Shown: positions 1-64,000 of the stretch, in pieces
Layout of the letters: every line of letters starts with the position of its first letter
Position numbering within the stretch: the stretch's first letter is position 1
Source: Escherichia coli
GTDB lineage: Bacteria; Pseudomonadota; Gammaproteobacteria; Enterobacterales; Enterobacteriaceae
Direction: 5' to 3' (one strand)
Assembly: GCF_024700885.2 (NCBI RefSeq)
Contig: NZ_CP117016.1
Length of the DNA stretch: 64,000 nt
Position numbers and translations under genes: made by a program
The notes under the pieces: model-generated
Databases searched by the model: none
The model's input: only the letters and a program-made list of their open reading frames with translations
Told to the model about the DNA's origin: nothing

Positions 1-1
1 A

Positions 2-1258
2 TCGGACGGTGCGGAAGTTGCCGTCAGCAAGACCACCGGCATTAGCGTAAGCACGCGTTATGGTGAAGTGGAGAATGTTGAATTCAATAGCGATGGCGCG
101 TTGGGGATCACTGTTTATCACCAGAACCGCAAAGGTAGCGCATCGTCTACCGATTTAAGCCCGCAGGCCATTGCCCGCACCGTACAGGCGGCACTGGATA
201 TTGCCCGTTATACCTCGCCAGATCCCTGTGCCGGCGTGGCAGACAAAGAGCTGCTGGCCTTTGACGCACCGGATCTCGACTTGTTCCACCCTGCGGAAGT
301 TTCCCCGGATGAAGCCATTGAACTGGCGGCCCGCGCAGAACAGGCGGCATTGCAGGCGGACAAACGCATCACCAATACCGAAGGCGGCAGCTTTAACAGC
401 CACTACGGTGTCAAAGTTTTCGGCAACAGCCACGGCATGTTGCAGGGTTACTGCTCTACGCGTCATTCGCTCTCCAGCTGTGTAATTGCTGAAGAAAATG
501 GCGATATGGAGCGTGATTACGCCTACACCATTGGTCGTGCGATGAGCGATCTGCAAACGCCAGAGTGGGTTGGGGCCGACTGTGCTCGCCGTACTTTATC
601 GCGCCTGTCACCGCGTAAACTCTCCACCATGAAAGCGCCGGTCATTTTTGCCAATGAAGTGGCAACCGGGCTTTTTGGGCATCTGGTGGGGGCGATAGCG
701 GGTGGATCGGTTTACCGTAAATCTACCTTCCTGCTGGATTCGCTGGGTAAACAAATTCTGCCGGACTGGCTGACCATTGAAGAGCATCCGCATCTGCTGA
801 AAGGGCTGGCCTCTACGCCATTCGACAGCGAAGGTGTGCGCACCGAGCGTCGCGATATTATTAAAGATGGCATTCTGACTCAGTGGCTGCTGACCAGCTA
901 CTCGGCGCGGAAACTGGGGCTGAAAAGCACTGGACACGCAGGCGGTATTCACAACTGGCGGATTGCCGGACAAGGGCTAAGCTTCGAACAAATGCTCAAA
1001 GAGATGGGTACCGGGCTGGTGGTGACGGAGCTGATGGGCCAGGGCGTGAGTGCCATTACCGGTGATTATTCCCGTGGTGCAGCGGGCTTCTGGGTAGAGA
1101 ATGGCGAAATTCAGTATCCTGTTAGTGAAATCACCATCGCAGGTAATTTGAAAGATATGTGGCGCAATATTGTCACCGTCGGTAACGATATTGAAACACG
1201 CAGTAATATACAGTGTGGTTCTGTGCTGTTGCCGGAGATGAAAATCGCCGGGCAGTAA
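2..1258 (+). CDS. pmbA: PmbA/TldE protease-maturation factor, 5' end cut by window edge
   Basis: Frame is open from base 2 ([16 protein letters not shown]...) into ORF 68..1258. Sequence recognised as the E. coli PmbA C-terminal part. cybC follows, as in K-12. Confidence 0.93.
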
Positions 1259-1438
1259 AAAAACTGGCGCGACCTGCCGCGCTATAAACTAAAAAATTAC
1301 ACAAAATCATTCGCACTGCATCGAGACGGAAAGTGAATGAGGGCCGGGGAGCGTACTCGCAGTACGTGACTCGGGCGAATGAGCGTAGCCGTCGATGAGG
1401 CAGTGTGAAGGATGAAGTGTAAATAAAAAAGGAAGTGA

Positions 1439-1828
<390 letters not shown>

Positions 1829-1835
1829 TTCCTTA

Positions 1836-1871
1836 TTGGGCGGTGAAACGTTACCGCCCAACGCTTTCTTC
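1836..1871 (+). terminator. probable cybC terminator hairpin
   Basis: TTGGGCGGT (1836-1844) pairs with ACCGCCCAA (1853-1861), followed by a T-rich tract. Confidence 0.55.
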
Positions 1872-1962
1872 TCCCTTCGTAAAATCACCGCAATATCTAT
1901 CTTCACCACGGCATATTCCTGCGTGTCGTCCTCATTTTTGCGAGGCGTTTTCCAGAAATGAA

Positions 1963-1995
1963 TGTAATGCATATGTAATGCTATAATGCATTACA
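1963..1995 (+). promoter_or_regulatory. candidate promoter/operator of the TA operon
   Basis: TGTAATGC occurs twice in direct orientation (1963-1970, 1974-1981) and once inverted as GCATTACA (1988-1995). These flank a TATAAT hexamer (1982-1987) about 30 bp upstream of the antitoxin start. Confidence 0.5.
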
Positions 1996-2019
1996 CTTTT
2001 CATAATTACCGGAGGCATA

Positions 2020-2262
2020 ATGGCCACACTTAACGTCCGCCTGGATGACAAACTGAAAAATGAGGCTTATGCGGTGCTGGAAAAATTAAATATCACGCCT
2101 ACTGAAGCAGTGCGACTGCTGTTTCAGTACGTTGCGGAAAATGGACGAATGCCGGTAAAAACGCTCACTGTCAGTGATAGTGAAGAAGCCTTGTTACGCA
2201 CTGTCAGGGAACGACTGGCCAACCCACAAGAGGCCATTAAGGTCCGACTGGATGAACTATGA
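2020..2262 (+). CDS. RelB/DinJ-family (ribbon-helix-helix) antitoxin
   Basis: 80 aa. The N-terminal MATLNVRLDDKLK...A..VL..LNITPTEAVRLL pattern is typical of RelB/DinJ antitoxins. SD GGAGG upstream. Overlaps the toxin start by 11 nt. Confidence 0.85.
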   Translation: MATLNVRLDDKLKNEAYAVLEKLNITPTEAVRLLFQYVAENGRMPVKTLTVSDSEEALLRTVRERLANPQEAIKVRLDEL

Positions 2263-2542
2263 GCTGGCGTTTGATCCGCGGGCGCTGAAAGAGTGGCAAA
2301 AACTGGGCGTGACAGTCCGGGAACAATTTAAAAAAAAGCTTGAGGATGTGCTGAAAAGGCCGCGCAATCCATCGGCTAAACTGCGGGATTTACCGGACTG
2401 CTACAAAATTAAGCTGCGCACACAGGGATATCGCCTGGTTTATCAGGTTAACGATAAAGAGTTGCTCGTGTTGGTGATAGCTATTGGTAAGAGAGAGAAC
2501 TCAGCCGTTTATGAAGACGCGACTAAACGGCTGGATGAGTGA
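2252..2542 (+). CDS. RelE/StbE-family mRNA interferase toxin
   Basis: Start chosen at MNYELAFDPRALKEWQKL. The body (DCYKIKLR..GYRLVYQV.D..L...V.AIGKRE...VY) resembles plasmid StbE/RelE. The ORF-track start at 2174 lies inside the antitoxin and is unlikely. Confidence 0.85.
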   Translation: MNYELAFDPRALKEWQKLGVTVREQFKKKLEDVLKRPRNPSAKLRDLPDCYKIKLRTQGYRLVYQVNDKELLVLVIAIGKRENSAVYEDATKRLDE

Positions 2543-3007
2543 CTAACGCAAATGATGCACCACCTGATTGCTGCTGCCGCGCCAGATCAGGGAAGGGTCT
2601 TTTAAATCCTGCACAAATTTGCCGTCGACCAGTACGTTAATCAAATCAACAACCTGCATTTGCGCAGCGTTGAGTTCGTCGAGTTTATAGCCTGTCCACA
2701 CCCAAATGTCTTTACCCGGACATTCGGCGCGGATTCGTTGTACCAGTTTCAGAATATCCGGCACGTTTTGCGGATGCAGCGGATCGCCGCCGGAGAGGGA
2801 AATACCCTGGCGTTTGATGCGAGTGTCATTCAGATCGTTAATGATCTGGTCTTCCATTGCTTTGGTAAATGGCTGACCGGAATTTACCCGCCAGGTGCTT
2901 TTGTTATAGCAACCGGGGCATTCATGAACACACCCGGAGACAAACAGGGTGCAGCGAGTGCCGGGGCCGTTGACGATGTCGACAGGATAGTACTGATGAT
3001 AATTCAT
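2543..3007 (-). CDS. nrdG: anaerobic ribonucleotide reductase activating protein (radical SAM)
   Basis: 154 aa with the CxxxCxxC motif (CVHECPGCYN). Recognised as NrdG. Confidence 0.95.
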   Translation of the reverse strand: MNYHQYYPVDIVNGPGTRCTLFVSGCVHECPGCYNKSTWRVNSGQPFTKAMEDQIINDLNDTRIKRQGISLSGGDPLHPQNVPDILKLVQRIRAECPGKDIWVWTGYKLDELNAAQMQVVDLINVLVDGKFVQDLKDPSLIWRGSSNQVVHHLR

Positions 3008-3013
3008 TATTTC

Positions 3014-3142
<129 letters not shown>

Positions 3143-3164
3143 TTTGCTTAGCGCAGAGTGAAGA

Positions 3165-5303
3165 TTAACCTATCTGCCCATTTCCCAAATGTTTAACGCG
3201 GCGCTTAACTTCTTCCTGCTTACCAGCGTTAAACGGACGTGCATCCGGGCTACCTAAATATCCGCACACGCGGCGAGTCACCGATACACGGGAGGTGTCA
3301 TGGTTACCACATTTCGGACAAGTGAAGCCTTTACTAGTGCACTCGAACTCACCGGTAAAGCCACACTCGTAGCACTCATCGATCGGCGTATTGGTGCCGT
3401 AATACGGTACATGCTGATAGCTGTAATCCCAGACATCTTCCAGCGCCTTCAGGTTGTGCTGAATGTTTGGATACTCGCCGTAGCAAATGAAACCACCGTT
3501 CGCCAGCGGCGGGTAAGGCGCTTCAAAGTCGATCTTGTCGTATGGGTTCACCTTCTTCTCCACATCGAGGTGGAAACTGTTGGTGTAGTAACCTTTATCG
3601 GTCACGCCCGGCACCACGCCAAACTCAGCGGTATCGAGACGGCAGAAGCGGTCGCACAGGTTTTCACTTGGCGTGCTGTAGAGACTGAAACCGTAACCCG
3701 TTTCTTCTTTCCACTGATCCACTGCCTGACGCAGACGTTCAACAATTGCGATACCTTTCGCGCGAAGCTGCTCGTTGTCGTAAACATGCTCGCCGCCGAA
3801 CAGCGCGTTAATGGTTTCGTGGATGCCGATGTAACCCAGCGAAATAGACGCACGACCGTTTTTGAAGATTTCAGAAACATCATCGTCAGCATTGAGACGC
3901 ACGCCACAAGCACCTTCCATATAGAGGATCGGGGCCACGCGCGCTTTCACGCCTTCGAGACGAGCGATACGGGTCATCAGCGCTTTACGTGCCAGCACCA
4001 GACGTTCATCCAGCAGCTTCCAGAAGGTGGCTTCATCGCCTTTTGCTTCCAGAGCAATACGCGGCAGGTTCAGGCTGATCACGCCGAGGTTGTTACGACC
4101 ATCGTGGATCTGCTCGCCGTTTTCATTTTCCCACACGCCGAGGAAGCTGCGGCAGCCCATCGGGGTTTTAAACGAACCGGTGACTTTCACTACCTGATCG
4201 TAGTTCAGGATATCCGGATACATGCGCTTGCTTGCGCACTCCAGCGCCAGCTGTTTGATGTCGTAGTTCGGATCGCCTTTTTTATGGTTCAGACCATCGC
4301 GAATTGCAAACACCAGTTTCGGGAACACCGCAGTTTTACGGTTTTTACCGAGGCCTGCGATACGATTACGCAGGATAGATTCCTGAATCAGGCGCGATTC
4401 CCAGCTGGTGCCCAGACCAAAACCAAAGGTTACAAACGGTGTTTGACCGTTGGCGGTGTGCAGGGTGTTTACTTCGTACTCCAGCGACTGGAAGGCATCG
4501 TAGCACTCTTTGATGGTACGAGAGTTAGCGTAGCCTTCGGCGTCCGGGATGTTCCACTCTTCTGCGGTCTTGCGATGTTTGTTGTAGCTGGCGGTGACAA
4601 ACGGTGCCAGCACTTCATCGATACGGTTAATGGTGGTGCCGCCATAAATATGGCTGGCGACCTGGGCAATAATCTGCGCAGTTACCGCGGTTGCCGTAGA
4701 GATCGACTTCGGCGGTTCAATCTCGGCGTTCCCCATTTTAAAGCCCTGGGTCAGCATGCCTTTCAGGTCGATCAACATGCAGTTGAACATCGGGAAGAAC
4801 GGTGAGTAATCGAGATCGTGATAGTGAATATCACCACGTTCATGTGCCTGCACCACGTCACGCGGCAGCAGGTGCTGGCGTGCATAGTGTTTAGCCACGA
4901 TCCCGGCCAGCAGATCGCGCTGGGTTGGAATCACCTTGCTGTCTTTGTTGGCGTTTTCGTTGAGCAACGAGGAGTTGGTCTGCTCGACCAGACCACGGAT
5001 CTCCTGGTTCAGGCGGCCGCGTTTTTCACGTTCAATGTCGCGATCGTGACGGTACTCGATGTAAGCACGAGCCAGTTGTTTGTATGGACCCGACATCAGC
5101 TGGTTTTCAACTGCGGTCTGGATCTCATTGATATCCACCTGGTTGCGGCCCTGCATCTGCTCGCTGACAACCGCAGCAACAGTGGCGCAATAATCGGCAT
5201 CATCGACTTCCGCTGCTTTAGCTGCACGCAGAATCGCTTCTTTGATGCGCTCTGATTTAAACGGCACTTTGCAGCCGTCTCGTTTCATCACATGCGGTGT
5301 CAT
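3165..5303 (-). CDS. nrdD: anaerobic ribonucleoside-triphosphate reductase
   Basis: 712 aa with an ATP-cone N-terminus, a C-terminal Zn-ribbon CxxC..CxxC and the glycyl-radical motif RVCGYLG. Confidence 0.97.
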   Translation of the reverse strand: MTPHVMKRDGCKVPFKSERIKEAILRAAKAAEVDDADYCATVAAVVSEQMQGRNQVDINEIQTAVENQLMSGPYKQLARAYIEYRHDRDIEREKRGRLNQEIRGLVEQTNSSLLNENANKDSKVIPTQRDLLAGIVAKHYARQHLLPRDVVQAHERGDIHYHDLDYSPFFPMFNCMLIDLKGMLTQGFKMGNAEIEPPKSISTATAVTAQIIAQVASHIYGGTTINRIDEVLAPFVTASYNKHRKTAEEWNIPDAEGYANSRTIKECYDAFQSLEYEVNTLHTANGQTPFVTFGFGLGTSWESRLIQESILRNRIAGLGKNRKTAVFPKLVFAIRDGLNHKKGDPNYDIKQLALECASKRMYPDILNYDQVVKVTGSFKTPMGCRSFLGVWENENGEQIHDGRNNLGVISLNLPRIALEAKGDEATFWKLLDERLVLARKALMTRIARLEGVKARVAPILYMEGACGVRLNADDDVSEIFKNGRASISLGYIGIHETINALFGGEHVYDNEQLRAKGIAIVERLRQAVDQWKEETGYGFSLYSTPSENLCDRFCRLDTAEFGVVPGVTDKGYYTNSFHLDVEKKVNPYDKIDFEAPYPPLANGGFICYGEYPNIQHNLKALEDVWDYSYQHVPYYGTNTPIDECYECGFTGEFECTSKGFTCPKCGNHDTSRVSVTRRVCGYLGSPDARPFNAGKQEEVKRRVKHLGNGQIG

Positions 5304-5464
5304 GATCGCTCCATATTTTTAAGAACAGGTTATCCACAGAAATTGGGAAAGGCGTTTTCCGGTTTTTTCGTTTCGTTTTCCGGTGCTTTCCGCAATCGCC
5401 ATCCGCTTATCCACAACGCCGCACCTTTTTCGTGGGGAGCTGTAGTAGCAATTATAGTCGATTA

Positions 5465-5511
5465 ATACAACATATTGGGTTGGGACGCATTTTAAAGTCT
5501 ATATATAGTGC
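5465..5511 (-). promoter_or_regulatory. pair of NrdR-box-like palindromes upstream of nrdD
   Basis: CAACATATTG is centred at about 5472.5 and CTATATATAG at about 5503.5. The centres are 31 bp apart, which matches the known tandem NrdR box arrangement. Confidence 0.55.
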
Positions 5512-5538
5512 TTTGCATCAAGGATGTTTGAACTTTTT

Positions 5539-5552
5539 TTGATGTAGCTCAA
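5539..5552 (-). promoter_or_regulatory. FNR-like site
   Basis: The minus strand reads TTGAG-CTAC-ATCAA against the consensus TTGAT-N4-ATCAA. nrdDG is known to be FNR-activated. Confidence 0.4.
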
Positions 5553-5652
5553 AGTAAAAAGCAGAGCGTACGGATGACGGGCGCTACAGCGATATGTAAA
5601 TTTTTTAATGAATTTGCTGGTTGAAAAATCAACAAAAACAACATGCTGACAG

Positions 5653-5686
5653 ACAAAACCCCGGAATGACCGGCATTACCGGGGTT
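5653..5686 (-). terminator. treC terminator
   Basis: On the minus strand, an AACCCCGG...CCGGGGTT hairpin is followed by TTTTG, directly after the treC stop. Confidence 0.6.
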
Positions 5687-5696
5687 TAGCGAAGAT

Positions 5697-7352
5697 TTAC
5701 TTTTGTAACCACCAGACAGCCTCAAAAGGCCGTAAAGTCATGGCGCAGGGTTGTGGTGAGGCTTCTTCGTAGTTATGCATCACAAGCTGCCAGTTGCCGC
5801 GCATTTGCCCTAGTTGCCAGGGTTGGATCTCACGGCTAAGGTTGGCAATGACCAACAAGGTTTGCCCCTTCCATTCACGGCGATAGCACCACAATACAGG
5901 GCTGTTTGGCAGCAGATCCTGGTAATCGCCCCATGTCAGAACGGCTTCTTGCTTACGCAGTGCGATTAACTTTTGGTAGGTGTAAAACACCGAGGACTCA
6001 TCGGTCAGCGCGGCTTCTACGTTGATTTGTTGATAGTTATCGCCTAGGCCAATCCACGGTTCGCCAGCCGTAAACCCGGCATTATCGCCGTTGGTCCATT
6101 GCATGGGTGTGCGACTGTTGTCACGGGATTTACTGGCGAGGATTGCCAATAACTCGTCGGCATCACGACCATCGTTGCGCAGCTCGGCAAACATATTGAG
6201 GCTCTCCACGTCGCGATAGTCAGTAATGCGCGTGAAATGCGGGTTGGTCATGCCAATCTCTTCGCCCTGGTAGATATACGGCGTTCCCTGCATGCCATGC
6301 AGCACCATCGCCAGCATTTTTGCCGCAGGCACGCGGTATTCACCTTCATCACCAAAGCGAGAAACAATGCGCGGCTGATCGTGGTTACACCAGAACAAGG
6401 CATTCCATGCCACGTTGTGCATTCCTTGTTGCCAGTGGCGGAACAATGTTTTCAACGCTACAAAGTCAGGTTTAGCCAGCGTCCATTTTTCACCACCGGG
6501 ATAATCGACTTTCAGGTGATGAAAATTAAAGGTCATCGACAATTCACTGCCTGTCAGTGCCGCGTATCGCTGGCAATGCTCAAGGCTGGTGGAGGACATT
6601 TCACCTACGGTCATTAACCCGCGTGGCGTAAACACATCGCGGTTCATCTCGTGCAAAAACTCGTGTGCTCGTGGCCCGTCGGTGTAGAAGCGACGCCCGT
6701 CGCCATCCAGGTCATCAGGGAAACGCGGGTCTTTGGAGATCAGATTCACCACATCCAGGCGCAACCCGTCGACCCCACGATCGGCCCAGAACTCACAGAC
6801 TTTTTTCAGCTCTGCGCGTACCGCTGGATTCTCCCAGTTGAGATCCGCCTGTTCTGGTGCAAAGAGATGCAAATAGTACTGTTCGCTTTCCGCATGCCAG
6901 CGCCACGCACTACCGCCAAATTTTGAACGCCAGTTGTTCGGTGGCGTTTCTGGTTCTCCATCGCGCCAGATATAAAACTGGCGGTAAGGGCTTGCTTTGT
7001 TCAGCGCCTCGCGAAACCAGGCATGTTGGGTAGAGGTATGGTTAAACACCATATCGAGAATGATACGAATCCCGCGCGATTTTGCCTGTGTCACCAGTTC
7101 GTCAAAATCGTCCAGCGTGCCGTAGGTGGGATCAATCGCTGTATAGTTCGCTACGTCGTAACCGTTATCGACCTGGGGAGAGACATAAAAGGGGGTTAGC
7201 CAGATGGCATCAACGCCCAGTTTATGCAGATAGTCCAGGCGCTGGATAACGCCACGTAAATCGCCGGTGCCGCTACCCGTGGTGTCCTGAAAACTCTTTG
7301 GATAAATCTGGTAGATAACGCCGTTTTGCCACCAGTGGGGAAGATTAGTCAT
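5697..7352 (-). CDS. treC: trehalose-6-phosphate hydrolase
   Basis: Start set at MTNLPHWWQNGVIYQIYPKSF (551 aa), a GH13 family protein. The ORF-track start at 7499 overlaps treB and is rejected. Confidence 0.95.
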   Translation of the reverse strand: MTNLPHWWQNGVIYQIYPKSFQDTTGSGTGDLRGVIQRLDYLHKLGVDAIWLTPFYVSPQVDNGYDVANYTAIDPTYGTLDDFDELVTQAKSRGIRIILDMVFNHTSTQHAWFREALNKASPYRQFYIWRDGEPETPPNNWRSKFGGSAWRWHAESEQYYLHLFAPEQADLNWENPAVRAELKKVCEFWADRGVDGLRLDVVNLISKDPRFPDDLDGDGRRFYTDGPRAHEFLHEMNRDVFTPRGLMTVGEMSSTSLEHCQRYAALTGSELSMTFNFHHLKVDYPGGEKWTLAKPDFVALKTLFRHWQQGMHNVAWNALFWCNHDQPRIVSRFGDEGEYRVPAAKMLAMVLHGMQGTPYIYQGEEIGMTNPHFTRITDYRDVESLNMFAELRNDGRDADELLAILASKSRDNSRTPMQWTNGDNAGFTAGEPWIGLGDNYQQINVEAALTDESSVFYTYQKLIALRKQEAVLTWGDYQDLLPNSPVLWCYRREWKGQTLLVIANLSREIQPWQLGQMRGNWQLVMHNYEEASPQPCAMTLRPFEAVWWLQK

Positions 7353-7401
7353 TACGTTATTCCTGCAAATGCGAGGGGGCGCAATTGCGCCCCGAAGAAA
7401 A

Positions 7402-8823
7402 TTAAACAATGTCCAGCGTGCCCAGGCGGTATTTCCGCTGATAGATAAACGAGGTGAGTACAATCGGGATGATGATGGCGATAGCCATTGCCAGCGCAAA
7501 CACCTGCCAGTAGCTCGGTTGAATCGAGAGAATTCCCGGCAGGCCGCCTACGCCAATGCCATTCGCCATAACGCCGTTCAGGCCGCATAGCAATCCTGCC
7601 AGACCAGAACCAATCATCGCGCACAGCATCGGGAAGCGATATTTCAGGTTGATGCCGTACATAGCAGGCTCAGTGACTCCAAGCCAGGCGGAGATAGCGG
7701 CAGGCACGGAGATCTCGCGTTCATTGTGCTTGCGGCTGGAAATGATAATGCCTATCACGGCGGAACCCTGAGCGATATTCGACAGCGCAATCAGCGGCCA
7801 CACTGGCGTACCACCCATGCTTTGAATCATCTGCAAATCAATAGCAAGCGTGGTCTGATGTACGCCGGTGATCACCAGCGGGGCGTACAGGAAGCCAAAC
7901 AATGCCGCGCCAATCGGAGCAAAGCTGCCGGTCATCAGGTGACGTACCGCAAAGGCAACGCCATCGCCAATCATGCGACCAAACGGACCAATCAGCGCAT
8001 GGGCGAGGAACACCGCGAGGATCAGCGAACAAACGGGCACCACCACCAGATAGAGGTAATCCGGCACGATGCGCTTAAGACGAGTTTCAATAACGCCCAG
8101 CGCCAGCCCGGCTAACAGTGCCGGGATCACCTGCGCCTGATAGCCCACTTTGGCGATGCTGAACATGCCAAAGTCCCACACTTCCGGCAGCTGCTGCCCG
8201 AGCAGATAAGCGTTCATCAGCTGTGGAGAAACCAGCGTTACGCCAAGCACGATACCAAGGATCGGCGTGCCGCCCATTTTTTTCACCGCTGACCAGCAAA
8301 TCCCGACCGGCAGGTAGAAGAAGATCGCTTCACCGATCAACCACAGAAAATCGTAGATCGTTTGCAGGGAAGGGTACATTTGCGCCAGCGTTTGACCGTT
8401 GCTCATGGGCAAATCGCCGATCACATTGCGAAAACCGAGGATCAAACCGCCGCTAATCAACGCGGGCAGCAACGGGAAGAAAATCTCCGCGAAATGAGAG
8501 ATCAACTGCTCATGCCATTTCATATTCTGCCGGGCGGCTTTTTTTACCTGCTCTTTATCAACCTGCGCCTGTCCGGTTGACGCTATCAGTGCTTGATAGT
8601 AATCACCCACGTTGGTGCCAATCACCACCTGAAATTGCCCGGCATTGGTGAAACAGCCTTTCACCATGGGGAGTTGCTCAATTTCTTTCGGTCTGGCATT
8701 GGCCGGTTGGTTGAGGACAAAGCGCAGACGAGTAATACAGTGGCTCACCGTCGCAATATTGCCGCGCCCGCCGACCAGTTCAATCAACCGATCGATATCC
8801 GTTTGGTTTATTTTGCTCATCAT
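7402..8823 (-). CDS. treB: PTS trehalose-specific EIIBC
   Basis: 473 aa with an N-terminal EIIB motif (ATVSHCITRLRF) followed by a polytopic EIIC domain. Confidence 0.95.
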   Translation of the reverse strand: MMSKINQTDIDRLIELVGGRGNIATVSHCITRLRFVLNQPANARPKEIEQLPMVKGCFTNAGQFQVVIGTNVGDYYQALIASTGQAQVDKEQVKKAARQNMKWHEQLISHFAEIFFPLLPALISGGLILGFRNVIGDLPMSNGQTLAQMYPSLQTIYDFLWLIGEAIFFYLPVGICWSAVKKMGGTPILGIVLGVTLVSPQLMNAYLLGQQLPEVWDFGMFSIAKVGYQAQVIPALLAGLALGVIETRLKRIVPDYLYLVVVPVCSLILAVFLAHALIGPFGRMIGDGVAFAVRHLMTGSFAPIGAALFGFLYAPLVITGVHQTTLAIDLQMIQSMGGTPVWPLIALSNIAQGSAVIGIIISSRKHNEREISVPAAISAWLGVTEPAMYGINLKYRFPMLCAMIGSGLAGLLCGLNGVMANGIGVGGLPGILSIQPSYWQVFALAMAIAIIIPIVLTSFIYQRKYRLGTLDIV

Positions 8824-8888
8824 AAAGCCCCATGGCAGATGACATTTTTGGTTGGCTGCAGAATATATTGCGCTGAAAAATTTAAAAA

Positions 8889-8902
8889 CGGGAACGTTCC
8901 CG
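8889..8902. promoter_or_regulatory. LacI-family (TreR) operator palindrome
   Basis: Perfect palindrome CGGGAACGTTCCCG in the treR-treB intergenic region. Confidence 0.6.
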
Positions 8903-8941
8903 AAACGCAGCGAAGATCACAATTTATCGTTCAGGAAACGA

Positions 8942-9889
8942 TCAGGACAGGGTGGCGGGAATGATGATTTGTTGCGGTTCGCTGCGCCCGGTTACCTGCG
9001 CGATCAACTGGCAGGCCGCCTGGCGTCCAGCTTCGGCGTAACCGGGATCTACGGTGACGATCTCCGGATGGAGGAATTTCATTAACGGCGTATTACCGAC
9101 GCTCGCCAGTTGCAAGGTGTCGATGCGTTGCTCTTGCAGGTATTTACTTGCGCCAAGTGCCAGCGTGTCGGTTGCGCACAGTAACGCGGTAGTTTCAGGC
9201 GTAATCACTTTTGCTACGTTCTCATAGCCTTGCTTCATAGCAAGCCCTGGCAGAGCGGCAACGGGATGCAATTTATGCGCTTTGCAGAACGCCAGGTAGG
9301 CTTCGTGACGTCGCTTACCGGTCGTCACGTCACTGTGCGGCACGCCGAGATAACTGATATTACGATGTCCCTGGTCATACAGCCGTTGCATCAGGATCTT
9401 GATTGCCCCTTCGTCGTCATAACAGACCGAAGCAAAGCCTTTTGCGTCACGCGCCAGCAGAACCAGCGATGACTGCCAGTGGGCTAACATTTCTTCTGTT
9501 ATGCCGGTAAAACCGAACAGCACTACGCCGTCGATATTACGCCGTTTCAGCACCCCCAAATGTTCGGCAACTAATTGCGGGGAAAACTGACTTTCCATCA
9601 TGATTGGGTCGTAACCTTGTTCATAGAACGCTGGCAGCATGGTTTGAACGGCGAGATTTTCTGACAACGAATCCAGACGGGTAACAATGATGGCGACCAC
9701 TTTATCGCTTTGACCACGCATAGCGCGCGCAGAGCGGGAAGGGGAAAATCCATGCTGATTCATCACTGCTTCAACACGCTCGCGCGTGCGCTGGCTCACG
9801 CCGCTTTCGTTATTCAGCACCCGGGAAACCGTAGATTTCCCCACGCCGCTTAAGCGCGCGATGTCTTTGATGGTCAGCCGATTTTGCAT
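8942..9889 (-). CDS. treR: trehalose repressor (LacI family)
   Basis: 315 aa with the N-terminal HTH LTIKDIARLSGVGKSTVSRVLN. Confidence 0.95.
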   Translation of the reverse strand: MQNRLTIKDIARLSGVGKSTVSRVLNNESGVSQRTRERVEAVMNQHGFSPSRSARAMRGQSDKVVAIIVTRLDSLSENLAVQTMLPAFYEQGYDPIMMESQFSPQLVAEHLGVLKRRNIDGVVLFGFTGITEEMLAHWQSSLVLLARDAKGFASVCYDDEGAIKILMQRLYDQGHRNISYLGVPHSDVTTGKRRHEAYLAFCKAHKLHPVAALPGLAMKQGYENVAKVITPETTALLCATDTLALGASKYLQEQRIDTLQLASVGNTPLMKFLHPEIVTVDPGYAEAGRQAACQLIAQVTGRSEPQQIIIPATLS

Positions 9890-10003
9890 CCTGTTGTCCC
9901 GTAACGTGTTGTTTAATTATTTGAGCCTAACTTTACCCGTGCATTCAGCAATGGGTAAAGTCTGGTTTATCGTTGGTTTAGTTGCCAGCAGGTATTATAT
10001 CGC

Positions 10004-10267
10004 CATAGATGCTACGAATATTATTGGATTCTCCTTATTATTTGCGGCGCTTTTTTCACTTACCGGAGGTTATATGGAACCTGATCCCACGCCTCTCCCT
10101 CGACGGAGATTAAAACTTTTCCGGTAAGCCCGTCTTTTCACGGCGTTACCGGATGCGTAAGGCCGTGACGTTTTAACGTCCCTGCTCAGCTTTATTACCT
10201 TCAGGTAAGGCTTCGCCACGCCTGAAGACATTTCTGTACTGTTTCAGACAGTGCGGAGGGACTCCTT
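10004..10267 (+). promoter_or_regulatory. mgtA Mg2+/proline-sensing 5' leader (approximate extent)
   Basis: Long untranslated region ahead of mgtA that contains the mgtL ORF. The extent is set from the remembered leader length of about 264 nt, not measured here. Confidence 0.6.
10074..10127 (+). CDS. mgtL: mgtA leader peptide
   Basis: 17-codon proline-rich [20 protein letters not shown] with SD GGAGG upstream. It is the tail of ORF-track entry 9786..10127. Confidence 0.85.
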
Positions 10268-12964
10268 ATGTTTAAAGAAATTTTTACCCGGTTCATTCGC
10301 CATTTACCTTCCCGTCTGGTTCATCGCGATCCATTGCCTGGCGCGCAGCAGACAGTGAATACGGCGGTCCCGCCGTCCTTAAGTGCGCATTGCCTGAAAA
10401 TGGCGGTGATGCCCGAAGAAGAATTGTGGAAAACGTTCGACACCCATCCGGAAGGATTAAATCAGGCGGAAGTGGAATCTGCCCGCGAACAACATGGTGA
10501 AAATAAATTACCCGCACAACAACCGTCGCCGTGGTGGGTACATTTATGGGTCTGCTATCGCAACCCCTTTAATATTTTACTCACCATTCTCGGCGCTATT
10601 TCTTACGCCACGGAAGATTTATTTGCCGCGGGCGTTATCGCGCTAATGGTCGCTATTTCTACGTTGCTGAACTTTATTCAGGAAGCACGTTCCACTAAAG
10701 CGGCAGATGCCCTGAAAGCGATGGTCAGCAATACTGCGACGGTGCTGCGCGTAATTAACGACAAAGGCGAAAATGGCTGGCTGGAGATCCCGATCGACCA
10801 GCTGGTGCCCGGCGATATTATAAAACTGGCGGCAGGGGATATGATCCCGGCAGATTTACGTATCTTGCAGGCGCGGGATCTGTTCGTCGCTCAGGCGTCG
10901 TTAACCGGTGAGTCTCTGCCCGTGGAAAAAGCCGCTACCACTCGCCAGCCGGAGCACAGCAATCCGCTGGAGTGCGACACGCTGTGTTTTATGGGCACCA
11001 CCGTGGTGAGCGGCACGGCACAAGCAATGGTGATTGCTACAGGTGCCAACACCTGGTTTGGTCAACTGGCGGGGCGTGTTAGTGAGCAGGAAAGCGAGCC
11101 GAATGCCTTTCAGCAAGGGATCAGCCGCGTCAGTATGCTGCTGATTCGCTTTATGCTGGTGATGGCTCCGGTGGTGTTGCTTATCAACGGTTACACCAAA
11201 GGTGACTGGTGGGAAGCGGCACTGTTTGCGCTTTCGGTCGCGGTAGGCTTAACGCCAGAAATGTTGCCGATGATTGTTACCTCGACGCTGGCGCGCGGCG
11301 CAGTAAAGCTGTCGAAACAGAAAGTGATCGTCAAACATCTGGATGCCATTCAGAACTTTGGCGCAATGGATATTCTGTGCACTGATAAAACCGGCACCCT
11401 GACACAGGATAAAATTGTGCTGGAGAATCATACCGATATCTCCGGTAAAACCAGCGAACGCGTGCTGCATAGCGCGTGGTTGAACAGTCATTACCAGACC
11501 GGACTTAAAAACCTGCTTGATACCGCGGTGCTCGAAGGTACGGATGAAGAGTCAGCGCGTTCGCTGGCCAGCCGTTGGCAAAAAATTGATGAGATTCCGT
11601 TTGATTTCGAGCGTCGCCGGATGTCGGTGGTAGTGGCAGAAAATACCGAACACCATCAGCTGGTTTGCAAAGGCGCATTGCAGGAAATCCTCAATGTGTG
11701 TTCGCAAGTGCGTCACAATGGCGAGATTGTACCGCTCGATGACACCATGCTACGTAAGATTAAGCGGGTTACTGATACGCTGAATCGTCAGGGGCTGCGC
11801 GTGGTTGCGGTTGCGACGAAATACCTGCCAGCGCGTGAAGGAGATTACCAGCGAGCGGATGAATCCGACCTGATCCTCGAAGGATATATTGCTTTCCTTG
11901 ATCCGCCAAAAGAGACAACTGCTCCGGCACTGAAGGCATTAAAATCGAGTGGAATTACCGTAAAAATCCTTACTGGCGACAGTGAGTTAGTTGCAGCGAA
12001 AGTGTGCCATGAAGTGGGGCTGGACGCGGGAGAGGTGGTCATTGGTAGTGATATTGAAACGCTATCTGACGACGAACTGGCAAATCTCGCACAGCGCACC
12101 ACGCTGTTTGCTCGCCTGACGCCGATGCATAAAGAACGCATTGTGACCTTACTGAAGCGCGAAGGGCATGTGGTTGGCTTTATGGGCGATGGTATTAATG
12201 ATGCGCCCGCCTTACGTGCTGCGGATATCGGCATTTCTGTGGACGGCGCGGTAGATATTGCCCGTGAAGCGGCTGATATCATCCTGCTGGAAAAAAGCCT
12301 GATGGTGCTGGAAGAGGGGGTTATTGAGGGACGTCGCACTTTCGCCAACATGCTGAAATACATCAAAATGACGGCGAGCTCTAACTTCGGTAATGTGTTC
12401 AGCGTGCTGGTGGCGAGTGCTTTCTTGCCCTTCCTGCCGATGTTGCCGTTACACTTGCTTATTCAGAACCTGCTGTACGATGTGTCACAGGTGGCGATCC
12501 CGTTTGATAACGTCGACGACGAGCAAATTCAAAAGCCGCAGCGTTGGAATCCGGCGGATCTGGGGCGCTTTATGATCTTCTTCGGACCGATCAGCTCGAT
12601 CTTCGATATTCTGACGTTTTGCCTGATGTGGTGGGTATTCCATGCCAACACGCCGGAAACGCAAACGCTGTTCCAGTCGGGCTGGTTTGTGGTGGGCTTA
12701 CTGTCGCAAACGCTGATTGTGCATATGATCCGCACCCGTCGTGTACCGTTTATTCAGAGCTGTGCATCGTGGCCGTTAATGATCATGACCGTGATCGTGA
12801 TGATTGTCGGGATCGCATTGCCGTTTTCACCGCTGGCCAGTTATCTGCAGCTGCAGGCGCTGCCGTTAAGCTATTTCCCGTGGCTGGTTGCGATTCTGGC
12901 AGGGTATATGACGTTAACCCAGTTGGTGAAAGGGTTCTATAGCCGTCGTTACGGCTGGCAGTAA
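10268..12964 (+). CDS. mgtA: P-type Mg2+-importing ATPase
   Basis: 898 aa with the DKTGTLT phosphorylation motif, TGD and GDGINDAPAL. Confidence 0.97.
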   Translation: MFKEIFTRFIRHLPSRLVHRDPLPGAQQTVNTAVPPSLSAHCLKMAVMPEEELWKTFDTHPEGLNQAEVESAREQHGENKLPAQQPSPWWVHLWVCYRNPFNILLTILGAISYATEDLFAAGVIALMVAISTLLNFIQEARSTKAADALKAMVSNTATVLRVINDKGENGWLEIPIDQLVPGDIIKLAAGDMIPADLRILQARDLFVAQASLTGESLPVEKAATTRQPEHSNPLECDTLCFMGTTVVSGTAQAMVIATGANTWFGQLAGRVSEQESEPNAFQQGISRVSMLLIRFMLVMAPVVLLINGYTKGDWWEAALFALSVAVGLTPEMLPMIVTSTLARGAVKLSKQKVIVKHLDAIQNFGAMDILCTDKTGTLTQDKIVLENHTDISGKTSERVLHSAWLNSHYQTGLKNLLDTAVLEGTDEESARSLASRWQKIDEIPFDFERRRMSVVVAENTEHHQLVCKGALQEILNVCSQVRHNGEIVPLDDTMLRKIKRVTDTLNRQGLRVVAVATKYLPAREGDYQRADESDLILEGYIAFLDPPKETTAPALKALKSSGITVKILTGDSELVAAKVCHEVGLDAGEVVIGSDIETLSDDELANLAQRTTLFARLTPMHKERIVTLLKREGHVVGFMGDGINDAPALRAADIGISVDGAVDIAREAADIILLEKSLMVLEEGVIEGRRTFANMLKYIKMTASSNFGNVFSVLVASAFLPFLPMLPLHLLIQNLLYDVSQVAIPFDNVDDEQIQKPQRWNPADLGRFMIFFGPISSIFDILTFCLMWWVFHANTPETQTLFQSGWFVVGLLSQTLIVHMIRTRRVPFIQSCASWPLMIMTVIVMIVGIALPFSPLASYLQLQALPLSYFPWLVAILAGYMTLTQLVKGFYSRRYGWQ

Positions 12965-13023
12965 AGAATAAACTGGGCATGGTGGCCCGGATTCAGATTG
13001 CAGACAAAGTGAGCTTTGTTCAT

Positions 13024-13039
13024 GCCGGATGCGGCGTAA
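13024..13039. repeat. left half of a REP palindromic unit split by the IS
   Basis: GCCGGATGCGGCGTAA. When joined to 14476 onward it restores GCCGGATGCGGCGTAAACGCCCAATCCGGCCTAC. Confidence 0.75.
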
Positions 13040-13563
13040 TGAACTGCACCCCAAATGTTGGACATAATCTGACATCTGAAGGTGCAGTTTATGAAACATT
13101 CATTTGAAGTAAAACTTGCCGCTGTAAATCATTACCTGGCTGGTCATGCAGGCATCATTTCTACGGCAAAACTCTTTCAACTTTCTCACACCAGCCTCTC
13201 ACACTGGATTAATCTTTTTCTTCTTCACGGTCCTCGGGCACTGGATTGCAGACACAAGCGTAGCTATTCTCCTGAAGATAAACTTTGCGTGGTTCTTTAT
13301 GCTCTCGGGCATTCTGAGTCTCTACCCCGGGTAGCTGCCCGGTTTAATATTCCCAGCCACAACACGGTTAAAAACTGGATAAAAGGCTACCGCAAATCTG
13401 GTAATGAGGCCTTTATCAGGCGCAGGAAGGAGAAAAGCATGACCCGTTCTGATGATACCCATGAAAACGAGGCAAACATGACGCCGGAAGAGATGAAGAA
13501 TGAGCTGCGTTATCTTCGCGCAGAAAATGCATATCTGAAAGCCATGCAGGAGCATCTCCTGGA

Positions 13564-14471
<908 letters not shown>

Positions 14472-14493
14472 GTAAACGCCCAATCCGGCCTAC
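14472..14493. repeat. right half of the split REP palindromic unit (includes the duplicated GTAA)
   Basis: GTAAACGCCCAATCCGGCCTAC. A second REP (AGGCCTGATAAGCGTAGCGCATCGGGC) follows at about 14521-14547. Confidence 0.75.
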
Positions 14494-14605
14494 AAATTCA
14501 ATAAATTGCAGGAATCACATAGGCCTGATAAGCGTAGCGCATCGGGCGATTTTGCTTTTGTCATCAGACTTAATCCGGGCATGATAGCCCGGATTTCCGT
14601 CAAGA

Positions 14606-14992
14606 TTAGCGACGAACAGCGATCGCTTCGATCTCAATCTTCACGTCTTTCGGCAGACGGGCAACTTCAACGCAAGAACGTGCCGGGAAGGTGGCATTGT
14701 GCTCGGTGAAGAACGCTTCGTAAGTGGCGTTTACGGTTGCGAAGTCGTTCAGATCTTTCACAAACACGGTGGTTTTAACGATGTCGCCCACTTTCAGGCC
14801 TGCGGCTTCGACGATCGCTTTTACGTTATCCAGCGACTGACGAGCCTGTGCAGCGACGTCTGCCGGTACTTCGCCCGTTTTCGGATTTACCGGGATCTGA
14901 CCGGAGGTGATGATCATATTGCCCAGATCAACGCCCTGTACGTAAGGACCGATAGCTGCCGGTGCATTTTCCGTCGCGATAGTTTTGCTCAT
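14606..14992 (-). CDS. ridA: enamine/imine deaminase RidA
   Basis: Start at MSKTIATENAPAAIGPYVQG (128 aa). Recognised as YjgF/RidA. Confidence 0.95.
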   Translation of the reverse strand: MSKTIATENAPAAIGPYVQGVDLGNMIITSGQIPVNPKTGEVPADVAAQARQSLDNVKAIVEAAGLKVGDIVKTTVFVKDLNDFATVNATYEAFFTEHNATFPARSCVEVARLPKDVKIEIEAIAVRR

Positions 14993-15064
14993 GATTTCTC
15001 CTTTATTACAGCGGTAAAAAGTCTGGCTCATTATAGGGAGCCAGACTTTTATTACCAACCGCAA

Positions 15065-15526
15065 TTAATTGGCCAGCACCACATTATGGGAAAACTCTTT
15101 TTCACAGTATTTGCATTTGAGCGCGATGTCATTGGCGCGTTTTCGCACGGCAAAGCTGGAAGAAACCGGTTCGGCATGGCTGATACAGTTGCTGTTCGGG
15201 CAGACCAGCACATTGTCGATGCGCTCCGGCAGACTGGGGCGCGATTTGCCAACCACTTCATAGTTGTCGATACGATTTACCGTGGCTTGCGGCGCATACA
15301 ATGCCAGTTGATCTACTTGATCTTCACTTAAAAAGGTATTTTCGATTTTGATCAGATCTTTGCGGCCCATCTCGCCAGAAGGCAGATTCAGACCAATGGT
15401 GATCCGCTGATCCGTTTCGGTCAGCTTGAACAGACTCAACAGCTTAAAACCGATCTGGGCGGGGATATGGTCAATTACCGTGCCGCGTTTAATAGCTTCA
15501 ACCTGCAATTTATTATCGTGTGTCAT
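15065..15526 (-). CDS. pyrI: aspartate carbamoyltransferase regulatory chain
   Basis: 153 aa with a C-terminal Zn-binding CPNSNC...CKYC motif. Confidence 0.96.
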
Positions 15527-15538
15527 CTCTATTTCCCC

Positions 15539-16474
15539 TTACAGTACCAGATCGCGATTCAGAACCAGTGCCAGTAACGCCTGGCGAGCGAAAATCCCGT
15601 TGCCTGCCTGCTGGAAGTACCAGGCGTGTGGCGTTTTATCAACATCCGTCGCAATCTCATCAACACGCGGCAGCGGATGCAGCACTTTCATATTGGCTTT
15701 GGCGTTGTGGAGATCGCTGGCGCGAAGAACAAACTGCGCTTTCACGTTGGCGTACTCGGACGGGTCCAGACGCTCTTTTTGCACGCGGGTCATGTACAGG
15801 ATGTCTACTTCCGCCATCACTTCTTCAATAGAGCTGTGCAGACTCCAGGCGATCCCTTTTTCATCAAGCATATCCAGAATGTATTGCGGCATTGCCAGCG
15901 CGTCCGGCGCGATGAAGTAAAAACGGTTGCCGTCGAACTTCGCTAACGCCTGAGTCAGGGAGTGAACGGTGCGGCCATATTTCAGGTCACCAACCATTGC
16001 GACGTGGAGATTGTCCAGACGCCCCTGGGTTTCCTGAATGGTGAATAAGTCCAGCAAGGTTTGCGTCGGATGTTGGTTGGAGCCATCACCGGCATTCAGT
16101 ACCGGTACATTGCCAGAAAATTCGGTGGCCAGGCGCGCCGCCCCTTCCTGCGGATGACGCATCACTATCGCATCGACGTAAGTGCTGATAACCGAAATGG
16201 TATCGGCCAGCGTCTCGCCTTTTTTACCCAGTGATGTATTGGCGCTGTCGGAGAAGCCCACCACGCTGGCACCCAGGCGGTGCATGGAAGTTTCGAAAGA
16301 GAGGCGGGTACGGGTAGAGGCTTCGAAGAAACAGCTGGCAATGACTTTGTGCTTCAACAGCTCTGGTTGCGGGTTTGCTTTCAGTTTCGCCGCTGTCGCC
16401 AGCACCAGATTAAGGTCATCGCGACTAAGGTCGTTTATGGAAATGATATGTTTCTGATAGAGCGGATTAGCCAT
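15539..16474 (-). CDS. pyrB: aspartate carbamoyltransferase catalytic chain
   Basis: 311 aa with the STRTR and HPLPR motifs. Confidence 0.97.
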
Positions 16475-16477
16475 CTT

Positions 16478-16612
16478 TTATCTCCTGACGCCTGGGCAAA
16501 AAAAAGCCCCTCGATTGAGGGGCTGGGAATGGGTGATCAACGGGAAGAAAAACGGCAGGCCAGCGTCTTTTTTCAGACGCGGTAAGACAAAATGTCGAAC
16601 ACACTGAACCAT
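16478..16612 (-). CDS. pyrL: pyrBI operon leader peptide
   Basis: 44-aa MVQCVRHFVLPRLKKDAGLPFFFPLITHSQPLNRGAFFCPGVRR. It is the internal part of ORF 16478..16678. Confidence 0.85.
   Translation of the reverse strand: MVQCVRHFVLPRLKKDAGLPFFFPLITHSQPLNRGAFFCPGVRR
16498..16524 (-). terminator. pyrBI attenuator hairpin plus U-run
   Basis: The minus strand reads GCCCCTCAATCGAGGGGC followed by TTTTTTTT, inside pyrL and just upstream of pyrB. Confidence 0.85.
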
Positions 16613-16892
16613 ACATCCTCCCGGCAAATTGTCCGGCATTATACTCATAGCCAGAAGCGGTGCAAGCATTTGATGCAATATTTTGTCAGCGCAAACGGTT
16701 TATTTGAATTAAAAGTCAAAATGTATGCATTTTTATTTGCTTTGATTCTGGAGGAGAACTGTCGTTCGGTATCAATAATTGCAGACATTTCCTGCTTTTT
16801 TCTTTTTCACTTTCACGCAATCAGATATGCATTTTATTCCATTCATCCGACTTATACGGCGGAGTGTGAAAACGAACGGCTAACACTATTGC

Positions 16893-17288
16893 TTACAGCT
16901 CAGGGATGCGCGCTATCACTTTAATTTCAAAATCAAAGCCTGCCAGCCAGGTAACGCCCACCGCCGTCCAGTTTGGATAAGGAGGGGCGCTAAATATTTC
17001 ATTTTTGACCGTCATGATGTCTTCAAATTGTTTTTCCGGATCGGTATGAAAGCTCGTAACATCAATGATATCGTCAAAAGTGCATCCCGCGGCAGCTAGG
17101 GTCGCATGCAAATTATCAAATGCCAGTCTGACTTGTTGCTGAAAATCGGGTTCTGGTGTTCCGTCCTCTCGACTTCCTACTTGCCCGGAAACAAACAGCA
17201 AATCGCCGGAACGAATAGCCGCAGAATAACGATGTTCAGCATACAGTGAATGTCGGCCAGCAGGGAAAACAGCGGTTCTTTCTACCAT
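16893..17288 (-). CDS. yjgH: RidA/YjgF-family protein
   Basis: 131 aa. Position and sequence are consistent with K-12 yjgH. Confidence 0.85.
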   Translation of the reverse strand: MVERTAVFPAGRHSLYAEHRYSAAIRSGDLLFVSGQVGSREDGTPEPDFQQQVRLAFDNLHATLAAAGCTFDDIIDVTSFHTDPEKQFEDIMTVKNEIFSAPPYPNWTAVGVTWLAGFDFEIKVIARIPEL

Positions 17289-17418
17289 TTGGTTATCCCC
17301 AAGATTTACGACATGAACAGAAGATTTATATTTACCAGGAGCCGCTTTTAGCGGACGACGTGAGTAAACAAAACCCAGACATCATGGGAAATGGCTGGGC
17401 TTAATTGAGCGTAGTCGG

Positions 17419-18132
17419 TTATGCGCCAAACGCGCCATCAATGGTATGCATCGCGCCGGTAACAAAACTGGCTTCTGGCCCTGCTAACCATGCGACCATA
17501 CCAGCGACCTCTTCCGGTTGCCCATGTCTTTTAATAGCCATAAAACCATGCAACATATCGCGCATTGGCCCGTTGGCGGGATTAGCGTCGGTATCTATTG
17601 GCCCAGGCTGGACGACGTTAATGGTGATCCCACGCGGTCCAAAATCACGGGCCAGCCCGCGCGCCATGCCTTGCAGGGCAGATTTACTGGCGGCATAAGC
17701 AGCCATGCCTGCAACAGGCATACGATCGCCATTCACGGAGCCGATGATTAAGATGCGCCCGCCTTCGGGCATCTGCCGGGCGGCTTCAACAGAGGCATGG
17801 TAAGGAGCATGAATATTGATTTTGAAAAGGCGATCAATATCGTCGGCATTTAATTCCAGGGCATCGCCAAAGACGCCAATACCTGCATTTACCACCAGGA
17901 TATCCAATGCGCCGCTCTTACGAACGACATCAATAACAGCGTCTCTGTCAGCACTATCTGTGAATACTGCTGTCGCTCCAGTCTCTTGTGCCAGGCGTTC
18001 AGCGGCATCTTTCGACCCCGCATAGGTGAATCGTACATTGGCCCCATCGGTGACGAAACGACGTACGATAGCGGCACCGATTCCACGGCTACCACCGAGG
18101 ATGAGAACTGTCTTACCTGTAAAAGCGCCCAT
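17419..18132 (-). CDS. bdcA: short-chain dehydrogenase/c-di-GMP-binding biofilm dispersal protein
   Basis: Start at MGAFTGKTVLILGGSRGIGAAI (237 aa) with a Rossmann GxxxGxG motif. The ORF-track start at 18210 is judged an upstream extension. Confidence 0.9.
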   Translation of the reverse strand: MGAFTGKTVLILGGSRGIGAAIVRRFVTDGANVRFTYAGSKDAAERLAQETGATAVFTDSADRDAVIDVVRKSGALDILVVNAGIGVFGDALELNADDIDRLFKINIHAPYHASVEAARQMPEGGRILIIGSVNGDRMPVAGMAAYAASKSALQGMARGLARDFGPRGITINVVQPGPIDTDANPANGPMRDMLHGFMAIKRHGQPEEVAGMVAWLAGPEASFVTGAMHTIDGAFGA

Positions 18133-18202
18133 AAGGACTCCTTGATTTATTATGTAACATGCATTACAAAACTGTTTTAACTTTCTGTCAACAAGTTTTG
18201 TA

Positions 18203-18796
18203 ATGGTCACTAAAAAACAATCTCGTGTTCCAGGTCGCCCCAGACGTTTCGCTCCTGAGCAGGCAGTCTCTGCGGCAAAAGTGCTTTTTCATCAAAAAGG
18301 TTTCGATGCTGTCAGTGTTGCTGAAGTTACTGATTATCTTGGTATTAACCCCCCGAGCCTCTACGCGGCTTTTGGCAGTAAGGCTGGGTTATTTAGCCGT
18401 GTACTCAATGAATATGTCGGTACGGAAGCTATTCCGCTTGCCGATATTCTTCGTGATGATCGTCCGGTAGGCGAGTGCCTGGTTGAGGTATTAAAAGAAG
18501 CGGCGCGCAGATATAGCCAAAACGGCGGCTGCGCTGGCTGTATGGTTCTTGAAGGTATTCATAGTCATGATCCACAAGCGCGTGATATTGCCGTTCAATA
18601 TTATCACGCCGCAGAAACGACCATTTATGACTATATCGCCAGGCGGCATCCACAACGCGCACAATGCGTGACTGATTTTATGAGTACAGTGATGTCTGGG
18701 CTTTCTGCGAAGGCACGGGAGGGGCACTCCCTCGAACAACTCTGTGCAACAGCTGCACTGGCGGGGGAAGCGATAAAAACTATTCTCGAGGAGTGA
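18203..18796 (+). CDS. bdcR: TetR-family regulator
   Basis: 197 aa with an N-terminal TetR HTH (FHQKGFDAVSVAEVTDYLGINPPSLYAAFGSK). Divergent from bdcA. Confidence 0.9.
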   Translation: MVTKKQSRVPGRPRRFAPEQAVSAAKVLFHQKGFDAVSVAEVTDYLGINPPSLYAAFGSKAGLFSRVLNEYVGTEAIPLADILRDDRPVGECLVEVLKEAARRYSQNGGCAGCMVLEGIHSHDPQARDIAVQYYHAAETTIYDYIARRHPQRAQCVTDFMSTVMSGLSAKAREGHSLEQLCATAALAGEAIKTILEE

Positions 18797-18928
18797 TGCG
18801 GGCCTTGACCCGAAAGGCGGGAACGCGCCTGCCGATAAGTTGTGATAAGACAATAATTCACGCGTTAAGGCTAGCGGAATTGATCATCTTTTCGTATAAC
18901 GATAGAAATGAAACGTTGTTTTAATTAA

Positions 18929-19393
<465 letters not shown>

Positions 19394-19515
19394 TGACTTT
19401 TCGCCGTAAATAACTCCAGGTTTACGGCGAGTTTGTGAAAAGAGCGTTTTTTGATATTTTTTTGTGAGTAAAATTTGTAATGCTTAGACGTTCTTATTAA
19501 CTCAAGGAGTTCGTC

Positions 19516-21387
19516 ATGAGCAAAATATCAGATTTGAATTATTCTCAACACATTACATTAGCCGACAATTTTAAACAAAAAAGTGAAGTTTTAAATACCT
19601 GGCGTGTTGGAATGAATGATTTTGCCCGTATTGCCGGGGGGCAGGATAGCAGAAGGAATATTCTTTCTCCTGGAGCATTTTTGGCGTTTTTGGCAAAGAT
19701 ATTTACCCTGGGTTATGTGGATTTTAGCAAACGCTCCAACGAAGCGGGTAGAAATATGATGGCTCATATTAAGTCCTCATCTTATATCAAAAATAATGAC
19801 GGTAGTGAGATAATGAAGTTTGTTATGAATAATCCTGTAGGGGAACGAGCGGATTCACCCAAGGTGATTATAGAAATTTCACTTTCCGCTATCACTACTA
19901 TGGGGACTCGTCAAGGACATACAGCCATTATATTTCCACAATCTGATTTTTTGAGTTTTCGTTATGAAGGTAAGTCTTTTGAAAGAAAAGATGATAGTTC
20001 ATTACACCTGATTACTAACAAGGTTCTGGCGTGTTACCAACGCGAAGCTAACAAGGAAATAGCGCGTCTATTAAATAATCATCAGAAGTTAAATAATCGT
20101 CAAAAGTTAAATGCTCTACAGAAGTTAAATAATTTACAGAAGTTAAATAATCTACAGAAGTTAAATAATCCGCAGGAGTTAAATAATCCGCAGGAGCTAA
20201 ATAATTCGCAGGAGCTAAATAATTCGCAGGGGTTAAATAATTCGCAGGGGTTAAATGATTCGCAGGATTTAAATGATTCTCAGGATTTAAATGATTCTCA
20301 GGAGTTAAATAACTCGCAGGAGTTAAATAATTCTCAGGACTTAAATAACTCGCAGGTGAGTTGTAAAGGTTCAGTTGATTCTACGATTACGGATTTATTA
20401 GAAAAACCATTGAATAATGCATTATTAGCAATAAGGAAAGAACATCTGCTATTAATGCCTCATGTATGTGATGAATCGATATCATACTTACTGGGCGAAA
20501 ATGGTATACTTGAAGAAATAGATAAGCTCTACGAATCAAATGATCACGGAATTGATAATGACAAAAAAGGTAACAATGAAATTAATGACATCATGATTAA
20601 CCTGTCTCATATTCTTATTGATTCCTTAGATGATGCAAAGGTTAACCTTACACCGGTCATCCATTCGATGTTGGTGACTTTTTTAGAATTGCCATATAAT
20701 AATGATGTAAAAATACTGGAATGGTGTTTTAATAAAAGCATGCAATATTTTGATGATTCTGCAAAGATAAAGCATGCATGCTCCGTAATAAATCATATTA
20801 ATCTTCGCAGCGATCAGTCTAAAATAGCTGAGGCATTATTTTTCAATCTCGATAAAGAACCCTATAAAAATAGCCCTGAATTACAGGAGTTGATTTGGAA
20901 TAAGTTGGTTGTATATGTCAATGATTTTAATTTAAGTAATCAAGAAAAATCACGCTTAATACTAAGGTTATTTGATGATGTTAAGTTGCTATTTAATGAA
21001 GTGCCTGTCAGCATTTTAGTAAATGACATTTTTTTGAAGGGTTTTTTCATAAAACACCCTGATTTTGCTAAGTGGTACTTCTATCAATTACTTAAGAATT
21101 ATGAGGTCGAACAGCTGTATCTTAATGAGTTAGGATATGTTTATGGTGATGAAGAAAAAACAAATGAAATTGTAAAAAAACAACCGGGTTATGTCGTTAA
21201 GATTTTTGAAGAAAAGATGGGGAATGAATTAAAAATTAGAACAAGAATGATGAAAATCCTCCGGGATGGGAAAATAAATATATATGAATATATTAATAAA
21301 GAACAGTTAGAAAAATTAAATCCTCCGGAAGATTTACGAACAGTAATAGAAAAATTGGGGTGGAAGAATAGAACTCACACTGCATAA
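19516..21387 (+). CDS. yjgL: uncharacterised AT-rich protein YjgL with an internal hexapeptide repeat array
   Basis: 623 aa at the position of K-12 yjgL. SD AAGGAG upstream. Confidence 0.85.
   Translation: MSKISDLNYSQHITLADNFKQKSEVLNTWRVGMNDFARIAGGQDSRRNILSPGAFLAFLAKIFTLGYVDFSKRSNEAGRNMMAHIKSSSYIKNNDGSEIMKFVMNNPVGERADSPKVIIEISLSAITTMGTRQGHTAIIFPQSDFLSFRYEGKSFERKDDSSLHLITNKVLACYQREANKEIARLLNNHQKLNNRQKLNALQKLNNLQKLNNLQKLNNPQELNNPQELNNSQELNNSQGLNNSQGLNDSQDLNDSQDLNDSQELNNSQELNNSQDLNNSQVSCKGSVDSTITDLLEKPLNNALLAIRKEHLLLMPHVCDESISYLLGENGILEEIDKLYESNDHGIDNDKKGNNEINDIMINLSHILIDSLDDAKVNLTPVIHSMLVTFLELPYNNDVKILEWCFNKSMQYFDDSAKIKHACSVINHINLRSDQSKIAEALFFNLDKEPYKNSPELQELIWNKLVVYVNDFNLSNQEKSRLILRLFDDVKLLFNEVPVSILVNDIFLKGFFIKHPDFAKWYFYQLLKNYEVEQLYLNELGYVYGDEEKTNEIVKKQPGYVVKIFEEKMGNELKIRTRMMKILRDGKINIYEYINKEQLEKLNPPEDLRTVIEKLGWKNRTHTA
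20071..20358 (+). repeat. 16 tandem in-frame 18-bp repeats (TTAAATAAYNNNCAGNAG) inside yjgL
   Basis: Counted directly: 16 consecutive units of 18 bp encoding L-N-N/D-x-Q-K/E/G/D. Sequence variants are clustered along the array. Confidence 0.95.
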
Positions 21388-21444
21388 AATAATATGATGC
21401 CGGGATGTTTTTTGTATTTCCCGGCATCTTTATAGAGATGTCAA

Positions 21445-22449
21445 TTATTTACTGAGCGTCGCGACCATCACCGCTTTGATGGTATGCATGCGGTTTTCCG
21501 CCTGATCAAATACAATGCTGGCGGCAGATTCGAAGACCTCATCAGTCACTTCCATTCCGCCATGTAGGCCAAACTCTTCCGCCATTTTTTTGCCAAGCGT
21601 CGTTTGGTCGTCATGAAACGCGGGCAGGCAGTGGAGGAATTTGACCTCCGGGTTACCGGTCAACTGCATCATCTTGCTGTTCACCTGATAATCACGCAGT
21701 AATGCAATGCGTTCAGCCCATTTTTCTTTTGCTTCACCCATCGACACCCATACATCGGTATAGATAAAGTCAGCACCTTCAACTCCTTTAGCTACATCTT
21801 CCGTCAGCGTAATATTCCCGCCATTTTGTTGTGCCAGGGCGCGGCATTCCGTAACCAGCGCAGCTTCTGGCCAGCACGCCTGTGGCGCGACCAGACGCAA
21901 ATCCAGACCGGTAAGCGCTGCAGCTTCGAGCATCGAATTGCCCATGTTGTTACGTGCGTCACCTGCATAGACCAGCGTCATTTCGTTGAACGCTTTGCCG
22001 GGCAAATGCTCCTGCATGGTGAGGAGATCCGCCAGCAGCTGCGTTGGGTGAAACTCATTGGTCAGGCCGTTCCATACCGGCACGCCAGCGTATTCCGCCA
22101 GTGTTTCGACAATCTCCTGACCATAGCCGCGATACTGAATACCGTCATACATGCGACCAAGCACGCGGGCAGTGTCTTTAATCGACTCTTTATGACCAAT
22201 TTGGCTGCCGCTTGGGCCGAGATAAGTAACGCGAGCACCCTGGTCATATGCGGCAACTTCGAAAGAGCATCGGGTACGGGTCGAGTCTTTTTCGAAGATG
22301 AGCGCGATGTTTTTACCAGTGAGTTTGGCTTCTTCTTTACCGCTTTTCTTATCAGCTTTCAGCTTCGCGGCTAACTGCAGCAGGCTGTTAAGTTCAGCTG
22401 GCGTGAAATCGAGTAATTTCAGGAAATGCTTATGATAAAACCCGGACAT
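21445..22449 (-). CDS. argI: ornithine carbamoyltransferase
   Basis: 334 aa with STRTR and HCLPA motifs. Recognised as ArgI. Confidence 0.96.
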
Positions 22450-22474
22450 AGATCCCTCCTGTGGCTAACGCCTC

Positions 22475-22513
22475 AATGAATTAAAATTCAATTTATATGG
22501 ATGATTATTCATT
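22475..22513 (-). promoter_or_regulatory. two ARG boxes (ArgR operator)
   Basis: AATGAATTAAAATTCAAT (22475-22492) and TATGGATGATTATTCATT (22496-22513). Both are 18 bp, separated by 3 bp, and match the TGAAT-N4-ATTCA pattern. Confidence 0.8.
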
Positions 22514-22610
22514 TGCAAGTCTAAAGCATAAATCTTTGTCACAAAGGTGGAGGCAATGTCAGTGGTGTGTGACAATAAGAGTATCGGCAGGACATTAAGA
22601 GGAATGAGCC

Positions 22611-23027
22611 ATGGCAAACCCGGAACAACTGGAAGAACAGCGTGAAGAAACACGTTTGATTATTGAAGAATTACTGGAAGATGGCAGCGATCCGGACGCG
22701 CTGTACACCATCGAACACCATCTTTCCGCAGACGATCTGGAAACTCTGGAAAAAGCGGCAGTTGAAGCGTTTAAACTCGGTTACGAAGTGACCGATCCAG
22801 AAGAGCTGGAAGTTGAAGATGGTGACATCGTGATTTGCTGCGACATCCTCAGCGAGTGCGCATTGAATGCCGATCTGATCGATGCCCAGGTTGAACAACT
22901 GATGACGCTGGCGGAGAAATTTGACGTTGAGTACGACGGTTGGGGCACTTACTTTGAAGATCCTAATGGCGAAGATGGCGACGATGAAGATTACGTCGAT
23001 GAAGACGATGACGGGGTTCGCCACTAA
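22611..23027 (+). CDS. rraB: RNase E regulator RraB
   Basis: 138 aa, very acidic. Recognised as YjgD/RraB. Confidence 0.93.
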
Positions 23028-23072
23028 TTAATTGATTAAAATGCCCGATAGCACACACTAGCGGGCATTTTT

Positions 23073-23576
23073 TTAGAGTTCGCGTAGCATCCGCACTTCA
23101 CAATCGACATGGCCCGTGCAGCCAAGCGCATAGTCGATATGCTCAAAGCCCAAATGCTCATAAAGCGCAATGGCTTCCTTTAAAAAAGCGGTCGTTTCCA
23201 GATAGCAGCGTTTGAAGCCCATCTCTCGTGCCTGCTCCATCGCCATTACGGCCAGTTTTTTCGCTAGCCCTTTACCGCGAATAGCCGGAAGAAAATACAT
23301 CTTTTGCAGTTCGCAAATGTCCGACTCACTCCCGGTTAATGGCGCAATCCCACCGCCGCCGACCACTTCACCCTCGTACTCAACCACCCAATATGCATGG
23401 CCAGGCTGACTATACACTTGATACAGCTCGTCAAGATTCGGATCGGCGACGGTGTAGCCTTTATCAGCGGTAAGACCGTATTCGGCGGATACCTGACGAA
23501 TGACGCGGGCAATAGCAGGATTATCCTGCAGCGTCAGGCGACGCATTACAGGTGATTGCGGCGCAATGTTATTCAT
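23073..23576 (-). CDS. yjgM: GNAT-family N-acetyltransferase
   Basis: 167 aa with the acetyl-CoA motif RGKGLAKKL. Confidence 0.9.
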
Positions 23577-23768
23577 AGTTTAACCCAATAAAAATAAAGT
23601 AATTATACATTTGTTTAATACCACTCTCTTCTTACGTGCGCAAGCGTCTTATAAAGCAATAAAGTTTTTGCCAGCCTATTACTGATAAGAGTATTGTAAC
23701 GTGGCAGAACATTTTACTGTCTGTATCTATAAATTATATCAATGGATTTTTTAATTCAGGGAATTTTT

Positions 23769-24965
23769 ATGGCTCAAGTTATTAATGAAATGGATGTTCC
23801 GTCCCATTCTTTTGTTTTTCATGGTACAGGTGAGAGATATTTTCTTATTTGTGTGGTGAATGTGTTGTTAACGATTATAACGCTAGGTATCTATTTACCA
23901 TGGGCATTAATGAAATGTAAGCGTTATCTTTATGCTAATATGGAAGTTAACGGACAACGATTTTCTTATGGAATAACCGGTGGGAATGTTTTTGTTAGTT
24001 GTCTTATTTTTGTTTTTTTCTATTTCGCAATCTTAATGACAGTGTCAGCAGATATGCCGCTTGTTGGTTGTGTTTTGACTTTGTTACTGTTGGTTTTGCT
24101 TATATTTATGGCAGCAAAAGGACTGCGTCATCAGGCCTTGATGACCAGTCTCAACGGCGTAAGATTTAGTTTTAATTGCTCTATGAAAGGGTTCTGGTGG
24201 GTAACCTTTTTCTTGCCGATTTTAATGGCCATTGGGATGGGGACTGTTTTCTTTATCTCGACAAAGATGCTACATGCCAATAGTTCAAGTAGTGTTATTA
24301 TATCTGTGGTTCTGATGGCAATAGTTGGTATTGTTTCCATTGGTATTTTTAATGGTACTTTATATAGTCTGGTAATGAGTTTTCTCTGGAGTAATACCAG
24401 TTTCGGTATACATCGTTTCAAGGTGAAATTAGATACTACATATTGTATAAAATATGCCATTCTCGCATTTTTAGCTTTATTACCTTTTCTCGCTGTTGCT
24501 GGTTATATTATCTTCGATCAAATATTAAATGAGTATGATAGTTCTGGGTATGCAAATGATGATGTTGAGAATTTACAGCAGTTTATGGAAATGCAACGTA
24601 AAATGATAATCGCGCAGTTAATTTATTATTTTGGGATTGCTGTTAGCACCAGTTATTTAACGGTGTCGTTGCGAAATCATTTTATGAGCAACCTGTCACT
24701 GAATGATGGGCGTATTCGTTTTCGCTCAACTTTAACGTACCACGGTATGCTTTATCGCATGTGTGCGTTGGTGGTGATATCCGGGATTACGGGTGGTCTG
24801 GCTTACCCACTGCTGAAAATATGGATGATTGACTGGCAGGCAAAAAATACGTATTTGCTGGGCGATTTGGATGACCTTCCTTTAATCAATAAAGAAGAAC
24901 AACCAGATAAAGGCTTCTTAGCCAGTATTTCTCGGGGAGTTATGCCTTCTTTACCATTTCTGTAA
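23769..24965 (+). CDS. yjgN: DUF898-family inner membrane protein
   Basis: Start at MAQVINEMDV (398 aa). Multiple hydrophobic helices. Confidence 0.85.
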   Translation: MAQVINEMDVPSHSFVFHGTGERYFLICVVNVLLTIITLGIYLPWALMKCKRYLYANMEVNGQRFSYGITGGNVFVSCLIFVFFYFAILMTVSADMPLVGCVLTLLLLVLLIFMAAKGLRHQALMTSLNGVRFSFNCSMKGFWWVTFFLPILMAIGMGTVFFISTKMLHANSSSSVIISVVLMAIVGIVSIGIFNGTLYSLVMSFLWSNTSFGIHRFKVKLDTTYCIKYAILAFLALLPFLAVAGYIIFDQILNEYDSSGYANDDVENLQQFMEMQRKMIIAQLIYYFGIAVSTSYLTVSLRNHFMSNLSLNDGRIRFRSTLTYHGMLYRMCALVVISGITGGLAYPLLKIWMIDWQAKNTYLLGDLDDLPLINKEEQPDKGFLASISRGVMPSLPFL

Positions 24966-24974
24966 GAGATAAAA

Positions 24975-24998
24975 AAGGCCGGAGCATGCTCCGGCCTT
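24975..24998. terminator. bidirectional terminator between yjgN and valS
   Basis: Perfect palindrome AAGGCCGGAGCATGCTCCGGCCTT, flanked by an A-run and a T-run. Confidence 0.7.
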
Positions 24999-25018
24999 CG
25001 TTTTCATCACGGTGTTGA

Positions 25019-27874
25019 TTACAGCGCGGCGATAACAGCCTGCTGTTCAAGCAGCTTCGCTTTCGCTTCCGCATAGCCTTCCAGCTTCTCACGCTCTTTC
25101 GCGATAACCGCTTCCGGTGCACGGGCGACAAAGCCTTCGTTCGCCAGTTTGTTCTCGATACGGCTGATTTCACCTTCGATCTTCGCCACTTCTTTCGCCA
25201 GGCGCGCCAGCTCATCTTCTTTGTTGATGAGGCCAGCCATCGGGATCAGCAGCTCTGCGCCGTCGATGATCTTCGTAACGGAAACCGGACCTTTGTCATC
25301 GGCAGGCAGCACGGTGATGCTTTCCAGACGCGCCAGCGTTTGCAGGAAGCCACGGTTTTCGTTCACTCGACGTTCTGCATCCGCGCTGCAACCACGCAGC
25401 AGCAGCTCCAGCGGTTTGCCCGGCGCGATGTTCATTTCTGCACGGATGTTACGTACAGCAACGATCGCCTGTTTCAGCCACTCGGTGTCGGCCAGTGCGG
25501 CTTCATCAACCTGAGACGCATCGTACTGCGGGAACGGTTGCAGCATGATGGTGTCAGCAGTGATACCGCAAAGTACTTTCACACGCTGCCAGATGGTTTC
25601 GGTGATGAACGGAATGATCGGATGCGCCAGGCGCAGCAAACCTTCCAGTACAGTCACCAGCGTATGGCGAGTACCGCGCAGTTCGGCTTCTGTTCCACCG
25701 TTCATTACCGGCTTGGTCAGCTCCAGATACCAGTCACAGAACTGGTTCCAGGTGAACTCATACAAAATGCCTGCGGCGATATCGAAGCGGAAGCTGTCCA
25801 GCGCTTCGCGGTACGCTTTGATAGTCTGGTTGAACTCCGCCAGAATCCAGCGGTCCGCCAGCGACAGCGTCATTTCACCGCCGTTGAAGCCGCAATCCTG
25901 ACCTTCTGTGTTCATCAGCACAAAGCGGCTGGCGTTCCACAGCTTGTTACAGAAGTTACGGTAGCCTTCCAGACGCTTCATATCCCAGTTGATGTCACGA
26001 CCGGTAGAAGCCAGCGCCGCCAGGGTGAAGCGCAGCGCGTCAGTGCCGTGCGGCTCAATGCCGTTCGGGAACTGTTTCTCGGTGCGCTTACGGATTTTGT
26101 CCGCCAGCTGCGGCTGCATCATATTGCCGGTACGTTTTTCCAGCAGTTCTGGCAGCGAAATACCGTCAACCATATCCAGCGGGTCGATAACGTTACCCTT
26201 GGATTTGGACATCTTCTGGCCTTCGTCGTCACGAATCAGACCGGTCATGTAAACAGTGTGGAACGGCACCTGCGGTTTGCCATTTTCATCTTTGATGAAG
26301 TGCATGGTCATCATGATCATGCGGGCAATCCAGAAGAAGATGATGTCGAAACCAGATACCATCACGCTGGTTGGGTGGAACTGACGCAGGGCGTCGGTAT
26401 TTTCCGGCCAGCCGAGCGTGGAGAAGGTCCACAGCGCGGAGGAGAACCAGGTGTCGAGAACGTCTTCGTCCTGACGCAGGGCAACGTCGGCACCGAGGTT
26501 ATTTTCTTTACGCACTTCGTCTTCATTGCGGCCAACATAAACGTTACCCGCTTCGTCGTACCATGCCGGGATACGGTGACCCCACCACAGCTGACGAGAG
26601 ATACACCAGTCCTGAATATCGCGCATCCAGGAGAAGTACATGTTTTCGTACTGCTTCGGTACGAACTGAATGTCGCCGTTCTCAACCGCTTCAACTGCCG
26701 GTTTCGCCAGTACATCGGCACGCACGTACCACTGGTCGGTCAGCATCGGTTCGATAACCACGCCGCCACGGTCGCCGTAAGGAACGGTCAGGTCGTGCGG
26801 TTTAATTTCTTCCAGCAGGCCGAGTGCATCAACCGCAGCAACGACTGCTTTACGTGCAGCAAAACGCTCGAGTTTCTGGAACTCTGCCGGGATTTCGCTG
26901 GAATAAACGTCAGATTCGTTACCTTTGGTATCGAACACCTGGGCGCTTTCACGGATATCGCCGTCAAAGGTCAGGATGTTGATCATCGGCAGCGCGTGAC
27001 GTTTACCGACTTCATAGTCGTTAAAGTCGTGCGCCGGGGTGATTTTCACGCAGCCGGTGCCTTTTTCCATGTCGGCGTGTTCGTCGCCAACGATCGGAAT
27101 ACGACGGTTAACCAGCGGCAGAATGACATATTTGCCAATCAGATCTTTGTAACGCGGATCTTCCGGGTTAACGGCTACGCCGGTATCGCCCAGTAGGGTT
27201 TCCGGGCGAGTGGTCGCAACCACCAGATAATCTTTACCGTCTGCGGTTTTCGCGCCGTCAGCCAGCGGATAGCGGATGTGCCACATCGAACCTTTCGATT
27301 CGCGATTTTCCACTTCCAGGTCAGAGATAGCGGTACGCAGTTTCGGGTCCCAGTTTACCAGGCGCTTGCCACGGTAAATCAGGTCTTCTTTATACAGACG
27401 AACGAAAACTTCTTTCACCGCATTGGACAGGCCTTCGTCCATGGTGAAGCGTTCACGCTCCCAGTCGACGGAGTTGCCGAGACGGCGCATCTGACGGGTA
27501 ATGGTGCCGCCAGATTCCGCTTTCCATTCCCAGATTTTGTCGATGAAAGCTTCGCGGCCGTAGTCGTGACGGGTTTTACCTTCTTCTGCGGCAATCTTGC
27601 GCTCAACGACCATCTGGGTAGCGATCCCGGCGTGGTCAGTACCGACCTGCCACAGGGTGTTTTTGCCCTGCATGCGCTGATAGCGGATCATGGTATCCAT
27701 GATGGTTTGCTGGAAGGCGTGACCCATATGCAAACTGCCGGTGACGTTCGGCGGCGGGATCATGATGCAGAAACTTTCCTGGCTTTCATCGCCATTAGGC
27801 TTAAAGTAGCCCTGCTTTTCCCAGTGCTCGTAAAGCGGCTGTTCGATATCTTGTGGGTTATATGTCTTTTCCAT
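25019..27874 (-). CDS. valS: valyl-tRNA synthetase
   Basis: 951 aa with the HIGH ([11 protein letters not shown]) and KMSKS motifs. Confidence 0.98.
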
Positions 27875-28317
27875 TATTTCCAGGTTGCCGTATTCAGGTT
27901 GAAACCAGCCACGCGGTAGGCTTTATAGCGTTCGCGCGCCAGTTGTTTCAGAGAATCTTCATAAGGAACGAAGTCTACCACTTCTGTGAAAGCGGTGGCA
28001 AAATCTGCAAAGCTTGTTCGCAGACTAATCAATATATCGCGCGGGCTGCTGCTACGCTTTTGCGGCCAGGCGATCTCCACCGGCGCACCGCCGCGCGGTC
28101 CTTCTCCCGCTAAATTATGCGGAACAAAGCTTTCTGCCGGACGCGCCCACAGGGCTTCATCCAGCCGGTAAGCCTGCTTTTCATCTTCACAGGCGATGAG
28201 CACGCGCTTACCGCTGCGCCAACGTTCTGCGGCAATTTCACACACCAGCTGCTCAACGGCGCTTAAGCCATCGACGGTGGTGTCATTGTCCAGAAGGTAG
28301 AACGTTGCGTTTTTCAT
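27874..28317 (-). CDS. holC: DNA polymerase III chi subunit
   Basis: Start at [11 protein letters not shown] (147 aa). Its stop overlaps the valS ATG in a TAATG arrangement. Confidence 0.93.
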
Positions 28318-28358
28318 ATATGGGGCTTCTTGTGGTGGATTTAAATATTGCTGCATTC

Positions 28359-28440
28359 CTCACCCTGAAAGATGAGCAATGAATTTCTATTGCGCTCGAT
28401 CGGTTCCCTCTCCCTTAGGGAGAGGGTTAGGGTGAGGGTA
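28359..28440. repeat. GC-rich interspersed palindromic repeat (box C-like)
   Basis: CCTCACCCT ... CCCTCTCCCTTAGGGAGAGGGTTAGGGTGAGGG. This sequence type recurs in E. coli intergenic regions. The family name is from memory. Confidence 0.5.
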
Positions 28441-28450
28441 AAACGCAAAC

Positions 28451-29965
<1,515 letters not shown>

Positions 29966-30228
29966 CTACGCTCCTGAATCTTAAAGACAACGGCGGTGGC
30001 TACAGATAGAATTGCAAGCTTTCGTAACTCATGTCCGCTGTTGCGATGACTTCGTGTTAATCTTAACGTTATTACGGCATTGGCACGTCAGAACATAATC
30101 TGAGAGGTGAATCCGTTGAGTATAATTATCTTAGCGACGATTTCGACGACTCAAGAGAATAAATGACGTTTAAGCCATGAAACAAGCTAAAATCCTGCAA
30201 AAGACGAGTTTTTACGGGCGTATTTAAA

Positions 30229-31329
30229 GTGATAATCATAAGATATCTGGTGCGGGAGACGCTCAAAAGCCAGCTGGCGATACTCTTCATCTTGCTTTTG
30301 ATCTTCTTCTGTCAAAAGTTAGTGAGGATCCTCGGCGCAGCGGTTGACGGCGATATTCCGGCGAATCTGGTGCTCTCCCTTCTCGGGTTGGGCGTGCCGG
30401 AAATGGCGCAGCTTATCCTGCCATTAAGCCTGTTCCTCGGGCTGCTGATGACGCTGGGCAAACTGTATACCGAAAGTGAAATTACGGTAATGCATGCCTG
30501 CGGCCTGAGCAAAGCGGTTCTGGTGAAAGCGGCAATGATCCTTGCGGTATTCACGGCAATCGTCGCGGCGGTTAACGTGATGTGGGCGGGACCGTGGTCA
30601 TCGCGTCATCAGGATGAAGTGTTAGCAGAAGCGAAAGCGAACCCTGGCATGGCGGCGCTGGCGCAAGGGCAATTCCAGCAAGCGACTAATGGCAGTTCGG
30701 TGCTGTTCATCGAAAGCGTTGACGGCAGCGATTTCAAAGATGTGTTCCTCGCGCAAATTCGACCAAAAGGTAATGCACGTCCTTCTGTGGTGGTGGCCGA
30801 TTCCGGACATTTAACCCAGCTGCGCGACGGCTCCCAGGTCGTCACTCTCAACCAGGGAACGCGCTTCGAAGGCACTGCACTGTTACGTGATTTCCGCATT
30901 ACGGATTTCCAGGATTATCAGGCGATCATTGGTCACCAGGCGGTGGTGCTCGACCCGAACGATACCGACCAGATGGACATGCGCACATTGTGGAACACTG
31001 ACACCGATCGTGCTCGCGCAGAACTGAACTGGCGTATCACGTTGGTATTCACCGTGTTTATGATGGCACTTATGGTCGTACCGCTGAGCGTGGTTAACCC
31101 ACGTCAGGGACGCGTACTGTCGATGCTGCCAGCCATGCTGCTGTATCTGTTGTTCTTCCTGATCCAGACCTCCCTGAAATCGAACGGCGGTAAAGGTAAG
31201 CTGGACCCGACGCTGTGGATGTGGACCGTTAACCTGATTTATCTGGCTTTGGCGATTGTTCTCAACCTTTGGGACACCGTGCCGGTCCGCCGCCTGCGCG
31301 CCAGTTTTTCGCGTAAAGGAGCGGTGTGA
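30229..31329 (+). CDS. lptF: LPS export ABC permease LptF
   Basis: 366 aa starting MIIIRYLVRETLKSQ with a GTG start. YjgP/YjgQ family. Confidence 0.95.
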   Translation: MIIIRYLVRETLKSQLAILFILLLIFFCQKLVRILGAAVDGDIPANLVLSLLGLGVPEMAQLILPLSLFLGLLMTLGKLYTESEITVMHACGLSKAVLVKAAMILAVFTAIVAAVNVMWAGPWSSRHQDEVLAEAKANPGMAALAQGQFQQATNGSSVLFIESVDGSDFKDVFLAQIRPKGNARPSVVVADSGHLTQLRDGSQVVTLNQGTRFEGTALLRDFRITDFQDYQAIIGHQAVVLDPNDTDQMDMRTLWNTDTDRARAELNWRITLVFTVFMMALMVVPLSVVNPRQGRVLSMLPAMLLYLLFFLIQTSLKSNGGKGKLDPTLWMWTVNLIYLALAIVLNLWDTVPVRRLRASFSRKGAV

Positions 31330-32411
31330 TGCAACCTTTTGGCGTACTTGACCGCTATATCGGTAAAACTATTTTCACCACCATCATGATGACACTGTTC
31401 ATGCTGGTGTCGCTGTCGGGCATTATCAAATTTGTCGATCAGTTGAAAAAAGCCGGGCAGGGGAGTTACGACGCGTTAGGCGCAGGAATGTATACCTTGC
31501 TGAGCGTGCCGAAAGATGTGCAGATCTTCTTCCCGATGGCGGCTCTGCTTGGGGCGTTGCTTGGTCTTGGGATGCTGGCGCAGCGCAGCGAACTGGTGGT
31601 GATGCAGGCTTCTGGTTTTACCCGTATGCAGGTGGCGCTGTCGGTGATGAAAACCGCCATTCCGCTGGTCTTACTGACGATGGCGATTGGTGAATGGGTC
31701 GCGCCGCAGGGCGAGCAGATGGCGCGTAACTACCGTGCGCAGGCGATGTACGGCGGCTCGTTGCTCTCTACCCAGCAAGGTTTATGGGCGAAAGATGGCA
31801 ACAACTTCGTCTACATTGAGCGGGTTAAAGGTGACGAAGAGTTAGGTGGCATCAGTATTTATGCCTTTAACGAGAATCGTCGTCTGCAATCCGTACGCTA
31901 TGCCGCTACCGCGAAGTTTGACCCGGAACATAAAGTCTGGCGTCTGTCGCAGGTTGATGAATCTGATCTGACCAATCCGAAACAGATCACCGGTTCGCAG
32001 ACGGTGAGCGGCACCTGGAAAACCAACCTCACGCCGGACAAACTGGGCGTGGTGGCGCTGGACCCGGATGCACTCTCCATCAGTGGTTTGCACAACTACG
32101 TGAAGTATCTGAAGTCGAGCGGTCAGGATGCCGGGCGTTATCAGCTCAACATGTGGAGCAAAATCTTCCAGCCGCTATCCGTGGCGGTGATGATGCTGAT
32201 GGCGCTGTCGTTCATCTTTGGCCCACTGCGTAGCGTACCGATGGGTGTGCGTGTGGTCACCGGTATTAGCTTCGGTTTTGTCTTCTACGTACTGGACCAG
32301 ATCTTCGGCCCGCTGACGTTGGTTTATGGCATCCCGCCGATCATCGGCGCACTGTTGCCAAGCGCTAGCTTCTTCTTAATCAGCCTGTGGCTGTTAATGA
32401 GAAAATCGTAA
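31329..32411 (+). CDS. lptG: LPS export ABC permease LptG
   Basis: Start at MQPFGVLDRYIGKTIF (360 aa). Overlaps the lptF stop. Confidence 0.95.
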   Translation: MQPFGVLDRYIGKTIFTTIMMTLFMLVSLSGIIKFVDQLKKAGQGSYDALGAGMYTLLSVPKDVQIFFPMAALLGALLGLGMLAQRSELVVMQASGFTRMQVALSVMKTAIPLVLLTMAIGEWVAPQGEQMARNYRAQAMYGGSLLSTQQGLWAKDGNNFVYIERVKGDEELGGISIYAFNENRRLQSVRYAATAKFDPEHKVWRLSQVDESDLTNPKQITGSQTVSGTWKTNLTPDKLGVVALDPDALSISGLHNYVKYLKSSGQDAGRYQLNMWSKIFQPLSVAVMMLMALSFIFGPLRSVPMGVRVVTGISFGFVFYVLDQIFGPLTLVYGIPPIIGALLPSASFFLISLWLLMRKS

Positions 32412-32425
32412 CCGAATGAACGAAT

Positions 32426-32453
32426 AAAGGGAGCGAAAGCTCCCTTTATTATT
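32426..32453 (+). terminator. lptG terminator
   Basis: AAAGGGAGC-GAAA-GCTCCCTTT hairpin followed by a T-rich tail. Confidence 0.75.
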
Positions 32454-32571
32454 GTTAGCATAGTGTGCTTCGTTCATTTATGAAAAATCATTAAAATTCA
32501 ATATATTGCAGTGGTGTGGGCATAATAAGACGCGCCAGCGTCGCATCAGGCAAAGACAAATCGCACCTGGC

Positions 32572-34074
32572 TTACCTTTTTCTCCCCCCCAGCAAACTCC
32601 CCAACATTCCACGCACAATCTGATTCGTCACCTGGCGGGCGGCGCTTTTCGCCATTGTTTGCACAACACCATCTTTCTTCCCGCCGCGTGGTCCGGTAGT
32701 GCCGAACAAAATATCCTTCAATCCACCAAGAATGCCGTCATCTACCGCTACCTCTTTCCCTTTCGCGGGGGGATTATTTTGCTGCTCGGTGCTTGCCTGT
32801 ACGCCTTTTTGCAACATCTCATAGGCGGATTCCCGGTCCACGTCATCCTCGTACTTGCCATACACCGGAGAGTGATTAATCAAGCCATTACGCTCATCTT
32901 CCGTCACCGGTCCCATCCGCGAACAAGGCGCAATCACCATCGCCCGTTCCACCACAGAAGGACTTCCTTTTGCATCGAGAAACGAGATTAACGCCTCGCC
33001 GGTCCCCAGTTCCTGGATTGCCTTTTCCGTATCAAATGCAGGGGTGGGGCGCATGGTTTGCGCCGCAGCTTTTACCGCTTTCTGATCTTTGGGCGTAAAA
33101 GCACGCAAAGCGTGTTGAACGCGATTACCGAGCTGGCCGAGCACATTATCTGGAATATCAGACGGGTTTTGCGAAACGAACCAGACGCCCACGCCTTTTG
33201 AGCGAATAAGCCTTATCACCTGCTCAATCTTATCCAGCAGTACCTGCGGGGCATCGTTAAATAGCAGATGTGCCTCGTCGAAGAAAAACACCAGTTTTGG
33301 TTTCTCCAGATCGCCCGCTTCCGGCAATTGTTCATACAACTCTGAAAGCATCCACAGCAGGCTGGCGGCGTACAGTTTCGGCATCTGATAAAGTTTCTCG
33401 GCGCTGAGGATATTGATAACGCCTTTACCGTTGGCATCGGTGCGCATCCAGTCTTTGATATCCAGCATCGGCTCACCAAAGAAGTGTGCTGCGCCTTGCT
33501 GTTCCAGCGACAACAGCCCGCGCTGGATGGCACCAACCGATGCGCTACTGATATTTCCGTACTGATTCTGGAAGGATTTGGCGTTATCGCCGATGTACTG
33601 GGTAATTGCCCGCAGATCTTTAAAGTCGAGCAGTAACAGCCCCTGATCGTCAGCAATGCGGAAAATGATATCCAGCACGCCAGATTGCACATCGTTGAGA
33701 TTCAACAGTCGCGCCAGCAACAGCGGTCCCAGATCCGAAACCGTCGCCCGCACCGGATGGCCTTTCTCGCCAAAGATATCCCACACCACCACCGGATTGG
33801 CATGCGGTTGCCAATCATTGACGCCGATATTTTTAAGCCTTGCGAGCAGTTTTTCCGACGCCGTTCCTGCCTGCGCGATACCGGTCAGATCGCCTTTCAC
33901 ATCAGCCATAAACACCGGCACGCCGATTTCCGACAATGACTCTGCCAGTTTTTGCAGCGTAACGGTTTTACCCGTCCCCGTTGCGCCGGTAATCAGCCCG
34001 TGACGGTTCGCCATTCCCGGCAGTAAAAACAGTTCTGTGTCCGGCGTGCGGGCAATTAACAGGGGTTCGCTCAT
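32572..34074 (-). CDS. yjgR: DUF853-family P-loop NTPase
   Basis: Start at [12 protein letters not shown] (500 aa) with Walker A GATGTGKT. Confidence 0.9.
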
Positions 34075-34203
34075 GAGATTTCCTCCAGTTTCCTGCCTGG
34101 AGTATAGGCAACGGCTGCGCACTCTTCACCGCTAAATTCAGCAGATTGCGAGACGCCTTCCAAAGAGATTTAAGTGCCGGGCGACAGGCACCCGGCAAAG
34201 GGA

Positions 34204-35223
34204 TCAGAAGTCGGCTTTCAGGACCACTCGGTAGCGCGCTTTACCATCGCGTACATGCTGAATGGCGTCGTTAATTTTCGACATCGGGAACAATTCGGTA
34301 GTCGGCGCAACCTTGCTGCGGGCGGCAAAGCGCATCAGCTTACGCAACTCATAAGGCGTGCCGGTAGCAGAACCAGAGACGCTGCGGTCGCCCGCAATTA
34401 ACGTAAAGGCCGGAACAGACAGCGGCGTGAGAACCGCACCGACCGTATGGAAATTACCGCCGTACGTCAGCGCTTCAAAATAAGGCTGCCAGTCGAGGCT
34501 GACGTTGACGGTGTTGATAATGAGATCAAACTGCCCCGCCAGTGCTTTCAGTGCCTGCGGATCGCGGCTATTCACCACTTTATCGGCACCCATCGCCAGT
34601 ACTTCCTGCTCTTTCGCCGGATTCGAACTAAAGGCTGTCACCTCGCATCCCATTGCGTGCAGAAGTTTTATAGCGATATGCCCCAGCCCGCCAATACCAA
34701 TTACCCCAACGCGGCTGGTGGCAGTGATATGGTGCATTAACAGTGGTTTGAAGACCGTGATACCACCGCACAACAGCGGCCCGGCGGACTCGATATCAAT
34801 ATTTTCTGGCAGTGGAATCACCCATTGCCAGTCCGCACGCAACTTCTCGGCAAAGCCACCGCGATTCATAATCGTCGGCACCGCACCTTGCTCACAGTTG
34901 ATCTGATTACCGCTAATACAGGCATCGCAATGCCCGCAGCTACGCGCCGTCCAGCCAATCCCGACACGCTGACCGACCTGCAAACCTTTATCCTGCGCGG
35001 CGCTCCCGAGCGCCACCACGCGACCAATCACCTCATGCCCGGCAACCAGCGGATATTGTGAAAATCCCCATTCGTTATCGATCATCGACAGATCGGAATG
35101 GCAGATCCCGCAGTAATCCACCTGCACTTCAACATCTTGTGGCTTCAGTTCACCGGGATCGTACTCATAAACTTCCAGTTCGCCGCCTGCTTCTTTTGCG
35201 GCATAGCTTTTTATCATCGACAT
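34204..35223 (-). CDS. ahr: NADPH-dependent aldehyde reductase (Zn-ADH family)
   Basis: Start at [14 protein letters not shown] (339 aa) with the GHEVIG and CGICHSD motifs. Confidence 0.93.
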
Positions 35224-35360
35224 TTTTTGGTCCTTCTCTGGTGTTGTCTGGGAAGTGTAGAGCATGGCAGGGCGGGGTGCCTGGAGTGTGACAAAGGTTA
35301 CACATCGCTGTATGCAATGCTGAAAATTTCAGCACTTAGCGAGGTGCGAGCAAGCTGGCG

Positions 35361-35389
35361 CTTGCATGGTGGCGTGCGACAGGTATAAT
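35361..35389 (+). promoter_or_regulatory. leuX promoter
   Basis: CTTGCA (-35), a 17-nt spacer, then TATAAT (35384-35389), about 30 nt upstream of the tRNA 5' end. Confidence 0.6.
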
Positions 35390-35418
35390 CCACAACGTTT
35401 TCCGCATACCTCTTCAGT

Positions 35419-35503
35419 GCCGAAGTGGCGAAATCGGTAGACGCAGTTGATTCAAAATCAACCGTAGAAATACGTGCCGGTTCGAGTCCGGCCTTCGGCA
35501 CCA
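35419..35503 (+). tRNA. leuX: tRNA-Leu (CAA), complete, 85 nt with encoded CCA
   Basis: GCCGAAGTGGCGAAATCGGTAGACGCAGTTGATTCAAAATCAACCGTAGAAATACGTGCCGGTTCGAGTCCGGCCTTCGGCACCA. It has a long variable arm and anticodon loop TTCAAAA. Confidence 0.97.
35479..35503 (+). repeat. direct repeat copy 1 (att core inside leuX 3' end)
   Basis: GGTTCGAGTCCGGCCTTCGGCACCA, identical to 41077-41101. Confidence 0.95.
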
Positions 35504-36016
35504 AGTCACTAAATTCCTTACAATACAGGTAGTTAGACAATAAAATCTGTCTCTTTTGCCTGTAAGAAATGCTCTGTTATGTCCCTTGAAAAAGCCGCTG
35601 TGGTTGATAGTGGTAATTGGGATGTTAACTCATAGCGGCGTGTAGTTCCAAGCGTCAAACACGTACTGACTCAACTTGAAAGCTATGACGTAGCCACTGT
35701 CTCTAAACAATCCCAAAAACTTTTAGTGAAGCGCATTTTAGCCCGATGCCCCCGTTCTGCCGCTGTCGCGAGACGCCGCAGGGGATAAACAGGTTTATGG
35801 TGGTCACGGTACTTGCAGACCATATGCAAGCTCTGCCAGCGGTTCGGCCTCGCTCCCCTTGGGTACATGGTCATCCTGATAAGCCTCACTAACTGACATA
35901 ACTGTGATGTAGTCGCCAGAGGCTCCGCTTGTTGTCTTACCACCAACGGGGCTTTATGGATTCTATTGCGGTATGTTTGAAAGTGCGCGGGGGTTCATTC
36001 CCGCGCGTCCGGCGCT

Positions 36017-36931
36017 TTATGGTAAGTATTTAAGTATTTCTGCTGCCCAGTTTACACGGTGGATGACACGGGCATGGTGCAAGTTTCCGTCTAGTATTTC
36101 GGCTTTAGTTAGCTGGGATAACTGCTGCCAATTATTGTTAAGTATATAAGTTGCGTTATTACATTGTGAGCTTTCTAGCACGTAAATGTTTTGGCCTGTG
36201 AACCCAAATATCACGTAGCCTTGGAACCCAGCTTGCCCAACCGCTACGAAATCTGGTTTTTTACTATTGATAAGTTCAAGTCTGCCTTCAACAACAGCGG
36301 TATTGCCCTTTCCCCTGATCTTAATAGCTGAAAGGATTTTTGAGCCGATAGTACTCCAAGGCTGTTGACCCTGAGGCAGGAGGCTCCAGTTTAGTTTTAT
36401 AGATTTACTTTTAACGATGGTATTAAGTTGGTCGTCAACAGTTTCGCACAACCCAAAAAGCTCTAAAAAAAGATTAATGCAGTGAGCCACTAACTCTTTG
36501 TTGTTAGCTGTCAAACTTAGCTTTGGAGAGATGATCAACTTCTCCCCTTGAAGATTCTCTACAATCTTTAACTCTATGCTTGGTGGAGGGGTGAGGATTC
36601 TCTTGTAGCGCTTATACTCAATTTCACGAGTGTCAGTAACTTCTTGAGTTGCGCCCCCTCCGATCCATTGCTTTCTAGTCCATGAAATTTGTCTGTATGC
36701 AGTTTCTTTAGGTGCTGTTTTGTCAGGTACTGATTTGCCATTAGCATTGAATCTGGTTATTGGCCCTAAAATCTTGGGGAGGACTTCTTCACCTAAAGCT
36801 CTTTGACTTGAGAAACCAATAGAGTCCGTTTTCCCCGCATCTGGCAAAGAATGTGCAATGTAGATATCACGGCCATCAAAGTTAGGTATGTAATTATCAA
36901 TATTTCGAATACGCTTTTTCTGAATAAGCAT
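36017..36931 (-). CDS. orphan 304-aa protein, no family recognised
   Basis: Long AT-rich ORF with SD AAGGAA 7 nt upstream of the ATG. A GCGCGGG..CCCGCGC hairpin lies after the stop. No motif that I can assign. Confidence 0.75.
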   Translation of the reverse strand: MLIQKKRIRNIDNYIPNFDGRDIYIAHSLPDAGKTDSIGFSSQRALGEEVLPKILGPITRFNANGKSVPDKTAPKETAYRQISWTRKQWIGGGATQEVTDTREIEYKRYKRILTPPPSIELKIVENLQGEKLIISPKLSLTANNKELVAHCINLFLELFGLCETVDDQLNTIVKSKSIKLNWSLLPQGQQPWSTIGSKILSAIKIRGKGNTAVVEGRLELINSKKPDFVAVGQAGFQGYVIFGFTGQNIYVLESSQCNNATYILNNNWQQLSQLTKAEILDGNLHHARVIHRVNWAAEILKYLP

Positions 36932-37062
36932 GGATCGTTCCTTTTGATTTTATCTTACTGTTTACATAACCAACCAAGCCGGGCACAATCGAGCCGTTAG
37001 AAACGATAGTGAGGCTAACAATCGTTATGAGTTTGCAGACTCATGGCGGTCATGCTTCATAG

Positions 37063-37094
37063 ACCGGATTCACGCAGGTGACTCCGGTTTTTTT
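37063..37094 (+). terminator. strong plus-strand rho-independent terminator with no upstream plus-strand ORF
   Basis: ACCGGA-T-TCAC GCAG GTGA-C-TCCGGT followed by seven T. The opposite strand lacks a U-run. Confidence 0.7.
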
Positions 37095-37787
37095 ATGCCC
37101 ATCATTTATACATGAGCACAACATATAGGGTGTGTTAATAAGATTACCCCCTACATGTTCAGCATTCTAGTTAGGATTCTTTGCAGTACAAGGGGTGATT
37201 TTGAGGTTAAATTGAGGTTGTCAAAGGGAAATTTCGACCAACCCTACGTGCCGTAAGGCTTAGGCTGTATGTCAATGTTTCAGAAAAAAAATGAAAATTT
37301 GATCGAGTGCTGATTTCTTTAGCACGAGAACATGAGATCGAACCAAAATATTGCAAAGTTTTGAACAAAACTTGAGCTGCCTCGTGTCTCCATAGCCAAG
37401 ACGAATGCAGTTTAAATAAGCTAAGTCAGCTCTCAAAAGTCCTTTATGACCCGAACCAAAAATTGTACCTCTTAAACCCCCACCGCAAGCGGCTCTCCGG
37501 GGTTTGTGCGCGTGGAGTAATGCGATTGTACTGGGTATGTGCGCACAACCCTCTACAAGCCGCATTCTACCGTTAGCCTATAGCTGAATCCCCGGCTTGA
37601 AAAATTGCACGCTTATGGTTGCCCCTCCCTCAACTGTATAGCTCGCCCGCGCCCCCGTGCGCATGTGCGTGCCCGCGCGTCAGGGGTCGCTGAGAAAACC
37701 CTAAGATTTTGCTCATCCGAGACAACCGTTGCAGGCGCGCGTTGCCGGGGCACACTGTTAGTGTTTGATGGTGTCATCAATCGACCG

Positions 37788-37884
37788 TTTTCTGGCACCT
37801 CCCAATCGCACGCTTTCACACTGTTGGAAAAATAGCCTTGGCTTTTCTGGCAGGCCATCCTAATGTTGGCCTCGTTTTCTGGCA
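37788..37884 (+). promoter_or_regulatory. three direct copies of TTTTCTGGCA upstream of the recombinase gene
   Basis: Copies at 37788-37797, 37843-37852 and 37875-37884. Copy 2 sits in the imperfect palindrome GAAAAATAGCC-TT-GGCTTTTCTG. Confidence 0.4.
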
Positions 37885-37906
37885 GGGGTCAGATGGGGAG
37901 ATAACA

Positions 37907-38467
37907 ATGGCAACTTTTGGCTACGGACGTGTTTCGACATCGCAGCAGGATACTGAGAACCAACGGCTGGAGCTTGGGCAGGCTGGGTGGCAAATTGATT
38001 ACTGGTTTGCCGATGTTGTTAGCGGGAAGGTTCCGGCAATGCAACGTAAAGCATTTTCTGAAATGCTCAATAAAATCCGCGATGGTGAAACGTTGGTGGT
38101 AGCGAAGCTTGATCGTCTGGGGCGTGATGCGATTGACGTCCTGCAAACGGTAAGGGCGCTGGCTGACCGTAATATCAAGGTTCTTGTCCACCAGCTTGGT
38201 AACACAGATCTCACTTCTGCCGCTGGGAAGTTGCTATTATCTATGCTCGCCGCGGTTGCGGAGATGGAGCGTGATCTGCTGATTGAGCGCACTCAGGCGG
38301 GACTATCACGAGCAAAAGCCGAAGGTAAGAAATTGGGCAGACCTCCTAAAATCGCGTCAGAAGCCCGTAGAGAGATTTTAGAGAAAAAGAATAGCGGTTT
38401 GAGTATCAGTGCGTTAGCGCGTCAATATGGCGTTTCAAGAGCGACTGTAGCAGCTATTACCGATTGA
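37907..38467 (+). CDS. small serine recombinase (resolvase/invertase family)
   Basis: Start at MATFGYGRVSTSQQ (catalytic Ser motif) with SD GGGGAG upstream. Contains DRLGRD and the C-terminal HTH GLSISALARQYGVSRATV. 186 aa. Confidence 0.9.
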   Translation: MATFGYGRVSTSQQDTENQRLELGQAGWQIDYWFADVVSGKVPAMQRKAFSEMLNKIRDGETLVVAKLDRLGRDAIDVLQTVRALADRNIKVLVHQLGNTDLTSAAGKLLLSMLAAVAEMERDLLIERTQAGLSRAKAEGKKLGRPPKIASEARREILEKKNSGLSISALARQYGVSRATVAAITD

Positions 38468-38480
38468 ATATGGAGAGTTT

Positions 38481-39326
38481 ATGGCTTACACAGCAACTGT
38501 TATCCCTGTAATGATTGCTTCTCCTGGTGATGTCGCTGAAGAGAGACAAGTCATTCGTGAAATGATCCATGAGTGGAATGATATAAATTCAGCTCGTTCA
38601 AAAGTAATGTTGACACCAATTGGATGGGAAACTCATACATCACCCGAATTAGGAGTTAGGCCTCAGAAGTTGATTAATCAAAGATTATTAGTAGATTGTG
38701 ATTTATTAATCGGTGTGTTTTGGACTCGTCTAGGCTCACCGACTGGGAACGAGGCCAGCGGAACAGTCGAAGAAATCCACCGTCATTTGAATGCGGGAAA
38801 ACCGGCAATGATTTACTTTTCCTCAAAGCCTGTTGCCCCTGAAAGCCTTGATAGAGAACAATATGAGTCTCTTAAATTGTTCAAAACTGAGTGCATGCAA
38901 AAGGGATTGATAGAGTCTTTTAATGACTTATCTGATTTCAAAGACAAAGTCCGTAGGCAACTTTCGATAATTATTTCTAGTAGCCCTTATTTGTCTTCTC
39001 TTATATCTACCATTAACAATTCTCCTGATGCGAATACAAGTCAATCTTTGCCAGAAAGTAATTTGTCCGCCGATGCACTCAGTTTGCTGAAATTGGCATG
39101 TGTCGATGATAGCGGAACAATTTATGTGATAAGGCATTTAGGTGGCACGGATATTCAAGCGGGAAATCAATCCTTTGGTGGAAGTTCGGCTAGAGAGGTA
39201 GCCCGTTGGGAGGGCGCACTTAACGAACTGTTATCCTTTGATTATGTGATTGAAAGAGGGGCAAAAGGACAAATGTATTATGTTACTCATAAAGGCTGGA
39301 CATTTCTTGAATCTTTAAATGAATAA
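38481..39326 (+). CDS. DUF4062 / TIR-like (nucleoside 2-deoxyribosyltransferase-like) N-terminal domain protein with an unknown C-terminal domain
   Basis: N-terminal VMIASPGDVAEER ... CDLLIGVFWTRLGSPTG..ASGTVEEIHRHLNAGKPAMIYFS matches my memory of the DUF4062 pattern. Lies 13 nt after the recombinase stop with SD GGAGAG upstream. Confidence 0.6.
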   Translation: MAYTATVIPVMIASPGDVAEERQVIREMIHEWNDINSARSKVMLTPIGWETHTSPELGVRPQKLINQRLLVDCDLLIGVFWTRLGSPTGNEASGTVEEIHRHLNAGKPAMIYFSSKPVAPESLDREQYESLKLFKTECMQKGLIESFNDLSDFKDKVRRQLSIIISSSPYLSSLISTINNSPDANTSQSLPESNLSADALSLLKLACVDDSGTIYVIRHLGGTDIQAGNQSFGGSSAREVARWEGALNELLSFDYVIERGAKGQMYYVTHKGWTFLESLNE

Positions 39327-39360
39327 TTAAATGCGAGGCCATTACATAAGTTTATTTTTG

Positions 39361-39390
39361 ATGTGAGGGTGAATTCCCTCACATTTTTAT
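39361..39390. terminator. bidirectional terminator between convergent genes
   Basis: ATGTGAGGG-TGAATTC-CCTCACAT hairpin with T-runs on both sides. Confidence 0.7.
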
Positions 39391-39881
39391 TCGAAAGAGG
39401 CCGCAATGACTTCTCCTGTTTTTGCGTTGAAAACACAAAAGTATTGAAGCGGAGCTAGCATCCCCAAGCCGTTAACTACCTTAGCTTGTTGCCCAAATGC
39501 CTGAATAATCTTCGCATTCTCATCGTGCCAGAGATAAGTATTAAATACAGGCGCTTCGCTTTCTTGCCACACATGGCGAAACTTCGCTTTCTCATCCATT
39601 ACCTTTTTGCACTCCCTGACCGGGTTATGGTGCGTTTTCGCATAGCATTCCGGGTTGTCATCTGCACATACGATATCTTTTCGTGCTGTCTGATGCTCAG
39701 CACCTACAGCAGAAAAGGCGCATACGCCCAGCACCAATGAGAGAGTGCCCAGAGCACCCCATACAGTTGCGCGTAGCGTGCTGATGTGCTGCTTTGATAC
39801 AGCATGGGCAACTACACTATAACTGGCCCAGCTAATCGCGGCTCCCGCTGCAATCGGTAGTAAAAAGTCTGCTCCCGTCAT
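39387..39881 (-). CDS. small membrane protein (2 predicted TM helices plus a Cys-containing soluble domain), unknown function
   Basis: Start chosen at MTGADFLLPIAAGAAISW with SD GAGGGAA upstream. A second hydrophobic stretch is VWGALGTLSLVLGVCAFSAV. Confidence 0.65.
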   Translation of the reverse strand: MTGADFLLPIAAGAAISWASYSVVAHAVSKQHISTLRATVWGALGTLSLVLGVCAFSAVGAEHQTARKDIVCADDNPECYAKTHHNPVRECKKVMDEKAKFRHVWQESEAPVFNTYLWHDENAKIIQAFGQQAKVVNGLGMLAPLQYFCVFNAKTGEVIAASFE

Positions 39882-39941
39882 GATTCCCTCACTTTCCAAA
39901 CCACATCGCGCCTGATAGCGAACGCTGGTGACGCCCAACCG

Positions 39942-39955
39942 ATGATGATCATCAT
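39942..39955. promoter_or_regulatory. perfect 14-bp palindrome in the divergent promoter region (candidate XRE operator)
   Basis: ATGATGATCATCAT (contains GATC), about 60 bp upstream of the 2-TM gene start. Confidence 0.4.
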
Positions 39956-40121
39956 ACTTGTTGGGTTTTAAATGTCACCATTGGTGTTTGTTTTGAATCA
40001 AAAAGGATTGTCATGATACAGCCGATGAATGCTAGTGACTAAGCTCGCTGACGTGAGATTGGATTCAAAATATCTCATATGGAGCGTGGCCTTACAGTGG
40101 TCAAAATTGCACATTCAGTGC

Positions 40122-40586
40122 ATGAAAAAATCCCTGAGAATACAGTTTGGCGAGCGGGTAAAAGAACTGCGCATTGCCACCGGATTGAGCCAGGAGGCCT
40201 TTGCCGATCGGTGCGGGTTTGCACGTAGTTATATGAGCAGAATTGAACGTGGTGGCTCTAATGCGTCTCTGGATGCGATTGAGGTGCTGGCTAACGCTCT
40301 GAGCGTTGAGCCGTGGCAGTTGTTAGCGCCTGGCCCATCTGAAGATAACGACTCGGAACTGTTGGTTCCATACGCAGCCGATGGTTCCTGTTTTCACCCC
40401 GGTTTGGCGAGCACCCGTGATGGCTCGTTTGGCGTAGGTGATAAAGCGGCTCAGAAGCGTTTTGGCACGTTTGCTGAAGCTCTTGAGTATCTTCGTAGCA
40501 TGGAGACAGCAAAATGGCGTAGGCCTAATCCTAGCGGCAACTGGGGTATCGTATCAGCGGTTCGGTGGGACAAACTGAGAAAGTAG
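40122..40586 (+). CDS. XRE-family HTH regulator with an approximately 85-aa C-terminal extension
   Basis: MKKSLRIQFGERVKELRIATGLSQEAFADRCGFARSYMSRIERGGSNASLDAIEVLANAL is a canonical Cro/C1 HTH. The start is uncertain: there is no clear SD, and an alternative start lies at 40029. Confidence 0.75.
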   Translation: MKKSLRIQFGERVKELRIATGLSQEAFADRCGFARSYMSRIERGGSNASLDAIEVLANALSVEPWQLLAPGPSEDNDSELLVPYAADGSCFHPGLASTRDGSFGVGDKAAQKRFGTFAEALEYLRSMETAKWRRPNPSGNWGIVSAVRWDKLRK

Positions 40587-40709
40587 CTCAAGTGTAAGTT
40601 TATGAATTTTCATGCTGTATGGATGAACAGTATTCATTAGATGCTGATAGTCTTATGTTTCATCAGCCCTTTGTTTCTATAAGAGTGAATAAAACAGCAA
40701 AATGCGGGT

Positions 40710-40739
40710 GCGTTACGTAGGCGTTACGGTGGCGTTTCG
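40710..40739 (+). repeat. three iteron-like GCGTTWCG repeats with 11-bp phasing
   Basis: GCGTTACG at 40710 and at 40721, and GCGTTTCG at 40732. Confidence 0.6.
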
Positions 40740-41076
40740 CTTTGGCTCTTAATGGCTTAATTCATATAAATAACATTGAGTTAAATAGTTATTCTGAACA
40801 AGGTCTGCCGGGGTCTAACTGGTTTCAAAATCCGAACGCAGTGGCGTTTATTCAACGTCCACATAGCTGACAAATGTTCTTTCCTCCCGACTCGGCAGAC
40901 CTCCAGAAACATTAAAAGGCAGGTATGGCACGTTGATGTTTTATGCCGCCACGAACACTCGGTTTGATTCCGTCCAGCGGATCAAACTTAATATGTAGCC
41001 CCTAGAACAAAAAGGTCCTACGATTGCTCTCTTAACAGCTAACAGGAACGTGATTACAGCAGGTTATAGAGACTTA

Positions 41077-41101
41077 GGTTCGAGTCCGGCCTTCGGCACC
41101 A
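41077..41101 (+). repeat. direct repeat copy 2 (leuX 3'-end remnant)
   Basis: GGTTCGAGTCCGGCCTTCGGCACCA with no tRNA body upstream. Confidence 0.95.
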
Positions 41102-41114
41102 AAAGTATGTAAAT

Positions 41115-41138
41115 AGACCTCAACTGAGGTCTTTTTTT
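41115..41138 (+). terminator. tRNA-type terminator following the remnant
   Basis: AGACCTCA-AC-TGAGGTCT followed by TTTTTTT. Confidence 0.8.
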
Positions 41139-41287
41139 ATGCCTGAAATCCAGTGTTTATCTATCTTTCCCGCTATATTAACTCTCTCAAGGTCAACCGA
41201 TATCAACGTACATCTACCAACATATGTTGGTACAGATGATGGTATTTCCGGTTCGATAATGCTTGTACCAACAGGGAGGGAATACGC

Positions 41288-41734
41288 ATGGCATTAACAG
41301 ATATCAAAGTCAGAGCAGCCAAGCCAACGGATAAGCAATATAAGCTGACTGATGGTGGCGGTATGCATCTGCTTGTCCATCCAAATGGTTCTAAGTACTG
41401 GCGTTTGCAGTACCGTTATGAGGGAAAGCAAAAAATGCTGGCACTTGGGGTTTATCCTGAAATCACACTAGCGGATGCCAGAGTACGTCGTGACGAGGCG
41501 CGTAAGCTGCTTGCGAATGGCGTCGATCCGGGAGACAAAAAGAAAAATGATAAGGTTGAACAGAGTAAAGCACGAACCTTTAAAGAAGTCGCGATTGAGT
41601 GGCATGGCACCAATAAAAAGTGGTCTGAAGATCACGCCCATCGTGTGCTAAAAAGTCTTGAAGATAATCTTTTTGCAGCGCTTGGTGAACGTAATATCGC
41701 TGAGTTAAAAACTCGAGATTTATTAGCACCTATT
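41288..41734 (+). pseudogene. intB: P4-type tyrosine integrase, N-terminal approximately 149 codons only
   Basis: MALTDIKVRAAKPTDKQYKLTDGGGMHLLVHPNGSKYWRLQYRY... is the conserved P4 Int/IntB N-terminus. Similarity stops after ...KTRDLLAPI, and no catalytic R..HxxR..Y domain follows. Confidence 0.85.
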
Positions 41735-42359
41735 GTTCCTTTAACCATCCGCAATGGCCAACGGTTTACAGAGCATAATACGAATAGCCGTAGAGCCAGC
41801 CAGTTACGGTGGTCGCGATGGTGTGTCCGCCAGAAAATCACCACGAATACCAGAATCGCGGCACTGACCAGAAAATGATAAACAGGAAACACGGGGAGGT
41901 TCACTTTGCTTTCTCCTGTAGTATTTTCTGTAGGTTCTGAACCGGTTCGAGCGGGGTTGTGAGGCTGATGGCAATCCCCGGGCTCTTCCTGCATGTTACA
42001 CTGGTACTGCAACAGGGGGCCTTCGCTCCTATGACATTACTCAGTATTTTCACTACTACACCCCATCTGCCATCCATAACAACCGATTCACCCCCTCGGG
42101 AGGCGTTGTTGCCCGTCACCCGGACAGGCATCGTTATGGACTTCTCTTGTTGCACGATCGATCAATTGTTATGCATGCTGACACCACTACCCCGGTGGGT
42201 ATGACCGATGCCTTTCTCACTCTCTTCCCGGTCATCGTCGGCCTTCCCCGTTATTGTGGCGTGTCGGCACCATCGACGGCATTTCGATGGCTGCTCAGTG
42301 TTCACTCACGTTACGGCCCGCATAACCCATTGACTTCCTGAAGAAGTCGTTTCAGGGAG

Positions 42360-42700
42360 AGATTCAGCCCTTTTGTTACCTCCTGGACCGCTTCCTGTCC
42401 TTCCAGTTGGAGCGAGAGTTAGTCGGGGCGGACTTTCACCGACGGAAAGATCGTGCATTTCAAGGCACACACAACAATATCTGCGAGCGTGCTATCCGTC
42501 CGGTCGTTATGGGACGAAAGGCCTGGTTGTTCGCTGGTTCACTGATGGCCGGGAACCGAGCGGCACAGATAATGAGCCTTCTGGAAACAGCAGTCTGGAG
42601 CCACATGCTTGGCTGACGGACGTCCTAACGCGTCTGCCCGGAGTGGCCGGAGGAGAGGTTGGCAGAGTTACTGCCTCTTGAGGGCTTTACCTTCTTTGGG
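42360..42700 (+). pseudogene. IS66-family transposase (TnpC) C-terminal remnant, frameshifted
   Basis: One frame reads NNICERAIRPVVMGRKAWLFAGS...AAQIMSLLETA. A second frame reads EPHAWLTDVLTRLP. Confidence 0.75.
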
Positions 42701-43045
42701 TAAGTGATACCTGCCGTCAGGTGTTTGTGCACCGGGCCATAACCTGCAGTTGGGAATTGAACGCCTGACAACAGGAAATGAGCTAGAGCAGTAAACACGC
42801 GGGCTGACAATGGGTCAGAATATGAGTCTGCCCGGCGTTATTCTTGGGGTCAGTACTTCAGATCCAGCCTCCGGTACCAGACTAGCTAGCCCCTACGCAA
42901 CCAAATAAATCAACCATCGTAAGAGTGCAATCGTTCATATACACTGCCGGTGATGGGCGGAAAAATGCGTTAATGTTGAGTTCCTCGAACCCTTACCAAT
43001 TAAGGGACATAGCCAGATACGCAACTGGCTGATGCAAGCAGTCTG

Positions 43046-43358
43046 ATGTCTTTAGATTCGCTGGCCTGCGGGCATGACAATGTCAAACAGTCAAAGATTG
43101 TGGCGTTGACGGTCAGTCTGGGTCGTAAAAACTTCCTGTTCTTCGGCTCTGACCATGGTGGTGAGCGGGGAGCGCTACTGTACAGCCTGATCGGGACGTG
43201 CAAACTGAATGACGTGGATCCAGAAAGCTACCTTCGCCATGTGCTTGGCGTCATAGCAGACTGGCCGGTCAACCGGGTCAGCGAACTGCTTCCGTGGCGT
43301 ATAGCACTGCCAGCTGAATAACACATCCCCGTCAATACGGCCCTCGCTGTACGCTTAC
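43046..43358 (+). mobile_element. IS66-family right-end fragment (TnpC tail plus terminal repeat)
   Basis: LGRKNFLFFGSDHGGERGALLYSLIGTCKLNDVDPESYLRHVL..., with the DNA ending ...ACGCTTAC (the characteristic GTAAGCG terminus). Confidence 0.8.
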
Positions 43359-43815
43359 GATTAGTGGTGGTGTCTTCCAGTGCGAGGAGCAGCGGATGAG
43401 CCTCACATGCCCTTGCAGTGGCGGTAAATCCGGCTTAGGCAATGGCTTCCGGGGACACAGACGGGTTACGTATCAGGCGGTACGCACTTTCAACCTGAGC
43501 AGTGGAGTGGGATGATTTCACAATAGAAAGACCTGCATGCTGAGCGAGAGAAGAGGCCAGTGACACAAGGCGTCGTGTACGACGCGGATCACCGAGACGG
43601 GCATGTCCAAACTGCTCGTTATCCCATGAATAACAATCAGAAAGTACCATAACAGACCCGAAGAAAATGAAATATAAGAGAAGATCAACGGGTGAAGAAA
43701 AAGTTCAAAAAATCGCTGCCGGGGAGGAAGGAAACTACCGAATGGAAAGAGTCCCCCTAAAGCAGACTGACAGACATCACAAATCCCCGGGTGGGGATTT
43801 GTGTATAAGAGACAG
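43359..43815 (-). pseudogene. IS4-family (IS50/Tn5-like) left-end remnant with a truncated transposase
   Basis: The minus-strand end CTGTCTCTTATACACAAATC resembles the Tn5 outside/mosaic ends. The N-terminus ...LGDPRRTRRLV...AYRLIRNPSVSPEAI parallels Tn5 Tnp. It has an in-frame stop and is cut at 43358/43359 by the IS66 end. Confidence 0.75.
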
Positions 43816-44113
43816 CCTGATAGGGGGGCGCATACATTATGCATACATACTCTCGGATATTGTAAAAGTTTTTTATATAATTACTAAGTTAGCTACCATC
43901 AATAAAATATTGACGTTAGCAGGTAACATCAACTTAATATATAAAAATATTCTTAGGTGAAAGTAACTGTTCAAGATAAAATAAAATCATCGCTTAAAAA
44001 GAAAAACACTCTCTTTGTTATATACGTACTCTGATAAATGCCAGATAAAACTATTAATTTTCATAAAAATATAATGCCATATATTATGATGCTATACATC
44101 TTACATATTCAAT

Positions 44114-44878
44114 TCAGATATATTTTAATTTTTCCGATAGTTCTTGACACGCATCAAGAACCAAAGTTGAATAATATTCAATTTTTTCTTTAGGTATCTG
44201 AATTTCCACGCCACTAATGCTGATAGCTGCAATTACTTCACGAGTCTGATTAAATACCGGAGCAGCAATACAATAAATTCCCGGTGAATCCTCTGCGTTA
44301 TCAAAAGCCCATCCACGTTCACGAATACGTGCAAATTCCTGTATTAGATCAGATTTACGAGTGATAGTTGTTTGCGTAAATCGTGGCAACGTTTCCTCAG
44401 GCAACAATGTGTCAATGACGTCTTGAGGTAACCACGCACATAAAGCCTTACCAACTCCAGAACTATGGAGTGGCAACTTCTTGCCTACCCACGTTCTGAT
44501 GCCAATTGGTTGTGTACTCTCGAGTTTCAAAATATAGATTGGAGCGACTTCATCGAGAATGCCCAGATGGCAGATAAGATCAGTACTGTCTCTCAGTTTT
44601 TCTAGAACCGGCCTCGCTACCTTACTGATGTCAAACTGCTCCAGAGATCGATTCCCCCATTCATACAATTTCAGCCCAAGAAAAAAACGCCCTCTTTCCT
44701 GACGTAACAGATGATGTTCGACAAGGGCATTCAGTAAAGATGATGTGCTGCTTTTTGGCAGATCCAGATCCTGCTGGATCTGGCTGAAGGTGGCGCCTGG
44801 AGAGCTAAAAAGGTAATTGCAGACTCTGACAGTTTTATCGAGTGCTGGTACCGATGTTCTGATGGTTTGATTATTCAT
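44114..44878 (-). CDS. IclR-family transcriptional regulator
   Basis: Start at MNNQTIRTSVPALDKTVRV, with a winged-helix N-terminus and an IclR effector domain. Divergent from the catabolic operon. Confidence 0.85.
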   Translation of the reverse strand: MNNQTIRTSVPALDKTVRVCNYLFSSPGATFSQIQQDLDLPKSSTSSLLNALVEHHLLRQERGRFFLGLKLYEWGNRSLEQFDISKVARPVLEKLRDSTDLICHLGILDEVAPIYILKLESTQPIGIRTWVGKKLPLHSSGVGKALCAWLPQDVIDTLLPEETLPRFTQTTITRKSDLIQEFARIRERGWAFDNAEDSPGIYCIAAPVFNQTREVIAAISISGVEIQIPKEKIEYYSTLVLDACQELSEKLKYI

Positions 44879-45078
44879 AAAAAAATATGATTCCTTACAA
44901 TACTGAATAGTATACCCCATTCCCCCTTGATGCGCAGCGGCGCTTAGCACACATATTATACATGGCCTCCGCGTACCGGCATGCCTCTATAAACCTGACT
45001 TATTTCACACTTTTCATATCGCATTGTAAAAACATTTGACATGCAAAACCTGAATTTGATTCACTTTATTCAGCATAA

Positions 45079-45107
45079 AGAACTTATGTTCCATATACAG
45101 AACTTAG
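45079..45107 (+). promoter_or_regulatory. candidate IclR operator
   Basis: AGAACTTA is repeated at 45079 and 45099. The first copy is part of the GAAC-TTAT-GTTC inverted repeat, immediately upstream of the aldolase start. Confidence 0.35.
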
Positions 45108-45117
45108 TGAGAGTGAT

Positions 45118-46017
45118 ATGTTGACAGCGTTTAGAGGTATTTTCCCGCCAGTTCCTACAATTGTTGACGCACAAGGGAAACTAGATAAGGCTGGCATGGC
45201 CCGGATGATCGACCATGTTTTAGAAAATGGTGCAAACGGGATGTTGATCCTTGGCAGTGGGGGAGAATTCTCACAATTTTCTTCCCAGCAACGAAAAGAG
45301 ATAGCTGCATTTTGCTTAAGTCATGTAGATGGCAAAGTGCCTGTTCTGGTGGGGATCGCCTGCGCGGGAACTGCAGAAACTATTGATTTAGGACATCATG
45401 CACAGGAGCACGGAGCTGATGGTGTGATGGTGGTGAATCCGTATTATGCAAAACTCAGCGATGATGCCCGGTTTATGCATTACAAATCTATTGCCGATTC
45501 ACTTAAAATTCCAGTGTTTCTCTATAACTTTCCTGATCTGACCGGTCAGGATATTGGGCTTGAGGTCATTACCCGGCTGGCCCGGGAAGTTCCAAATATC
45601 GTGGGTATCAAGGATACCATCGATAATATCAGCCATACCCGGGAAGTCATCAACCGTGTACATGCTTTTCGTCCGGATTTCATTATATTCAGCGGATATG
45701 ACGAATATATGCTGGATACCCTGTTACTGGGCGGCCATGGTGGTATTCCGGCGACATTCAATTTTGCTCCAAATATCACACGTGGTATTTATCAGGCCGT
45801 TATGGAAAATGATCTTGATAAAGCACGTTCTTTTCAGCAACAACTGGCAAAACTGTCTCCGTTATACACACTGGAGCAGCCTTTCTTTGGCGTGATAAAA
45901 ACTGCCATCAAACTGAGTGGACTGGACATATCTACTGCAGTTATGGCACCGGCTCTTCCGCTCAGTGATGACAAGGTCGCCAGGGTGAAAGCCATTCTGG
46001 AACACATTCACCAGTGA
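45118..46017 (+). CDS. DapA/NanA (class I aldolase, DHDPS) family protein
   Basis: 299 aa with GSGGEF, YNFPDLTG and the Schiff-base region VGIKDT. Confidence 0.85.
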   Translation: MLTAFRGIFPPVPTIVDAQGKLDKAGMARMIDHVLENGANGMLILGSGGEFSQFSSQQRKEIAAFCLSHVDGKVPVLVGIACAGTAETIDLGHHAQEHGADGVMVVNPYYAKLSDDARFMHYKSIADSLKIPVFLYNFPDLTGQDIGLEVITRLAREVPNIVGIKDTIDNISHTREVINRVHAFRPDFIIFSGYDEYMLDTLLLGGHGGIPATFNFAPNITRGIYQAVMENDLDKARSFQQQLAKLSPLYTLEQPFFGVIKTAIKLSGLDISTAVMAPALPLSDDKVARVKAILEHIHQ

Positions 46018-46033
46018 TTACGAGGATCGTAAG

Positions 46034-47551
46034 ATGAATAAGACTCCGATACTCAAATTAAATAACTCGGATGATGTCGTTATTGCCAGGACAGAACTTC
46101 CTGCCGGAAGCTGGCTGGAATCTGAAAGTATGGAAACACGTGACCTTATTCCGGCAGGGCACAAAATTGCTCTTCGGGATATTCCGGCCGGCAGTGCCGT
46201 TAAACGCTATGGACAGATAATCGGTTTTGCGACCCGTGACATCCGACAGGGCGAACATATTCATGTGCATAATCTCGGTATGGGGAGTTTTGAGCGTGAT
46301 TATGCCTGGGGGATAGACAGTCATCTTCCGGAAAAGGATGTTCATCAGGATACCTTTATGGGGATCCGCAGAAAAGACGGACGGGTGGCAACCCGTAATT
46401 ATATTGGTGTACTGAGTTCTGTAAACTGTAGTGCAACCGTAGTAAGGGCAATTGAAGATCATTTCCGTACCCGTGGTCTCAGTGATTACCCTAATGTGGA
46501 TGGTATTGTTGCCCTCCCACAAAGTTTTGGTTGTGCCTTTGGCTCTGACAGCGAAATGATGAAAGTCATGCGGAGGACAATGGCAGGCTATGCCACGCAC
46601 GCGAACTTTGCCGGGATCGTGATCGTGGGACTGGGATGTGAATCATTCCAGATTAAGGACATGATGAATGCCCACGGATTACATGAAAGTCCTGTATTCC
46701 ATACAATGACTATTCAGGAAAGCGGCGGAACACGTAACGCTATAGAAAAAGGTATTTCCTTCATTCTCGACATGCTCCCGGAAGCCAACAATGTCAAACG
46801 AGAACCAGTTCCGGTATCAGAAATCATTCTGGCTCTTGAGTGTGGCGGCTCTGATAGCTATTCAGGAATTTCCGCTAATCCGGCTCTCGGGTACGCAGTT
46901 GATCGCCTGGTTCGCCAGGGAGGAACGGCTATTCTGTCGGAAACATCGGAAATTTATGGAGCAGAACACCTTCTGACACGCCGTGCCATTAGTCGCGAAG
47001 TTGGCGAGAAACTAATCCGCAGAATTAAGTGGTGGGAAGAGTACTGTAAACGTACAGGGAGTGAAATGAATAACAACCCTTCTGCAGGTAATAAAGCGGG
47101 GGGACTGACCACTGTTCTGGAGAAATCGCTGGGAGGGATAGCAAAAGCTGGTACAACCAGCTTAATGGATGTATATGAATATGCTGAACCGGTGACAGCA
47201 AAAGGGCTTGTCTTTATGGATACCCCCGGATATGACCCGATGGCAGTAACCGGACAAATCGCCGGAGGAGCCAACCTGCTGTGTTTTACCACGGGCAGGG
47301 GATCTGCCTTTGGCGCAAAACCCACTCCTTGTCTGAAACTGTCAACCAATAACGCACTATGGCAACGGCAGCGCGACGACATGGATTTAAACTGTGGCAC
47401 GATTGTTGATGGCGAAGAAACAATAGAACAGGTTGGAGAACGTATTTATCAGAGAATTATTGAGCTGGCTTCAGGTCATCGTAGTCGAAGTGAAGAGCTG
47501 GGTTATGGGAGCCAGGAATTCGTTCCCTGGATAATGAACTCAATCATGTAA
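46034..47551 (+). CDS. UxaA/GarD-family sugar-acid dehydratase (SAF N-terminal domain)
   Basis: 505 aa, collinear with remembered GarD/UxaA blocks (GHKIAL, LECGGSDSYSGISANPALGY, PSAGNKAGGLTTVLEKSLG, TTGRGS). Confidence 0.85.
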   Translation: MNKTPILKLNNSDDVVIARTELPAGSWLESESMETRDLIPAGHKIALRDIPAGSAVKRYGQIIGFATRDIRQGEHIHVHNLGMGSFERDYAWGIDSHLPEKDVHQDTFMGIRRKDGRVATRNYIGVLSSVNCSATVVRAIEDHFRTRGLSDYPNVDGIVALPQSFGCAFGSDSEMMKVMRRTMAGYATHANFAGIVIVGLGCESFQIKDMMNAHGLHESPVFHTMTIQESGGTRNAIEKGISFILDMLPEANNVKREPVPVSEIILALECGGSDSYSGISANPALGYAVDRLVRQGGTAILSETSEIYGAEHLLTRRAISREVGEKLIRRIKWWEEYCKRTGSEMNNNPSAGNKAGGLTTVLEKSLGGIAKAGTTSLMDVYEYAEPVTAKGLVFMDTPGYDPMAVTGQIAGGANLLCFTTGRGSAFGAKPTPCLKLSTNNALWQRQRDDMDLNCGTIVDGEETIEQVGERIYQRIIELASGHRSRSEELGYGSQEFVPWIMNSIM

Positions 47552-47628
47552 TAACTACAGGCATAATTTGTTTTGCCCGGAAATAAGGAAACAAACTGAA
47601 TCCTGTTTTTGATAATTAGAGGTGAATA

Positions 47629-48636
47629 ATGGAACGTAAACCAGTACTGGGCATTTTTTTAGGTGAAGCTGCCGGCATTGGACCTGAACTGGTTGCCAAA
47701 GTCGTAGCTGATGGTACTGTCTATAAATATTGCAGACCTGTTCTGATTGGCGATGCCCGGGTACTTGCTCTTGGGCAAGAGATTGCTGGTGTGGATTTTC
47801 AGTGGGATGTCATCAGTGATCCCACTGAAGCTGACTGGACTACGGGAAATGTACCATTACTTGATTTGAAAAATTTTAATCCCGAAAAACTAACTATGGG
47901 CACCATTGACACTGCCTCAGGTTATGCAACAGGAGAATCACTGGTAACCTGTATGTCATTACTTAAATCAGGTAAAATTGACGGTTTTGTTTTCGCTCCA
48001 CTCAATAAAGAAGCGTTCAAGAAGGGGGGCTGGGATATTGAGGACGAACATTATCTCTTTGCTGAGCAGTTAGGATACTTGGATAAACCACGTGGCCTGT
48101 TGAATGTCCTTGATGACCTCTGGGTTTTTCGCGTGACGGGACATATTCCATTCAAAGATATTGCCAGCCATATTACACCAGAAAATGTCAGTCGTTCGAT
48201 TCAGTTATGCTACGATACATTAAAGATGGCGGGTTATAAATCACCTCGCATTGCAGTTGCGGCACTAAATCCTCATGCTGGTGATGGTGGTACATGTGGC
48301 ACTGAGGAAATAGATGTACTTATCCCTGTAATTGAAATGTTTCGGGAGAAAGGAATGGATATGTACGGTCCTGTCCCAGGGGACACCATCTTTATTCATG
48401 CATTTAATCATGAATATGATGCGATCGTTACCCTGTTCCATGATCAAGGACAAATTGCCACCAAGCTTCATTCCTTTGATGTGGGCATAACTGTAGCCGC
48501 CGGGCTTCCATTTGCTATAACAACACCGGAACATGGCACTGCATTTGATATTGCAGGTAAGGGGATCGCAAAAACAATGGCTACAGAGAGGGCTATTGCT
48601 GTTGCAGCCAGAATGGCATCAACAACACAGAAATAA
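47629..48636 (+). CDS. PdxA-family NAD(P)-dependent hydroxy-acid dehydrogenase
   Basis: 335 aa with the PdxA signatures LNPHAGDGG and EHGTAFDIAGKGIA. Confidence 0.8.
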   Translation: MERKPVLGIFLGEAAGIGPELVAKVVADGTVYKYCRPVLIGDARVLALGQEIAGVDFQWDVISDPTEADWTTGNVPLLDLKNFNPEKLTMGTIDTASGYATGESLVTCMSLLKSGKIDGFVFAPLNKEAFKKGGWDIEDEHYLFAEQLGYLDKPRGLLNVLDDLWVFRVTGHIPFKDIASHITPENVSRSIQLCYDTLKMAGYKSPRIAVAALNPHAGDGGTCGTEEIDVLIPVIEMFREKGMDMYGPVPGDTIFIHAFNHEYDAIVTLFHDQGQIATKLHSFDVGITVAAGLPFAITTPEHGTAFDIAGKGIAKTMATERAIAVAARMASTTQK

Positions 48637-48937
48637 TTTTTATAATAGCAGATAATAATACAATATATAACTTATATTGAGGGATATAGATATTATCTGC
48701 ATTAAAATGAGCTTTATAAAATGTCTTTATAAAGTTATCGCAAGTAATAGTGACTGTTTAAAATAGCAATAGACTATTTTATCTTCTAAGGAATACGATA
48801 CAGTCTATTGTTGGACTTATAGGAGCACTACTTCTCGGAACTATTCTTTGTTAGTAATTTCGCAATCAATATCCAGAAAGTAAAATCAAATTTTAACATA
48901 TTTAGTCTAATAGGTGTATTATTAAAGGAGAATAATT

Positions 48938-50203
48938 ATGTCCGCCTATGAGAAAGCAACAAATATAAGATGGAGAATATTTTTTGTACTTTTCCTTCTT
49001 GTTGTTGTCAGTATGATTGATCGAGCCTCAATATCTATAGCTATGCCTACTATTGCTAAAGATCTGGGATTAAGCGATACGATGCAAGGACTAATCTTGA
49101 GTGGTTTTTTCTGGACTTATGCATGCATGCAAATACCGGGTGGATTTTTAGCCGATAAATTTGGGGCAAGAATTATATTAGCATGCTCGGCAATACTTTG
49201 GGGAACTGCAGAAGCACTATTAGGGTTATGCCCAACAGGCTTTGCCTTACTTGCTGCTAATCTATTGCTTGGTGCAAGTGAAGCACCTGTATTTCCTTCT
49301 GGAGCCAGACTGAATGCAATCTGGCTTAACAAAAATGAAAGAGCTCGGGGAGCAACACTAATGGATGCAGGAGGGCCATTTGGTGCTGCAATTGGAGGAA
49401 TATTAGTAGCTGAAATGATGTTATATTTTACATCATGGCGGATTACCTTCATTATTTGTGGCATCGCAGCTATAACTCTGGGGCTAATCGCATACTGGGT
49501 TATTCGCGACAGGCCTGAAGATTCGCCAAGAGTGAATAACAAAGAACTGGGAATCATTAATCTCGATCGTGTTGTACAAGATACAGTAGAAGAAAATAAT
49601 GATCCCTTATTAAAAGTGATTCCACTACGTTCCTTCATCGGCATGCTTCTAGGCCGTTGTTCATGGGCTATGTGTTTCTTTGGTTTATTAACATGGGGGC
49701 CGGGATATCTTACACGAGCATTAAACCTGGATTTAAAAGCCGTTGGGTTTGCCACAATGATCGTTTTCTGTGCAGGTGGTTGTGGTAGCCTTTGTGGAGG
49801 ATGGCTCGCAGATAAACTTGCAAGTAAAGGGTTCGGACAGGCTAGATCATGTAAATTTCTATTAACAGTGTCAGGTATCTGCACGCTTATATCATTTGCT
49901 TTATTACCAAGTATTCCTGACGTAAAAACATCGATTATTTTACTGTCCTGCGCTGCATTTGTTTTAATGTGGGGAAGTATGTACTGGACATTCCCTCCTT
50001 TACTGGCACCCCGTTCTCGCGTAGCTACCGTCGGAGGAATGATGAATATGGCGGGAAGTGTTGGGGGCATTTGCATTCCTTTATTAGTAGGACTTATTTT
50101 AGATGTAACAAATTCATTCAATCCTGTACTCTATTTCTTTGCTGGTTGCGCAGTGATATTTATTTTAATGACAAACATTATTGATTTACGACACGTGCGA
50201 TAG
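48938..50203 (+). CDS. MFS transporter, anion:cation symporter (DgoT/GudP-like) type
   Basis: 421 aa and about 12 TM helices, with DRASISIAMP...QIPGGFLADKFGAR similar to sugar-acid MFS permeases. SD AAGGAG upstream. Confidence 0.85.
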   Translation: MSAYEKATNIRWRIFFVLFLLVVVSMIDRASISIAMPTIAKDLGLSDTMQGLILSGFFWTYACMQIPGGFLADKFGARIILACSAILWGTAEALLGLCPTGFALLAANLLLGASEAPVFPSGARLNAIWLNKNERARGATLMDAGGPFGAAIGGILVAEMMLYFTSWRITFIICGIAAITLGLIAYWVIRDRPEDSPRVNNKELGIINLDRVVQDTVEENNDPLLKVIPLRSFIGMLLGRCSWAMCFFGLLTWGPGYLTRALNLDLKAVGFATMIVFCAGGCGSLCGGWLADKLASKGFGQARSCKFLLTVSGICTLISFALLPSIPDVKTSIILLSCAAFVLMWGSMYWTFPPLLAPRSRVATVGGMMNMAGSVGGICIPLLVGLILDVTNSFNPVLYFFAGCAVIFILMTNIIDLRHVR

Positions 50204-50212
50204 GAGATAAAT

Positions 50213-51169
50213 ATGAACATTAAGCCACTAAATTTATATGATGGTCCTGTAATCGATGCTCATCATCATTTCTGGGATCCGATAAAAAACGATCATCCTT
50301 GGTTGAAACCGGATGTTTTAATTCCTTTTAGATATGGTGATTATACAGCCATTAAGAGAAAATATTATCCAGAAGATTATTTTGCAGATGTAGGTGATAT
50401 TAATATTGTTGAAACATGTTATATGGAAACTGAATGGAATCCAACGGATCCATGTGGTGAAAGCGATTTCATTACATCAGTGGCAAAAATGACAGGTTAT
50501 CCAAATGCTGTTGTCGGTCAGGCTTGGTTAAACCATGATGATATAGATTCTGTATTAAAAATGCAGAGCTCATATAAGCTAATGCGAAGCATCAGACATA
50601 AACCTGAAGGCCCGGATAAACCAGAAGATGTTGGACAGTATACCACACTGATGAGTGATGAAAAATGGCGATATGGCTATTCGTTACTTTCGAAATATAA
50701 TTTAATGTTTGACCTTCAGACCCAGTGGTGGAACCTGCATGAAGCAGTAAAACTTGCAAATGATTTTCCAGATACAGTCATAATACTTAACCATACAGGA
50801 CTTCCTGCACAACGATCTGCTGAAGGGCTTGCCGGTTGGCATTCAGCAATGGCTTCTTTAGCTGAGTGTCAAAATGTTATGGTCAAAATTTCGGGAATAG
50901 GTTTAAAAGGAATCCCATGGACAATGGAGAATAATTTATGGATTATATCTGAAACCTTATCAATGTTTGGTCCTGACAGGGTAATGTTTGCAAGCAATTT
51001 CCCCGTAGATAGCCTTTGTGGCAGCTTTACTAATATATTCCATGGTTTTATGACAGTGTGTGAAATGAAAGGATATTCGCATGCCGCTCAGCGGAAGATG
51101 TTTCATGACAATTGTAAGAGAATTTATCGAACAATCCCACCACATAAATTGAAAGAAAAGCATAGCTAA
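50213..51169 (+). CDS. amidohydrolase-2 family protein (sugar-lactonase-like)
   Basis: 318 aa. The N-terminal IDAHHHFWDP metal-binding motif resembles the L-fucono/L-rhamnono-lactonase type amidohydrolase-2 enzymes. Confidence 0.75.
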   Translation: MNIKPLNLYDGPVIDAHHHFWDPIKNDHPWLKPDVLIPFRYGDYTAIKRKYYPEDYFADVGDINIVETCYMETEWNPTDPCGESDFITSVAKMTGYPNAVVGQAWLNHDDIDSVLKMQSSYKLMRSIRHKPEGPDKPEDVGQYTTLMSDEKWRYGYSLLSKYNLMFDLQTQWWNLHEAVKLANDFPDTVIILNHTGLPAQRSAEGLAGWHSAMASLAECQNVMVKISGIGLKGIPWTMENNLWIISETLSMFGPDRVMFASNFPVDSLCGSFTNIFHGFMTVCEMKGYSHAAQRKMFHDNCKRIYRTIPPHKLKEKHS

Positions 51170-51676
51170 TAACCATACAACAAAACCTGATATTTATTGT
51201 GATATATAACGTATCAAACTTTATAACTTTTAAATATATGTTATGTTCATACTATGTCGAATGATAGTGCTCAAGTAGCACATCTAAAAAGACAATGCAA
51301 AACAGTAATAACCCCCCTTGCTAAAAAAAGGGGGGTATCATCCCTACACCGTCTCCAAAGGAGATGGAGATAGTTCCTATAAGGTCATAGCCTAAAAAAT
51401 ACCTATGACGGAATATCTCAACTTACTCACCACAATTAAAAAGAGACAAAATGACATGGAGTTTATGTGACCTCATCCCATTTTGCACAGCCTCCATTGT
51501 TCTGACATTGACGGCAGGTTGCCGCTTTATATCCGGCTTTATTGCAGCCATAAAGTTATGTGCCACTATATAATTCTCTGACTCACACTTCATTTACTGC
51601 ACGGGCTTCAAGCCCAAACCTCATGCAGGTTTAGTGAGTCCCAATCTTACCTGTCTTTATCATCTGTCACGAACGA

Positions 51677-53249
<1,573 letters not shown>

Positions 53250-53297
53250 TGAAATTCCTGAGAGAATAGTGGACACCAAATATGGTGGACGCTATCC

Positions 53298-53702
53298 ATG
53301 AAATCATTAACCGCAGTGCGTAAAAAAAGCCCTAATTATCCCGTTGAGTTCAAAATCAAAATGGTTGAACTCTCGCATCGACCAGAGATCTCCGTAGCGC
53401 AACTCGCTCGTGAGCATGGGATCAACGATAATTTGCTGTTCAAGTGGCGCCAGTACTGGCGCGAAGGAAAACTACGTCCTCCTTCAACAACAGAAAACAA
53501 CGTGCCTGAGCTGCTCCCGATAACACTTGATGCCGAAGATGTTGTCCCTACAACCTCCCCCCGGTCACAACCTGTAGCTGCTGCGACACCTGAATCACTC
53601 AATATCAGCTGTGAAGTGACGTTCCGGCACGGATCACTCCGTCTGAATGGTGCCATCAGCGAAAATATCCTGAACCTGCTGATACGGGAGCTCAAACGTT
53701 GA
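53298..53702 (+). CDS. IS66-family TnpA (HTH)
   Basis: 134 aa with VAQLAREHGINDNLLFKWRQ. Confidence 0.85.
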   Translation: MKSLTAVRKKSPNYPVEFKIKMVELSHRPEISVAQLAREHGINDNLLFKWRQYWREGKLRPPSTTENNVPELLPITLDAEDVVPTTSPRSQPVAAATPESLNISCEVTFRHGSLRLNGAISENILNLLIRELKR

Positions 53703-54046
53703 TCCCATTACCATCAGGGACAAAGATCTGGCTGGTCGCTGGCATCACCGATATGAGAAACGGCTTCAACGGCCTGGCGGCAAAGGTGCAGACGACGCTG
53801 AAAGACGATCCGATGTCAGGTCACGTTTTTATCTTCCGTGGGCGTAATGGCAGTCAGGTAAAGCTCCTCTGGTCTACCGGCGATGGACTGTGTCTGCTGA
53901 CCAAACGGCTGGAGCGCGGCCGCTTCGCCTGGCCGTCAGCCCGGGATGGCAAAGTGTTCCTCACACCGGCACAGCTGGCGATGCTGCTGGAAGGTATCGA
54001 CTGGCGGCAGCCTAAAAGACTACTTACGTCCCTGACTATGTTGTAA
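53699..54046 (+). CDS. IS66-family TnpB
   Basis: 115 aa starting MIPLPSGTKIWLVAGITDMRNGFNGLAAKV. Overlaps the tnpA stop (ATGA). Confidence 0.88.
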   Translation: MIPLPSGTKIWLVAGITDMRNGFNGLAAKVQTTLKDDPMSGHVFIFRGRNGSQVKLLWSTGDGLCLLTKRLERGRFAWPSARDGKVFLTPAQLAMLLEGIDWRQPKRLLTSLTML

Positions 54047-54094
54047 GCCTCTTTATCCTGGTCGACGCTGAATGAGCCTGGTAATATACCCGGT

Positions 54095-55445
54095 ATGAGC
54101 AGCTCACTTCCTGACGATATCAATGCACTGAAACGTCTCCTTGCCGAACAGGAGGCGCTGAACCGTGCCCTGCAGGAAAAGCTGAACGAGCGTGAACGCG
54201 AAATAGACCATCTGCAGGCACAGCTGGATAAGCTGCGCCGGATGAACTTCGGCAGCCGCTCGGAAAAAGTCTCCCGTCGTATCGCACAGATGGAAGCTGA
54301 CCTGAAGGCACTTCAGAAAGAAAGTGATACCCTTACCGGTCGGGTTGACGACCCGGCCGTGCAGCGCCCGCTGCGTCAAACCCGCACCCGCAAACCGTTC
54401 CCCGAATCACTCCCCCGCGATGAAAAACGGCTGCTGCCGGCAGCGTCATGCTGCCCGGAATGTGGAGGCTCGCTGAGCTATCTGGGTGAGGATGCCGCCG
54501 AACAGCTGGAGTTGATGCGCAGCGCCTTCCGGGTTATCCGGACTGTACGTGAAAAGCATGCCTGTACTCAGTGCGATGCCATCGTGCAGGCCCCCGCGCC
54601 TTCACGGCCCATCGAGCGGGGTATCGCAGGACCGGGGCTGCTGGCCCGCGTGCTGATCTCAAAGTATGCAGAGCACACCCCGCTGTACCGCCAGTCTGAA
54701 ATGTACGGCCGCCAGGGCGTGGAGCTGAGTCGTTCACTGCTGTCGGGCTGGGTGGATGCATGCTGCCGGCTACTGTCACCGCTGGAAGAAGCGCTTCAGG
54801 ACTATGTGCTGACTGACGGTAAGCTCCATGCTGATGACACGCCTGTCCCGGTGCTGTTGCCAGGCAATAAGAAAACGAAGACCGGGCGGTTATGGACCTA
54901 CGTTCGTGACGACCGTAACGCCGGGTCAACGCTGGCGCCGGCGGTGTGGTTCGCTTACAGCCCGGACAGAAAAGGCATCCATCCGCAGACCCATCTTGCG
55001 GGGTTCAGTGGTGTACTGCAGGCGGATGCATACGCCGGGTTCAACGAGCTGTACCGGGATGGCCGGATAACGGAAGCCGCCTGTTGGGCTCACGCCCGCC
55101 GTAAAATCCACGATGTGCACGTTCGCACCCCGTCAGCCCTGACGGAGGAAGCGCTGAAACGGATCGGCGAACTGTACGCCATCGAGGCAGAGATAAGGGG
55201 AATGACGGCGGAGCAGCGCCTTGCCGAACGTCAGTTGAAAACGAAACCGCTGCTGAAATCCCTGGAAAGCTGGCTGCGTGAAAAGATGAAAACCCTGTCG
55301 CGACACTCAGAACTGGCGAAAGCGTTCGCATACGCCCTGAACCAGTGGCCGGCGCTGACGTACTATGCAGATGATGGCTGGGCTGAGGCGGACAATAACA
55401 TCGCTGAAAATGCGTTGCGGATGGTCAGTCTGGGCCGCAAAAACT
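54095..55445 (+). pseudogene. IS66-family TnpC (DDE transposase), interrupted at codon approximately 451
   Basis: Leucine zipper and CPECGG zinc motif. It reads ...MVSLGRKN and then enters the inserted IS. The remainder resumes at 56892. Confidence 0.88.
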
Positions 55446-55696
55446 CTTATGACCTTTGTCAAATATTAAGCCCAAAAAGACCTACGCAGCTCCGGGAGCT
55501 TCGTTATATCGCGGATTAAAGAACCTGAAACAGTCAGACTGTATCTTGGATTTTACAAACTCTTATTCGGGGATTTTAGCCCCATGACGATTTACGCAGT
55601 GAGCTGGCCTCTTTCTACGTGCAGGTATTAGCGCATTCTGGCTTCCCTGAATTCTTTTTCGAGGATCACTCATTCCGTGTCTGACTGCTTCAGGGT
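55446..55696 (-). ncRNA. candidate bridge/seek RNA region of the IS110-family element (251-nt non-coding 3' arm)
   Basis: The IS has only 59 nt upstream of its recombinase but 251 nt downstream. IS110/IS1111 elements are known to encode a guide RNA in their long non-coding end. The RNA ends are not determined. Confidence 0.45.
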
Positions 55697-56830
55697 TTAA
55701 TTTTGCTTCTGCTGACTGAATGATGATTGGGCAGCAAGTGCAATATCCCACATAAATCCAGTCAACTCACGAGCCACCGCCGTAATGGCTACTTGTGATT
55801 TTTTCCCTTTTGCTGTCAGAGTTCGGTAACGAGAACACAATCGTTGTTGAGCTTTCCATGCAATATCTTTGGAATATTGTGTTACAGAGTCCGGTCGGTA
55901 ATATATAAGCCATGCACCAACTTTTGCAGGTGTACGATAAGACCAGGCGGCTTCGTAAAGCAGACGTCTCAGTTCGCTGTTTCCAACTTTTGTTATTCCT
56001 CTGGGACGAATACTGTTTCCACTGGAATATTCACCTGGCACCAGTCCCAGAAAAGCCATGAGCTGTTTGGGATTGGAAAATCGCGAAAAATCACCCAGTT
56101 CAGCAACCAGGGTTATTGCAATTAGCTGACCAACACCTTTTAGAGCCTGCAACTGGCAGACCAGATTGCACAGAGACCACTCAGGTAACAGGCGAGATAT
56201 TTCCTGGTCGAGTTGAAGTATGCGATCTTCAATCTGCTCCAGACTTTGACAATAGTGTTGAAAAGCAATCTGCTGAGATGGCTGACTAAATGATTGATTA
56301 GCTAACCAGGTTCGATGTTTGCCGGTCCAGTGCTTCCCTGCATAACGTTTGTCTGTTCGCAATAGCATGCTCAGAATTCGCTGTCGGGCAACTCTGCTGT
56401 CTCGTTTAGCTGCTGCACGGGCTCTGATTAGATCCCGCATAGCTTCATGAGTCAGGTCAGGGATCCAGACAGGGGTAAGTTCACCAGCCCGCAGTAACCT
56501 GGCAAGAGAAATTGCGTCCCGATGATCATTTTTGATTCTGTCTGTCGGTGATTTTGGTATCCGGGAAGGGGCAATAACCTGGAATTTTATATTCATCGCT
56601 GTGAGTTGATGATATAGCCCAAAACCACAGGGGCCAGCCTCATAGCAGGAAAGAATGTTTCCGTAAAGTCCCTGCAATTTCTGAAATAATCGACGTACAG
56701 CCTGGGCTTCGTTGTTAATCGTACCATAATAACGAACTTCGCCAAGCCGTTCAGGTGCAGCAATAGCAACCGCCAACGTTTCTTTATGTACATCCAGCCC
56801 GATGTAAGCTGCAATATTTTCCGAATGCAT
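55697..56830 (-). CDS. IS110-family DEDD recombinase/transposase
   Basis: 377 aa with the N-terminal YIGLDVHKETLAVAI (DEDD RuvC-like) and C-terminal Tnp_20 region GVGQLIAITLVAELGDFSRF...SGNS. Confidence 0.9.
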   Translation of the reverse strand: MHSENIAAYIGLDVHKETLAVAIAAPERLGEVRYYGTINNEAQAVRRLFQKLQGLYGNILSCYEAGPCGFGLYHQLTAMNIKFQVIAPSRIPKSPTDRIKNDHRDAISLARLLRAGELTPVWIPDLTHEAMRDLIRARAAAKRDSRVARQRILSMLLRTDKRYAGKHWTGKHRTWLANQSFSQPSQQIAFQHYCQSLEQIEDRILQLDQEISRLLPEWSLCNLVCQLQALKGVGQLIAITLVAELGDFSRFSNPKQLMAFLGLVPGEYSSGNSIRPRGITKVGNSELRRLLYEAAWSYRTPAKVGAWLIYYRPDSVTQYSKDIAWKAQQRLCSRYRTLTAKGKKSQVAITAVARELTGFMWDIALAAQSSFSQQKQN

Positions 56831-56891
56831 AATGACCTCCTCTGGAATATCCCACCAATGCTATAGTGAGTATATAAAGGTCATACCATCT

Positions 56892-57079
56892 ACCTGTTCT
56901 TCGGTTCGGATCATGGAGGAGAGCGGGGAGCGCTGCTGTACAGCCTGATCGGGACGTGCAAACTGAACGGAGTGGAGCCAGAAAGCTACCTCCGCTATGT
57001 CCTTGACGTCATAGCCGACTGGCCGATAAACCGGGTCGGCGAACTGCTCCCCTGGCGCGTAGCACTGCCGACTGAATAA
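56892..57079 (+). pseudogene. C-terminal remainder of the interrupted IS66 TnpC
   Basis: (Y)LFFGSDHGGERGALLYSLIGTCKLNGVEPESYLRYVLDVIADWPINRVGELLPWRVALPTE*. Confidence 0.88.
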
Positions 57080-57116
57080 CACATCCCCGTCAATACGGTT
57101 CTTGCTGCACGCTTAC

Positions 57117-57768
57117 AGTTCGTAAACGTCCGATAGCGATGATCTGAAGTGCACTATTTGCAGCACGCTCCCCACCCCGATTAAGTCGGTAACGGTTCAT
57201 TTTTTTAGAAGATACGGTAACCGAGTTGACACCACACAGCACCGCAAAACCTGATTCTATTCTTAGCCGTTGGGGATTATCTCCGGCAGTGATGAGCAAC
57301 TGCGAAGCGCTTTCGTATCCAACAGCATTACGTTTAATCAGTTCAGGTGCCAGTTCATCGACAATTGCCGCAATCATGACATCAAGGTCGGCGATTTCAT
57401 CATGTAACTCGAAATAGCGTCAGGCAAGTGATTTCAATGCAATGCGATAAACGTTGGTAACATTACGATATTCACTGGCACTAGGCTTCCAGGATCCCGG
57501 AGTCCTGATAAGTTGCATACGTGTCATATTTCTGAGTGGTTCGCGTAATTCATCCGGTGCAGAGATAATATAGGAATGGATAATCTGGAGAGCGACTCTG
57601 CAGGCTGATATTGCGGTTTTGCGGCAAGTTTTTGGCATCCGCTTCTACGCCAAATACCTGAAGTAGGAATGGATGCGTTAGCAGCATACATCCGGATCTG
57701 CGCGGGGAATAGCCGGAAACGGCTATCCCTACCACAATAGCTAACTTTGTAATAGTGCCCTTTTAGGC
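57117..57768 (-). pseudogene. remnant of a second, different IS110-family transposase
   Basis: The minus strand reads ...ALKSLA*RYFELHDEIADLDVMIAAIVDELAPELI...GDNPQRLR.ESGFAVLCGV..V.SSKKMNRYRLNRGGERAANSAL. It has an in-frame stop at 57417-57419 and its C-terminus is cut at the IS66 end. Confidence 0.65.
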
Positions 57769-58800
57769 TCATGTACTCTGACGTAATTCTATCTGGTAGT
57801 TGAATTGCACGATACGCGACTCTTCTGATTCATCATGATTATTATTCAATAGCCCAATCAGTAACTTACCCGTCTCTATCCCCATTTTTTTGTAGTCAAT
57901 ACGGATGGATGTCAAGGTTGGGTGTGTTTGATCGCAATTGTCTGAACCATCAAGACAAGCTACAGCGATATTTTCAGGAATTTTTAACAAACGCCGCTGG
58001 CACTCAAACATGATACCCAGCGCAATCTCTTCGTGGCTGCAAATCACAGCATCCAGCTCTGGTTGTCGCAGTAATATCTCGTTTAATGCGTAACGCCCCA
58101 ATTGCAGACTTGCGGCATCCGGCATGGTGATAACAAGATCAGAGTTCTGGTAATGGCTCAACATTGCTTTATGCCAGCCGTTCAGTTGCTGACGTTGCAG
58201 GCGGTTGTCCATATGCGCACCGATAAATCCGATATTCTTATAACCCTGTTCCAGCAGATGTTCGGTCAGTTTATGTGATGCTTCAAAAAATGCTGTTTCG
58301 ATGGTAATTTGAGCCGGACTGAAAGGGGAACCGACAACGTTAATGGTAGGTATATTTGTTTTCTCGAGTATCTGGTGAGTTTTATCAGCCAACTGAGAAC
58401 CAAAAATAACTAACGCCGCCGGGTTGCCTTGAAGAAGCGTCATCAGAATTTCAGCTTCTTTGAGCTGATTATACTCATGACACCCAAGCAGTAGCTGGAA
58501 TTCATTTTTATTAAGCACCTGCTGCAACGACTGCATAAAGCGGGAGCTGGCTTTATCTGTCAGGGAAGGAACCAGTACGGCGACTGTATCACTGTGACCA
58601 GATGCAAGGGCGCCAGCAGTTCTGTTGGGAATATAACCCAACTCTTCTACGGCCTGTTCTATCTTTTCCCTCAGCTTGTCAGATACCTGTTCCGGTGTTC
58701 TCAGCGCACGGGAAACGGTCATGGTTCCGACACCTGCAAAGTTAGCGACCTCCTGCAGCGTCACCCGTCCGGTACCACGGCGCTTACGTGTTTTTTCCAT
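57769..58800 (-). CDS. LacI-family transcriptional regulator
   Basis: 343 aa with the HTH VTLQEVANFAGVGTMTVSRALR and a periplasmic-binding-like effector domain. Confidence 0.9.
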   Translation of the reverse strand: MEKTRKRRGTGRVTLQEVANFAGVGTMTVSRALRTPEQVSDKLREKIEQAVEELGYIPNRTAGALASGHSDTVAVLVPSLTDKASSRFMQSLQQVLNKNEFQLLLGCHEYNQLKEAEILMTLLQGNPAALVIFGSQLADKTHQILEKTNIPTINVVGSPFSPAQITIETAFFEASHKLTEHLLEQGYKNIGFIGAHMDNRLQRQQLNGWHKAMLSHYQNSDLVITMPDAASLQLGRYALNEILLRQPELDAVICSHEEIALGIMFECQRRLLKIPENIAVACLDGSDNCDQTHPTLTSIRIDYKKMGIETGKLLIGLLNNNHDESEESRIVQFNYQIELRQST

Positions 58801-58945
58801 TTCGACTCCATGGATAATTACAACCAGCTGTTTTCATTACTTTTATTTCACCATTACTCTTTCCAGTTTTTGCCCACGGTAGCAAATATCCTGTTGCATT
58901 GTATATGCAGGAACCGAATATAGCCAAAGCATGGCGGCAGAGAAA

Positions 58946-58993
58946 TGATAGCGCTATCACAAAGATTGATAGCGTTATCAGATAGCGCTATCA
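58946..58993. promoter_or_regulatory. three LacI-type operator palindromes
   Basis: TGATAGCGCTATCA (58946-58959), TGATAGCGTTATCA (58967-58980) and AGATAGCGCTATCA (58980-58993). Confidence 0.7.
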
Positions 58994-59070
58994 AATGCGA
59001 CAATCATCACATTAATTAATGCGTAAAATATCTACTCTCCTGTTAATTATCATCGGGAGTTATCAGTAGC

Positions 59071-59514
59071 ATGTTAAAAAATCTATTAAATACAGAGGTC
59101 GTTCAGGTCGTGGAACAGGCCAAAGACTGGCGGGAAGCCGTGGCGATTTCATGCCGGCCGTTGATTGAAAACGGTTCTATCGAACCGCGTTATGTTGATG
59201 CGATCTATCGCTCGCACGACACTATCGGTCCGTACTATGTGGTTGGCCCTGGTATTGCGATGCCTCATGCGCGCCCGGAAGAGGGAGCTAACAAGCTGTC
59301 ATTAGCACTGACCCTGATCCCTTCAGGTGTGAATTTTGATGCCGATGAAAACGATCCAGTGAAATTACTGATTGTGCTGGCTGCAACCGACAGTACCAGC
59401 CACATTGAAGCGATTTCTCAACTCGCCAAGTTATTCGATAACGAAAAAGACATACAGGCCATTTTGATGGCCAAAACGACGCAGGACATTTTGTCTGTTA
59501 TTGCGCGCTATTAA
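59071..59514 (+). CDS. PTS EIIA component (mannitol/fructose/ascorbate-type EIIA-2)
   Basis: 147 aa with GIAMPHARPE containing the phospho-His region. Confidence 0.85.
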   Translation: MLKNLLNTEVVQVVEQAKDWREAVAISCRPLIENGSIEPRYVDAIYRSHDTIGPYYVVGPGIAMPHARPEEGANKLSLALTLIPSGVNFDADENDPVKLLIVLAATDSTSHIEAISQLAKLFDNEKDIQAILMAKTTQDILSVIARY

Positions 59515-59529
59515 TCCAGAGGAACATTT

Positions 59530-59817
59530 ATGAAAATTACAGTGGTTTGCGGTAACGGCTTAGGCACCAGCCTGATGATGGAAATGAGCATTAAAAGCAT
59601 TTTGAAGGATTTGTCCGTCAGCGCTGATGTTGATCACGTCGACCTGGGCTCCGCGAAAGGGACGTCGAGTGATATCTATGTCGGCACCAAAGACATTGCC
59701 GAGCAGTTAGTCGCGCAGTCTGTCGCAGGCAAAATCGTCGCACTGGAAAATATGATTGATAAGAAAGCCATGAGAGAACGTTTATCCGTGGTATTAAACG
59801 AATTAGGCGCACTGTAA
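59530..59817 (+). CDS. PTS EIIB component (ascorbate/SgaB-like)
   Basis: 95 aa with the active-site Cys in MKITVVCGNGLGTS. Confidence 0.85.
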   Translation: MKITVVCGNGLGTSLMMEMSIKSILKDLSVSADVDHVDLGSAKGTSSDIYVGTKDIAEQLVAQSVAGKIVALENMIDKKAMRERLSVVLNELGAL

Positions 59818-59829
59818 GCTGGGGGCGAT

Positions 59830-61086
59830 ATGGATTTCTTTCGTTTTTTGATGAGCGATGTACTTTCCGAACCCGCAGTGCTGGTCGGTTTAATCGCCCT
59901 GATTGGCCTGATTGCACAGAAAAAACCGGTAACCGAATGCATTAAAGGTACCGTCAAGACCATTATGGGGTTTGTGATTTTAGGCGCAGGGGCGGGTTTA
60001 GTTGTGTCGTCACTGGGTGACTTCGCAAACATTTTCCAGCATGCCTTTGGTATTCAGGGTGTAGTGCCGAACAATGAAGCCATTGTTTCCGTAGCGCAGA
60101 AAAGCTTCGGGAAAGAAATGGCGATGATTATGTTCTTTGCGATGGTTATCAACATTATGATTGCCCGTTTCACACCGTGGAAATTTATCTTCCTGACCGG
60201 TCATCACACGTTGTTTATGTCGATGATGGTAGCGGTAATTCTGGCAACAGCAGGCATGACCGGCATTACGCTTATAGCCGTTGGCTCTTTGGTTGTTGGC
60301 GTGGCAATGGTCTTTTTCCCGGCTATTGCGCATCCGTACATGAAGAAAGTGACCGGTTCTGATGACGTTGCCATCGGCCACTTCTCAACATTATCTTATG
60401 TATTGGCCGGTTTCATCGGCAGCAAGTTTGGTAATAAAGAGCACTCGACTGAAGACATGAATGTGCCGAAAAGTCTGCTGTTCTTGCGCGACACGCCGGT
60501 TGCTATCTCTTTTACCATGAGCATAATTTTCCTGGTGACGTGCCTGTTTGCGGGTGCAGATGCGGTGAAAGAGCTTAGCGGTGGTAAAAACTGGTTCATG
60601 TTCTCTATCATGCAATCCATTACCTTCGCAGCTGGCGTGTACATCATTCTGCAGGGTGTGCGCATGGTGATTGCGGAGATTGTCCCGGCATTCAAAGGTA
60701 TTTCAGACAAGCTGGTTCCGAATGCCAGACCTGCTCTCGATTGCCCGGTCGTCTTCCCTTACGCACCTAACGCTGTACTGGTTGGTTTCCTGAGTAGCTT
60801 TGCTGCAGGTTTAATCGGTATGTTCACGTTGTATCTGCTGAACATGATCGTGATTATTCCTGGTGTGGTGCCGCACTTCTTCGTAGGTGCAGCTGCAGGG
60901 GTATTCGGTAATGCAACGGGTGGACGTCGTGGTGCGATTTTGGGTGCCTTCGCTCAAGGCTTGCTTATTACCTTCCTGCCAGTATTCTTATTGCCGGTGC
61001 TGGGTGATATTGGTTTTGCTAACACCACCTTCAGTGATGCTGACTTTGGCGCACTGGGTATTTTGTTAGGGATTATCGTTCGCTAA
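59830..61086 (+). CDS. PTS EIIC permease (UlaA/SgaT family)
   Basis: 418 aa, polytopic. The N-terminus MDFFRFLMSDVLSEPAVLVGLIALIGL is typical of the UlaA/SgaT family. Confidence 0.85.
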   Translation: MDFFRFLMSDVLSEPAVLVGLIALIGLIAQKKPVTECIKGTVKTIMGFVILGAGAGLVVSSLGDFANIFQHAFGIQGVVPNNEAIVSVAQKSFGKEMAMIMFFAMVINIMIARFTPWKFIFLTGHHTLFMSMMVAVILATAGMTGITLIAVGSLVVGVAMVFFPAIAHPYMKKVTGSDDVAIGHFSTLSYVLAGFIGSKFGNKEHSTEDMNVPKSLLFLRDTPVAISFTMSIIFLVTCLFAGADAVKELSGGKNWFMFSIMQSITFAAGVYIILQGVRMVIAEIVPAFKGISDKLVPNARPALDCPVVFPYAPNAVLVGFLSSFAAGLIGMFTLYLLNMIVIIPGVVPHFFVGAAAGVFGNATGGRRGAILGAFAQGLLITFLPVFLLPVLGDIGFANTTFSDADFGALGILLGIIVR

Positions 61087-61098
61087 TATTTTGATGAC

Positions 61099-61140
61099 AT
61101 TAATATCCTCCAGGATTTCAGGAACGTGGAGGATATTAAT
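61099..61140 (+). terminator. long perfect hairpin after the EIIC gene
   Basis: ATTAATATCCTCCA (61099-61112) pairs perfectly with TGGAGGATATTAAT (61127-61140). T-rich sequence follows. Confidence 0.55.
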
Positions 61141-61332
61141 TCCTCTTATTTTCTCCATTTTTCTTTCTTCCAGTCAGGACTGCATCCGATTAATCGTAAG
61201 CGCTCCGAGAAGTACGTAGCGTAAGGATTATTTTACAGCTGAGAAGTTTCAGTGCAGCAGTTCATGCACACGGTTCGACGGCTAGTCATTGATCTTCATA
61301 ATTACCTCGCGTAAAAAACGGGGTAAGGCCGC

Positions 61333-61524
61333 TCATCCCAGCGTCATCTCCACAGGTAATAATTCAACGCCAATGCCAGAAGAGTTCGTTAACGGAAGAC
61401 GCCGTGATATACGCCCTTTGATCAGCGAGAGCCTGAGCCATTTGAACAGAAGATTATCATTGATATCATGCTCCCGGGCAATACGGGCAACAGAACCCCT
61501 TGGTTGTAAAGCCAGTGTAACCAT
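61333..61524 (-). pseudogene. IS66-family tnpA remnant
   Basis: GSVARIAREHDINDNLLFKWLR parallels the intact TnpA at 53298. There is no tnpB or tnpC adjacent. Confidence 0.65.
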
Positions 61525-61811
61525 TTGAAGTTTAAACTCATTTGAAAATGACCTGCGGGGTTCAGCTGATAATGTTTTTTGTTCTATAACAGGTGTCCAC
61601 TTGTTGAAAAGGTGGGTACCTATGTTACCAATACAGGCTTAATGGCTACATACAGCAGTCGGTTTACGCATACACTTTTATAGTGCACTCCGGCCTCATG
61701 AATATAACGGTGGATTACCGCCGAACGAATCGGAAAATAGATACTGGAAAAAATCTGAAATTGTGACCAGTTTTTGTTGACCACTACAAATAAATAAAAG
61801 AGTTGCAGTGC

Positions 61812-61880
61812 TTGCTCGGTAAGAAAACAATGGAAGTTGAGATCCTAAAAGAAGCTGTGGAGTACACCACTCTACAGTAG
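61812..61880 (+). pseudogene. IS3-family OrfA C-terminal scrap
   Basis: LLGKKTMEVEILKEAVEYTTLQ* is the conserved OrfA tail motif. There is no upstream or downstream continuation. Confidence 0.45.
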
Positions 61881-61954
61881 TTGCGCAAATTTGGAGTGGA
61901 CGATAATGTGATCGTCTATAAGGGCAACGCTATCATAGTATTGTCCTGGCGGGT

Positions 61955-61986
61955 AAAAAAACGCGCTTACATTAACGATAAGCGCG
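61955..61986 (-). terminator. terminator of the DUF4432-like gene
   Basis: The minus strand reads CGCGCTTA-TCGTTAATG-TAAGCGCG followed by TTTTTTT. Confidence 0.75.
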
Positions 61987-62008
61987 CCGCTGTTCAGGCC
62001 TTAAGTGG

Positions 62009-63022
62009 TTATTCAATTCCTGTGGTGACTGTAAAAGTGCGTGTTTGCTGCGGTGCAACCTGAATCAGCGTGCCATTACGTTGCGCGGCAAGATACCCCT
62101 CAGGCCGACAGGTTGCAGGTAATGCAAAGGCGGCTACCTGTTGCTCGCCGTTATAAAGGATCCAGCGTGTCACATAATTTAGTTCGGCACTGGAGAAACG
62201 AGTAACAAACGTAGTGCCATCGGGAGCGATCATGCGAAACTCTGGCTGATCTGTGTAAGCGTCCAGTTTGTCTGCAAAGAAGACTATTTCTGGATCATAA
62301 AATTCCGGTTGATTCAGCGTCGACAGAGAGGCTTCTCCCTGCATAATCCGTTGATTAAACGCCAGCCACTGAGCGGTGGGATTAACATGCGAAGGTACTG
62401 ATTCACGCAACCTTAATATTTCGTCCGGTATATTCTGGCTGAACGTAGCATTTGGTATATATGCATAATTCATGTGGCACATATATTGTAGTGGCATATC
62501 TACAGAAGCCAGATTGGTTACGGCCATCTTAATATCGAACAATGTAGAGGATTTGTGAAGGACCACTGTTGGCTGAGCCAGATAATGATGCCCGAACCCC
62601 ATTACATACTCGCAACGCCCGGTAAGGCGTAACATATCTCCCTCTAATTCCATCCATGCTTCATCCATCGCGGCACAGGCCATTTCACCGTGTAGCAGAT
62701 GAGTATCTTCCGCAGATGGGCAGCCATTAGCCAGCAAACCTGAATGAAAGGCAAAACAGCCATAGGTTTCTATCACCTCTGTCGCCGGTTTAGGCTGGCG
62801 AAACATATTGCACATGGTGAGACTGTGTCCATCAAATTGCGCATCCCAAATCATCTGCCCCATCCAGGGAAGAATAATTAAATGTCCACGACTGTTTGCA
62901 ATTTTAAGCCCCTCGACACCACTGTCATAGCGAAAAGACGTGACAGTAAAATCACTATTTTCCAGCAAGATACGAGGTTTTTCGCCAAAAAGCGCCCGCC
63001 ACAAATAAATACGCGTACTCAT
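62009..63022 (-). CDS. aldose-epimerase-like (DUF4432-type) protein
   Basis: 337 aa. The family assignment is tentative and from memory. It lies 11 nt downstream of the permease gene, so it is probably co-transcribed. Confidence 0.55.
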   Translation of the reverse strand: MSTRIYLWRALFGEKPRILLENSDFTVTSFRYDSGVEGLKIANSRGHLIILPWMGQMIWDAQFDGHSLTMCNMFRQPKPATEVIETYGCFAFHSGLLANGCPSAEDTHLLHGEMACAAMDEAWMELEGDMLRLTGRCEYVMGFGHHYLAQPTVVLHKSSTLFDIKMAVTNLASVDMPLQYMCHMNYAYIPNATFSQNIPDEILRLRESVPSHVNPTAQWLAFNQRIMQGEASLSTLNQPEFYDPEIVFFADKLDAYTDQPEFRMIAPDGTTFVTRFSSAELNYVTRWILYNGEQQVAAFALPATCRPEGYLAAQRNGTLIQVAPQQTRTFTVTTGIE

Positions 63023-63033
63023 AACGATTCTCC

Positions 63034-64000
63034 TCAGGACTCTGTGACTTCAGCCAGTGCATTACGTACTTTGCTTTCACGCCAGAAGTAGACTCCGACA
63101 TAGACAAAGCAGAGCATAGAAACCAGGAATGAAAGCTGAAGTGAGTGGAACATATCTGCAATATATCCCTGAATTGCCGGAACCACCGCGGCGCCGACAA
63201 TAGCCATAACAATGACTGCTCCTGCCATTTCTGTATGTTCGTTATCAACTGTATCCAGTGTTCCTGCATAGATCGTCGCCCAGCAAGGGCCAAACAAAAC
63301 ACTTACCAGGACGGCGACATAGACCGCGCTGAAACTTGGAGCCAGTGCAACATATGCCAGGAACAGCGCCCCTATAACGGAATAGAGAATCAATACTTTT
63401 TCCGGATTAAAACGCGTCATAAGGATGTTGGCTATAAACTTGCCAATAAAGAAGCAGGCAAAGCTATAGACCATGAAGTTTGAAGCATCACGTTCGTTGA
63501 TATCGCCCAACTCCAGTGCCAGACGGATGGTAAATGACCATACTGCGACCTGCATACCCACATAAAGGAATTGAGCCACAATACCACGACGAAAGCGCGA
63601 ATTTTTAGCCAGATAGCGCAGCGTATCCATTGCTGACGGGCGTTTATGGTGACTTGTCTGTGCCACTTTACAGGTTGGGAAGCGGGTTAAAAGGAACAAC
63701 ACCATGACCACAACCAGAATCATAATCATATACTTATACGGTTCAAGGGTGTTCTCTAACATCAGCACCTTAAAGTTGTGAATTTGCTCGGCGTTCATTC
63801 CGGACATCTGCTTCTCAAGGCTTTCCCCCTCGGAGAAAACCAGATATTTGCCCAATAAAATACCAGACGCAGCACCAATCGGATAAAAGGTCTGGCTGAT
63901 ATTGAGCCGCAATGTGGCATAGGCTTTTGGACCGATCATTGAACTGTATGTGTTCGCTGCAGTTTCAAGGAAACTCAGGCCAATCGCAATCGCAAAAATA
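63034..64000 (-). CDS. FucP-like MFS sugar:H+ symporter, 5' end beyond the window
   Basis: The frame stays open to base 64000 (…IFAIAIGLSFLETAANTYSSMIGP…), the FucP-family signature region. Confidence 0.8.
   Translation of the reverse strand, partial: IFAIAIGLSFLETAANTYSSMIGPKAYATLRLNISQTFYPIGAASGILLGKYLVFSEGESLEKQMSGMNAEQIHNFKVLMLENTLEPYKYMIMILVVVMVLFLLTRFPTCKVAQTSHHKRPSAMDTLRYLAKNSRFRRGIVAQFLYVGMQVAVWSFTIRLALELGDINERDASNFMVYSFACFFIGKFIANILMTRFNPEKVLILYSVIGALFLAYVALAPSFSAVYVAVLVSVLFGPCWATIYAGTLDTVDNEHTEMAGAVIVMAIVGAAVVPAIQGYIADMFHSLQLSFLVSMLCFVYVGVYFWRESKVRNALAEVTES

What the first reader, a model, noticed from the sequence alone, without database searches (positions are those of the whole stretch)
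35479..41101. Integrase-less 5.6-kb islet between a complete leuX and a second copy of its 3' end
**Boundaries.** The last 25 nt of leuX (GGTTCGAGTCCGGCCTTCGGCACCA, 35479-35503) recur exactly at 41077-41101. No tRNA body precedes the second copy. A tRNA-type terminator and the N-terminus of a P4-type integrase follow it. This is the signature of two elements stacked at one tRNA attachment site.

**Content.** The proximal element (35504-41076, 5573 bp) has no tyrosine integrase. Its five ORFs are:
- an orphan 304-aa protein
- a 186-aa serine recombinase
- a DUF4062/TIR-like protein
- a 2-TM protein
- an XRE regulator with an unusual C-terminal extension

**Non-coding fraction.** About 40% of the islet (513 + 975 + 240 + 490 bp) has no ORF of 60 aa or more, and it contains several structured or repeated motifs.

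**Interpretation.** tRNA-proximal islets with this gene flavour are typical homes of phage-defence or other conflict systems. I cannot match this combination to any named system.
Basis: partly seen in the sequence, partly recalled or inferred. Interest (0 to 1): 0.8.

Follow-up and report, generated by a model that had tools for sequence, protein, structure and literature searches.

The report
Fused remnant of two leuX elements
The integrase-less 5.6-kb islet next to the E. coli leuX tRNA gene is real, but it is a leftover made of the outer ends of two different mobile elements joined by an internal deletion; it keeps two stand-alone candidate anti-phage genes, one of a type described only in 2026 and one from a large family that has not been characterised.

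Summary
**Observation.** Confirmed: a complete leuX, an exact 25-nt (in fact 26-nt) repeat 5.6 kb downstream, five intact genes, about 40% unannotated DNA and no integrase. Empty sites exist (for example ST131), so the islet is a discrete insertion.

**What it is.** The islet is not one system. It is a chimera of two elements that both integrate at leuX:
- **Left arm (35504-37783).** This is the integrase-distal end of a ~15-kb capsid-encoding, satellite-like element I call "Y", including its variable cargo slot. An intact Y carrying the identical 304-aa protein exists in LT883142.1.
- **Right arm (37784-41076).** This is the distal 3.3 kb of a ~7.3-kb "island A". In hundreds of E. coli genomes island A has its own 636-aa tyrosine integrase next to leuX.

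**Junction.** It lies at the centre of a 26-bp imperfect palindrome upstream of the γδ-resolvase-like gene. This suggests a resolvase-mediated deletion in a tandem Y|att|A array. Arrays in that order exist (strain E1739).

**Cargo.**
- The DUF4062 protein has the TIR-like core plus winged-helix architecture of the Swarozyc/Evangelion NADase defence proteins (2026 preprints).
- The "orphan" belongs to a family of about 2,000 clusters spread across bacteria and archaea. It has no known domain or fold relative and often sits next to cleavable-repressor or antitoxin-type regulators.

The parts
35419..35503 (+). leuX, tRNA-Leu(CAA). Its last 25 nt (35479-35503) form the left att copy.
35504..35969 (.). 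Conserved 466-bp leuX-proximal (integrase-distal) end of Y-type elements. It is not ancestral chromosome.
   Evidence: About 97% identical directly after leuX in most of the 632 E. coli genomes that match the left arm (526 at 95-99% identity): C122, N9, ST69, LT883142. In EC19 it lies after the second att copy.
36017..36931 (-). 304-aa cargo gene (WP_000908169.1). Uncharacterised, widespread family; candidate stand-alone conflict or defence effector.
36939..37093 (-). Promoter/leader region that travels with the 304-aa gene. Includes a terminator-like hairpin at 37063-37095 on the + strand.
   Evidence: 84% identical to the upstream region of the Serratia plymuthica homologue, with nothing conserved beyond it; sequence read.
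37118..37330 (.). Conserved non-coding element of about 210 nt, function unknown, also found on plasmids, phage-plasmids and viral contigs.
37475..37741 (.). GC-rich spacer segment that lies upstream of the Y-type serine recombinase gene in intact Y elements.
   Evidence: 92.6-96.9% identical to ST69 and N9, 99% to LT883142 up to 37634.
37742..37783 (.). 42 bp of untraced origin. Its last 12 nt (37772-37783, TGTCATCAATCG) form the left half of the hybrid palindrome.
37772..37797 (+). Putative recombinase crossover site (res site I-like 26-bp imperfect palindrome, centre AC at 37784-37785). This is the Y/A chimera junction.
   Evidence: Identity to island A and to plasmid pTB31P2 is 100% to the right of 37782 and at background level to the left. 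The left half matches the half-site consensus 8/12 (background frequency 0.0036).
37841..37884 (+). Two further direct copies of the half-site (GCTTTTCTGGCA at 37841, CGTTTTCTGGCA at 37873). Putative accessory binding sites.
   Evidence: The exact 12-mer occurs only at 37786 and 37873 in the 64-kb window. No significant dyad partner was found for these two copies.
37907..38467 (+). Small serine recombinase, 186 aa (Resolvase + HTH_7). γδ/Tn3-resolvase-like, Ser10 present.
38481..39326 (+). DUF4062/NIR TIR-like domain (about 1-170) + linker + winged-helix-like C-terminal domain (about 197-281). Candidate NADase abortive-infection protein.
39360..39385 (.). Terminator-like hairpin between the convergent DUF4062 and TM genes.
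39387..39881 (-). 165-aa protein with two N-terminal hydrophobic segments (phrog_20749). Backbone gene of island A and of related plasmids.
40122..40586 (+). XRE-HTH regulator (154 aa) with a conserved C-terminal domain of about 85 aa. Backbone regulator of island A-type elements.
40587..41076 (.). Right arm of island A. Includes a degenerate att/T-arm-like sequence at 40961-40986.
41077..41101 (+). Second att copy (right end of island A).
41288..41878 (+). Truncated P4-type integrase of the next, decayed island. It is outside the islet.

Best explanation
**Origin.** The islet is a non-autonomous composite remnant. Two elements that both integrate into the 3' end of leuX, each using a DUF6538-type tyrosine integrase, once lay in tandem: leuX | Y | att | A | att.
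- **Y** is a ~15-kb satellite-like element. It encodes a helicase, a scaffold protein, a major head protein and an HNH endonuclease. Its integrase lies at the far end from leuX, and it has a variable cargo slot at the leuX-proximal end.
- **A** is a ~7.3-kb island with this gene order: integrase, NIPSNAP, DUF1643, res-like site, resolvase, cargo slot, TM protein, HTH regulator.

One deletion removed everything from the spacer just beyond Y's cargo slot to the crossover site upstream of A's resolvase gene. That removed both integrases and the middle att copy. Because the right breakpoint is the centre of the resolvase's palindromic site and the left breakpoint resembles a half-site, A's own resolvase most likely catalysed the deletion. 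This step is inferred.

**What survives.**
1. Y's cargo, the 304-aa gene.
2. A's cargo, the DUF4062 gene.
3. A's backbone genes: resolvase, TM protein and HTH regulator.

The two att copies remain, so the unit can be gained or lost only through an integrase supplied in trans or through homologous recombination.

**Function (inferred).** The two cargo genes act independently as single-gene anti-phage effectors.
- The DUF4062 protein would sense a phage component through its winged-helix domain and deplete NAD+ through the TIR-like domain (catalytic Glu97/98), as shown for Swarozyc.
- The 304-aa protein is a toxic or defensive effector whose biochemistry is unknown.
For: **Shown**
- Empty site in ST131, with near-identical flanks.
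- The right arm is 99.2% identical to island A in EC19 and CUVET19-1942, where a 636-aa integrase, NIPSNAP and DUF1643 precede it. The same island carries a 65%-identical DUF4062 allele elsewhere.
- Island A's integrase start lies directly next to leuX in many of the 891 genomes that matched the junction query, including Nissle 1917 and O157:H7.
- The left arm is 99% identical to an intact Y in LT883142.1 that encodes the identical protein WP_000908169.1.
- Y is bounded by att copies, with its integrase distal.
- Y's cargo slot is variable: empty in N9, DUF3800 + 2 genes in ST69, AbiJ-NTD4 in C122, Eco29kI RM in E1739.
- A tandem array in the required order exists in E1739.
- The junction lies at the centre of a 26-bp palindrome, and the 12-mer half-site is unique to this 120-bp stretch.
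- The recombinase's best solved relative is γδ resolvase, E = 1.4e-25.
- All of the roughly 90 carriers share this one junction.

**Function**
- Swarozyc has a DUF4062 domain (residues 1-164), a stalk and an HTH/winged AUX domain. Its catalytic residue is E97, and it is a portal-activated NADase (10.64898/2026.05.01.722283).
- 304-aa family: it stands alone in defence-island and prophage-end contexts. In 32 of 80 loci it has an upstream XRE+M78, HTH+Panacea or LexA-like S24 regulator.
Against: - The 42 bp left of the junction (37742-37783) could not be traced to any sequenced Y variant. The left breakpoint is therefore not seen in its parental context.
- Only site I shows dyad symmetry. The two other half-site copies have no significant partner, so 'res' is an analogy and not a demonstration.
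- No genome with exactly Y(304-aa cargo) | att | A was found. E1739 carries a Y relative with different cargo.
- KpSwz residues D16, R18, D71, W176 and W238/Y239 do not line up with this protein. The tested E. coli accession could not be mapped.
- No enzymatic motif or fold relative was found for the 304-aa protein. In E. coli it lacks the regulator seen in other phyla.
Confidence: 0.72

Rival explanations
1. The five genes form one coherent, novel multi-gene defence system carried by a dedicated islet.
For: The genes are compact and intact, and they are conserved together at 99-100% identity in 78-90 E. coli genomes. The HTH protein hits the PADLOC 'control protein' and capH models.
Against: - The two halves have separate origins.
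- The 304-aa gene occurs with Y and without the other four genes.
- The DUF4062 gene is missing from the plasmid version of the recombinase-TM-HTH backbone. It also stands alone in Kangiella and Iodobacter.
- All carriers share a single junction, so their co-occurrence reflects one event.
Confidence: 0.04
2. The islet is an autonomous element that uses its small serine recombinase, in place of a tyrosine integrase, to integrate at leuX.
For: It is the only recombinase gene between the repeats. The islet behaves as a presence/absence unit at the att repeats.
Against: - The protein is a 186-aa resolvase/invertase-type enzyme whose best relative is γδ resolvase. It lacks the large C-terminal domain of serine integrases.
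- Its repeated binding motif lies upstream of its own gene and not at the islet ends.
- The same att duplication flanks islands A and Y, which carry tyrosine integrases.
- The same recombinase sits on plasmids as a backbone gene.
Confidence: 0.04
3. The Y/A fusion arose by illegitimate or homology-driven recombination, and its position at the palindrome is coincidental. The resolvase played no part.
For: - The left parental site has not been observed.
- Y's own recombinase is only 27% identical to A's, so there is no evidence of a shared site.
- Accessory subsites are not supported statistically.
Against: The breakpoint maps to within about 3 nt of the dyad centre of the only palindromic copy of a motif that is unique in 64 kb. 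The foreign left half still matches the half-site 8/12, against a background frequency of 0.0036.
Confidence: 0.25
4. The 304-aa gene is not a defence gene. It could be a mobile-element maintenance or addiction toxin, or a regulator-controlled function of the carrier element.
For: - Panacea-type and XRE antitoxin-like neighbours fit a toxin-antitoxin reading.
- It has no hit to any PADLOC model.
- It sits in a prophage-end, moron-like position in Serratia.
Against: - In E. coli, Enterobacter and Kluyvera it has no antitoxin partner yet is intact and 98-100% conserved.
- The slot it occupies holds AbiJ-NTD4 or RM systems in sister elements.
- In archaea and Thermotogae it neighbours SIR2/HATPase and RM/helicase genes.
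Confidence: 0.3

Closest known systems
Swarozyc (KpSwz) and the wider Evangelion / NIR class of DUF4062 single-protein NADase defences (bioRxiv 2026: 10.64898/2026.05.01.722283, 10.64898/2026.06.25.731849, 10.64898/2026.09.04.749371)
   Same: - N-terminal DUF4062 TIR/NDT-like domain of about 165 aa with an invariant Glu at position 97/98.
- A helical stalk, then a C-terminal winged-helix-type auxiliary domain.
- A single gene, carried on mobile elements and spread by HGT.
   Different: - Shorter (281 aa).
- Several KpSwz interface residues (W176, W238/Y239) are absent.
- The Pfam score is below the cut-off (23.1 against 24.7 bits).
- Clade membership, trigger and NADase activity were not tested here.
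Tn3/γδ resolvase-res systems, and resolvase-mediated deletion or module exchange at res site I
   Same: - A small serine recombinase most similar to γδ resolvase.
- A repeated binding motif immediately upstream of its gene.
- A palindromic site with a central dinucleotide at which the sequence mosaic switches.
   Different: - No transposase and no terminal inverted repeats.
- Accessory subsites II and III are not demonstrable.
- The partner site lay in an unrelated element, so it would be a pseudo-site.
- The recombinase scores equally well as a DNA invertase in PHROGs and NCBIfam.
Defence hotspots of P2 phages and P4-like satellites (Rousset et al. 2022, PMC9122126)
   Same: Mobile elements at tRNA sites with a conserved frame and a slot that swaps defence cargo. 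Here the Y slot carries AbiJ-NTD4, RM, DUF3800 or the 304-aa gene, and the A slot carries two DUF4062 alleles or nothing.
   Different: Y and A are not P4-like. They have DUF6538-type integrases, Y has its own major head and scaffold genes, and the slot sits at the integrase-distal end. Here only the slots and element ends survive.
Tandem or decayed tRNA-linked islands at leuX (KpLE2 in K-12, PAI II of strain 536; from general knowledge)
   Same: Repeated use of the leuX 3' end, tandem arrays separated by att copies, and progressive loss of integrases.
   Different: This islet is far smaller, and it was formed by a precise internal fusion of two elements, not by IS-driven erosion.
Defence genes governed by CapH/CapP- or ImmR/ImmA-type, LexA-like or Panacea-type regulators
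   Same: In 32 of 80 loci the 304-aa family is preceded by such a regulator. This is the usual arrangement for toxic effectors kept silent until infection or DNA damage.
   Different: The enterobacterial copies, including this window, have no such neighbour. The effector itself matches no known family.

Membership tests
tRNA-integrated genomic island (tyrosine-integrase type) | The 3' end of the tRNA gene is duplicated as a direct repeat at the far end. | tested here: met
   Exact 25/26-nt repeat, 0 expected by chance.
tRNA-integrated genomic island (tyrosine-integrase type) | An unoccupied site exists in related genomes. | tested here: met
   ST131 and many others have leuX joined to the same downstream island.
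tRNA-integrated genomic island (tyrosine-integrase type) | Encodes its own integrase next to an att end. | tested here: not met
   No Phage_integrase domain between 35504 and 41076.
Island A (DUF6538-integrase leuX island) | Distal module: res-like site, resolvase, cargo slot, TM protein, HTH regulator, att. | tested here: met
   99.2% identity over 37775-41102 to EC19; same synteny in L016-L018 and E1739.
Island A (DUF6538-integrase leuX island) | Proximal module: 636-aa integrase, NIPSNAP, DUF1643. | tested here: not met
   Absent from the window. Homology stops at 37782-37785.
Element Y (capsid-encoding satellite-like leuX element) | leuX-proximal 466-bp end, cargo slot and conserved spacer. 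| tested here: met
   97-99% identical to N9, ST69 and LT883142, and to Enterobacter and Kluyvera.
Element Y (capsid-encoding satellite-like leuX element) | Core: 210-aa recombinase, DEAD helicase, scaffold, major head protein, HNH, distal integrase. | tested here: not met
   None of these genes lies between the att copies in the window. They are present in intact Y.
Swarozyc / DUF4062 (NIR) single-protein NADase defence | DUF4062 TIR-like catalytic domain. | tested here: met
   - Pfam DUF4062 E = 8.9e-5, just below the cut-off.
- PADLOC PDC-S60 N-terminal domain 1.3e-26.
Swarozyc / DUF4062 (NIR) single-protein NADase defence | Conserved catalytic glutamate (E97 in KpSwz, E98 in Vulcan). | tested here: met
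   E97 and E98 are invariant in 31 family members. Equivalence to the KpSwz residue is inferred from numbering and motif position, not from an alignment with KpSwz.
Swarozyc / DUF4062 (NIR) single-protein NADase defence | C-terminal HTH/winged-helix auxiliary (sensor) domain. | tested here: inconclusive
   The model shows an α/β unit at 197-281 with winged-helix-like topology, pLDDT 80-90. No structural comparison of this domain on its own was made.
Swarozyc / DUF4062 (NIR) single-protein NADase defence | Falls in the Swarozyc clade by sequence (KpSwz WP_202404386; tested E. coli protein UPI0002A39D72). | not testable with these tools
   The sequences are not retrievable here. They are not in the PDB copy and the accessions are not in the cluster lists.
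Swarozyc / DUF4062 (NIR) single-protein NADase defence | Phage-triggered NAD+ depletion and abortive infection. | not testable with these tools
   Requires experiment.
Resolvase-res system (small serine recombinases) | Resolvase catalytic domain with the active-site serine, plus a C-terminal HTH_7 domain. | tested here: met
   PF00239 8.8e-37 and PF02796; GRVSTSQQ with Ser10; γδ resolvase 1.4e-25.
Resolvase-res system (small serine recombinases) | A res site with a palindromic crossover site I plus accessory sites II and III upstream of the gene. | tested here: inconclusive
   The site I palindrome is 18/26 self-complementary in island A and the plasmid, 16/26 in the window. Three direct half-site copies are present. 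Sites II and III lack significant dyads.
Known or candidate defence systems in PADLOC-DB v2 (304-aa protein) | Significant match to any system model. | tested here: not met
   No hit for the window protein. Only 3 of 40 relatives hit the ZorC EH-signature model weakly, best E = 8.7e-4. Pfam does not support this.
Single multi-gene defence operon (all five genes) | The genes co-occur as a unit across unrelated genomes. | tested here: not met
   Each module is found separately.

The most novel reading that the evidence does not exclude
- **Size and spread.** It has about 2,000 clusters at 50% identity, almost all 300-315 aa. It occurs from Enterobacteria to Patescibacteria (CPR), Cyanobacteria and methanogenic archaea at about 40% identity, with 40 invariant residues.
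- **Regulation.** In many lineages it is kept silent by cleavable repressors (XRE+M78, LexA-like) or by Panacea-type neutralisers.
- **Mobility.** It is carried between genera in the cargo slot of a leuX satellite.
Probability: 0.4. Interest if true: 0.7.

Novelty: new variant of a known kind. Interest (0 to 1): 0.5.

Why it matters
- **How small integrase-less defence islets can arise.** Two tandem mobile elements collapse onto their cargo-bearing ends, probably through an element-encoded resolvase. The result is immobile but keeps both cargo genes and both att copies. About 500 E. coli genomes carry a similar Y-end remnant (466 bp + AbiJ-NTD4), so this may be a common route by which satellite and island cargo becomes domesticated.
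- **Two directly testable genes.** One is a natural E. coli allele of the newly described DUF4062 NADase class. The other belongs to a very large, cross-domain family with no assigned function, domain or fold. Its genomic associations make it a good candidate for a new defence or toxin activity.

Tried and rejected
- **Conserved RNA partner.** I asked whether the 840-bp spacer upstream of the 304-aa gene is a conserved non-coding partner, as in retrons. Only about 156 bp next to the gene is shared with Serratia, and no shared small ORFs were found. Rfam gives nothing beyond the tRNA.
- **Recurrent boundary at 37775.** I first read the plasmid hits starting at 37775 as a recurrent mobile-module boundary. 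On inspection, homology in plasmids and island A continues leftwards into DUF1643, so the boundary is specific to this chimera.
- **Tn3-family transposon.** Rejected. The 'Tn3 transposase' label on one plasmid is a misannotation of the 186-aa recombinase.
- **Invertible segment.** No inverted copy of the recombinase half-site exists within the islet at 2 mismatches or fewer.
- **Y recombinase sharing the site.** The two recombinases are only 27% identical and have dissimilar upstream regions.
- **Fold and sequence searches for the 304-aa protein.**
  - PDB by phmmer and by profile: nothing.
  - BFVD: nothing.
  - The AFDB library was unavailable.
  - Pfam, NCBIfam and PHROGs: nothing.
  - The ZorC EH-signature lead is weak and unsupported.
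- **Domain fusions.** The top 150 of 2,008 representatives show no informative fusions.
- **Mapping to Swarozyc.** I could not map the tested E. coli Swarozyc homologue to this protein.
- **Source of the 42 bp at 37742-37783.** Not found in E. coli, Enterobacter or Kluyvera.

Full report
**Context.** The window is E. coli chromosome (pyrBI ... valS-pepA-lptFG-yjgR-ahr-leuX). It is 100% identical over the query 35300-41400 to strain CUVET21-37.

**1.
- ARAGORN finds a single tRNA-Leu(CAA) at 35419-35503.
- Its last 25 nt recur exactly at 41077-41101 (2 matches, 0 expected). The repeat extends to 26 nt.
- No tRNA body precedes the second copy. After it come a terminator-like hairpin (41115-41132) and a truncated P4-type integrase.
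- Five intact genes lie between the repeats, and none encodes a tyrosine integrase.
- The quoted non-coding gaps are correct when RefSeq start codons are used.
- Two details need correcting. Mechanical ORFs of more than 60 aa do exist in the gaps. The 304-aa protein is far from an orphan.

**2. It is an insertion, but not one element**
- Of 5,426 complete E. coli genomes, 78 carry the whole islet and about 90 carry its left part and its internal junction.
- Many genomes, ST131 among them, have leuX joined directly to the same truncated integrase. Their flanks are 100% and 99.9% identical to the window.
- In carriers whose left chromosomal flank differs by about 2%, the islet and the decayed island to its right are 99.7-100% identical.

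**2a. The right arm comes from "island A"**
- Window 37775-41102 is 99.2% identical to the distal part of a ~7.3-kb leuX island in EC19 and CUVET19-1942.
- That island's gene order is: leuX | 636-aa integrase (DUF6538 + Phage_integrase) | NIPSNAP | DUF1643 | recombinase | DUF4062 protein | TM protein | HTH | att.
- A junction query containing the start of this integrase matched 891 genomes, many with the integrase directly next to leuX, including Nissle 1917 and O157:H7.
- The backbone DUF1643 | recombinase | TM | HTH also occurs on IncHI1B/IncF-type plasmids at about 88% identity, but without the DUF4062 gene. The DUF4062 gene therefore occupies a cargo slot.
- In E. coli that slot holds two alleles that are 65% identical.

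**2b. The left arm comes from "element Y"**
- The first 466 bp after leuX (35504-35969) follow leuX directly in most of the 632 genomes that match the left arm. In EC19 they follow the second att copy instead.
- In N9, ST69 and LT883142.1 this segment begins an element of about 15 kb.
- Its order is: 466 bp | variable slot | conserved spacer (= window 37475-37741) | 210-aa serine recombinase | DEAD helicase | scaffold | major head protein | HNH | endonuclease VII | a second slot (Dcm, or ThsB-TIR) | 402-aa DUF6538-type integrase | att.
- The att copy at Y's far end is exact in N9 and degenerate in LT883142.1.
- The first slot varies between strains:
  - N9: empty.
  - ST69: three genes, including DUF3800.
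  - C122-type remnants: AbiJ-NTD4 + 1 gene.
  - The Y relative in E1739: Eco29kI RM.
  - LT883142.1: the identical 304-aa protein WP_000908169.1, in a left arm 99% identical in DNA over 35992-37634.
- The same leuX | 466 bp | 304-aa gene arrangement occurs at 98% identity in Enterobacter chuandaensis and Kluyvera ascorbata.

**3. The junction**
- Alignment of the window with island A and with plasmid pTB31P2 shows identity falling from 100% to background at 37782-37785.
- That point is the centre of a 26-bp imperfect palindrome. In island A and the plasmid it reads CGCCAACAAACG-AC-CGTTTTCTGGCA (18/26 self-complementary). In the window it reads TGTCATCAATCG-AC-CGTTTTCTGGCA (16/26).
- The right half-site 12-mer occurs exactly twice in the whole 64-kb window, at 37786 and 37873. 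A third copy with 2 mismatches lies at 37841. All three are direct and lie within 120 bp upstream of the recombinase start codon.
- The foreign left half still matches the half-site consensus 8/12. In the window, 0.36% of random positions reach that score at fixed spacing.
- The recombinase has a Resolvase domain and an HTH_7 domain with the active-site Ser10. Its best solved relative is γδ resolvase (E = 1.4e-25).
- My reading, which is inference: the palindrome is the crossover site (a site I analogue). The islet arose when this recombinase deleted the DNA between its own site and a pseudo-site in an upstream Y element, within a tandem array leuX | Y | att | A | att.
- Arrays in that order exist. 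E1739 has leuX | Y-like element with a distal integrase | att | island A | att | a third element.
- Weak points:
  - The 42 bp at 37742-37783 could not be traced.
  - The two accessory half-site copies lack significant dyad partners.
  - The exact precursor was not found.

**4. The genes**

*(i) DUF4062 protein (281 aa)*
- It has more than 2,100 homologues of the same length at 52-58% identity across Proteobacteria. It stands alone between housekeeping genes in Kangiella and lies in a prophage-end island in Iodobacter.
- Pfam DUF4062 scores just below the cut-off. The PADLOC model PDC-S60 matches the N-terminal domain at 1.3e-26.
- E97 and E98 are invariant. A disordered linker leads to an α/β domain at 197-281.
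- Three 2026 preprints show that DUF4062 is a TIR-like NADase used in single-protein abortive-infection systems. These are Swarozyc (catalytic E97, HTH/winged AUX domain, activated by a phage portal), Evangelion, and NIR/Vulcan/Vesta.
- The architecture agrees with Swarozyc. Clade membership could not be tested, and several KpSwz interface residues do not line up.

*(ii) 304-aa protein*
- One search gives 722 homologues. The exhaustive profile search gives 2,008 representative clusters, 1,428 of them at E ≤ 1e-10. Almost all are 300-315 aa with no informative fusions.
- The family spans nearly all bacterial phyla, including Patescibacteria, and also archaea, at about 40% identity with 40 invariant columns.
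- Neighbourhood contexts are SIR2 + HATPase genes in Methanobacterium, an RM/helicase cluster in Kosmotoga, and a prophage end in Serratia.
- In 32 of 80 loci an upstream regulator is present. It is XRE-HTH + M78 peptidase (fused or split), HTH + SocA/Panacea, or a LexA-like S24 repressor. A small DUF2188 gene follows in 7 loci.
- This pattern is typical of toxic conflict-system effectors. The biochemistry remains unknown.

*(iii) TM protein and XRE regulator*
- The TM protein (phrog_20749, two hydrophobic segments) and the XRE regulator are backbone genes of island A and of its plasmid relatives.
- The regulator's C-terminal domain is conserved in a full-length family across Enterobacterales and Pseudomonas.
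- A Yersinia entry that joins the regulator to a DUF6538 integrase N-terminus fits a role as the element's own regulator.

**5. Verdict**
- The islet is a decayed but neatly fused composite of two known kinds of leuX-integrating elements. It is not a new multi-gene system.
- Its "integrase-less" state is explained by the deletion.
- What remains of interest:
  - The probable resolvase-made junction.
  - A natural E. coli allele of the just-described DUF4062 NADase class.
  - The large uncharacterised 304-aa family, which is the most novel lead.

Noticed in passing
window 37118-37330: A conserved non-coding element of about 210 nt. It is 75-80% identical to unannotated gaps on Klebsiella, Enterobacter and Citrobacter plasmids and phage-plasmids, and a degenerate 31-nt core matches 10 IMG/VR viral contigs. 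There is no Rfam match. RNAalifold on 4 sequences gives 53 pairs, only 5 with compensatory changes.
   Followed up: partly
window 37063-37095: A strong terminator-like hairpin (ACCGGA...TCCGG followed by T7) on the + strand, inside the 156-bp region upstream of the 304-aa gene that is conserved with Serratia. It faces away from any + strand gene.
   Followed up: no
window 37475-37741: A GC-rich segment with a long imperfect hairpin (37489-37563). In N9, ST69 and LT883142 it is conserved upstream of the Y-type 210-aa recombinase gene. It may be a regulatory or recombination region of element Y.
   Followed up: partly
window 40961-40986: A degenerate third att-like / tRNA T-arm-like sequence (GGTTTGATTCCGTCCAGCGGATCAAA, 69% to att), 90 bp before the second att copy. 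It could be a relic of an older integration or an integrase arm site.
   Followed up: no
L004 (C122) and many of the 632 E. coli genomes matching the left arm; L001 9314-11292: leuX, or a second att copy, is followed by the same 466-bp Y end, then an AbiJ-NTD4 gene, a 190-aa gene and IS debris. This is another, much commoner, integrase-less remnant of a Y-type element that has kept its cargo.
   Followed up: partly
L026 (strain N9) 19002-30415; L028 (E1739) 27825-31004: leuX arrays continue with P4-like satellites or other integrase-led units that carry retron St85 or another reverse transcriptase. E1739's first element also carries Kiwa and Eco29kI RM. leuX acts as a multi-element defence hotspot.
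   Followed up: no
L027 30988-32330; L026 32088-34239: Element Y has a second variable slot next to its integrase. It holds a ThsB-like TIR protein + 1 gene in LT883142.1, and a Dcm methyltransferase + 1 gene in N9.
   Followed up: partly
P0349 (Yersinia intermedia): A 210-aa entry annotated 'Integrase' combines the XRE regulator with a DUF6538 integrase N-terminus. It is either a gene-call artefact across the att junction of a related element or a real fusion.
   Followed up: no
window about 51800-60350 (L022 36516-45049): A dense cluster of IS66, IS21 and IS110 family elements and fragments downstream of the decayed P4-type island.
   Followed up: no

What the first reader, a model, noticed from the sequence alone, without database searches (positions are those of the whole stretch)
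36017..36931. Orphan 304-aa protein with a good RBS and no recognisable domain
**Evidence that the gene is real.**
- The ORF is long.
- It has an AAGGAA SD 7 nt from the ATG.
- A GC hairpin follows the stop.

**Context.** The ORF is AT-rich relative to the backbone and is the first gene after leuX, where an integrase would normally sit. I find no catalytic or nucleotide-binding motif (no Walker A, no HxxR..Y, no obvious PD-(D/E)xK). It faces a 975-bp ORF-free region that carries a convergent terminator-bearing small transcript candidate. This raises the possibility of a protein-RNA pair, for example a toxin or effector with an antisense or regulatory RNA.
Basis: seen in the sequence. Interest (0 to 1): 0.6.

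Follow-up and report, generated by a model that had tools for sequence, protein, structure and literature searches.

The report
Unnamed defence-island protein with antisense RNA
The 304-residue gene next to leuX is real but is not an orphan: it belongs to a large unnamed family that travels in anti-phage defence islands, usually next to antitoxin-type regulators, and in enterobacteria it sits behind a portable leader that encodes a small antisense RNA, so it is most likely a tightly repressed DNA-binding toxin or defence effector.

Summary
**Gene.** The ORF (36017-36931, minus strand) is intact. Its RBS, post-stop hairpin, low G+C and position after leuX are all confirmed.

**"Orphan" is wrong.**
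- About 2,000 clusters at 50% identity exist across Bacteria, CPR and Archaea.
- All are about 300 aa, with no fusions and no name.
- Pfam, NCBIfam, PHROGs and PDB sequence searches find nothing.

**Structure.** The AlphaFold model is confident (pLDDT 89).
- The N-terminal domain has no fold match.

**Context.**
- Homologues lie in defence islands, P4-like satellites and small plasmids.
- In 29 of 78 loci they are flanked by RmrA, CapH/CapP-like, LexA-like or PanA-like regulators, or by DUF2188.

**Enterobacterial leader.** These regulators are replaced by a conserved leader of about 390 bp.
- It carries a sigma-70 promoter and a 226-nt 5'UTR.
- It also carries a convergent sRNA of about 99 nt (36996-37094, plus strand). 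The sRNA has its own promoter, a terminator and a structure that forms only on that strand.
- The same leader also drives an unrelated 88-aa gene.

**Best reading (about 0.5).** A repressed, DNA-binding toxin or abortive-infection effector. Its biochemistry is unknown.

The parts
36017..36931 (-). CDS of the 304-aa protein. It has an N-terminal domain (about 1-170, no fold match) and a C-terminal alpha/beta sandwich (about 178-304) with invariant E253, N259, T261, Y262, K276, R288, H291 and W295.
36938..36943 (-). Shine-Dalgarno AAGGAA, with a 6-nt spacer to the ATG.
   Evidence: Sequence read. AAGGA is conserved in the Enterobacterales alignment A4.
35985..36007 (-). GC-rich hairpin just after the stop codon. 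It is a possible weak terminator.
   Evidence: Sequence read. The consensus terminator scan did not call it.
36996..37094 (+). Candidate cis-antisense sRNA of about 99 nt. It has a 5' single-stranded tail, a long central stem-loop and an intrinsic terminator (stem 37063-37088, T-run 37088-37094). It is fully complementary to about +63..+161 of the gene's 5'UTR.
   Evidence: Alignment A5 of 22 distinct sequences has 97.7% of cells paired, against 35-51% when partners are slid. The alifold energy is -35.8 kcal/mol on this strand and -15.2 on the other, with 233 G-U cells and 4 A-C cells. The single-sequence MFE is -41.1, z -5.5. The covariance model hits 36986-37094 on the plus strand at 113 bits.
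36961..36989 (+). Sigma-70-type promoter of the sRNA (TTTACA, 17 nt, CACAAT).
   Evidence: Promoter scan. Both hexamers are conserved in 42 leaders. Homology between the two cargo types ends exactly at the -35 hexamer.
37164..37191 (-). Predicted sigma-70 promoter of the gene (-35 TTGTAC at 37186-37191, 16-nt spacer, -10 TAGAAT at 37164-37169). The inferred TSS is near 37157, which gives a 226-nt 5'UTR.
   Evidence: Read. Conserved in 42 unique leaders. The TSS is inferred, not measured.
37122..37157 (-). Conserved inverted repeat or 5'-terminal stem-loop (ATGTAG..N..CTACAT) at the predicted mRNA start. It could be an mRNA-stabilising hairpin or an operator.
   Evidence: The fold pairs positions 1-9 with 28-36. 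Three or four pairs show two or more Watson-Crick types across 29 leaders, with no strand preference.
37192..37356 (-). Upstream part of the conserved leader. It includes the direct repeats AACCTCAA..AACCTCAAAA next to the -35 hexamer and a TTGACA-containing block. This part probably carries regulator binding sites.
   Evidence: Homology at 73-77% extends to -388/-425 from the ATG in L007, L085, L088 and L089. The promoter-proximal half (window 37118-37329) also occurs alone on about 30 plasmids.
35419..35503 (+). leuX, tRNA-Leu(CAA). Its 3' end is the left copy of the islet's direct repeat.
   Evidence: ARAGORN. Rfam. Repeat search.
41077..41101 (+). Right copy of the 25-nt direct repeat of the leuX 3' end. 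Together with 35479-35503 it delimits a 5.6-kb islet that holds the gene.

Best explanation
**What it is.** The ORF encodes an intact member of a large, unnamed, horizontally mobile protein family. I read it as the effector (toxin) of a minimal toxin-antitoxin-type, abortive-infection-type anti-phage module.

**The protein.** It has two domains.
- The N-terminal domain has no recognisable fold.
- The C-terminal alpha/beta sandwich is probably a distant relative of the ZorC EH-signature domain. In Zorya that domain binds dsDNA through its conserved Glu and His. By inference this protein binds DNA through E253 and H291.
- What it then does is unknown. It might block replication, cut DNA or recruit something else.

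**Why regulation points to harm.** Because the protein is potentially harmful, evolution has repeatedly placed it under tight, derepressible control.
- In other phyla the control is an RmrA-type HTH-peptidase, a CapH/CapP-like pair, a LexA-like repressor, an HTH-Panacea antitoxin or a DUF2188 (HicB-like) protein.
- In Enterobacterales the control is a portable 390-bp leader.

**Proposed mechanism in this window.**
1. A sigma-70 promoter near 37164-37191 makes an mRNA with a 226-nt 5'UTR.
2. A convergent promoter at 36961-36989 makes an sRNA of about 99 nt that is fully complementary to the middle of that UTR.
3. Duplex formation or transcriptional collision keeps the protein off.
4. Loss of the sRNA releases the effector. 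Host transcription shut-off or RNA turnover during infection or DNA damage could cause that loss.

**Shown here:**
- the gene is real;
- the family is large and widely spread;
- the neighbourhood statistics;
- the sRNA promoter, terminator and strand-specific structure are conserved.

**Inferred only:** DNA binding, toxicity, anti-phage function and the direction of sRNA control.
For: **The family is real and conserved.**
- Identity is about 45% between E. coli, Kosmotoga, Methanobacterium and cyanobacteria, with 38 invariant columns.
- There are 2,018 representative clusters, all about 300 aa with a single matched stretch.

**Defence and MGE context.**
- A type III R-M system lies 3.4 kb downstream in Kosmotoga. 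SIR2 and HATPase_c_3 genes flank it in Methanobacterium.
- The -1/+1 neighbours include Shedu, Gabija GajA, RloB, CBASS cyclases, SLATT, GmrSD, OLD-TOPRIM, RES and a type II restriction enzyme.
- It occurs on small plasmids beside BrnTA or RelE/Phd systems, and directly after a 1,560-aa helicase-like protein (annotated DEAD/DEAH box helicase) on a Lactococcus plasmid.
- It occurs in P4-like satellite settings. In P4 hotspots 6 of 8 randomly chosen loci of unknown genes proved defensive (PMC13586616).

**Antitoxin-type partners.**
- In 29 of 78 loci, a partner lies within 3 ORFs: M78 peptidase in 12, LexA-like in 10, DUF2188 in 10, HTH-Panacea in 3.
- PADLOC RmrA hits 5 upstream neighbours at down to E 1e-107. 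capP hits 4, and PDC-S16 (DUF2188) hits 8.
- The literature says RmrA pairs with diverse toxins of unknown fold.
- It also says CapH/CapP sit divergently upstream of 'hypothetical + DUF2188' operons.

**ZorC link.**
- The PADLOC ZorC EH-signature HMM hits 6 of 43 members, best E 8.7e-4. It aligns to residues about 247-310, which include the invariant E253, H291 and W295.
- ZorC E400 and H443 are required for dsDNA binding and defence.

**sRNA.** The same leader precedes a different 88-aa cargo in about 14-17 loci, so it is a regulatory cassette in its own right.

**Consistent with a cost.** Alleles truncated at codon 254 occur on 88 contigs, against 145 contigs with the intact gene.
Against: - No toxicity, phage or RNA expression data exist for any family member.
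- 49 of 78 loci show none of the regulator types. The gene can therefore stand alone, which is unusual for a strong toxin.
- The sRNA does not overlap the RBS; it ends 65 nt upstream of the ATG. A simple translational block is therefore not evident.
- Covariation is concentrated in the terminator stem. The central stem is almost invariant.
- The gene has no transmembrane segment and no known catalytic motif.
- Neighbour genes were called with a crude longest-ORF caller.
Confidence: 0.5

Rival explanations
1. Addiction or stabilisation module only. The gene and its antisense sRNA form a type I-like toxin-antitoxin pair whose role is to keep the leuX islet, satellite or plasmid in the lineage, with no anti-phage role.
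For: - The antisense sRNA architecture resembles other type I pairs.
- The gene occurs on small plasmids next to other TA systems.
- The islet is bounded by direct repeats and lacks its own tyrosine integrase.
Against: - The neighbours are mostly defence genes, not only plasmid-maintenance genes.
- RmrA- and CapH/CapP-type partners are documented for phage defence.
- Type I toxins are normally peptides of under 60 aa that act on the membrane. This protein is 304 aa and soluble.
Confidence: 0.15
2. A DNA-damage (SOS-type) response protein of mobile elements. It would be a non-toxic DNA-binding factor used for repair, replication restart or element induction, and switched on by LexA-like or ImmA/IrrE-type regulators.
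For: - LexA-like repressors sit directly and divergently upstream in about 10 loci. ImmA/IrrE-type peptidases occur in 12 loci.
- CapP, ImmA and IrrE are activated by DNA damage.
- The C-domain resembles DNA-binding folds: ZorC, the TnsE C-terminal domain and the MotA C-terminal domain.
Against: - The distribution is patchy and horizontally transferred. Only about 1.7% of E. coli genomes carry the gene, and it sits in defence islands.
- Pairing with Panacea, RmrA and DUF2188 is typical of toxins, not repair factors.
- Truncated alleles are frequent.
Confidence: 0.15
3. A stand-alone modification-dependent (type IV) restriction nuclease or other nuclease. The N-domain would read DNA and the C-domain would cut it, and the gene needs no partner.
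For: - The gene is solitary, has no cognate methyltransferase and lies in defence islands.
- Sequence conservation across phyla is high, as is typical of R-M enzymes.
- Acidic, Lys and His residues are conserved.
Against: - There is no PD-(D/E)xK, HNH, GIY-YIG or PLD signature, and no nuclease family hit in Pfam or PADLOC.
- A constitutively safe type IV enzyme would not need antitoxin-type regulators.
Confidence: 0.1
4. The conserved plus-strand element does not regulate this gene. It could be a trans-acting sRNA of the satellite or islet, or merely a terminator that insulates the cargo. In that case the gene is controlled only at its promoter.
For: - The sRNA does not overlap the RBS or start codon (coordinates).
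- The leader is shared with an unrelated 88-aa cargo, so the RNA is not specific to this protein.
- The promoter half of the leader occurs without the sRNA part on about 30 plasmids.
Against: - The sRNA always lies inside the 5'UTR in antisense orientation, and there is one copy per locus.
- Convergent promoters about 170 bp apart almost inevitably interfere with each other.
- The cassette boundary coincides with the sRNA -35 hexamer.
Confidence: 0.1

Closest known systems
ZorC (EH-signature domain protein) of type I Zorya
   Same: - The ZorC HMM aligns to the stretch that carries the invariant Glu and His.
- Both occur in anti-phage contexts.
- The ZorC EH motif binds dsDNA.
   Different: - This protein is 304 aa against 560 aa for ZorC. 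It lacks the rest of the ZorC core and the C-terminal globular domain.
- No ZorA, ZorB or ZorD appears among the 25 most frequent families listed for its immediate neighbours.
- It does not reach Pfam EH_Signature.
- Its N-terminal domain is unrelated.
RosmerTA (RmrT toxin + RmrA HTH/Zn-peptidase antitoxin) and CapH/CapP-regulated operons
   Same: - Five upstream neighbours are strong RmrA matches. At least 8 further loci carry split HTH + M78 pairs placed divergently upstream, as described for CapH/CapP.
- DUF2188 lies downstream, as in the 'DUF2188 + hypothetical protein' operons of Lau et al..
- RmrT toxins are diverse and lack known domains.
   Different: - The protein matches no RmrT model in PADLOC.
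- Most loci, including this E. coli locus, have no RmrA or CapH/CapP next to the gene.
- The one characterised RmrT (phage Kita) is membrane-depolarising, whereas this protein is soluble.
Type I toxin-antitoxin pairs with a cis-antisense RNA to the 5'UTR (hok/Sok, SymE/SymR) and IS10 RNA-IN/RNA-OUT (comparison from my own knowledge)
   Same: - A convergent promoter pair makes a short, highly structured, terminator-ended RNA that is fully complementary to the leader of a potentially harmful gene on a mobile element.
   Different: - The protein is 304 aa rather than a small peptide.
- The sRNA does not cover the RBS or start codon.
- The RNA matches no Rfam family.
- The cassette is shared between unrelated cargos.
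PanA/PanT (Panacea antitoxin) systems
   Same: Three or four loci have an HTH-Panacea (DUF4065) protein within 3 ORFs upstream. One of them (L023) is co-directional with a 45-nt gap.
   Different: This is a minority of loci. No neutralisation has been tested.

Membership tests
ZorC / EH_Signature domain (Pfam PF15611; PADLOC ZorC) | Significant match to the family HMM | tested here: inconclusive
   - Pfam gives no EH_Signature hit for any of 43 members at E<=0.5.
- The PADLOC ZorC HMM hits 6 of 43 members at E 8.7e-4 to 1. The match covers only profile positions about 385-450 of 465.
ZorC / EH_Signature domain (Pfam PF15611; PADLOC ZorC) | Conserved Glu and His of the EH motif, set in an electrostatic network with Trp residues | tested here: inconclusive
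   - E253, H291, W268 and W295 are invariant in 43 sequences and lie in the HMM-aligned stretch.
- The residue-by-residue equivalence to ZorC E400 and H443 could not be checked.
ZorC / EH_Signature domain (Pfam PF15611; PADLOC ZorC) | Structural similarity to the ZorC core | tested here: inconclusive
   [not shown]
Zorya system | zorA-zorB(-zorC-zorD) operon context | tested here: not met
   - No Zor protein appears among the 25 most frequent families that Pfam and PADLOC list for the -1/+1 neighbours of 74 loci.
- No recurrent cluster of ZorA- or ZorD-sized proteins turned up in the +-8 kb clustering.
RosmerTA | Adjacent RmrA (HTH + ImmA-type Zn-peptidase) antitoxin gene | tested here: inconclusive
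   - Met in 5 loci with fused RmrA (E down to 1e-107), and 12 loci have an M78 peptidase within 3 ORFs.
- Not met in this window. blastx of the 975-bp upstream region finds no remnant.
RosmerTA | Toxin matches a known RmrT model; toxicity is neutralised by RmrA | tested here: not met
   No RmrT hit for 43 members at E<=1. Toxicity and neutralisation cannot be tested with these tools.
Type I toxin-antitoxin system | Antisense RNA gene overlapping the toxin mRNA, with its own promoter and terminator | tested here: met
   - Promoter at 36961-36989.
- Terminator and strand-specific structure.
- One copy per Enterobacterales locus.
- Expression itself is not shown.
Type I toxin-antitoxin system | Small hydrophobic peptide toxin; the RNA blocks translation or triggers decay | tested here: not met
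   - The protein is 304 aa and has no obvious hydrophobic, membrane-spanning stretch by inspection of its sequence.
- The sRNA ends 65 nt upstream of the ATG.
- The effect on the mRNA cannot be tested here.
Tyrosine or serine integrase (expected first gene after leuX) | Recombinase catalytic domain | tested here: not met
   No Phage_integrase, Resolvase or Recombinase hit. A separate serine recombinase lies at 37907-38467.
PD-(D/E)xK / HNH / GIY-YIG nucleases (type II or type IV restriction) | Catalytic motif or HMM/fold match | tested here: not met
   [not shown]

The most novel reading that the evidence does not exclude
The family is a previously unrecognised single-gene anti-phage system.
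- It would be a minimal, stand-alone EH-signature-like DNA sensor fused to an effector domain of new fold, evolutionarily linked to Zorya's ZorC.
- Its toxicity would be held in check by at least five interchangeable derepression modules.
- One of those modules is a new, portable enterobacterial 'promoter + 5'UTR + convergent antisense sRNA' cassette that is swapped between unrelated cargo genes in leuX islets and P4-like satellites.
Probability: 0.3. Interest if true: 0.75.

Novelty: new variant of a known kind. Interest (0 to 1): 0.6.

Why it matters
**The protein family.**
- It has about 2,000 representative clusters from E. coli to CPR bacteria and methanogens, yet no name, no Pfam entry and no fold match for its N-terminal domain.
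- Its context says it is one of the effectors that RmrA, CapH/CapP, LexA-like and Panacea modules control.
- Characterising it would add a defence or toxin effector of new fold.
- If the ZorC link holds, it would also give a minimal model for what the enigmatic EH-signature domain does.

**The 390-bp leader.**
- It is a compact, transferable regulatory cassette that Enterobacterales reuse for different cargos.
- It offers a directly testable case of antisense-RNA control of a large defence-island protein.
- It could also serve as a marker for finding further cargos.

Tried and rejected
**Standard annotation of the protein.** Pfam, NCBIfam, PADLOC and PHROGs gave nothing usable for the window protein itself. 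The PDB sequence profile gave only noise: Pvc7 and a blue copper protein at E about 1.

**Fold searches.**
- Foldseek against the PDB gave no hit with E<=0.001. The pore-forming-toxin hits only reflect the long beta-hairpin.
- The afdb50 fold library was unavailable.

**Integrase-like or transposase-like gene.** I rejected this.
- There is no recombinase domain.
- The leader is single-copy per E. coli genome.
- The gene is not tied to tRNA sites outside Enterobacterales.

**Invertible promoter switch.** A small recombinase is always nearby, so I considered this. No flanking inverted repeats were found, and every listed E. coli match was a single collinear piece. I did not pursue it further.

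**Remnants of a lost regulator gene.** blastx of the 975-bp gap found none.

**LexA box in the leader.** I found none by eye.

**Rfam.** Nothing matched the leader or sRNA at E<=1.

**Literature.**
- Four accession numbers of the family returned no paper.
- Burroughs & Aravind 2020 on DUF2188 is not held.
- I could not check whether the Extensimonas 'hypothetical proteins' of Lau et al. belong to this family.
- I could not obtain a ZorC sequence for a profile-profile alignment.

**Other weak hits.** The HORMA, DndF and Colicin_immun hits to single members look like noise.
Full report
**1.

The window has a 304-codon ORF at 36017-36931 on the minus strand.
- An AAGGAA Shine-Dalgarno lies at 36938-36943, 6 nt before the ATG. 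A GC-rich hairpin at 35985-36007 follows the stop (sequence).
- tRNA-Leu(CAA), leuX, lies at 35419-35503. The ORF is the first gene after it.
- RefSeq annotates the identical protein (WP_000908169.1) as 'hypothetical' and annotates nothing between 36932 and 37906.
- G+C is 41-43% over the gene and its upstream region, against 52-56% in the ahr/yjgR backbone.
- The full 3.1-kb segment is present in 84 of 5,426 complete E. coli genomes. The leader alone is present in 96.

**2. The protein is not an orphan**

- A word-indexed search found 722 homologues. Identity is about 45% over the full length in Kosmotoga, Methanobacterium, cyanobacteria, Desulfobacterales and Methylobacter.
- An exhaustive HMM search of 1.84 billion representatives found 2,018 clusters at E<=1e-3 and 422 at E<=1e-30. 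All of the best 150 are about 300 aa with one matched stretch, so there are no fusions.
- At least 193 GTDB species representatives encode a relative. They include many Patescibacteria, Bacteroidota, Chloroflexota, Actinomycetota and Archaea.
- An alignment of 43 diverse members has 38 invariant columns. These include E76, R108, R111, H150, N153, E253, N259, T261, Y262, K276, R288, H291 and five Trp.
- Every source calls these proteins hypothetical. No paper cites the four accession numbers I tried.

**3. What the protein looks like**

Sequence libraries give nothing significant: Pfam, NCBIfam, PADLOC and PHROGs, and a profile search of PDB sequences.

The AlphaFold2 model built from the 43-sequence alignment is confident (pLDDT 89.1). 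Its pTM is only 0.54, which fits two domains joined by a flexible linker near residues 170-180.
- Foldseek against the PDB finds nothing at E<=0.001.

A second, independent signal also points to ZorC.
- The PADLOC ZorC 'EH signature' HMM hits 6 of 43 family members, best E 8.7e-4.
- For the family consensus and two members, the match is residues about 247-310 against profile positions 385-450 of 465. That stretch holds the invariant E253, H291 and W295.
- In E. coli ZorC, the EH motif (E400, H443) sits in an electrostatic network with Trp residues. It is required for sequence-independent dsDNA binding and for defence (PMC11946911).

Each signal is sub-threshold. Pfam's EH_Signature is not hit, and the 25 most frequent families listed for the immediate neighbours include no Zorya genes. 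I therefore treat 'divergent EH-signature-like DNA-binding domain' as a lead with a probability of about 0.6. I do not treat it as family membership.

**4. Where the family lives**

I called ORFs in 82 homologue loci and clustered all neighbours.
- No partner is obligatory.
- Pfam and PADLOC scans of the immediate -1/+1 neighbours of about 74 loci show defence-island content. This includes Shedu, GajA, RloB/AAA_15, CBASS cyclases, SLATT_5, GmrSD_N, HsdR_N, OLD-TOPRIM, RES, Schlafen/AlbA_2, AbiLii, a type II restriction enzyme and several PADLOC candidate families.
- The Kosmotoga copy lies 3.4 kb upstream of a type III R-M-like pair. The Methanobacterium copy is next to SIR2_2 and HATPase_c_3 genes and an integrase.
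- tblastn finds the family on 18 plasmids. On a Lactococcus cremoris SK11 plasmid it lies 18 nt after a 1,560-aa protein annotated as a DEAD/DEAH box helicase. On small Acinetobacter and Latilactobacillus plasmids it lies beside BrnTA or RelE/Phd.
- It is rare in phages: 1 of 50,697 phage records and 8 of 2.9 million IMG/VR contigs.

**5. Recurrent regulator and antitoxin partners**

In 29 of 78 non-redundant loci, at least one of the following lies within three ORFs:
- an M78 (ImmA/IrrE-type) Zn-peptidase, in 12 loci;
- a LexA-like wHTH + S24 repressor, in 10 loci, mostly directly and divergently upstream in Patescibacteria;
- a DUF2188 protein, in 10 loci, typically immediately downstream and often overlapping the stop codon;
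- an HTH-Panacea (DUF4065) protein, in 3 loci;
- or a short XRE HTH protein.

PADLOC identifies 5 upstream neighbours as RmrA (E down to 1e-107) and 4 as CapP. It identifies the DUF2188 proteins as its candidate PDC-S16.

The literature gives these partners a clear meaning.
- RmrA is the antitoxin of RosmerTA defence systems, which pair it with diverse toxins of unknown fold (bioRxiv 10.1101/2022.05.11.491447; PMC10440598).
- CapH/CapP are DNA-damage-responsive repressor and protease pairs. They sit divergently upstream of CBASS and of other putative defence operons, including 'two hypothetical proteins + DUF2188' (bioRxiv 10.1101/2022.04.27.489752). Loci L017, L031, L032, L038 and L083 have exactly that layout. 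I could not verify that the published Extensimonas proteins are family members.
- DUF2188 has been linked to HicB-like antitoxins (PMC13621843).

Several unrelated derepression or antitoxin modules converge on one cargo. This is my main argument that the cargo is harmful when expressed.

**6. The Enterobacterales solution: a portable leader with an antisense sRNA**

In E. coli and its relatives none of those proteins is adjacent. blastx of the 975-bp gap finds no remnant of them.

Instead, about 390 bp upstream of the ATG is conserved at 73-77% in Enterobacter, Kluyvera, Leclercia, Ewingella and Pectobacterium. That is as well conserved as the coding region, or better.

A 30-nt motif from this region retrieved 43 metagenomic and 3 viral contigs. 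Together with the loci already held, these gave 42 unique leaders.

Read in the sense of the gene, the leader holds:
- a TTGTAC-16-TAGAAT promoter (37191-37164);
- a conserved inverted repeat or 5' stem-loop at the predicted start near 37157, with compensatory changes but no strand preference;
- a second small hairpin;
- a block of about 100 nt that is the most conserved part of the whole locus.

On the plus strand, that block has the features of an sRNA gene.
- It is preceded by a TTTACA-17-CACAAT promoter at 36961-36989.
- It ends in a 10-bp hairpin followed by seven T (37063-37094).
- RNAalifold gives -35.8 kcal/mol for the plus strand and -15.2 for the minus strand. The plus-strand structure has 233 G-U cells and only 4 A-C cells, so it cannot form on the mRNA strand.
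- In 22 distinct sequences, 97.7% of cells are paired, against 35-51% when partners are slid. Six pairs carry double changes (0 of 500 shuffles reach this). These lie mostly in the terminator stem, and the central stem is nearly invariant.
- The E. coli sequence folds to -41.1 kcal/mol, z -5.5.
- A covariance model finds exactly one copy in the window (36986-37094, plus strand, 113 bits). It finds one copy in eight of the nine other enterobacterial loci searched, missing only the divergent Pantoea locus L087. It finds none in the non-enterobacterial loci.
- Rfam has no match.

The sRNA is therefore convergent with the gene's promoter and fully complementary to about +63..+161 of a 226-nt 5'UTR. 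It stops 65 nt short of the ATG.

**7. The leader is a cassette, not part of the gene**

- In about 14-17 of the retrieved loci, and in E. coli S1-INA-02-B (L090), the same leader precedes an unrelated 88-aa protein. That protein has only a weak, sub-threshold RMF-like match. In five loci a DUF4062 protein follows it.
- Homology between the two cargo types ends exactly at the -35 hexamer of the sRNA promoter.
- The leader is always preceded by a small recombinase. It is a 186-aa tyrosine recombinase in 17 loci and a serine recombinase of about 190 aa in 12 loci, including this window.
- Several carriers are P4-like satellites or prophage-like elements. In P4 hotspots, 6 of 8 randomly chosen loci of unknown genes gave phage protection (PMC13586616). 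None of the systems named there obviously corresponds to this protein.
- In the window, the gene lies in a 5.6-kb islet bounded by a 25-nt direct repeat of the leuX 3' end (35479-35503 and 41077-41101). A truncated P4-type integrase follows it.
- The segment 35355-37634 is 98% identical in Enterobacter chuandaensis and Kluyvera ascorbata. This indicates recent transfer between genera.

**8. Interpretation**

The most economical reading is a repressed effector or toxin of a minimal TA-type, abortive-infection-type defence module. The effector probably acts on or through DNA.

In this window the repression would be exerted by the convergent antisense sRNA, through duplex-dependent decay or transcriptional interference. 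A still unknown factor binding the direct repeats at the -35 hexamer may add to it. Release would follow when transcription or RNA stability is perturbed.

What is shown:
- the gene is real;
- the family is large and widely spread;
- the neighbourhood composition;
- the sRNA promoter, terminator and strand-specific structure are conserved;
- the cassette is modular.

What is inferred:
- DNA binding;
- toxicity;
- anti-phage role;
- the sign and mechanism of sRNA control.

A premature stop at codon 254 removes every invariant residue after E253. It occurs on 88 contigs, against 145 contigs with the intact gene. This fits a fitness cost but may reflect one clonal event.

The rivals are not excluded:
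- a pure addiction module;
- an SOS or DNA-damage factor of mobile elements;
- a solitary nuclease;
- an sRNA that does not regulate the gene.

**9. Novelty and score**

The kind of system is known: a toxin or defence effector under antitoxin or derepressible control. This effector family, however, is unnamed, structurally new in its N-terminal half, and at best a remote stand-alone offshoot of the ZorC EH-signature domain. The enterobacterial antisense-sRNA leader matches nothing in Rfam.

I rate the finding a new variant of a known kind, with interest 0.6.

Noticed in passing
window 35479-35503 and 41077-41101; islet 35504-41101: A 25-nt direct repeat of the leuX 3' end bounds a 5.6-kb islet. 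The islet holds the 304-aa gene, the leader, a serine recombinase, a DUF4062 protein, a 165-183-aa hypothetical protein and an XRE HTH protein. A truncated P4-type tyrosine integrase follows at about 41288-41734, so this looks like a tandem array of elements at leuX.
   Followed up: partly
loci L095, L096, L098, L102, L109, L112-L114, L116-L119, L123, L124, L126, L132; L090 6703-6969: The same 390-bp leader and sRNA cassette precedes an unrelated 88-aa protein (MPICKQAHRYNS..GRHKCCGCAYDQGY..). That protein has only a sub-threshold RMF-like Pfam match and about 45-48% identical homologues in four phage records (Escherichia, Salmonella and Providencia phages). In five loci a 353-aa DUF4062 protein follows it.
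   Followed up: partly
window 37118-37329 (promoter half of the leader): This half, without the sRNA part, matches about 30 Klebsiella, Citrobacter, Enterobacter, Kosakonia, Salmonella and Leclercia plasmids at 74-80% identity, with no gene annotated underneath. It seems to be a mobile promoter or operator block.
   Followed up: partly
window 38481-39326 (+): The DUF4062 protein directly after the serine recombinase matches the N-terminus of PADLOC candidate PDC-S60 (E 1.3e-26). It is a second possible defence gene in the islet.
   Followed up: no
window 37786-37797, 37843-37856, 37873-37886: Three direct copies of (CG)TTTTCTGGCAGG lie just upstream of and into the start of the serine recombinase gene (37907-38467). 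They may be recombinase or regulator binding sites.
   Followed up: no
loci around the leader; window 37907-38467: A small site-specific recombinase always lies upstream of the leader. It is a 186-aa tyrosine recombinase, co-directional, in 17 loci, or a serine recombinase of about 190 aa, divergent, in 12 loci. I considered an invertible switch, but found no flanking inverted repeats and no inverted alleles.
   Followed up: partly
E. coli alleles P0121, P0122, P0127, P0025 of window 36017-36931: Many E. coli copies are truncated. A stop at codon 254, right after the invariant E253, occurs on 63+25 contigs. Frameshifted and N-terminally altered forms also exist. The intact gene occurs on 145 contigs.
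   Followed up: partly
window 37489-37563: A GC-rich 23-nt imperfect inverted repeat (74% complementary, 29 nt between the arms) lies in the non-conserved, G+C-rich part of the gap between the leader and the recombinase gene.
   Followed up: no
window 40029-40586 (+): The XRE-family HTH protein of the islet matches PADLOC 'control protein' (E 1.9e-18) and capH (E 2.4e-10) models. It lies 3 kb from the 304-aa gene and has no peptidase partner. It might bind the direct repeats in the leader.
   Followed up: no
loci L017, L043, L046, L047 (ORF directly upstream of the homologue, same strand): Where CapH/CapP-like or LexA-like regulators are divergent, a small gene (76-118 aa) is often wedged between them and the homologue. 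Several of these look GIY-YIG-like by eye (GVY..Y.VG...R...H). Others (L024, L032) resemble each other but nothing I could name.
   Followed up: no
window 35683-35946 (-) and L005, L008, L089: The 513-bp stretch between the stop codon and leuX is partly conserved in Enterobacter, Pantoea and Leclercia. It carries an Arg-rich 80-87-aa ORF that one gene caller annotated. I did not resolve whether it codes for protein or is RNA or att sequence.
   Followed up: no

Follow-up and report, generated by a model that had tools for sequence, protein, structure and literature searches.

We propose that positions 36961-37094 on the plus strand of the window, the whole 64,000-nucleotide stretch of Escherichia coli DNA that was analysed, hold a small RNA (sRNA) gene with a sigma-70 promoter and an intrinsic terminator of its own. 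Its product would be a cis-antisense repressor of the mRNA of the adjacent cargo gene, orf304, which is located on a genomic islet, in an arrangement like that of type I toxin-antitoxin (TA) systems. We put the probability of this reading at about 0.6. It draws on the sequence and its predicted structure, on conservation, covariation and strand bias, and on the modularity of the cassette to which the sRNA belongs. The parts of the predicted sRNA gene, and the cargo gene, are the following:

36961-36966, plus strand: -35 hexamer TTTACA of the sRNA, found by promoter scan and near-universal among 46 distinct relatives.
36984-36989, plus strand: -10 hexamer CACAAT, after a 17-bp spacer, found by promoter scan and conservation.
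36996-37094, plus strand: predicted sRNA of ~99 nt, from the covariance model, the fold and the identity to relatives.
37010-37059, plus strand: central domain of the sRNA, from the minimum-energy fold, compensatory changes and G-U bias.
37063-37094, plus strand: intrinsic terminator with a 6+4 bp stem, a one-base bulge and seven U, from the fold and covariation.
36017-36931, minus strand: orf304, the cargo gene, 304 aa, with a ribosome-binding site (RBS) AAAGGA at ~36939-36944.

The 5' end of the sRNA is predicted from the -10 hexamer (+/-2 nt), and its 3' end is the U-tract. In a simple scan, the sRNA promoter matches the consensus at 9/12 positions. Promoter-like matches occur at chance level in the single sequence (5 in 3 kb vs 3.6 +/- 1.7 expected), and the sRNA feature is raised above chance because it is conserved in ~50 other loci. 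TTTACA-17-CACAAT is exact in 41 of the 46 distinct relatives and nearly so in 43; in the L079/L082 lineage, too, the hexamers and their spacing are kept despite differences at 8 of the 17 spacer bases. The terminator stem is built from ACCGGA (37063-68) and TCAC (37070-73) on one side and GTGA (37078-81) and TCCGGT (37083-88) on the other, and seven T (37088-37094) come directly after it. This G+C-rich stem-loop has a folding energy of -17.1 kcal/mol (z = -6.05) and is absent from the list of the simple scan because its stem is bulged. Across 26 aligned sequences, 97.7% of the cells in the terminator helix are paired, and four pairs covary: 70/96, 71/95, 75/91 (GC 10, AU 9, GU 7) and 80/86 (CG 14, UA 10). 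A run of 4-9 T follows the stem on the plus strand in the 26 aligned relatives.

The same terminator could serve as an insulator against read-through antisense to orf304, with the promoter match being fortuitous. A source of such read-through would be leuX, a tRNA gene (35419-35503) that is the attachment site of phage P4 and lies, in plus orientation, a mere 500 bp past the orf304 stop; the chance frequency of promoter-like matches in one sequence also suits this explanation. However, loci with very different neighbours (islets, prophages, a plasmid) have the hexamers of the promoter and their spacing in common. Moreover, conservation in the region is highest in the 60 nt from promoter to terminator, which also show structural covariation and for which an insulator has no need. 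We therefore consider a mere insulator very unlikely.

The evidence for the sRNA extends to its relatives at large. A search with a 20-nt hairpin pattern returned 53 metagenome and 4 viral loci, ~47 of which are true relatives. Helices, U-tract and the hexamers of the promoter with their spacing are retained at ~50 related loci, which come from Enterobacterales and metagenomes. Beyond the start of orf304, homology continues up to 37093 or up to ~37320-37365. The orientation is identical in 46/46 distinct relatives, and an invertible promoter switch of the fim or Hin type was rejected on this single orientation and on the absence of flanking inverted repeats. A covariance model of the sRNA built from the relatives scores 109.7 bits at 36994-37095 (+). 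Identity to the relatives is 77-87% in the sRNA segment, 42-51% at the third codon positions of orf304 and 41-57% in the adjacent segment; judged by such comparisons, the sRNA segment is under selection.

Of 5426 complete E. coli genomes, 93 carry the element, with one copy per genome. Carriers include E. coli ST648 (NZ_CP008697), Enterobacter chuandaensis, Kluyvera ascorbata, Leclercia and Pectobacterium. The carrier genomes that our searches returned have no RefSeq feature at the position of the sRNA. Rfam 15 gave no family for 36961-37094 at the gathering threshold and none at E <= 10, with OrzO-P, Sok, SymR, IstR, RNAI, C4 and RNA-OUT among the families covered, and the cassette in eight related loci had no Rfam match. 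An insertion-sequence guide or bridge RNA and a phage P4 CI-type immunity RNA were also considered and set aside, given the single copy per genome, an orf304 product without a transposase domain and the lack of an Rfam match.

The 101-nt stretch with the whole sRNA folds at -41.1 kcal/mol (z = -5.47), a value that 0 of 200 shuffles equalled. In the minimum-energy fold, a 13-bp stem (37021-33 with 37038-50) is enclosed by a second helix (37010-15 with 37054-59), and the apical loop of this long hairpin (37021-32 with 37039-50) is UUUGCAG. Every class A variant has UUUG, a YUNR-type motif, in its sRNA loop or its target loop. The nested model has eight pairs with compensatory change, which 0 of 500 shuffles matched, a statistic that is inflated by the kinship of the sequences; slid controls had only 33-44% of cells paired. 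RNAalifold predicts 31 pairs for the sRNA, seven of them compensatory. In alignment A4, the compensatory pairs of the central domain are 17/66, 18/65, 30/55 and 35/50 (UA 24, CG 2 for the last), and pair 31/54 has a one-sided change only (GU/GC/AU). The central hairpin is mostly invariant, and the covariation there therefore comes from few lineages, with L079 and L082 counting as effectively one event. The L082 variant folds into the same shape (z = -6.16).

A preliminary description of this DNA had already suggested an sRNA of ~100 nt, served by a promoter of its own and containing hairpins and a terminator. The conserved hexamers and spacing, the covariation of the terminator and the plus-strand bias of the G-U pairs (see below) bear this out. 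Its coordinates for the promoter (TTTACA at 36961-36966, a 17-nt spacer, CACAAT at 36984-36989), for the plus-strand terminator (37063-37094, a 6+4 bp stem and a T-run) and for both hairpins are exact. Hairpin 2 (ATGAGT, 37027-37032, with ACTCAT, 37039-37044) stands. Hairpin 1 (AACGAT, 37002-07, with ATCGTT, 37021-26) is correctly located, but in the minimum-energy fold ATCGTT extends hairpin 2 instead; across the relatives, the nested and the two-hairpin folds pair equally well (95.3% vs 97.2% of cells). Covariance across homologues had been named as a check, and it reveals conserved helices with compensatory changes. The statement that no plus-strand ORF lies upstream of the terminator has to be corrected, as a mechanical ORF of 49 codons is found at 36851-37000 (+), where it runs antisense to the orf304 start.

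A second plus-strand ORF would turn the transcript into a tiny mRNA. It begins with an ATG at 37027 and encodes an 11-aa peptide, MSLQTHGGHAS. Most relatives share the start codon together with the first 8-11 codons, and several of the differences are synonymous. Yet the ATG lacks a suitably spaced Shine-Dalgarno sequence, conservation does not extend to the stop codon (the length varies from 11 to 40 aa), and in L079 and L082 the ATG is changed to ACG together with its partner base, so that the pair is kept and the start is lost. As a small gene is expected to conserve start, frame, stop and RBS, the peptide was rejected, and we find this explanation hardly credible.

For the predicted antisense function of the sRNA, the other strand has to be considered. 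Its features, read in the direction of orf304, are the following:

37191-37164, minus strand: predicted cargo promoter TTGTAC-16-TAGAAT, with conserved hexamers and spacing.
36932-37157, minus strand: predicted 5' leader of the orf304 mRNA, ~226 nt, deduced from the conserved promoter.
37121-37158, minus strand: 5'-terminal hairpin of the leader (ACAUGUAGGG...CCCUAUAUGU), from covariation.
37094-37120, minus strand: second leader hairpin, with a 9-10 bp stem, 3' of the 5'-terminal hairpin, from minus-only G-U pairs.
37192-37335, no strand assigned: conserved upstream block of the promoter module, from conservation in class A and class B.

The cargo promoter consists of a -35 hexamer TTGTAC (37191-37186), a 16-bp spacer and a -10 hexamer TAGAAT (37169-37164). 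As TTGTRC-16-TAnAAT, around a variable spacer, it is kept in 44 of 46 distinct relatives and also at 19 class B loci. Its -35 hexamer matches the consensus at only 3/6 positions, which is why this promoter is missing from the list of the simple scan. From the conserved minus-strand promoter and the covarying 5' hairpin, the orf304 mRNA is predicted to start near 37157. In 32 loci, the cargo ATG follows the promoter module at a constant distance of 262-267 nt.

The two promoters are convergent and ~160 bp apart. Because the sRNA gene lies inside the leader DNA on the opposite strand, its RNA would be perfectly complementary to the predicted leader positions ~64-162. The predicted leader (-70 kcal/mol, z = -3.13) contains the complement of the whole sRNA, and this stretch ends ~50 nt upstream of the RBS, which is left uncovered. 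The preliminary description had made cis-antisense pairing conditional on an orf304 transcript that begins further upstream, and the conserved promoter at 37191-37164 with its predicted start supports this.

Two hairpins of the leader lie outside the sRNA. Covarying pairs in the 5'-terminal one are 137/166 (GC 19, AU 5), 139/164 and 134/169; its pairing is higher on the minus strand (96.1%) than on the plus strand (89.7%), and the RNAalifold consensus of the leader retains it. The second leader hairpin varies in sequence among relatives and persists as a hairpin; a weak Rfam potC match at 37089-37125 (-) was dismissed, as it is merely this hairpin. A leader peptide on the minus strand for translation coupling, as in R1 tap or hok/mok, was rejected as well, the ORFs being artefactual and their start codons and peptides variable.

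The upstream block contains GATTTTGAGGTTAAATTGAGGTT, an A-tract, and GAAAATTTGATCGAGTGCTGATTTC with a GATC site. The block is conserved in both classes, A and B, and occurs on 27 plasmids and 22 viral contigs. No conserved RNA structure was found in 37195-37345 on either strand. A serine recombinase is encoded nearby at 37907-38467, and small tyrosine recombinases adjoin the relatives.

With the sRNA region inside the predicted leader, the conserved structure might work only in cis within the minus-strand leader of orf304, for control of stability or translation, with no plus-strand RNA at all. Such a role would fit the low z-score of the leader (-3.13) and the better minus-strand pairing of the 5'-terminal and second leader hairpins. 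In addition, RNAalifold predicts a long-range leader helix that joins the complement of the sRNA body with the promoter-spacer stretch of the sRNA, and this helix could alone account for the conservation of the spacer. The strand bias argues otherwise. The helices of the sRNA are 81-95% paired on the plus strand vs 69-83% on the minus strand, and the long hairpin has 104 plus-only G-U pairs vs 33 minus-only ones. On the minus strand, G-U pairs of the sRNA become A-C, which lowers pairing from 88% to 70% in the long hairpin and from 95% to 83% in the terminator. A conserved U-run after a GC-rich stem is meaningful on the plus strand only, and the sRNA promoter hexamers and their 17-bp spacing outlast a diverged spacer. 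Promoter, hairpin and terminator also decay jointly in the lineages described next. We regard a leader-only function as unlikely; a role of the leader structure is in any case compatible with an sRNA, as the leader is also the proposed sRNA target.

In three lineages, the 304-aa gene and the cargo promoter are intact and the sRNA promoter, hairpin or terminator is decayed: Ewingella (L006/L007), Pantoea eucrina (L012) and Pantoea sp. (L015). The spacer of the sRNA promoter is 12 bp in L006 and ~21 bp in L012, and the -10 hexamer of L015 is CGCAAG. Scores with the covariance model are 32 bits or partial, and the fold z-scores are -1.2 and -0.7. As orf304 was kept while the sRNA decayed, the sRNA is therefore dispensable and not an obligate antitoxin.

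The cassette is not tied to orf304. Among the 33 loci examined, the same sRNA precedes orf304 in 20 and an unrelated 88-aa protein in 11, with an equal distance to the ATG for both cargo genes; one locus gave no cargo call. The 88-aa protein has a weak similarity to ribosome modulation factor, below the Pfam threshold. In class B (20 loci), the promoter module is shared, the convergent sRNA is another one, and the cargo consists of two tandem hydrophobic peptides of 26-28 aa, which are typical of type I toxins. The class B sRNA folds into two hairpins and a terminator (z = -4.42). That of L081 aligns over the full Rfam model RF02083 (OrzO-P), with one hairpin, a spacer and the terminator, at 34.2 bits and thus below the gathering score of 60. 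An unrelated sRNA is found at the same place in class B, which suggests that the conserved property is the position in the leader and not the sequence. The promoter-leader-antisense unit behaves as a portable cassette, the other cargo genes of which, on phages and plasmids, are probably toxic. It appears to serve islands, prophages and plasmids as a carrier of cargo that is harmful when over-expressed.

Some of these observations would also suit an sRNA that is made but acts mainly in trans, on mRNAs of the host, of phages or of sister cassettes, with an incidental leader overlap. It has the layout of enterobacterial trans-acting sRNAs, with a terminator hairpin and a long U-tail, the same sRNA occurs with two different cargo genes, and it was lost in lineages that retain orf304. 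However, at ~50 loci the sRNA is never found away from the leader, and class B cassettes have an unrelated second sRNA at the same position. A mainly trans-acting sRNA is thus rather improbable to us, and we favor the cis-antisense reading.

If both RNAs are transcribed from the predicted start sites, the apical loop of the sRNA would contact the complementary loop of the leader, and a long duplex between sRNA and leader would form after this loop-loop contact. The cargo mRNA would then be silenced. This could happen by cleavage of the duplex, which would take off the protective 5' hairpin, by a block of upstream ribosome loading, or by collision of the two convergent polymerases.

The cargo protein itself gives few hints at its function. 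No match to orf304 was found in Pfam, PADLOC, NCBIfam, PHROGs or, by sequence, PDB, and its predicted structure has no significant fold match in PDB; domain and fold searches revealed no recognisable toxic or defence domain. The AlphaFold2 model (pLDDT 86) has two mixed alpha/beta domains. A literature search by the protein accession gave no match. At least 722 homologues exist in bacteria and archaea, and the family spans E. coli to methanogens. Distant homologues (Proteus, Firmicutes, archaea) are without the cassette. The one in Proteus is located at a P2-like prophage moron site, the one in Methanobacterium adjoins SIR2 and HATPase genes, the one in Kosmotoga is near a methyltransferase, and two in Firmicutes have housekeeping neighbours.

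In type I systems, of which zorO-orzO and tisB-istR-1 are examples, the sRNA typically targets a long 5' leader at a site far from the RBS (PMC5397157, PMC7708055). The predicted cassette resembles these two in an sRNA with its own promoter and terminator and in a structured leader targeted upstream of the RBS (PMC5397157, PMC7708055, PMC3919570). Type I toxins typically have <60 aa and are usually hydrophobic (PMC11264685). Class B is similar in this respect, with its peptides of 26-28 aa and an sRNA with a weak OrzO-P match (34 bits). In contrast, orf304 with its 304 aa is predicted to be globular and does not have the small size of the class B peptides. The sRNA of the window, unlike that of class B, has no match to RF02083 at E <= 10. 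Further differences from zorO-orzO and tisB-istR-1 are that the sRNA is predicted to be fully cis-antisense over ~99 nt instead of having a short pairing region, and from type I systems in general that it has decayed in three lineages that keep orf304 and that no Rfam antitoxin family matches.

In the symE-symR system of E. coli, a cis-encoded antisense RNA controls a larger, soluble, non-membrane toxin. SymR overlaps the RBS and start codon of symE, and SymE has 113 aa. Our cassette is similar in that the cargo would be a soluble protein and not a membrane peptide, but the overlap lies upstream of the RBS, the cargo has 304 aa, and there is no sequence relationship.

The antisense RNAs of IS10 (RNA-OUT), phage lambda (OOP), plasmid R1 (CopA) and hok/sok are short and stable, form stem-loops and are directed at the 5' part of an mRNA of the mobile element. 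A loop-loop contact is followed by a duplex, often with RNase III cleavage or an indirect block of translation. The convergent promoters, the stem-loop RNA and the UUUG loop motif of the YUNR type are likenesses to these systems. Sequences, structures and targets are different, however, and the corresponding Rfam models have no match; furthermore, promoter, leader and sRNA form here a cassette that is common to unrelated cargo genes.

The sRNA would constitute a new, unannotated and conserved family of E. coli and its relatives, with no matching Rfam family. One cassette with three kinds of cargo (hydrophobic toxins, an 88-aa protein and a 304-aa protein) suggests that type I regulatory logic reaches beyond small peptides. 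Removal or titration of the sRNA should reveal the activity of orf304, the family of which has at least 722 members without a domain assignment. If the regulation is marginal, a clean conserved cis-antisense RNA is left, which is of routine interest. More tentatively, the cassette may be a cargo-swappable 'safety catch' with which islands, prophages and phage-plasmids of enterobacteria carry growth-stopping proteins, and orf304 a new abortive-infection or addiction effector that is silenced by the sRNA; we put this forward as a speculative possibility about which we are doubtful. Any toxicity of orf304 would then be released once sRNA synthesis stops, for example upon phage shut-off of host transcription or loss of the element. 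If this is true, the locus would be a type I TA system with a 304-aa toxin, and type I scaffolds would have been recruited for large effectors.

The window is a stretch of E. coli chromosome in which valS-holC-pepA-lptFG-yjgR-ahr is followed by leuX and then by an islet; the nearest records, at 100% identity, are ST648-type strains. After orf304, which encodes a 304-aa protein, come 975 bp without an annotated feature, and the predicted small RNA gene lies at the orf304-proximal end of this stretch. The features are as follows.

10059-10174, plus strand: Mg2+ riboswitch, Rfam match at gathering threshold (125.8 bits)
29210-29404, plus strand: Ysr276, Rfam match at gathering threshold (180.8 bits)
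35419-35503: leuX tRNA-Leu(CAA), preceding the islet
36017-36931, minus strand: orf304, first gene of the islet
36996-37094, plus strand: predicted small RNA
37191-37186 (-35) and 37169-37164 (-10), minus strand: predicted cargo promoter, from conserved hexamers and spacing
37907-38467, plus strand: serine recombinase, beyond the unannotated 975 bp
38481-39326, plus strand: DUF4062/PDC-S60-like gene, after the recombinase
42306-42445, minus strand: group II intron D1-D4 fragment, Rfam match at gathering threshold

The N-terminal 160 residues of the DUF4062-type protein match PDC-S60, a candidate defence family in PADLOC (E = 1.3e-26), which suggests that the islet carries defence-type cargo. 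Just before the recombinase start at 37907, (CG)TTTTCTGGCA(GG) occurs in three direct copies within 100 bp (37786-37797, 37843-37854 and 37873-37886); these may be recombinase or repressor binding sites. The non-coding, G+C-rich stretch 37450-37760 (56-58%) is limited to the islet versions of E. coli, Enterobacter chuandaensis and Kluyvera ascorbata, and contains an imperfect inverted repeat (37489-37511/37541-37563).

The preliminary description had proposed a small RNA of about 100 nt with a promoter, two hairpins and a terminator. All its coordinates were exact when checked against the sequence, and comparative evidence supports its interpretation. The promoter TTTACA-17-CACAAT was listed by the promoter scan, where single-sequence matches occur at chance frequency (5 found, 3.6 expected). 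The terminator (-17.1 kcal/mol, z = -6.05) was overlooked by the scan because its stem is bulged. The 101 nt from 36996 to 37096 fold at -41.1 kcal/mol (z = -5.47). In this fold the proposed hairpin 1 (AACGAT/ATCGTT) is absent; ATCGTT (37021-37026) instead lengthens hairpin 2 to a 13-bp stem with four G-U pairs, and 37010-37015 pairs with 37054-37059 as an enclosing stem. We built a covariance model from 24 relatives; its score is 109.7 bits at 36994-37095 (plus strand), with nothing comparable elsewhere in the window. Neither the gathering threshold nor a limit of E ≤ 10 gave an Rfam match to the element. A 49-codon mechanical ORF (36851-37000, plus strand) runs antisense to the orf304 start and ends within the predicted 5' end of the small RNA.

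For comparison, we fetched loci of enterobacterial orf304 homologues. DNA homology to the window runs past the orf304 start codon: it reaches 37093 in Serratia, and the Ewingella, Leclercia, Pectobacterium and Pseudescherichia loci match as far as about 37320-37365. With a 20-nt degenerate hairpin pattern we found 53 stretches in metagenomes and 4 in viral sequences; about 47 are true relatives, and the remainder have only a short palindrome in common. Fetched loci and pattern matches combined gave 46 distinct 440-nt upstream regions. In five relatives, identity to the window is 77-87% in the small RNA segment, 42-51% at third codon positions of orf304 and 41-57% in the next 65 nt. TTTACA-17-CACAAT is exact in 41 of the 46 relatives and near-exact or better in 43; the lineage of loci L079 and L082 retains both hexamers and the 17-bp spacing while 8 of the 17 spacer bases differ. 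These comparisons show the predicted small RNA gene to be under selection and conserved as a gene. Reading the terminator as a mere insulator against read-through leaves the conserved promoter and the conserved body unexplained.

The terminator has four covarying pairs (e.g., GC 10/AU 9/GU 7 and CG 14/UA 10), is paired in 97.7% of cells and retains its U-tract. The nested fold is paired in 95.3% of cells, with both-sided changes at 8 pairs, a result reached by 0 of 500 shuffles; slid controls are 33-44% paired. The sequences sampled are related, their hairpin is largely invariant, and L079 and L082 count as one event. In this lineage the enclosing stem has compensatory changes from UA to CG and from GC to AU, and the apical hairpin one from UA to CG. 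Within the lower stem, one compensatory UA occurs at pair 30/55, and pair 31/54 has one-sided changes only (GU, GC, AU). The two-hairpin model, hairpin 1 included, pairs equally well across relatives (97.2% of cells, both-sided changes at 6 pairs); the counts make the two folds indistinguishable, and the RNA may alternate between them. An 11-aa peptide, MSLQTHGGHAS, was considered and excluded: its stop codon is not conserved, it has no Shine-Dalgarno sequence, and in L079/L082 the change that removes its ATG is compensated in the RNA.

The same conservation could come from a purely cis-acting element in the orf304 leader on the minus strand, and leader structure is indeed real and is the proposed target of the small RNA. 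Strand bias, the U-tract and the conserved promoter all speak against this reading. The small RNA helices are paired in 80.8%, 88.3% and 94.7% of cells on the plus strand versus 69.0%, 69.5% and 82.9% on the minus strand; 104 G-U pairs of the long hairpin are plus-only versus 33 minus-only, and the conserved U-tract is also on the plus strand.

For the opposing transcript, TTGTRC-16-TAnAAT (minus strand) is retained in 44 of 46 relatives, with a variable inter-hexamer spacer; the two exceptions are Serratia loci, whose homology stops at the terminator. The scan did not list this cargo promoter because its -35 hexamer matches just 3/6, and the case for it is comparative. Its predicted mRNA start (about 37157) coincides with the beginning of an inverted repeat (37158-37121), which covaries (GC 19/AU 5 at one pair) and is paired in 96.1% of cells on the minus strand versus 89.7% on the plus strand; in the predicted transcript it is a 5'-terminal hairpin of the mRNA-stabilising kind. 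From this start and the constant 262-267 nt between the promoter module (hairpin, cargo promoter and upstream block) and the cargo ATG in 32 loci, we predict an orf304 mRNA leader of about 226 nt (fold energy -70 kcal/mol, z = -3.13), to which the small RNA would show perfect complementarity. The two convergent promoters are predicted to lie about 160 bp apart, and the overlap stops about 50 nt short of the ribosome-binding site. The conserved upstream block, 37192-37335, contains GATTTTGAGGTTAAATTGAGGTT, an A-tract (A8-9) and GAAAATTTGATCGAGTGCTGATTTC with a GATC site. Neither strand shows conserved RNA structure, no ORF is conserved there, and the block is presumably a protein-binding or UP-type DNA element.

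In the Serratia loci L008 and L014, homology stops exactly at the small RNA terminator. Upstream of locus position 3838 the place of the promoter module is taken by other sequence, in which TTGCAA-17-TATCTT is a possible promoter and ACACTA/TAGTGT a shortened hairpin. The leader-plus-small-RNA unit can therefore go with other promoters.

The promoter module also occurs apart from orf304. A sensitive plasmid search matched only 37118-37329 (5' hairpin, cargo promoter and upstream block), on 27 plasmids of Citrobacter, Klebsiella, Enterobacter and Salmonella, all without orf304; the upstream-block motif was found in 22 viral contigs. On these plasmids and contigs the module (37118-37335 in the window; loci L080, L081 and L083-L101) stands ahead of another convergent small RNA and two tandem hydrophobic peptides. 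We sorted loci into two classes by what stands downstream of the module.

Class A (41 loci, window included) carries the window-type small RNA. Of the 33 loci examined for cargo, 20 carry orf304 and 11 an unrelated 88-aa protein; 1 gave no call. This protein is cysteine-rich (MPICKQAHRY...; MPICKQAHRYNSIFISLPHDQGGDGRHKCCGCAYDQGYRAGL...), contains two (A/E)xGYRxG motifs and is weakly similar to ribosome modulation factor, with E = 0.0015, which falls short of the Pfam threshold. In L082 its gene (3203-3469, minus strand) stands in the place of orf304, with the same leader and small RNA ahead of it; the gene is also found in L019, L028, L039, L040, L043, L045, L046, L052, L056, L065 and L079. 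Examples are E. coli S1-INA-02-B and an Enterobacter asburiae replicon, in which the covariance model of the small RNA scores 79-82 bits.

Class B (20 loci) has, in the corresponding place, a convergent small RNA of another kind, with promoter TTGAAG-17-TAAGCT, two hairpins that covary, and CCCGGTCTAATCAGCCGGG plus six U as terminator (z = -4.42). Its sole Rfam signal is OrzO-P at 34.2 bits, below the gathering score of 60. A leader of about 380 nt leads to the cargo, two tandem hydrophobic peptides of 26-28 aa (e.g., MQMLLLFLKLAHPVAVIIMTLLGYWKDR and MVSLLLKILPPLVAIITTIIDYINKR) that both have a strong ribosome-binding site; a terminator follows. This is type I toxin-antitoxin anatomy, and class B looks like an unannotated family of that type. 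Since the same module precedes differing small RNAs and cargo, the conserved property, judged from these loci, is the arrangement of a promoter, a 5' hairpin and a leader into which a convergent small RNA gene is built, and not the cargo.

In three lineages, orf304 and the cargo promoter are intact and the small RNA promoter, hairpin or terminator has decayed. Ewingella, with the closest non-identical orf304 protein (88% identity), has a promoter spacer cut to 12 bp, a broken hairpin, a model score of 32 bits and a fold z of -1.2; the fold z is -0.7 in Pantoea eucrina, and a Pantoea sp. locus matches the model only partially. The joint decay of promoter, body and terminator supports their being one gene, and the retention of orf304 shows that this predicted gene is dispensable.

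orf304 itself has no match in Pfam, PADLOC, NCBIfam or PHROGs, and its family has no domain assignment and no fold neighbour in a PDB search. At least 722 homologues of about 305 aa reach from Enterobacterales (72-88% identity) to Kosmotoga, cyanobacteria and Methanobacterium (40-47% in distant bacteria and archaea), with about 40 invariant residues. The protein is 100% identical in Enterobacter chuandaensis and Kluyvera ascorbata, which indicates recent transfer. Distant homologues lack the cassette, and their neighbourhoods are mixed: in Proteus the gene is a moron of a P2-like prophage, between its tail genes V and S (upstream gap only 133 bp), in Methanobacterium it lies beside SIR2 and HATPase genes, and in two Firmicutes it has ordinary neighbours. 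Hence, a defence or addiction role of orf304 is a hypothesis.

In the type I systems zorO-orzO (PMC5397157, PMC3919570) and tisB-istR-1 (PMC7708055), the small RNA base-pairs within a long leader, well away from the ribosome-binding site. From the parallels with such systems and with antisense RNAs of mobile elements, the small RNA most likely represses the cargo mRNA. The complementary apical loops of small RNA and leader (UUUGCAG or UCUGCAA, mutual reverse complements, with UUUG always on one partner) would touch first, and a duplex of up to 99 bp would form next. The cargo mRNA would then be cleaved, removing the 5' hairpin, or upstream ribosome loading would be lost; collision of convergent polymerases could add to the effect. 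The small RNA may have a trans-acting role. As a predicted cis-antisense regulator the element resembles those that type I toxin-antitoxin loci use, but the orf304 cargo lacks their defining feature, a small hydrophobic toxin. The element belongs to no Rfam family in searches of the window and related loci, and we rate it as a putative new family of small RNAs, part of an antisense cassette whose cargo can be swapped.

Follow-up and report, generated by a model that had tools for sequence, protein, structure and literature searches.

What is a GC-rich, ORF-poor block doing between a cargo gene and a serine recombinase gene in an otherwise AT-rich islet beside leuX in Escherichia coli? An earlier note, made from the sequence alone, had offered three answers for the block at 37480-37790: a structured non-coding RNA, a recombination or regulatory region of the adjacent recombinase, or a decayed fragment of foreign origin. 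We examined the block in the window, by which we mean the whole 64,000-nucleotide stretch of contig NZ_CP117016.1 that was analysed. The last of the three answers came closest: the sequence seems to derive from a phage-satellite-like island and, before that, from the edge of the terminal repeat in Bonnellvirus phages. The block is probably the genome-end (packaging or processing) region of such an island, copied from the presumed helper, virulent podophages related to J8-65. The argument draws on the homologies of the block, on where they fall relative to an annotated direct terminal repeat (DTR), on its mosaic make-up and on negative tests for RNA and coding signals.

Anatomy of the block and its island

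The GC content of 37480-37790 is 57.6%, against 40.7% in the remaining intergenic region (36932-37479), and it peaks at 72% in 37630-37690. The compositional contrast described earlier is therefore real, and a sequence check found each of the listed repeats in place:

37500-37511, GGGTTTGTGCGC, and 37541-37551, GCGCACAACCC: the two arms of the proposed helix
37590-37595: CCCCGG
37752-37764: hairpin ACACT-GTT-AGTGT
37765-37780: inverted repeat TTGATGGTGTCATCAA

The island that surrounds the block is made up as follows:

35419..35503, + strand: leuX, tRNA-Leu(CAA) (ARAGORN and Rfam); the left attachment repeat is formed by its 3' end
35504..35968: non-coding left arm of the satellite-type island, matching the stretch just after leuX in the E2348/69 element (L009 9442-9905) at 97% identity over 465 bp
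36017..36931, - strand: orf304 (ORF list), variable cargo, function not predicted by Pfam or PADLOC
37475..37589: module 1, an optional satellite-specific element containing a long imperfect hairpin (37489-37563) formed from two palindromic GTGCGC(AC) sites
37590..37629, + strand: core, homologue of the unique sequence preceding the right-hand terminal repeat in Bonnellvirus, ending in a conserved CCTCCC
37630..37690, + strand: homologue of the DTR start, the first 50-60 nt of the phage direct terminal repeat (left end of the phage genome)
37691..37764, + strand: variant-A spacer, common only to intact satellites of the same variant, e.g. in E. coli S1 and Enterobacter intestinihominis
37765..37785: region of the inverted repeat TTGATGGTGTCATCAA, the first GGTGTCATCAAT site of a satellite-type recombinase operator
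37786..37906, + strand: promoter/operator region of the resident recombinase, with three direct TTTTCTGGCA motifs at 37789, 37843 and 37875
37907..38467, + strand: small serine recombinase (Resolvase N-terminal domain PF00239, 8.8e-37, and HTH_7, PF02796)
41077..41102: exact 26-bp direct repeat of the leuX 3' end (blastn-short), the attR-like right boundary of the hybrid island
41288-41878: truncated P4-type integrase, beyond that repeat

The island (35504-41076) is 5.6 kb long, is flanked by the 26-bp repeats and has no integrase of its own. The cargo gene orf304 has no match in Pfam or PADLOC, and its position in related islands is occupied by restriction-modification, DUF3800 or other genes. 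The possibility that the cargo lies on an invertible segment was dropped: the flanking inverted repeats were unconvincing, with 13-nt and 20-nt matches at chance level. Module 1 occurs in about half of the related loci, always immediately left of the core, and an inverted homologue lies upstream of the capsid gene in intact satellites (L009 about 19215-19285); a search of phage genomes for module 1 returned nothing, and it is absent from J8-65 and Kc261. The DTR-start homologue follows the pattern TCRAC...CCCCCGTRCGC...GTGCGC and is the GC-rich run that had first drawn attention to the block. Motif GGTGTCATCAAT is repeated upstream of satellite recombinases, and the TTTTCTGGCA motifs surround a promoter-like pair, TTGGCT-17-TAATGT (hexamers read from the sequence). 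The block is a single-copy mosaic, a conserved cis-element of a satellite island rather than a decayed gene or IS. An IS or MITE end was rejected on two counts, the block being single-copy per genome and lacking an adjacent transposase.

Tests for an RNA or a protein gene

The description of the block as helix-forming did not hold for the block as a whole, which folds no better than chance (z = +0.22 on the + strand and z = -1.29 on the - strand, relative to dinucleotide shuffles). The extended first hairpin, 37489-37563, is alone marginally unusual (z = -2.34; 4 of 200 shuffles were equally good). Covariation in this hairpin among 17 distinct homologues equals that of shuffled alignments (score 0.090 vs 0.087 in shuffles, 166/500), and its single variable pair is broken in nine homologues and compensated in three. 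The arms of the hairpin are two copies of the palindromic GTGCGC(AC) motif, and the apparent helix may therefore be a mere reflection of repeated palindromic sites. RNAalifold predicted no consensus pairs on either strand for 10 diverse satellite and phage homologues of the core plus tail. Rfam gave no match at E<=1 in the block, and scans that took in an intact satellite and J8-65 as well as the window region found nothing in it either. Scans for sigma-70 promoters and for terminators revealed no promoter-like or terminator-like site within the block. Motifs of sigma-54, sigma-E, Xer/dif-like and P2 late-promoter type were tried by eye on the core, did not fit and were dropped. A better candidate for a non-coding RNA lies 400 bp left of the block, at 36996-37096.

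The ORFs of the block had been judged implausible, and a Pfam search of the three of them produced zero matches. One small ORF (MVAPPSTV..., 48 codons) starts in the core. It was rejected as a gene: a stop interrupts it at codon 9 in the window, as generally in variant A; Kc261 lacks the start codon; no ribosome-binding site precedes it; and most of its changes in variant B are non-synonymous.

Neither a conserved reading frame nor a protein family match was found, which speaks against a protein-coding gene or pseudogene; for the block as a whole, excess folding stability, compensation and a match to an RNA family are likewise lacking, and an RNA gene is not supported. That it encodes a structured RNA or a small protein is extremely unlikely. 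The signs in favour are the z-score of the first hairpin, the one compensated pair in that hairpin (T:A to C:G, in 3 of 17 homologues), a hairpin with two compensated pairs in the tail of variants B and C, which is absent from the window, and the small ORF itself, which is open in 17 of 21 distinct variant-B/C sequences and changes less at codon position 2. Against these stand the whole-block folding energies, the shuffle-level covariation, the empty RNAalifold consensus and the broken pairs, together with the early stop, the lost start codon and the lack of any Rfam or Pfam match, promoter or terminator.

Homology to Bonnellvirus genome ends

The BLASTN check suggested earlier, to see whether the block recurs as part of a known element end, was positive, and the element end is a podophage terminal-repeat boundary. 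The interval 37590-37669 matched a 2.3-Gb phage set at 78.8% identity over 80 nt (E = 3e-7), and over the core region (37590-37634) the identity to aldrigsur, altidsur, mellemsur and Kc261 is 89-91%. Among 50,697 phage records the core matched 11 podophage records, of which nine belong to Bonnellvirus according to record taxonomy or cited references, and otherwise only three P2-like records. The homologue occupies one place per phage record and, in all five phages whose annotation was read, lies just 3' of the last late gene; in two phages an annotated ORF lies shortly past the core and overlaps the conserved non-coding region. The core has a single match in the 64-kb window and none in 100 shuffles. 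An exact 19-mer scan of IMG/VR for the core gave no matches because the phage copies differ at 1-3 positions.

The position of the homologue is as telling as its identity. J8-65 (NC_025445) carries annotated 259-bp terminal repeats (repeat_region 40723-40981 = 1-259). The core aligns to J8-65 40683-40722, directly abutting the repeat, and nt 1 onward reads TCGACCC; at the boundary ...GGGCCTCCC|TCGACCCGAAGG the core homologue stops exactly at the repeat start, which is nt 1 of the genome. These DTR coordinates come from the GenBank annotation of one phage, J8-65, rather than from reads, the other Bonnellviruses (79-91% identity) having no annotated ends, and neither the circular BHUENT7 record nor the Kc261 and 'sur'-phage papers gave information on termini. 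The motif CCTCCCTCGAC is present in 6 of 6 Bonnellvirus loci and takes the form CCTCCCTCAAC in the window; the boundary CCTCCC|TCRAC is common to the phages and the window, where it falls at 37629|37630, and in the E2348/69 element it would fall at about L009 12041|12042. To its right, the tail of the window block aligns with the DTR start (J8-65 nt 1-60 / 40723-40780, and also megetsur and Kc261). Over the junction as a whole, window 37591-37677 shares 71% identity with J8-65 across 87 nt. The J8-65 DTR is 67.6% GC, and derivation from such a repeat would account for the GC-rich composition of the block. The tails of variants B and C had no counterpart in the phage collection searched.

A second non-coding segment, 180-210 bp long, is common to the intact satellites and the phages (96.6% identity to megetsur and 83% to Kc261). 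In J8-65 its counterpart is found 120-300 bp to the right of the DTR, and in the E2348/69 element it occupies L009 13707-13911. Satellites have the two phage-like flanks about 1.7 kb apart, with the recombinase gene between them, versus about 0.35-0.4 kb in phages; the flank right of the DTR is absent from the window. Judged from these alignments, the block is homologous to a Bonnellvirus terminal-repeat boundary, on both sides of that boundary, and the phage homologue abuts an annotated genome end.

Intact satellite-like elements and their distribution

In other E. coli, pieces of the block occur only between variable cargo and a serine recombinase, beside tRNA genes. The intact element is roughly 15 kb long, sits at leuX or glyU in E. 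coli, and contains variable cargo, the block, a small serine recombinase, a helicase, a podophage-type capsid gene, HNH, endonuclease VII and an integrase. The example in E2348/69 is a bona fide integrative element of 15 kb, with leuX at one end and, just past the integrase gene at the other, a 31-bp repeat of the leuX 3' end. Its products include a DNA invertase, a helicase, a major head protein (PHROG 267, 3e-64) and endonuclease VII, with HNH per the RefSeq annotation, and the annotation contains no terminase, portal or tail gene. The best phage match of the satellite head protein is Bonnellvirus forsur (56% identity), and all 753 of the 753 matches listed are Autographiviridae-type podophages. 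The integrase and flanking att repeats of a phage satellite are both present in the E2348/69 relative, whereas the window island has its 26-bp repeats but no integrase; helper-related parts without a full virion set are found in the intact relatives, and the window keeps the cis-element only.

About 147 of the 5,426 complete E. coli genomes carry the block, at a median of one and a maximum of two places per genome. It was never on a plasmid in this genome set, and the lone PLSDB match is a chromosome-sized record of 4.9 Mb. Related loci are found in Enterobacter, Kluyvera and Trabulsiella genomes. Among 50 fetched contigs the core is near-invariant in satellite-type loci, and this 40-bp stretch stays near-invariant across genera while neighbouring sequence diverges. 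In these loci it marks the right edge of the variable cargo, and its left end is where breakpoints of the mosaic concentrate. Two P2-like phages (three records) likewise have the core in their Z/fun hotspot, beside a cargo gene that is 85% identical, with which it probably hitch-hiked. A literature search that included satellites of Autographiviridae or of J8-65 found no description of such elements.

Relation to the serine recombinase and origin of the window copy

The proposal that the block belongs to the recombinase holds for roughly its last 25 bp (37765-37790), where the first site of the recombinase-upstream operator region lies, and fails for the rest. The rest is near-invariant beside recombinases of four subfamilies that share only 26-47% identity with one another, so the block does not co-vary with the recombinase. 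Neither co-variation nor partner repeats of the kind expected of a res or hix target were detected, and only 37765-37906 looks operator-like. We consider it very unlikely that the block is a res/hix-like recombination site or a regulatory region of the neighbouring gene. A small serine recombinase gene of the same orientation does always follow the block, 270-550 bp further on, and the right end of the block (37765-37785) holds one satellite-type GGTGTCATCAAT site, at which an island fusion junction also lies. But the motifs near the gene switch with the subfamily (GTGTCATCAAT vs TTTTCTGGCA) and the core does not; no long repeat that could act as a partner, inverted or direct, is present in the island; about 400 E. 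coli genomes have the same recombinase and upstream region (37786-37906, 98% identical) without the block; and the core is present in phages that have no recombinase at all.

The fusion junction was located by a three-way alignment, in which the window tracks L003 up to ...CATCAATCG and then L005/L007 from ACCGTTTTCTGG. The joint lies at 37779-37785: on its left are the left arm, cargo and block of a satellite, on its right the recombinase module of another type of leuX island. The window recombinase is 99.5% identical to that of the L007-type island and 47% identical to the satellite recombinase. A fusion within the recombinase-upstream sites, perhaps through recombinase-mediated deletion between tandem elements, would have left the 5.6-kb integrase-less hybrid, with loss of the helicase, capsid and integrase genes and of the second phage-like segment. 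The block in the window is most likely an inert relic of horizontal transfer.

A proposed helper-derived packaging signal and its alternatives

Phages of this kind replicate as a concatemer with one DTR copy per junction, and terminase cuts at the repeat boundaries. Mapped onto the window, 37590-37629 would be the unique sequence left of the DTR, 37629|37630 the boundary, and the GC-rich run that follows the start of the phage chromosome. In the proposed scheme the terminase of the helper would recognise and cut the satellite at the copied sites and package its DNA. Intact satellites have, in addition, the flank beyond the DTR and a Bonnellvirus-type capsid gene. Both the packaging role of the block and the part of Bonnellvirus as helper are predicted from sequence comparison. 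One counterpoint is that it is hard to see what a P2-like phage would gain from a podophage packaging signal in its Z/fun hotspot.

The same homologies would also fit a genome-end function other than recognition or cutting by terminase, such as replication priming, pausing or termination of the phage RNA polymerase, or sensing of helper infection. The concatemer-junction region of T7-like phages combines several cis functions, and the second shared segment contains a TATCACTATAG string that, read from the alignment, resembles T7/SP6-type promoters. We nevertheless regard such a function as unlikely: the most invariant residues lie exactly at the annotated repeat boundary, where a cut site fits best, and CACTATAG is present in the Kc261 genome in a single copy per strand and is therefore not the promoter consensus of that phage. 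A phage RNA-polymerase promoter in the core itself was rejected, since the core is found at one place per phage record and CACTATAG is not a repeated promoter core in Kc261. A function-less conserved linker at the edge of a cargo hotspot, spread by homologous recombination that swaps cargo among satellites, P2-like phages and podophages, would suit the place of the core at the right edge of the cargo, its move with a cargo gene into the P2 hotspot and the breakpoints at its left end. This explanation strikes us as quite improbable, for it accounts neither for the adjacency to the terminal repeat in lytic podophages, nor for the other repeat flank in the satellites at 96.6% identity, nor for the near-invariance of the 40-bp stretch across genera.

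The packaging reading leads to a broader proposal, which we put forward tentatively and at somewhat less than even confidence: a family of Enterobacteriaceae satellites, of which we found no description, may parasitise virulent Bonnellvirus, having copied both DTR flanks and carrying its own podophage-type capsid. The window would then hold a decayed member whose orphan end site might still be recognised by terminase, as a decoy or as a packaging start for leuX-island DNA.

Comparison with known systems

That satellites carry the DNA-end site of their helper is an established principle, exemplified by P4 with P2 and by cos-type SaPIs. To our knowledge, the well-studied enterobacterial satellites all use temperate helpers with cos or headful packaging, and we know of no satellite of virulent T7-supergroup phages, a group much used in therapy cocktails. 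If correct, our reading would extend molecular piracy to the DTR mode of packaging and to virulent T7-supergroup phages, with CCTCCC|TCRAC as a testable cis-site. It would also account for the 'orphan' non-coding, GC-rich blocks that form a class at the leuX hotspot of defence islands, for which annotation as RNA genes is unwarranted. For the window alone the practical message is modest.

The closest parallel is the cos site of P4, derived from its helper P2: here too an integrated satellite has a short non-coding copy of the helper's DNA-end site in an otherwise unrelated genome, and P4 is likewise found at leuX in relatives of E. coli K-12. P4 differs in using the cohesive (cos) ends of a temperate myovirus and in having no capsid protein homologue, whereas the satellites described here appear to use the DTR boundary of a virulent T7-supergroup podophage, with two flanks copied and a podophage-type capsid gene of their own. 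P4 also keeps a hotspot of variable (defence) cargo (PMC9122126), a further likeness to these satellites.

The recombinase gene of the window resembles those of Tn3-family res and invertase hix-gix systems in being preceded by repeated motifs that overlap its promoter (37786-37906), but these motifs lie outside the GC-rich block, which shows no co-variation and has no partner site. The likeness to the T7-like concatemer junction of J8-65 is more direct, with homology on both sides of the left boundary of the right-hand DTR and a GC-rich, GTGCGC-rich composition. In T7-like phages, terminase cuts concatemers at specific sites and a second copy of the repeat is synthesised (PMC10438801). Unlike the phage junction, the window copy is chromosomal and lacks the rest of the repeat and the right flank, being followed by the recombinase gene.

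PICIs, cf-PICIs and cos-type SaPIs are, like the present elements, islands of about 10-15 kb integrated at tRNA or att sites; they combine an integrase and a replication module with cargo and a packaging site that is compatible with the helper, and cf-PICIs also make their own capsids. The cf-PICIs, however, encode terminase, portal and protease as well and have temperate siphoviruses as helpers, whereas the elements described here have a capsid homologue only, accompanied by HNH, EndoVII, a DEAD/DEAH helicase and a serine recombinase, and their presumed helper is a virulent podophage.

Organization of the locus

The window is a segment of the E. coli chromosome around leuX, with the following features in gene order:

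before leuX, - strand: ahr
35419-35503, + strand: tRNA-Leu gene leuX
36017-36931, - strand: orf304
36932-37906: non-coding stretch of 975 bp between orf304 and the recombinase gene
37907-38467: small serine recombinase gene
right of the recombinase: DUF4062 protein, small ORF (- strand), XRE-type HTH protein
after the HTH protein, last in order: truncated P4-type integrase gene

The 3' end of leuX is repeated exactly over 26 bp at 41077-41102, and this repeat delimits an integrase-less island of 5.6 kb, 35504-41076. The reading frame directly after the recombinase gene, orf281 (38481-39326, + strand), matches DUF4062 weakly and the N-terminal part of the PADLOC candidate defence protein PDC-S60 (1.3e-26); the HTH protein (40029-40586) resembles control proteins of the R-M/CapH type. 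Downstream of the island, surrounded by IS and integrase remnants, is a group II intron fragment (42306-42445, - strand; Rfam RF02003, domains D1-D4, 66 bits).

Satellite islands that carry the block

Of 5,426 complete E. coli genomes, 89 contain the 601 bp around the block (37480-37790) as an intact stretch. Other genomes carry pieces only: 37475-37637 (contig L002), 37556-37637 (L008), 37588-37803 (L003), 37591-37739 (L004) and, in about 400 genomes, 37775-37910 (L005-L007). In the first four, a tRNA gene (leuX or glyU) is followed by variable cargo (an R-M system, DUF3800 or unknown genes), the block and a serine recombinase gene; to its right are a 1.2-kb gap, a DEAD/DEAH helicase and small ORFs, and at the far end a capsid protein, HNH, an endonuclease and an integrase (- strand). 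The E2348/69 element (contig L009) spans about 15 kb from leuX to a 31-bp repeat of the leuX 3' end just past the integrase gene. PHROGs identified a DNA invertase, a helicase, a major head protein (3e-64) and endonuclease VII in it, and neither annotation nor PHROGs found terminase, portal or tail genes. Judged by gene content, the element has the anatomy of a phage satellite.

L005-L007 represent a different island type, without the block, that consists of integrase, NIPSNAP, cargo, recombinase, DUF4062 and HTH genes. This family (e.g. UTI89, L006 1-9780) occurs at leuX and beside thrW, with a 636-aa integrase, a recombinase of the window type and cargo such as an AAA ATPase with a UvrD helicase. 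In both island families the serine recombinase lies at the edge of variable cargo.

Alignments of all satellite-type loci share a 45-bp core, CCCGGCTTGAAAAATTGCACGCTTATGGTTGCCCCTCCCTCRAC (37590-37634 in the window), followed by GC-rich tails of several variants in which a CCCCCRTG motif is kept. An exact 19-mer scan found the core in five further species genomes (three Enterobacter species, Kluyvera and Trabulsiella) and about 40 metagenome contigs, plus a few chance matches within one unrelated gene. Among complete E. coli genomes, about 147 carry the core in some form, about 90 the window-type relic, and about 53 a second phage-related segment that intact satellites hold.

The core matches a podophage genome end

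The earlier note had allowed for foreign origin and proposed a BLASTN search for the block elsewhere, and it does occur elsewhere, in phage-satellite-like islands and at a podophage genome end. Among 50,697 phage records, the block matched 11 podophage records and three P2-like records (R18C twice, P2-EC53). Seven of the 11 are Bonnellvirus by record taxonomy, and altidsur and mellemsur are assigned to that genus in the literature; the other two, outside these nine, are Ec1-ASingh and SS-2025. Named members also include megetsur, aldrigsur, Lidtsur, Kc261, ROV85 and BHUENT7. In the five Bonnellviruses whose annotation was inspected, the last late gene (endolysin) is followed about 45 bp later by the core, within a 1.4-kb non-coding stretch ahead of the first early gene.

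The record of the type Bonnellvirus, J8-65, annotates direct terminal repeats of 259 bp (1-259 and 40723-40981). Its genome begins TCGACCCGAAGGAGCGCCTGCGCCCCCGTACGCCTGTGCGCG..., and the right-hand repeat is preceded by ...CCCGGCTTGAAAATTGACTATTTGTGCGTGGGCCTCCC. Window positions 37590-37629 are homologous to the unique sequence abutting this repeat, with the boundary at 37629|37630 (CCTCCC|TCAAC), and the GC-rich run remarked on in the earlier note (GCCCGCGCCCCCGTGCGCATGTGCGTGCC...) is homologous to the nucleotides with which the phage chromosome begins. The compositional contrast reported there was reproduced (GC 57.6% at 37480-37790 against 40.7% for the remaining intergenic sequence, with 72% at 37630-37690), and all strings quoted for the block were found in place. 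The contrast is accounted for by the J8-65 repeat, which is itself GC-rich (67.6%, against 55.7% for the J8-65 genome).

Compared with Kc261, the E2348/69 element shares the capsid gene, the core and a second non-coding match, between recombinase and helicase genes (L009 13707-13911 against Kc261 41317-41520, 83%). Against megetsur (L062 4422-4598) this segment is 96.6% identical over 179 bp, one copy being in a chromosomal island and the other in a virulent phage. It corresponds to J8-65 nucleotides 380-560, 120-300 bp to the right of the repeat; since the core lies to the left, intact satellites carry copies of both flanks of the presumed helper's terminal repeat. The segment contains an inverted repeat, GTATC-TAGC-GATAC, and the string TATCACTATAG. 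The satellite head protein is closest to that of Bonnellvirus forsur (56%), and all phage matches listed for it are Autographiviridae-type podophages. These alignments show the homologies and their positions.

In the P2-like phages a partly degenerate core lies in the Z/fun hotspot, directly upstream of ORF1, which is 85% identical to the cargo protein adjoining the core in E2348/69. Most simply, this copy would have travelled with the cargo. The pairing of this cargo gene with the core in R18C (L060 4291-5121) and P2-EC53 (L061, Z-region) indicates cargo exchange between satellite and P2 hotspots.

Alternative explanations for the block

The block had been described as helix-forming, and a structured RNA proposed. 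Its folding is unremarkable against dinucleotide shuffles (z = +0.22 on the + strand, -1.29 on the - strand). The first helix extends to a hairpin at 37489-37563 with 23-nt arms (z = -2.34), but among 17 distinct homologues its covariation did not exceed that of shuffles (0.090 vs 0.087, 166/500), and the sole variable pair was broken in nine and compensated in three. Across ten homologues from satellites and phages, RNAalifold gave no consensus pair for either strand. Each hairpin arm is a copy of the palindromic motif GTGCGC(AC), which occurs four times in 300 bp at the block, its densest cluster in the window. A structured RNA is disfavoured by folding, covariation and RNAalifold alike. A small protein is disfavoured too: the ORFs in the block, already called implausible, have no Pfam match, and a 48-codon frame of the variant-B tail stops at codon 9 in the window's variant and is absent from the phages. 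That frame (MVAPPSTVKASTSPVRLSQPKAGRAVYRF...) begins within the core in variant B/C tails, which occur outside the window (L009 12025-12171 and 20 other loci). Of 21 distinct sequences, 17 keep it open over 48 codons; variable sites number 24, 7 and 21 at codon positions 1, 2 and 3, fewest at position 2. The same stretch forms a hairpin in which two pairs are compensated when variant B is compared with variant C. The frame is unlikely to be coding.

A recombination or regulatory region for the adjacent recombinase, also suggested earlier, is accepted for 37765-37906 and disfavoured for the block. With few exceptions, true loci have a serine recombinase gene 270-550 bp downstream of the core. 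These recombinases form four subfamilies with only 26-47% mutual identity, across which the core is near-invariant; it is therefore not the recombinase's own site. The gene-proximal motifs do change with subfamily: GGTGTCATCAAT repeats in the satellite type, three TTTTCTGGCA repeats in the window type. The latter, direct repeats at 37789, 37843 and 37875, flank a promoter-like TTGGCT-17-TAATGT just upstream of the gene (37786-37906) and are probably autoregulatory or res-like binding sites; the satellite type has its GGTGTCATCAAT repeats at the equivalent positions. If the core were a passive recombination linker, neither its position at the phage genome end nor the second shared flank would be accounted for.

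Module 1 (37475-37589), which includes the hairpin, is an optional, satellite-specific part present at about half of the loci; it was not found in phage genomes, and inserted DNA can split it from the core (L023). The intergenic region that precedes the satellite capsid gene contains an inverted homologue (L009 about 19215-19285 against window 37490-37565), which suggests a regulatory role shared by the two copies; module 1 may be an operator, promoter or UTR element.

The window copy is a relic

Window positions 35504-35968 are 97% identical to the satellite left arm, and as far as 37783 the block shares 95-98% identity with intact variant-A satellites (e.g. E. coli S1). From 37775 on, the window matches the L005/L007 island type at 98.5% identity (recombinase, 99.5%). 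The switch falls within ...CATCAATCG|ACCGTTTTCTGG (37779-37785), at equivalent positions of the two recombinase-upstream regions, where they share only 2-5 bp of identity. By comparison with the E2348/69 element, the window island lacks the second phage-like segment as well as the genes for the helicase, the capsid protein and both integrases; on this comparison the copy in the window is a relic. Tandem integration of a satellite and an L005-type island at leuX may have been followed by a deletion between the two recombinase-upstream sites, perhaps by the recombinases. Contig L046 joins the same block end to another piece of the L005-type island, which marks the block end as a recurrent exchange point.

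Small-RNA candidates left of the block

A much better small-RNA candidate than the block is 36961-37096 (+ strand), with a promoter-like TTTACA-17-CACAAT (36961-36989), two hairpins and a Rho-independent terminator (ACCGGATTCACGCAGGTGACTCCGG then T7, 37063-37096). Its fold (-41.8 kcal/mol, z = -5.40) was equalled by 0 of 200 shuffles, it had no Rfam match, and it is found in about 96 E. coli genomes. Another island, L071, has a copy with 74% identity next to a 185-aa tyrosine recombinase. This copy retains both promoter hexamers (-35 and -10), and compensatory changes preserve its two hairpins. A possible second, convergent transcription unit (37283-37436, - strand) has a promoter-like TTGAGA-16-TAAACT (37436 to 37409); its strongly conserved part, 37283-37345, reads on the - strand as a hairpin, GTGCT...AGCAC, then a T-run, and is kept in L071.

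Proposed function and comparison with known satellites

In T3 and T7, cis-elements flanking the terminal repeat on either side have been defined. The concatemers formed during replication of T7-like phages contain one repeat copy per junction; cleavage by the terminase is site-specific, and synthesis supplies the second copy (PMC10438801). By analogy with P4, which carries the cos site of P2, we infer a Bonnellvirus-type helper whose terminase would cut and package satellite DNA at the satellite's copies of these flanks; the capsids filled in this way may be built with the capsid protein that the satellite itself encodes. The same homologous element could possibly serve a different end-associated function, such as replication priming or RNA-polymerase pausing. 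In the incompletely searchable literature we found no paper on satellites of Bonnellvirus or other Autographiviridae. That a satellite can carry its helper's end-processing site is already known; if confirmed, a virulent podophage helper with direct terminal repeats, a two-flank copy and an accompanying capsid gene would be a new variant.
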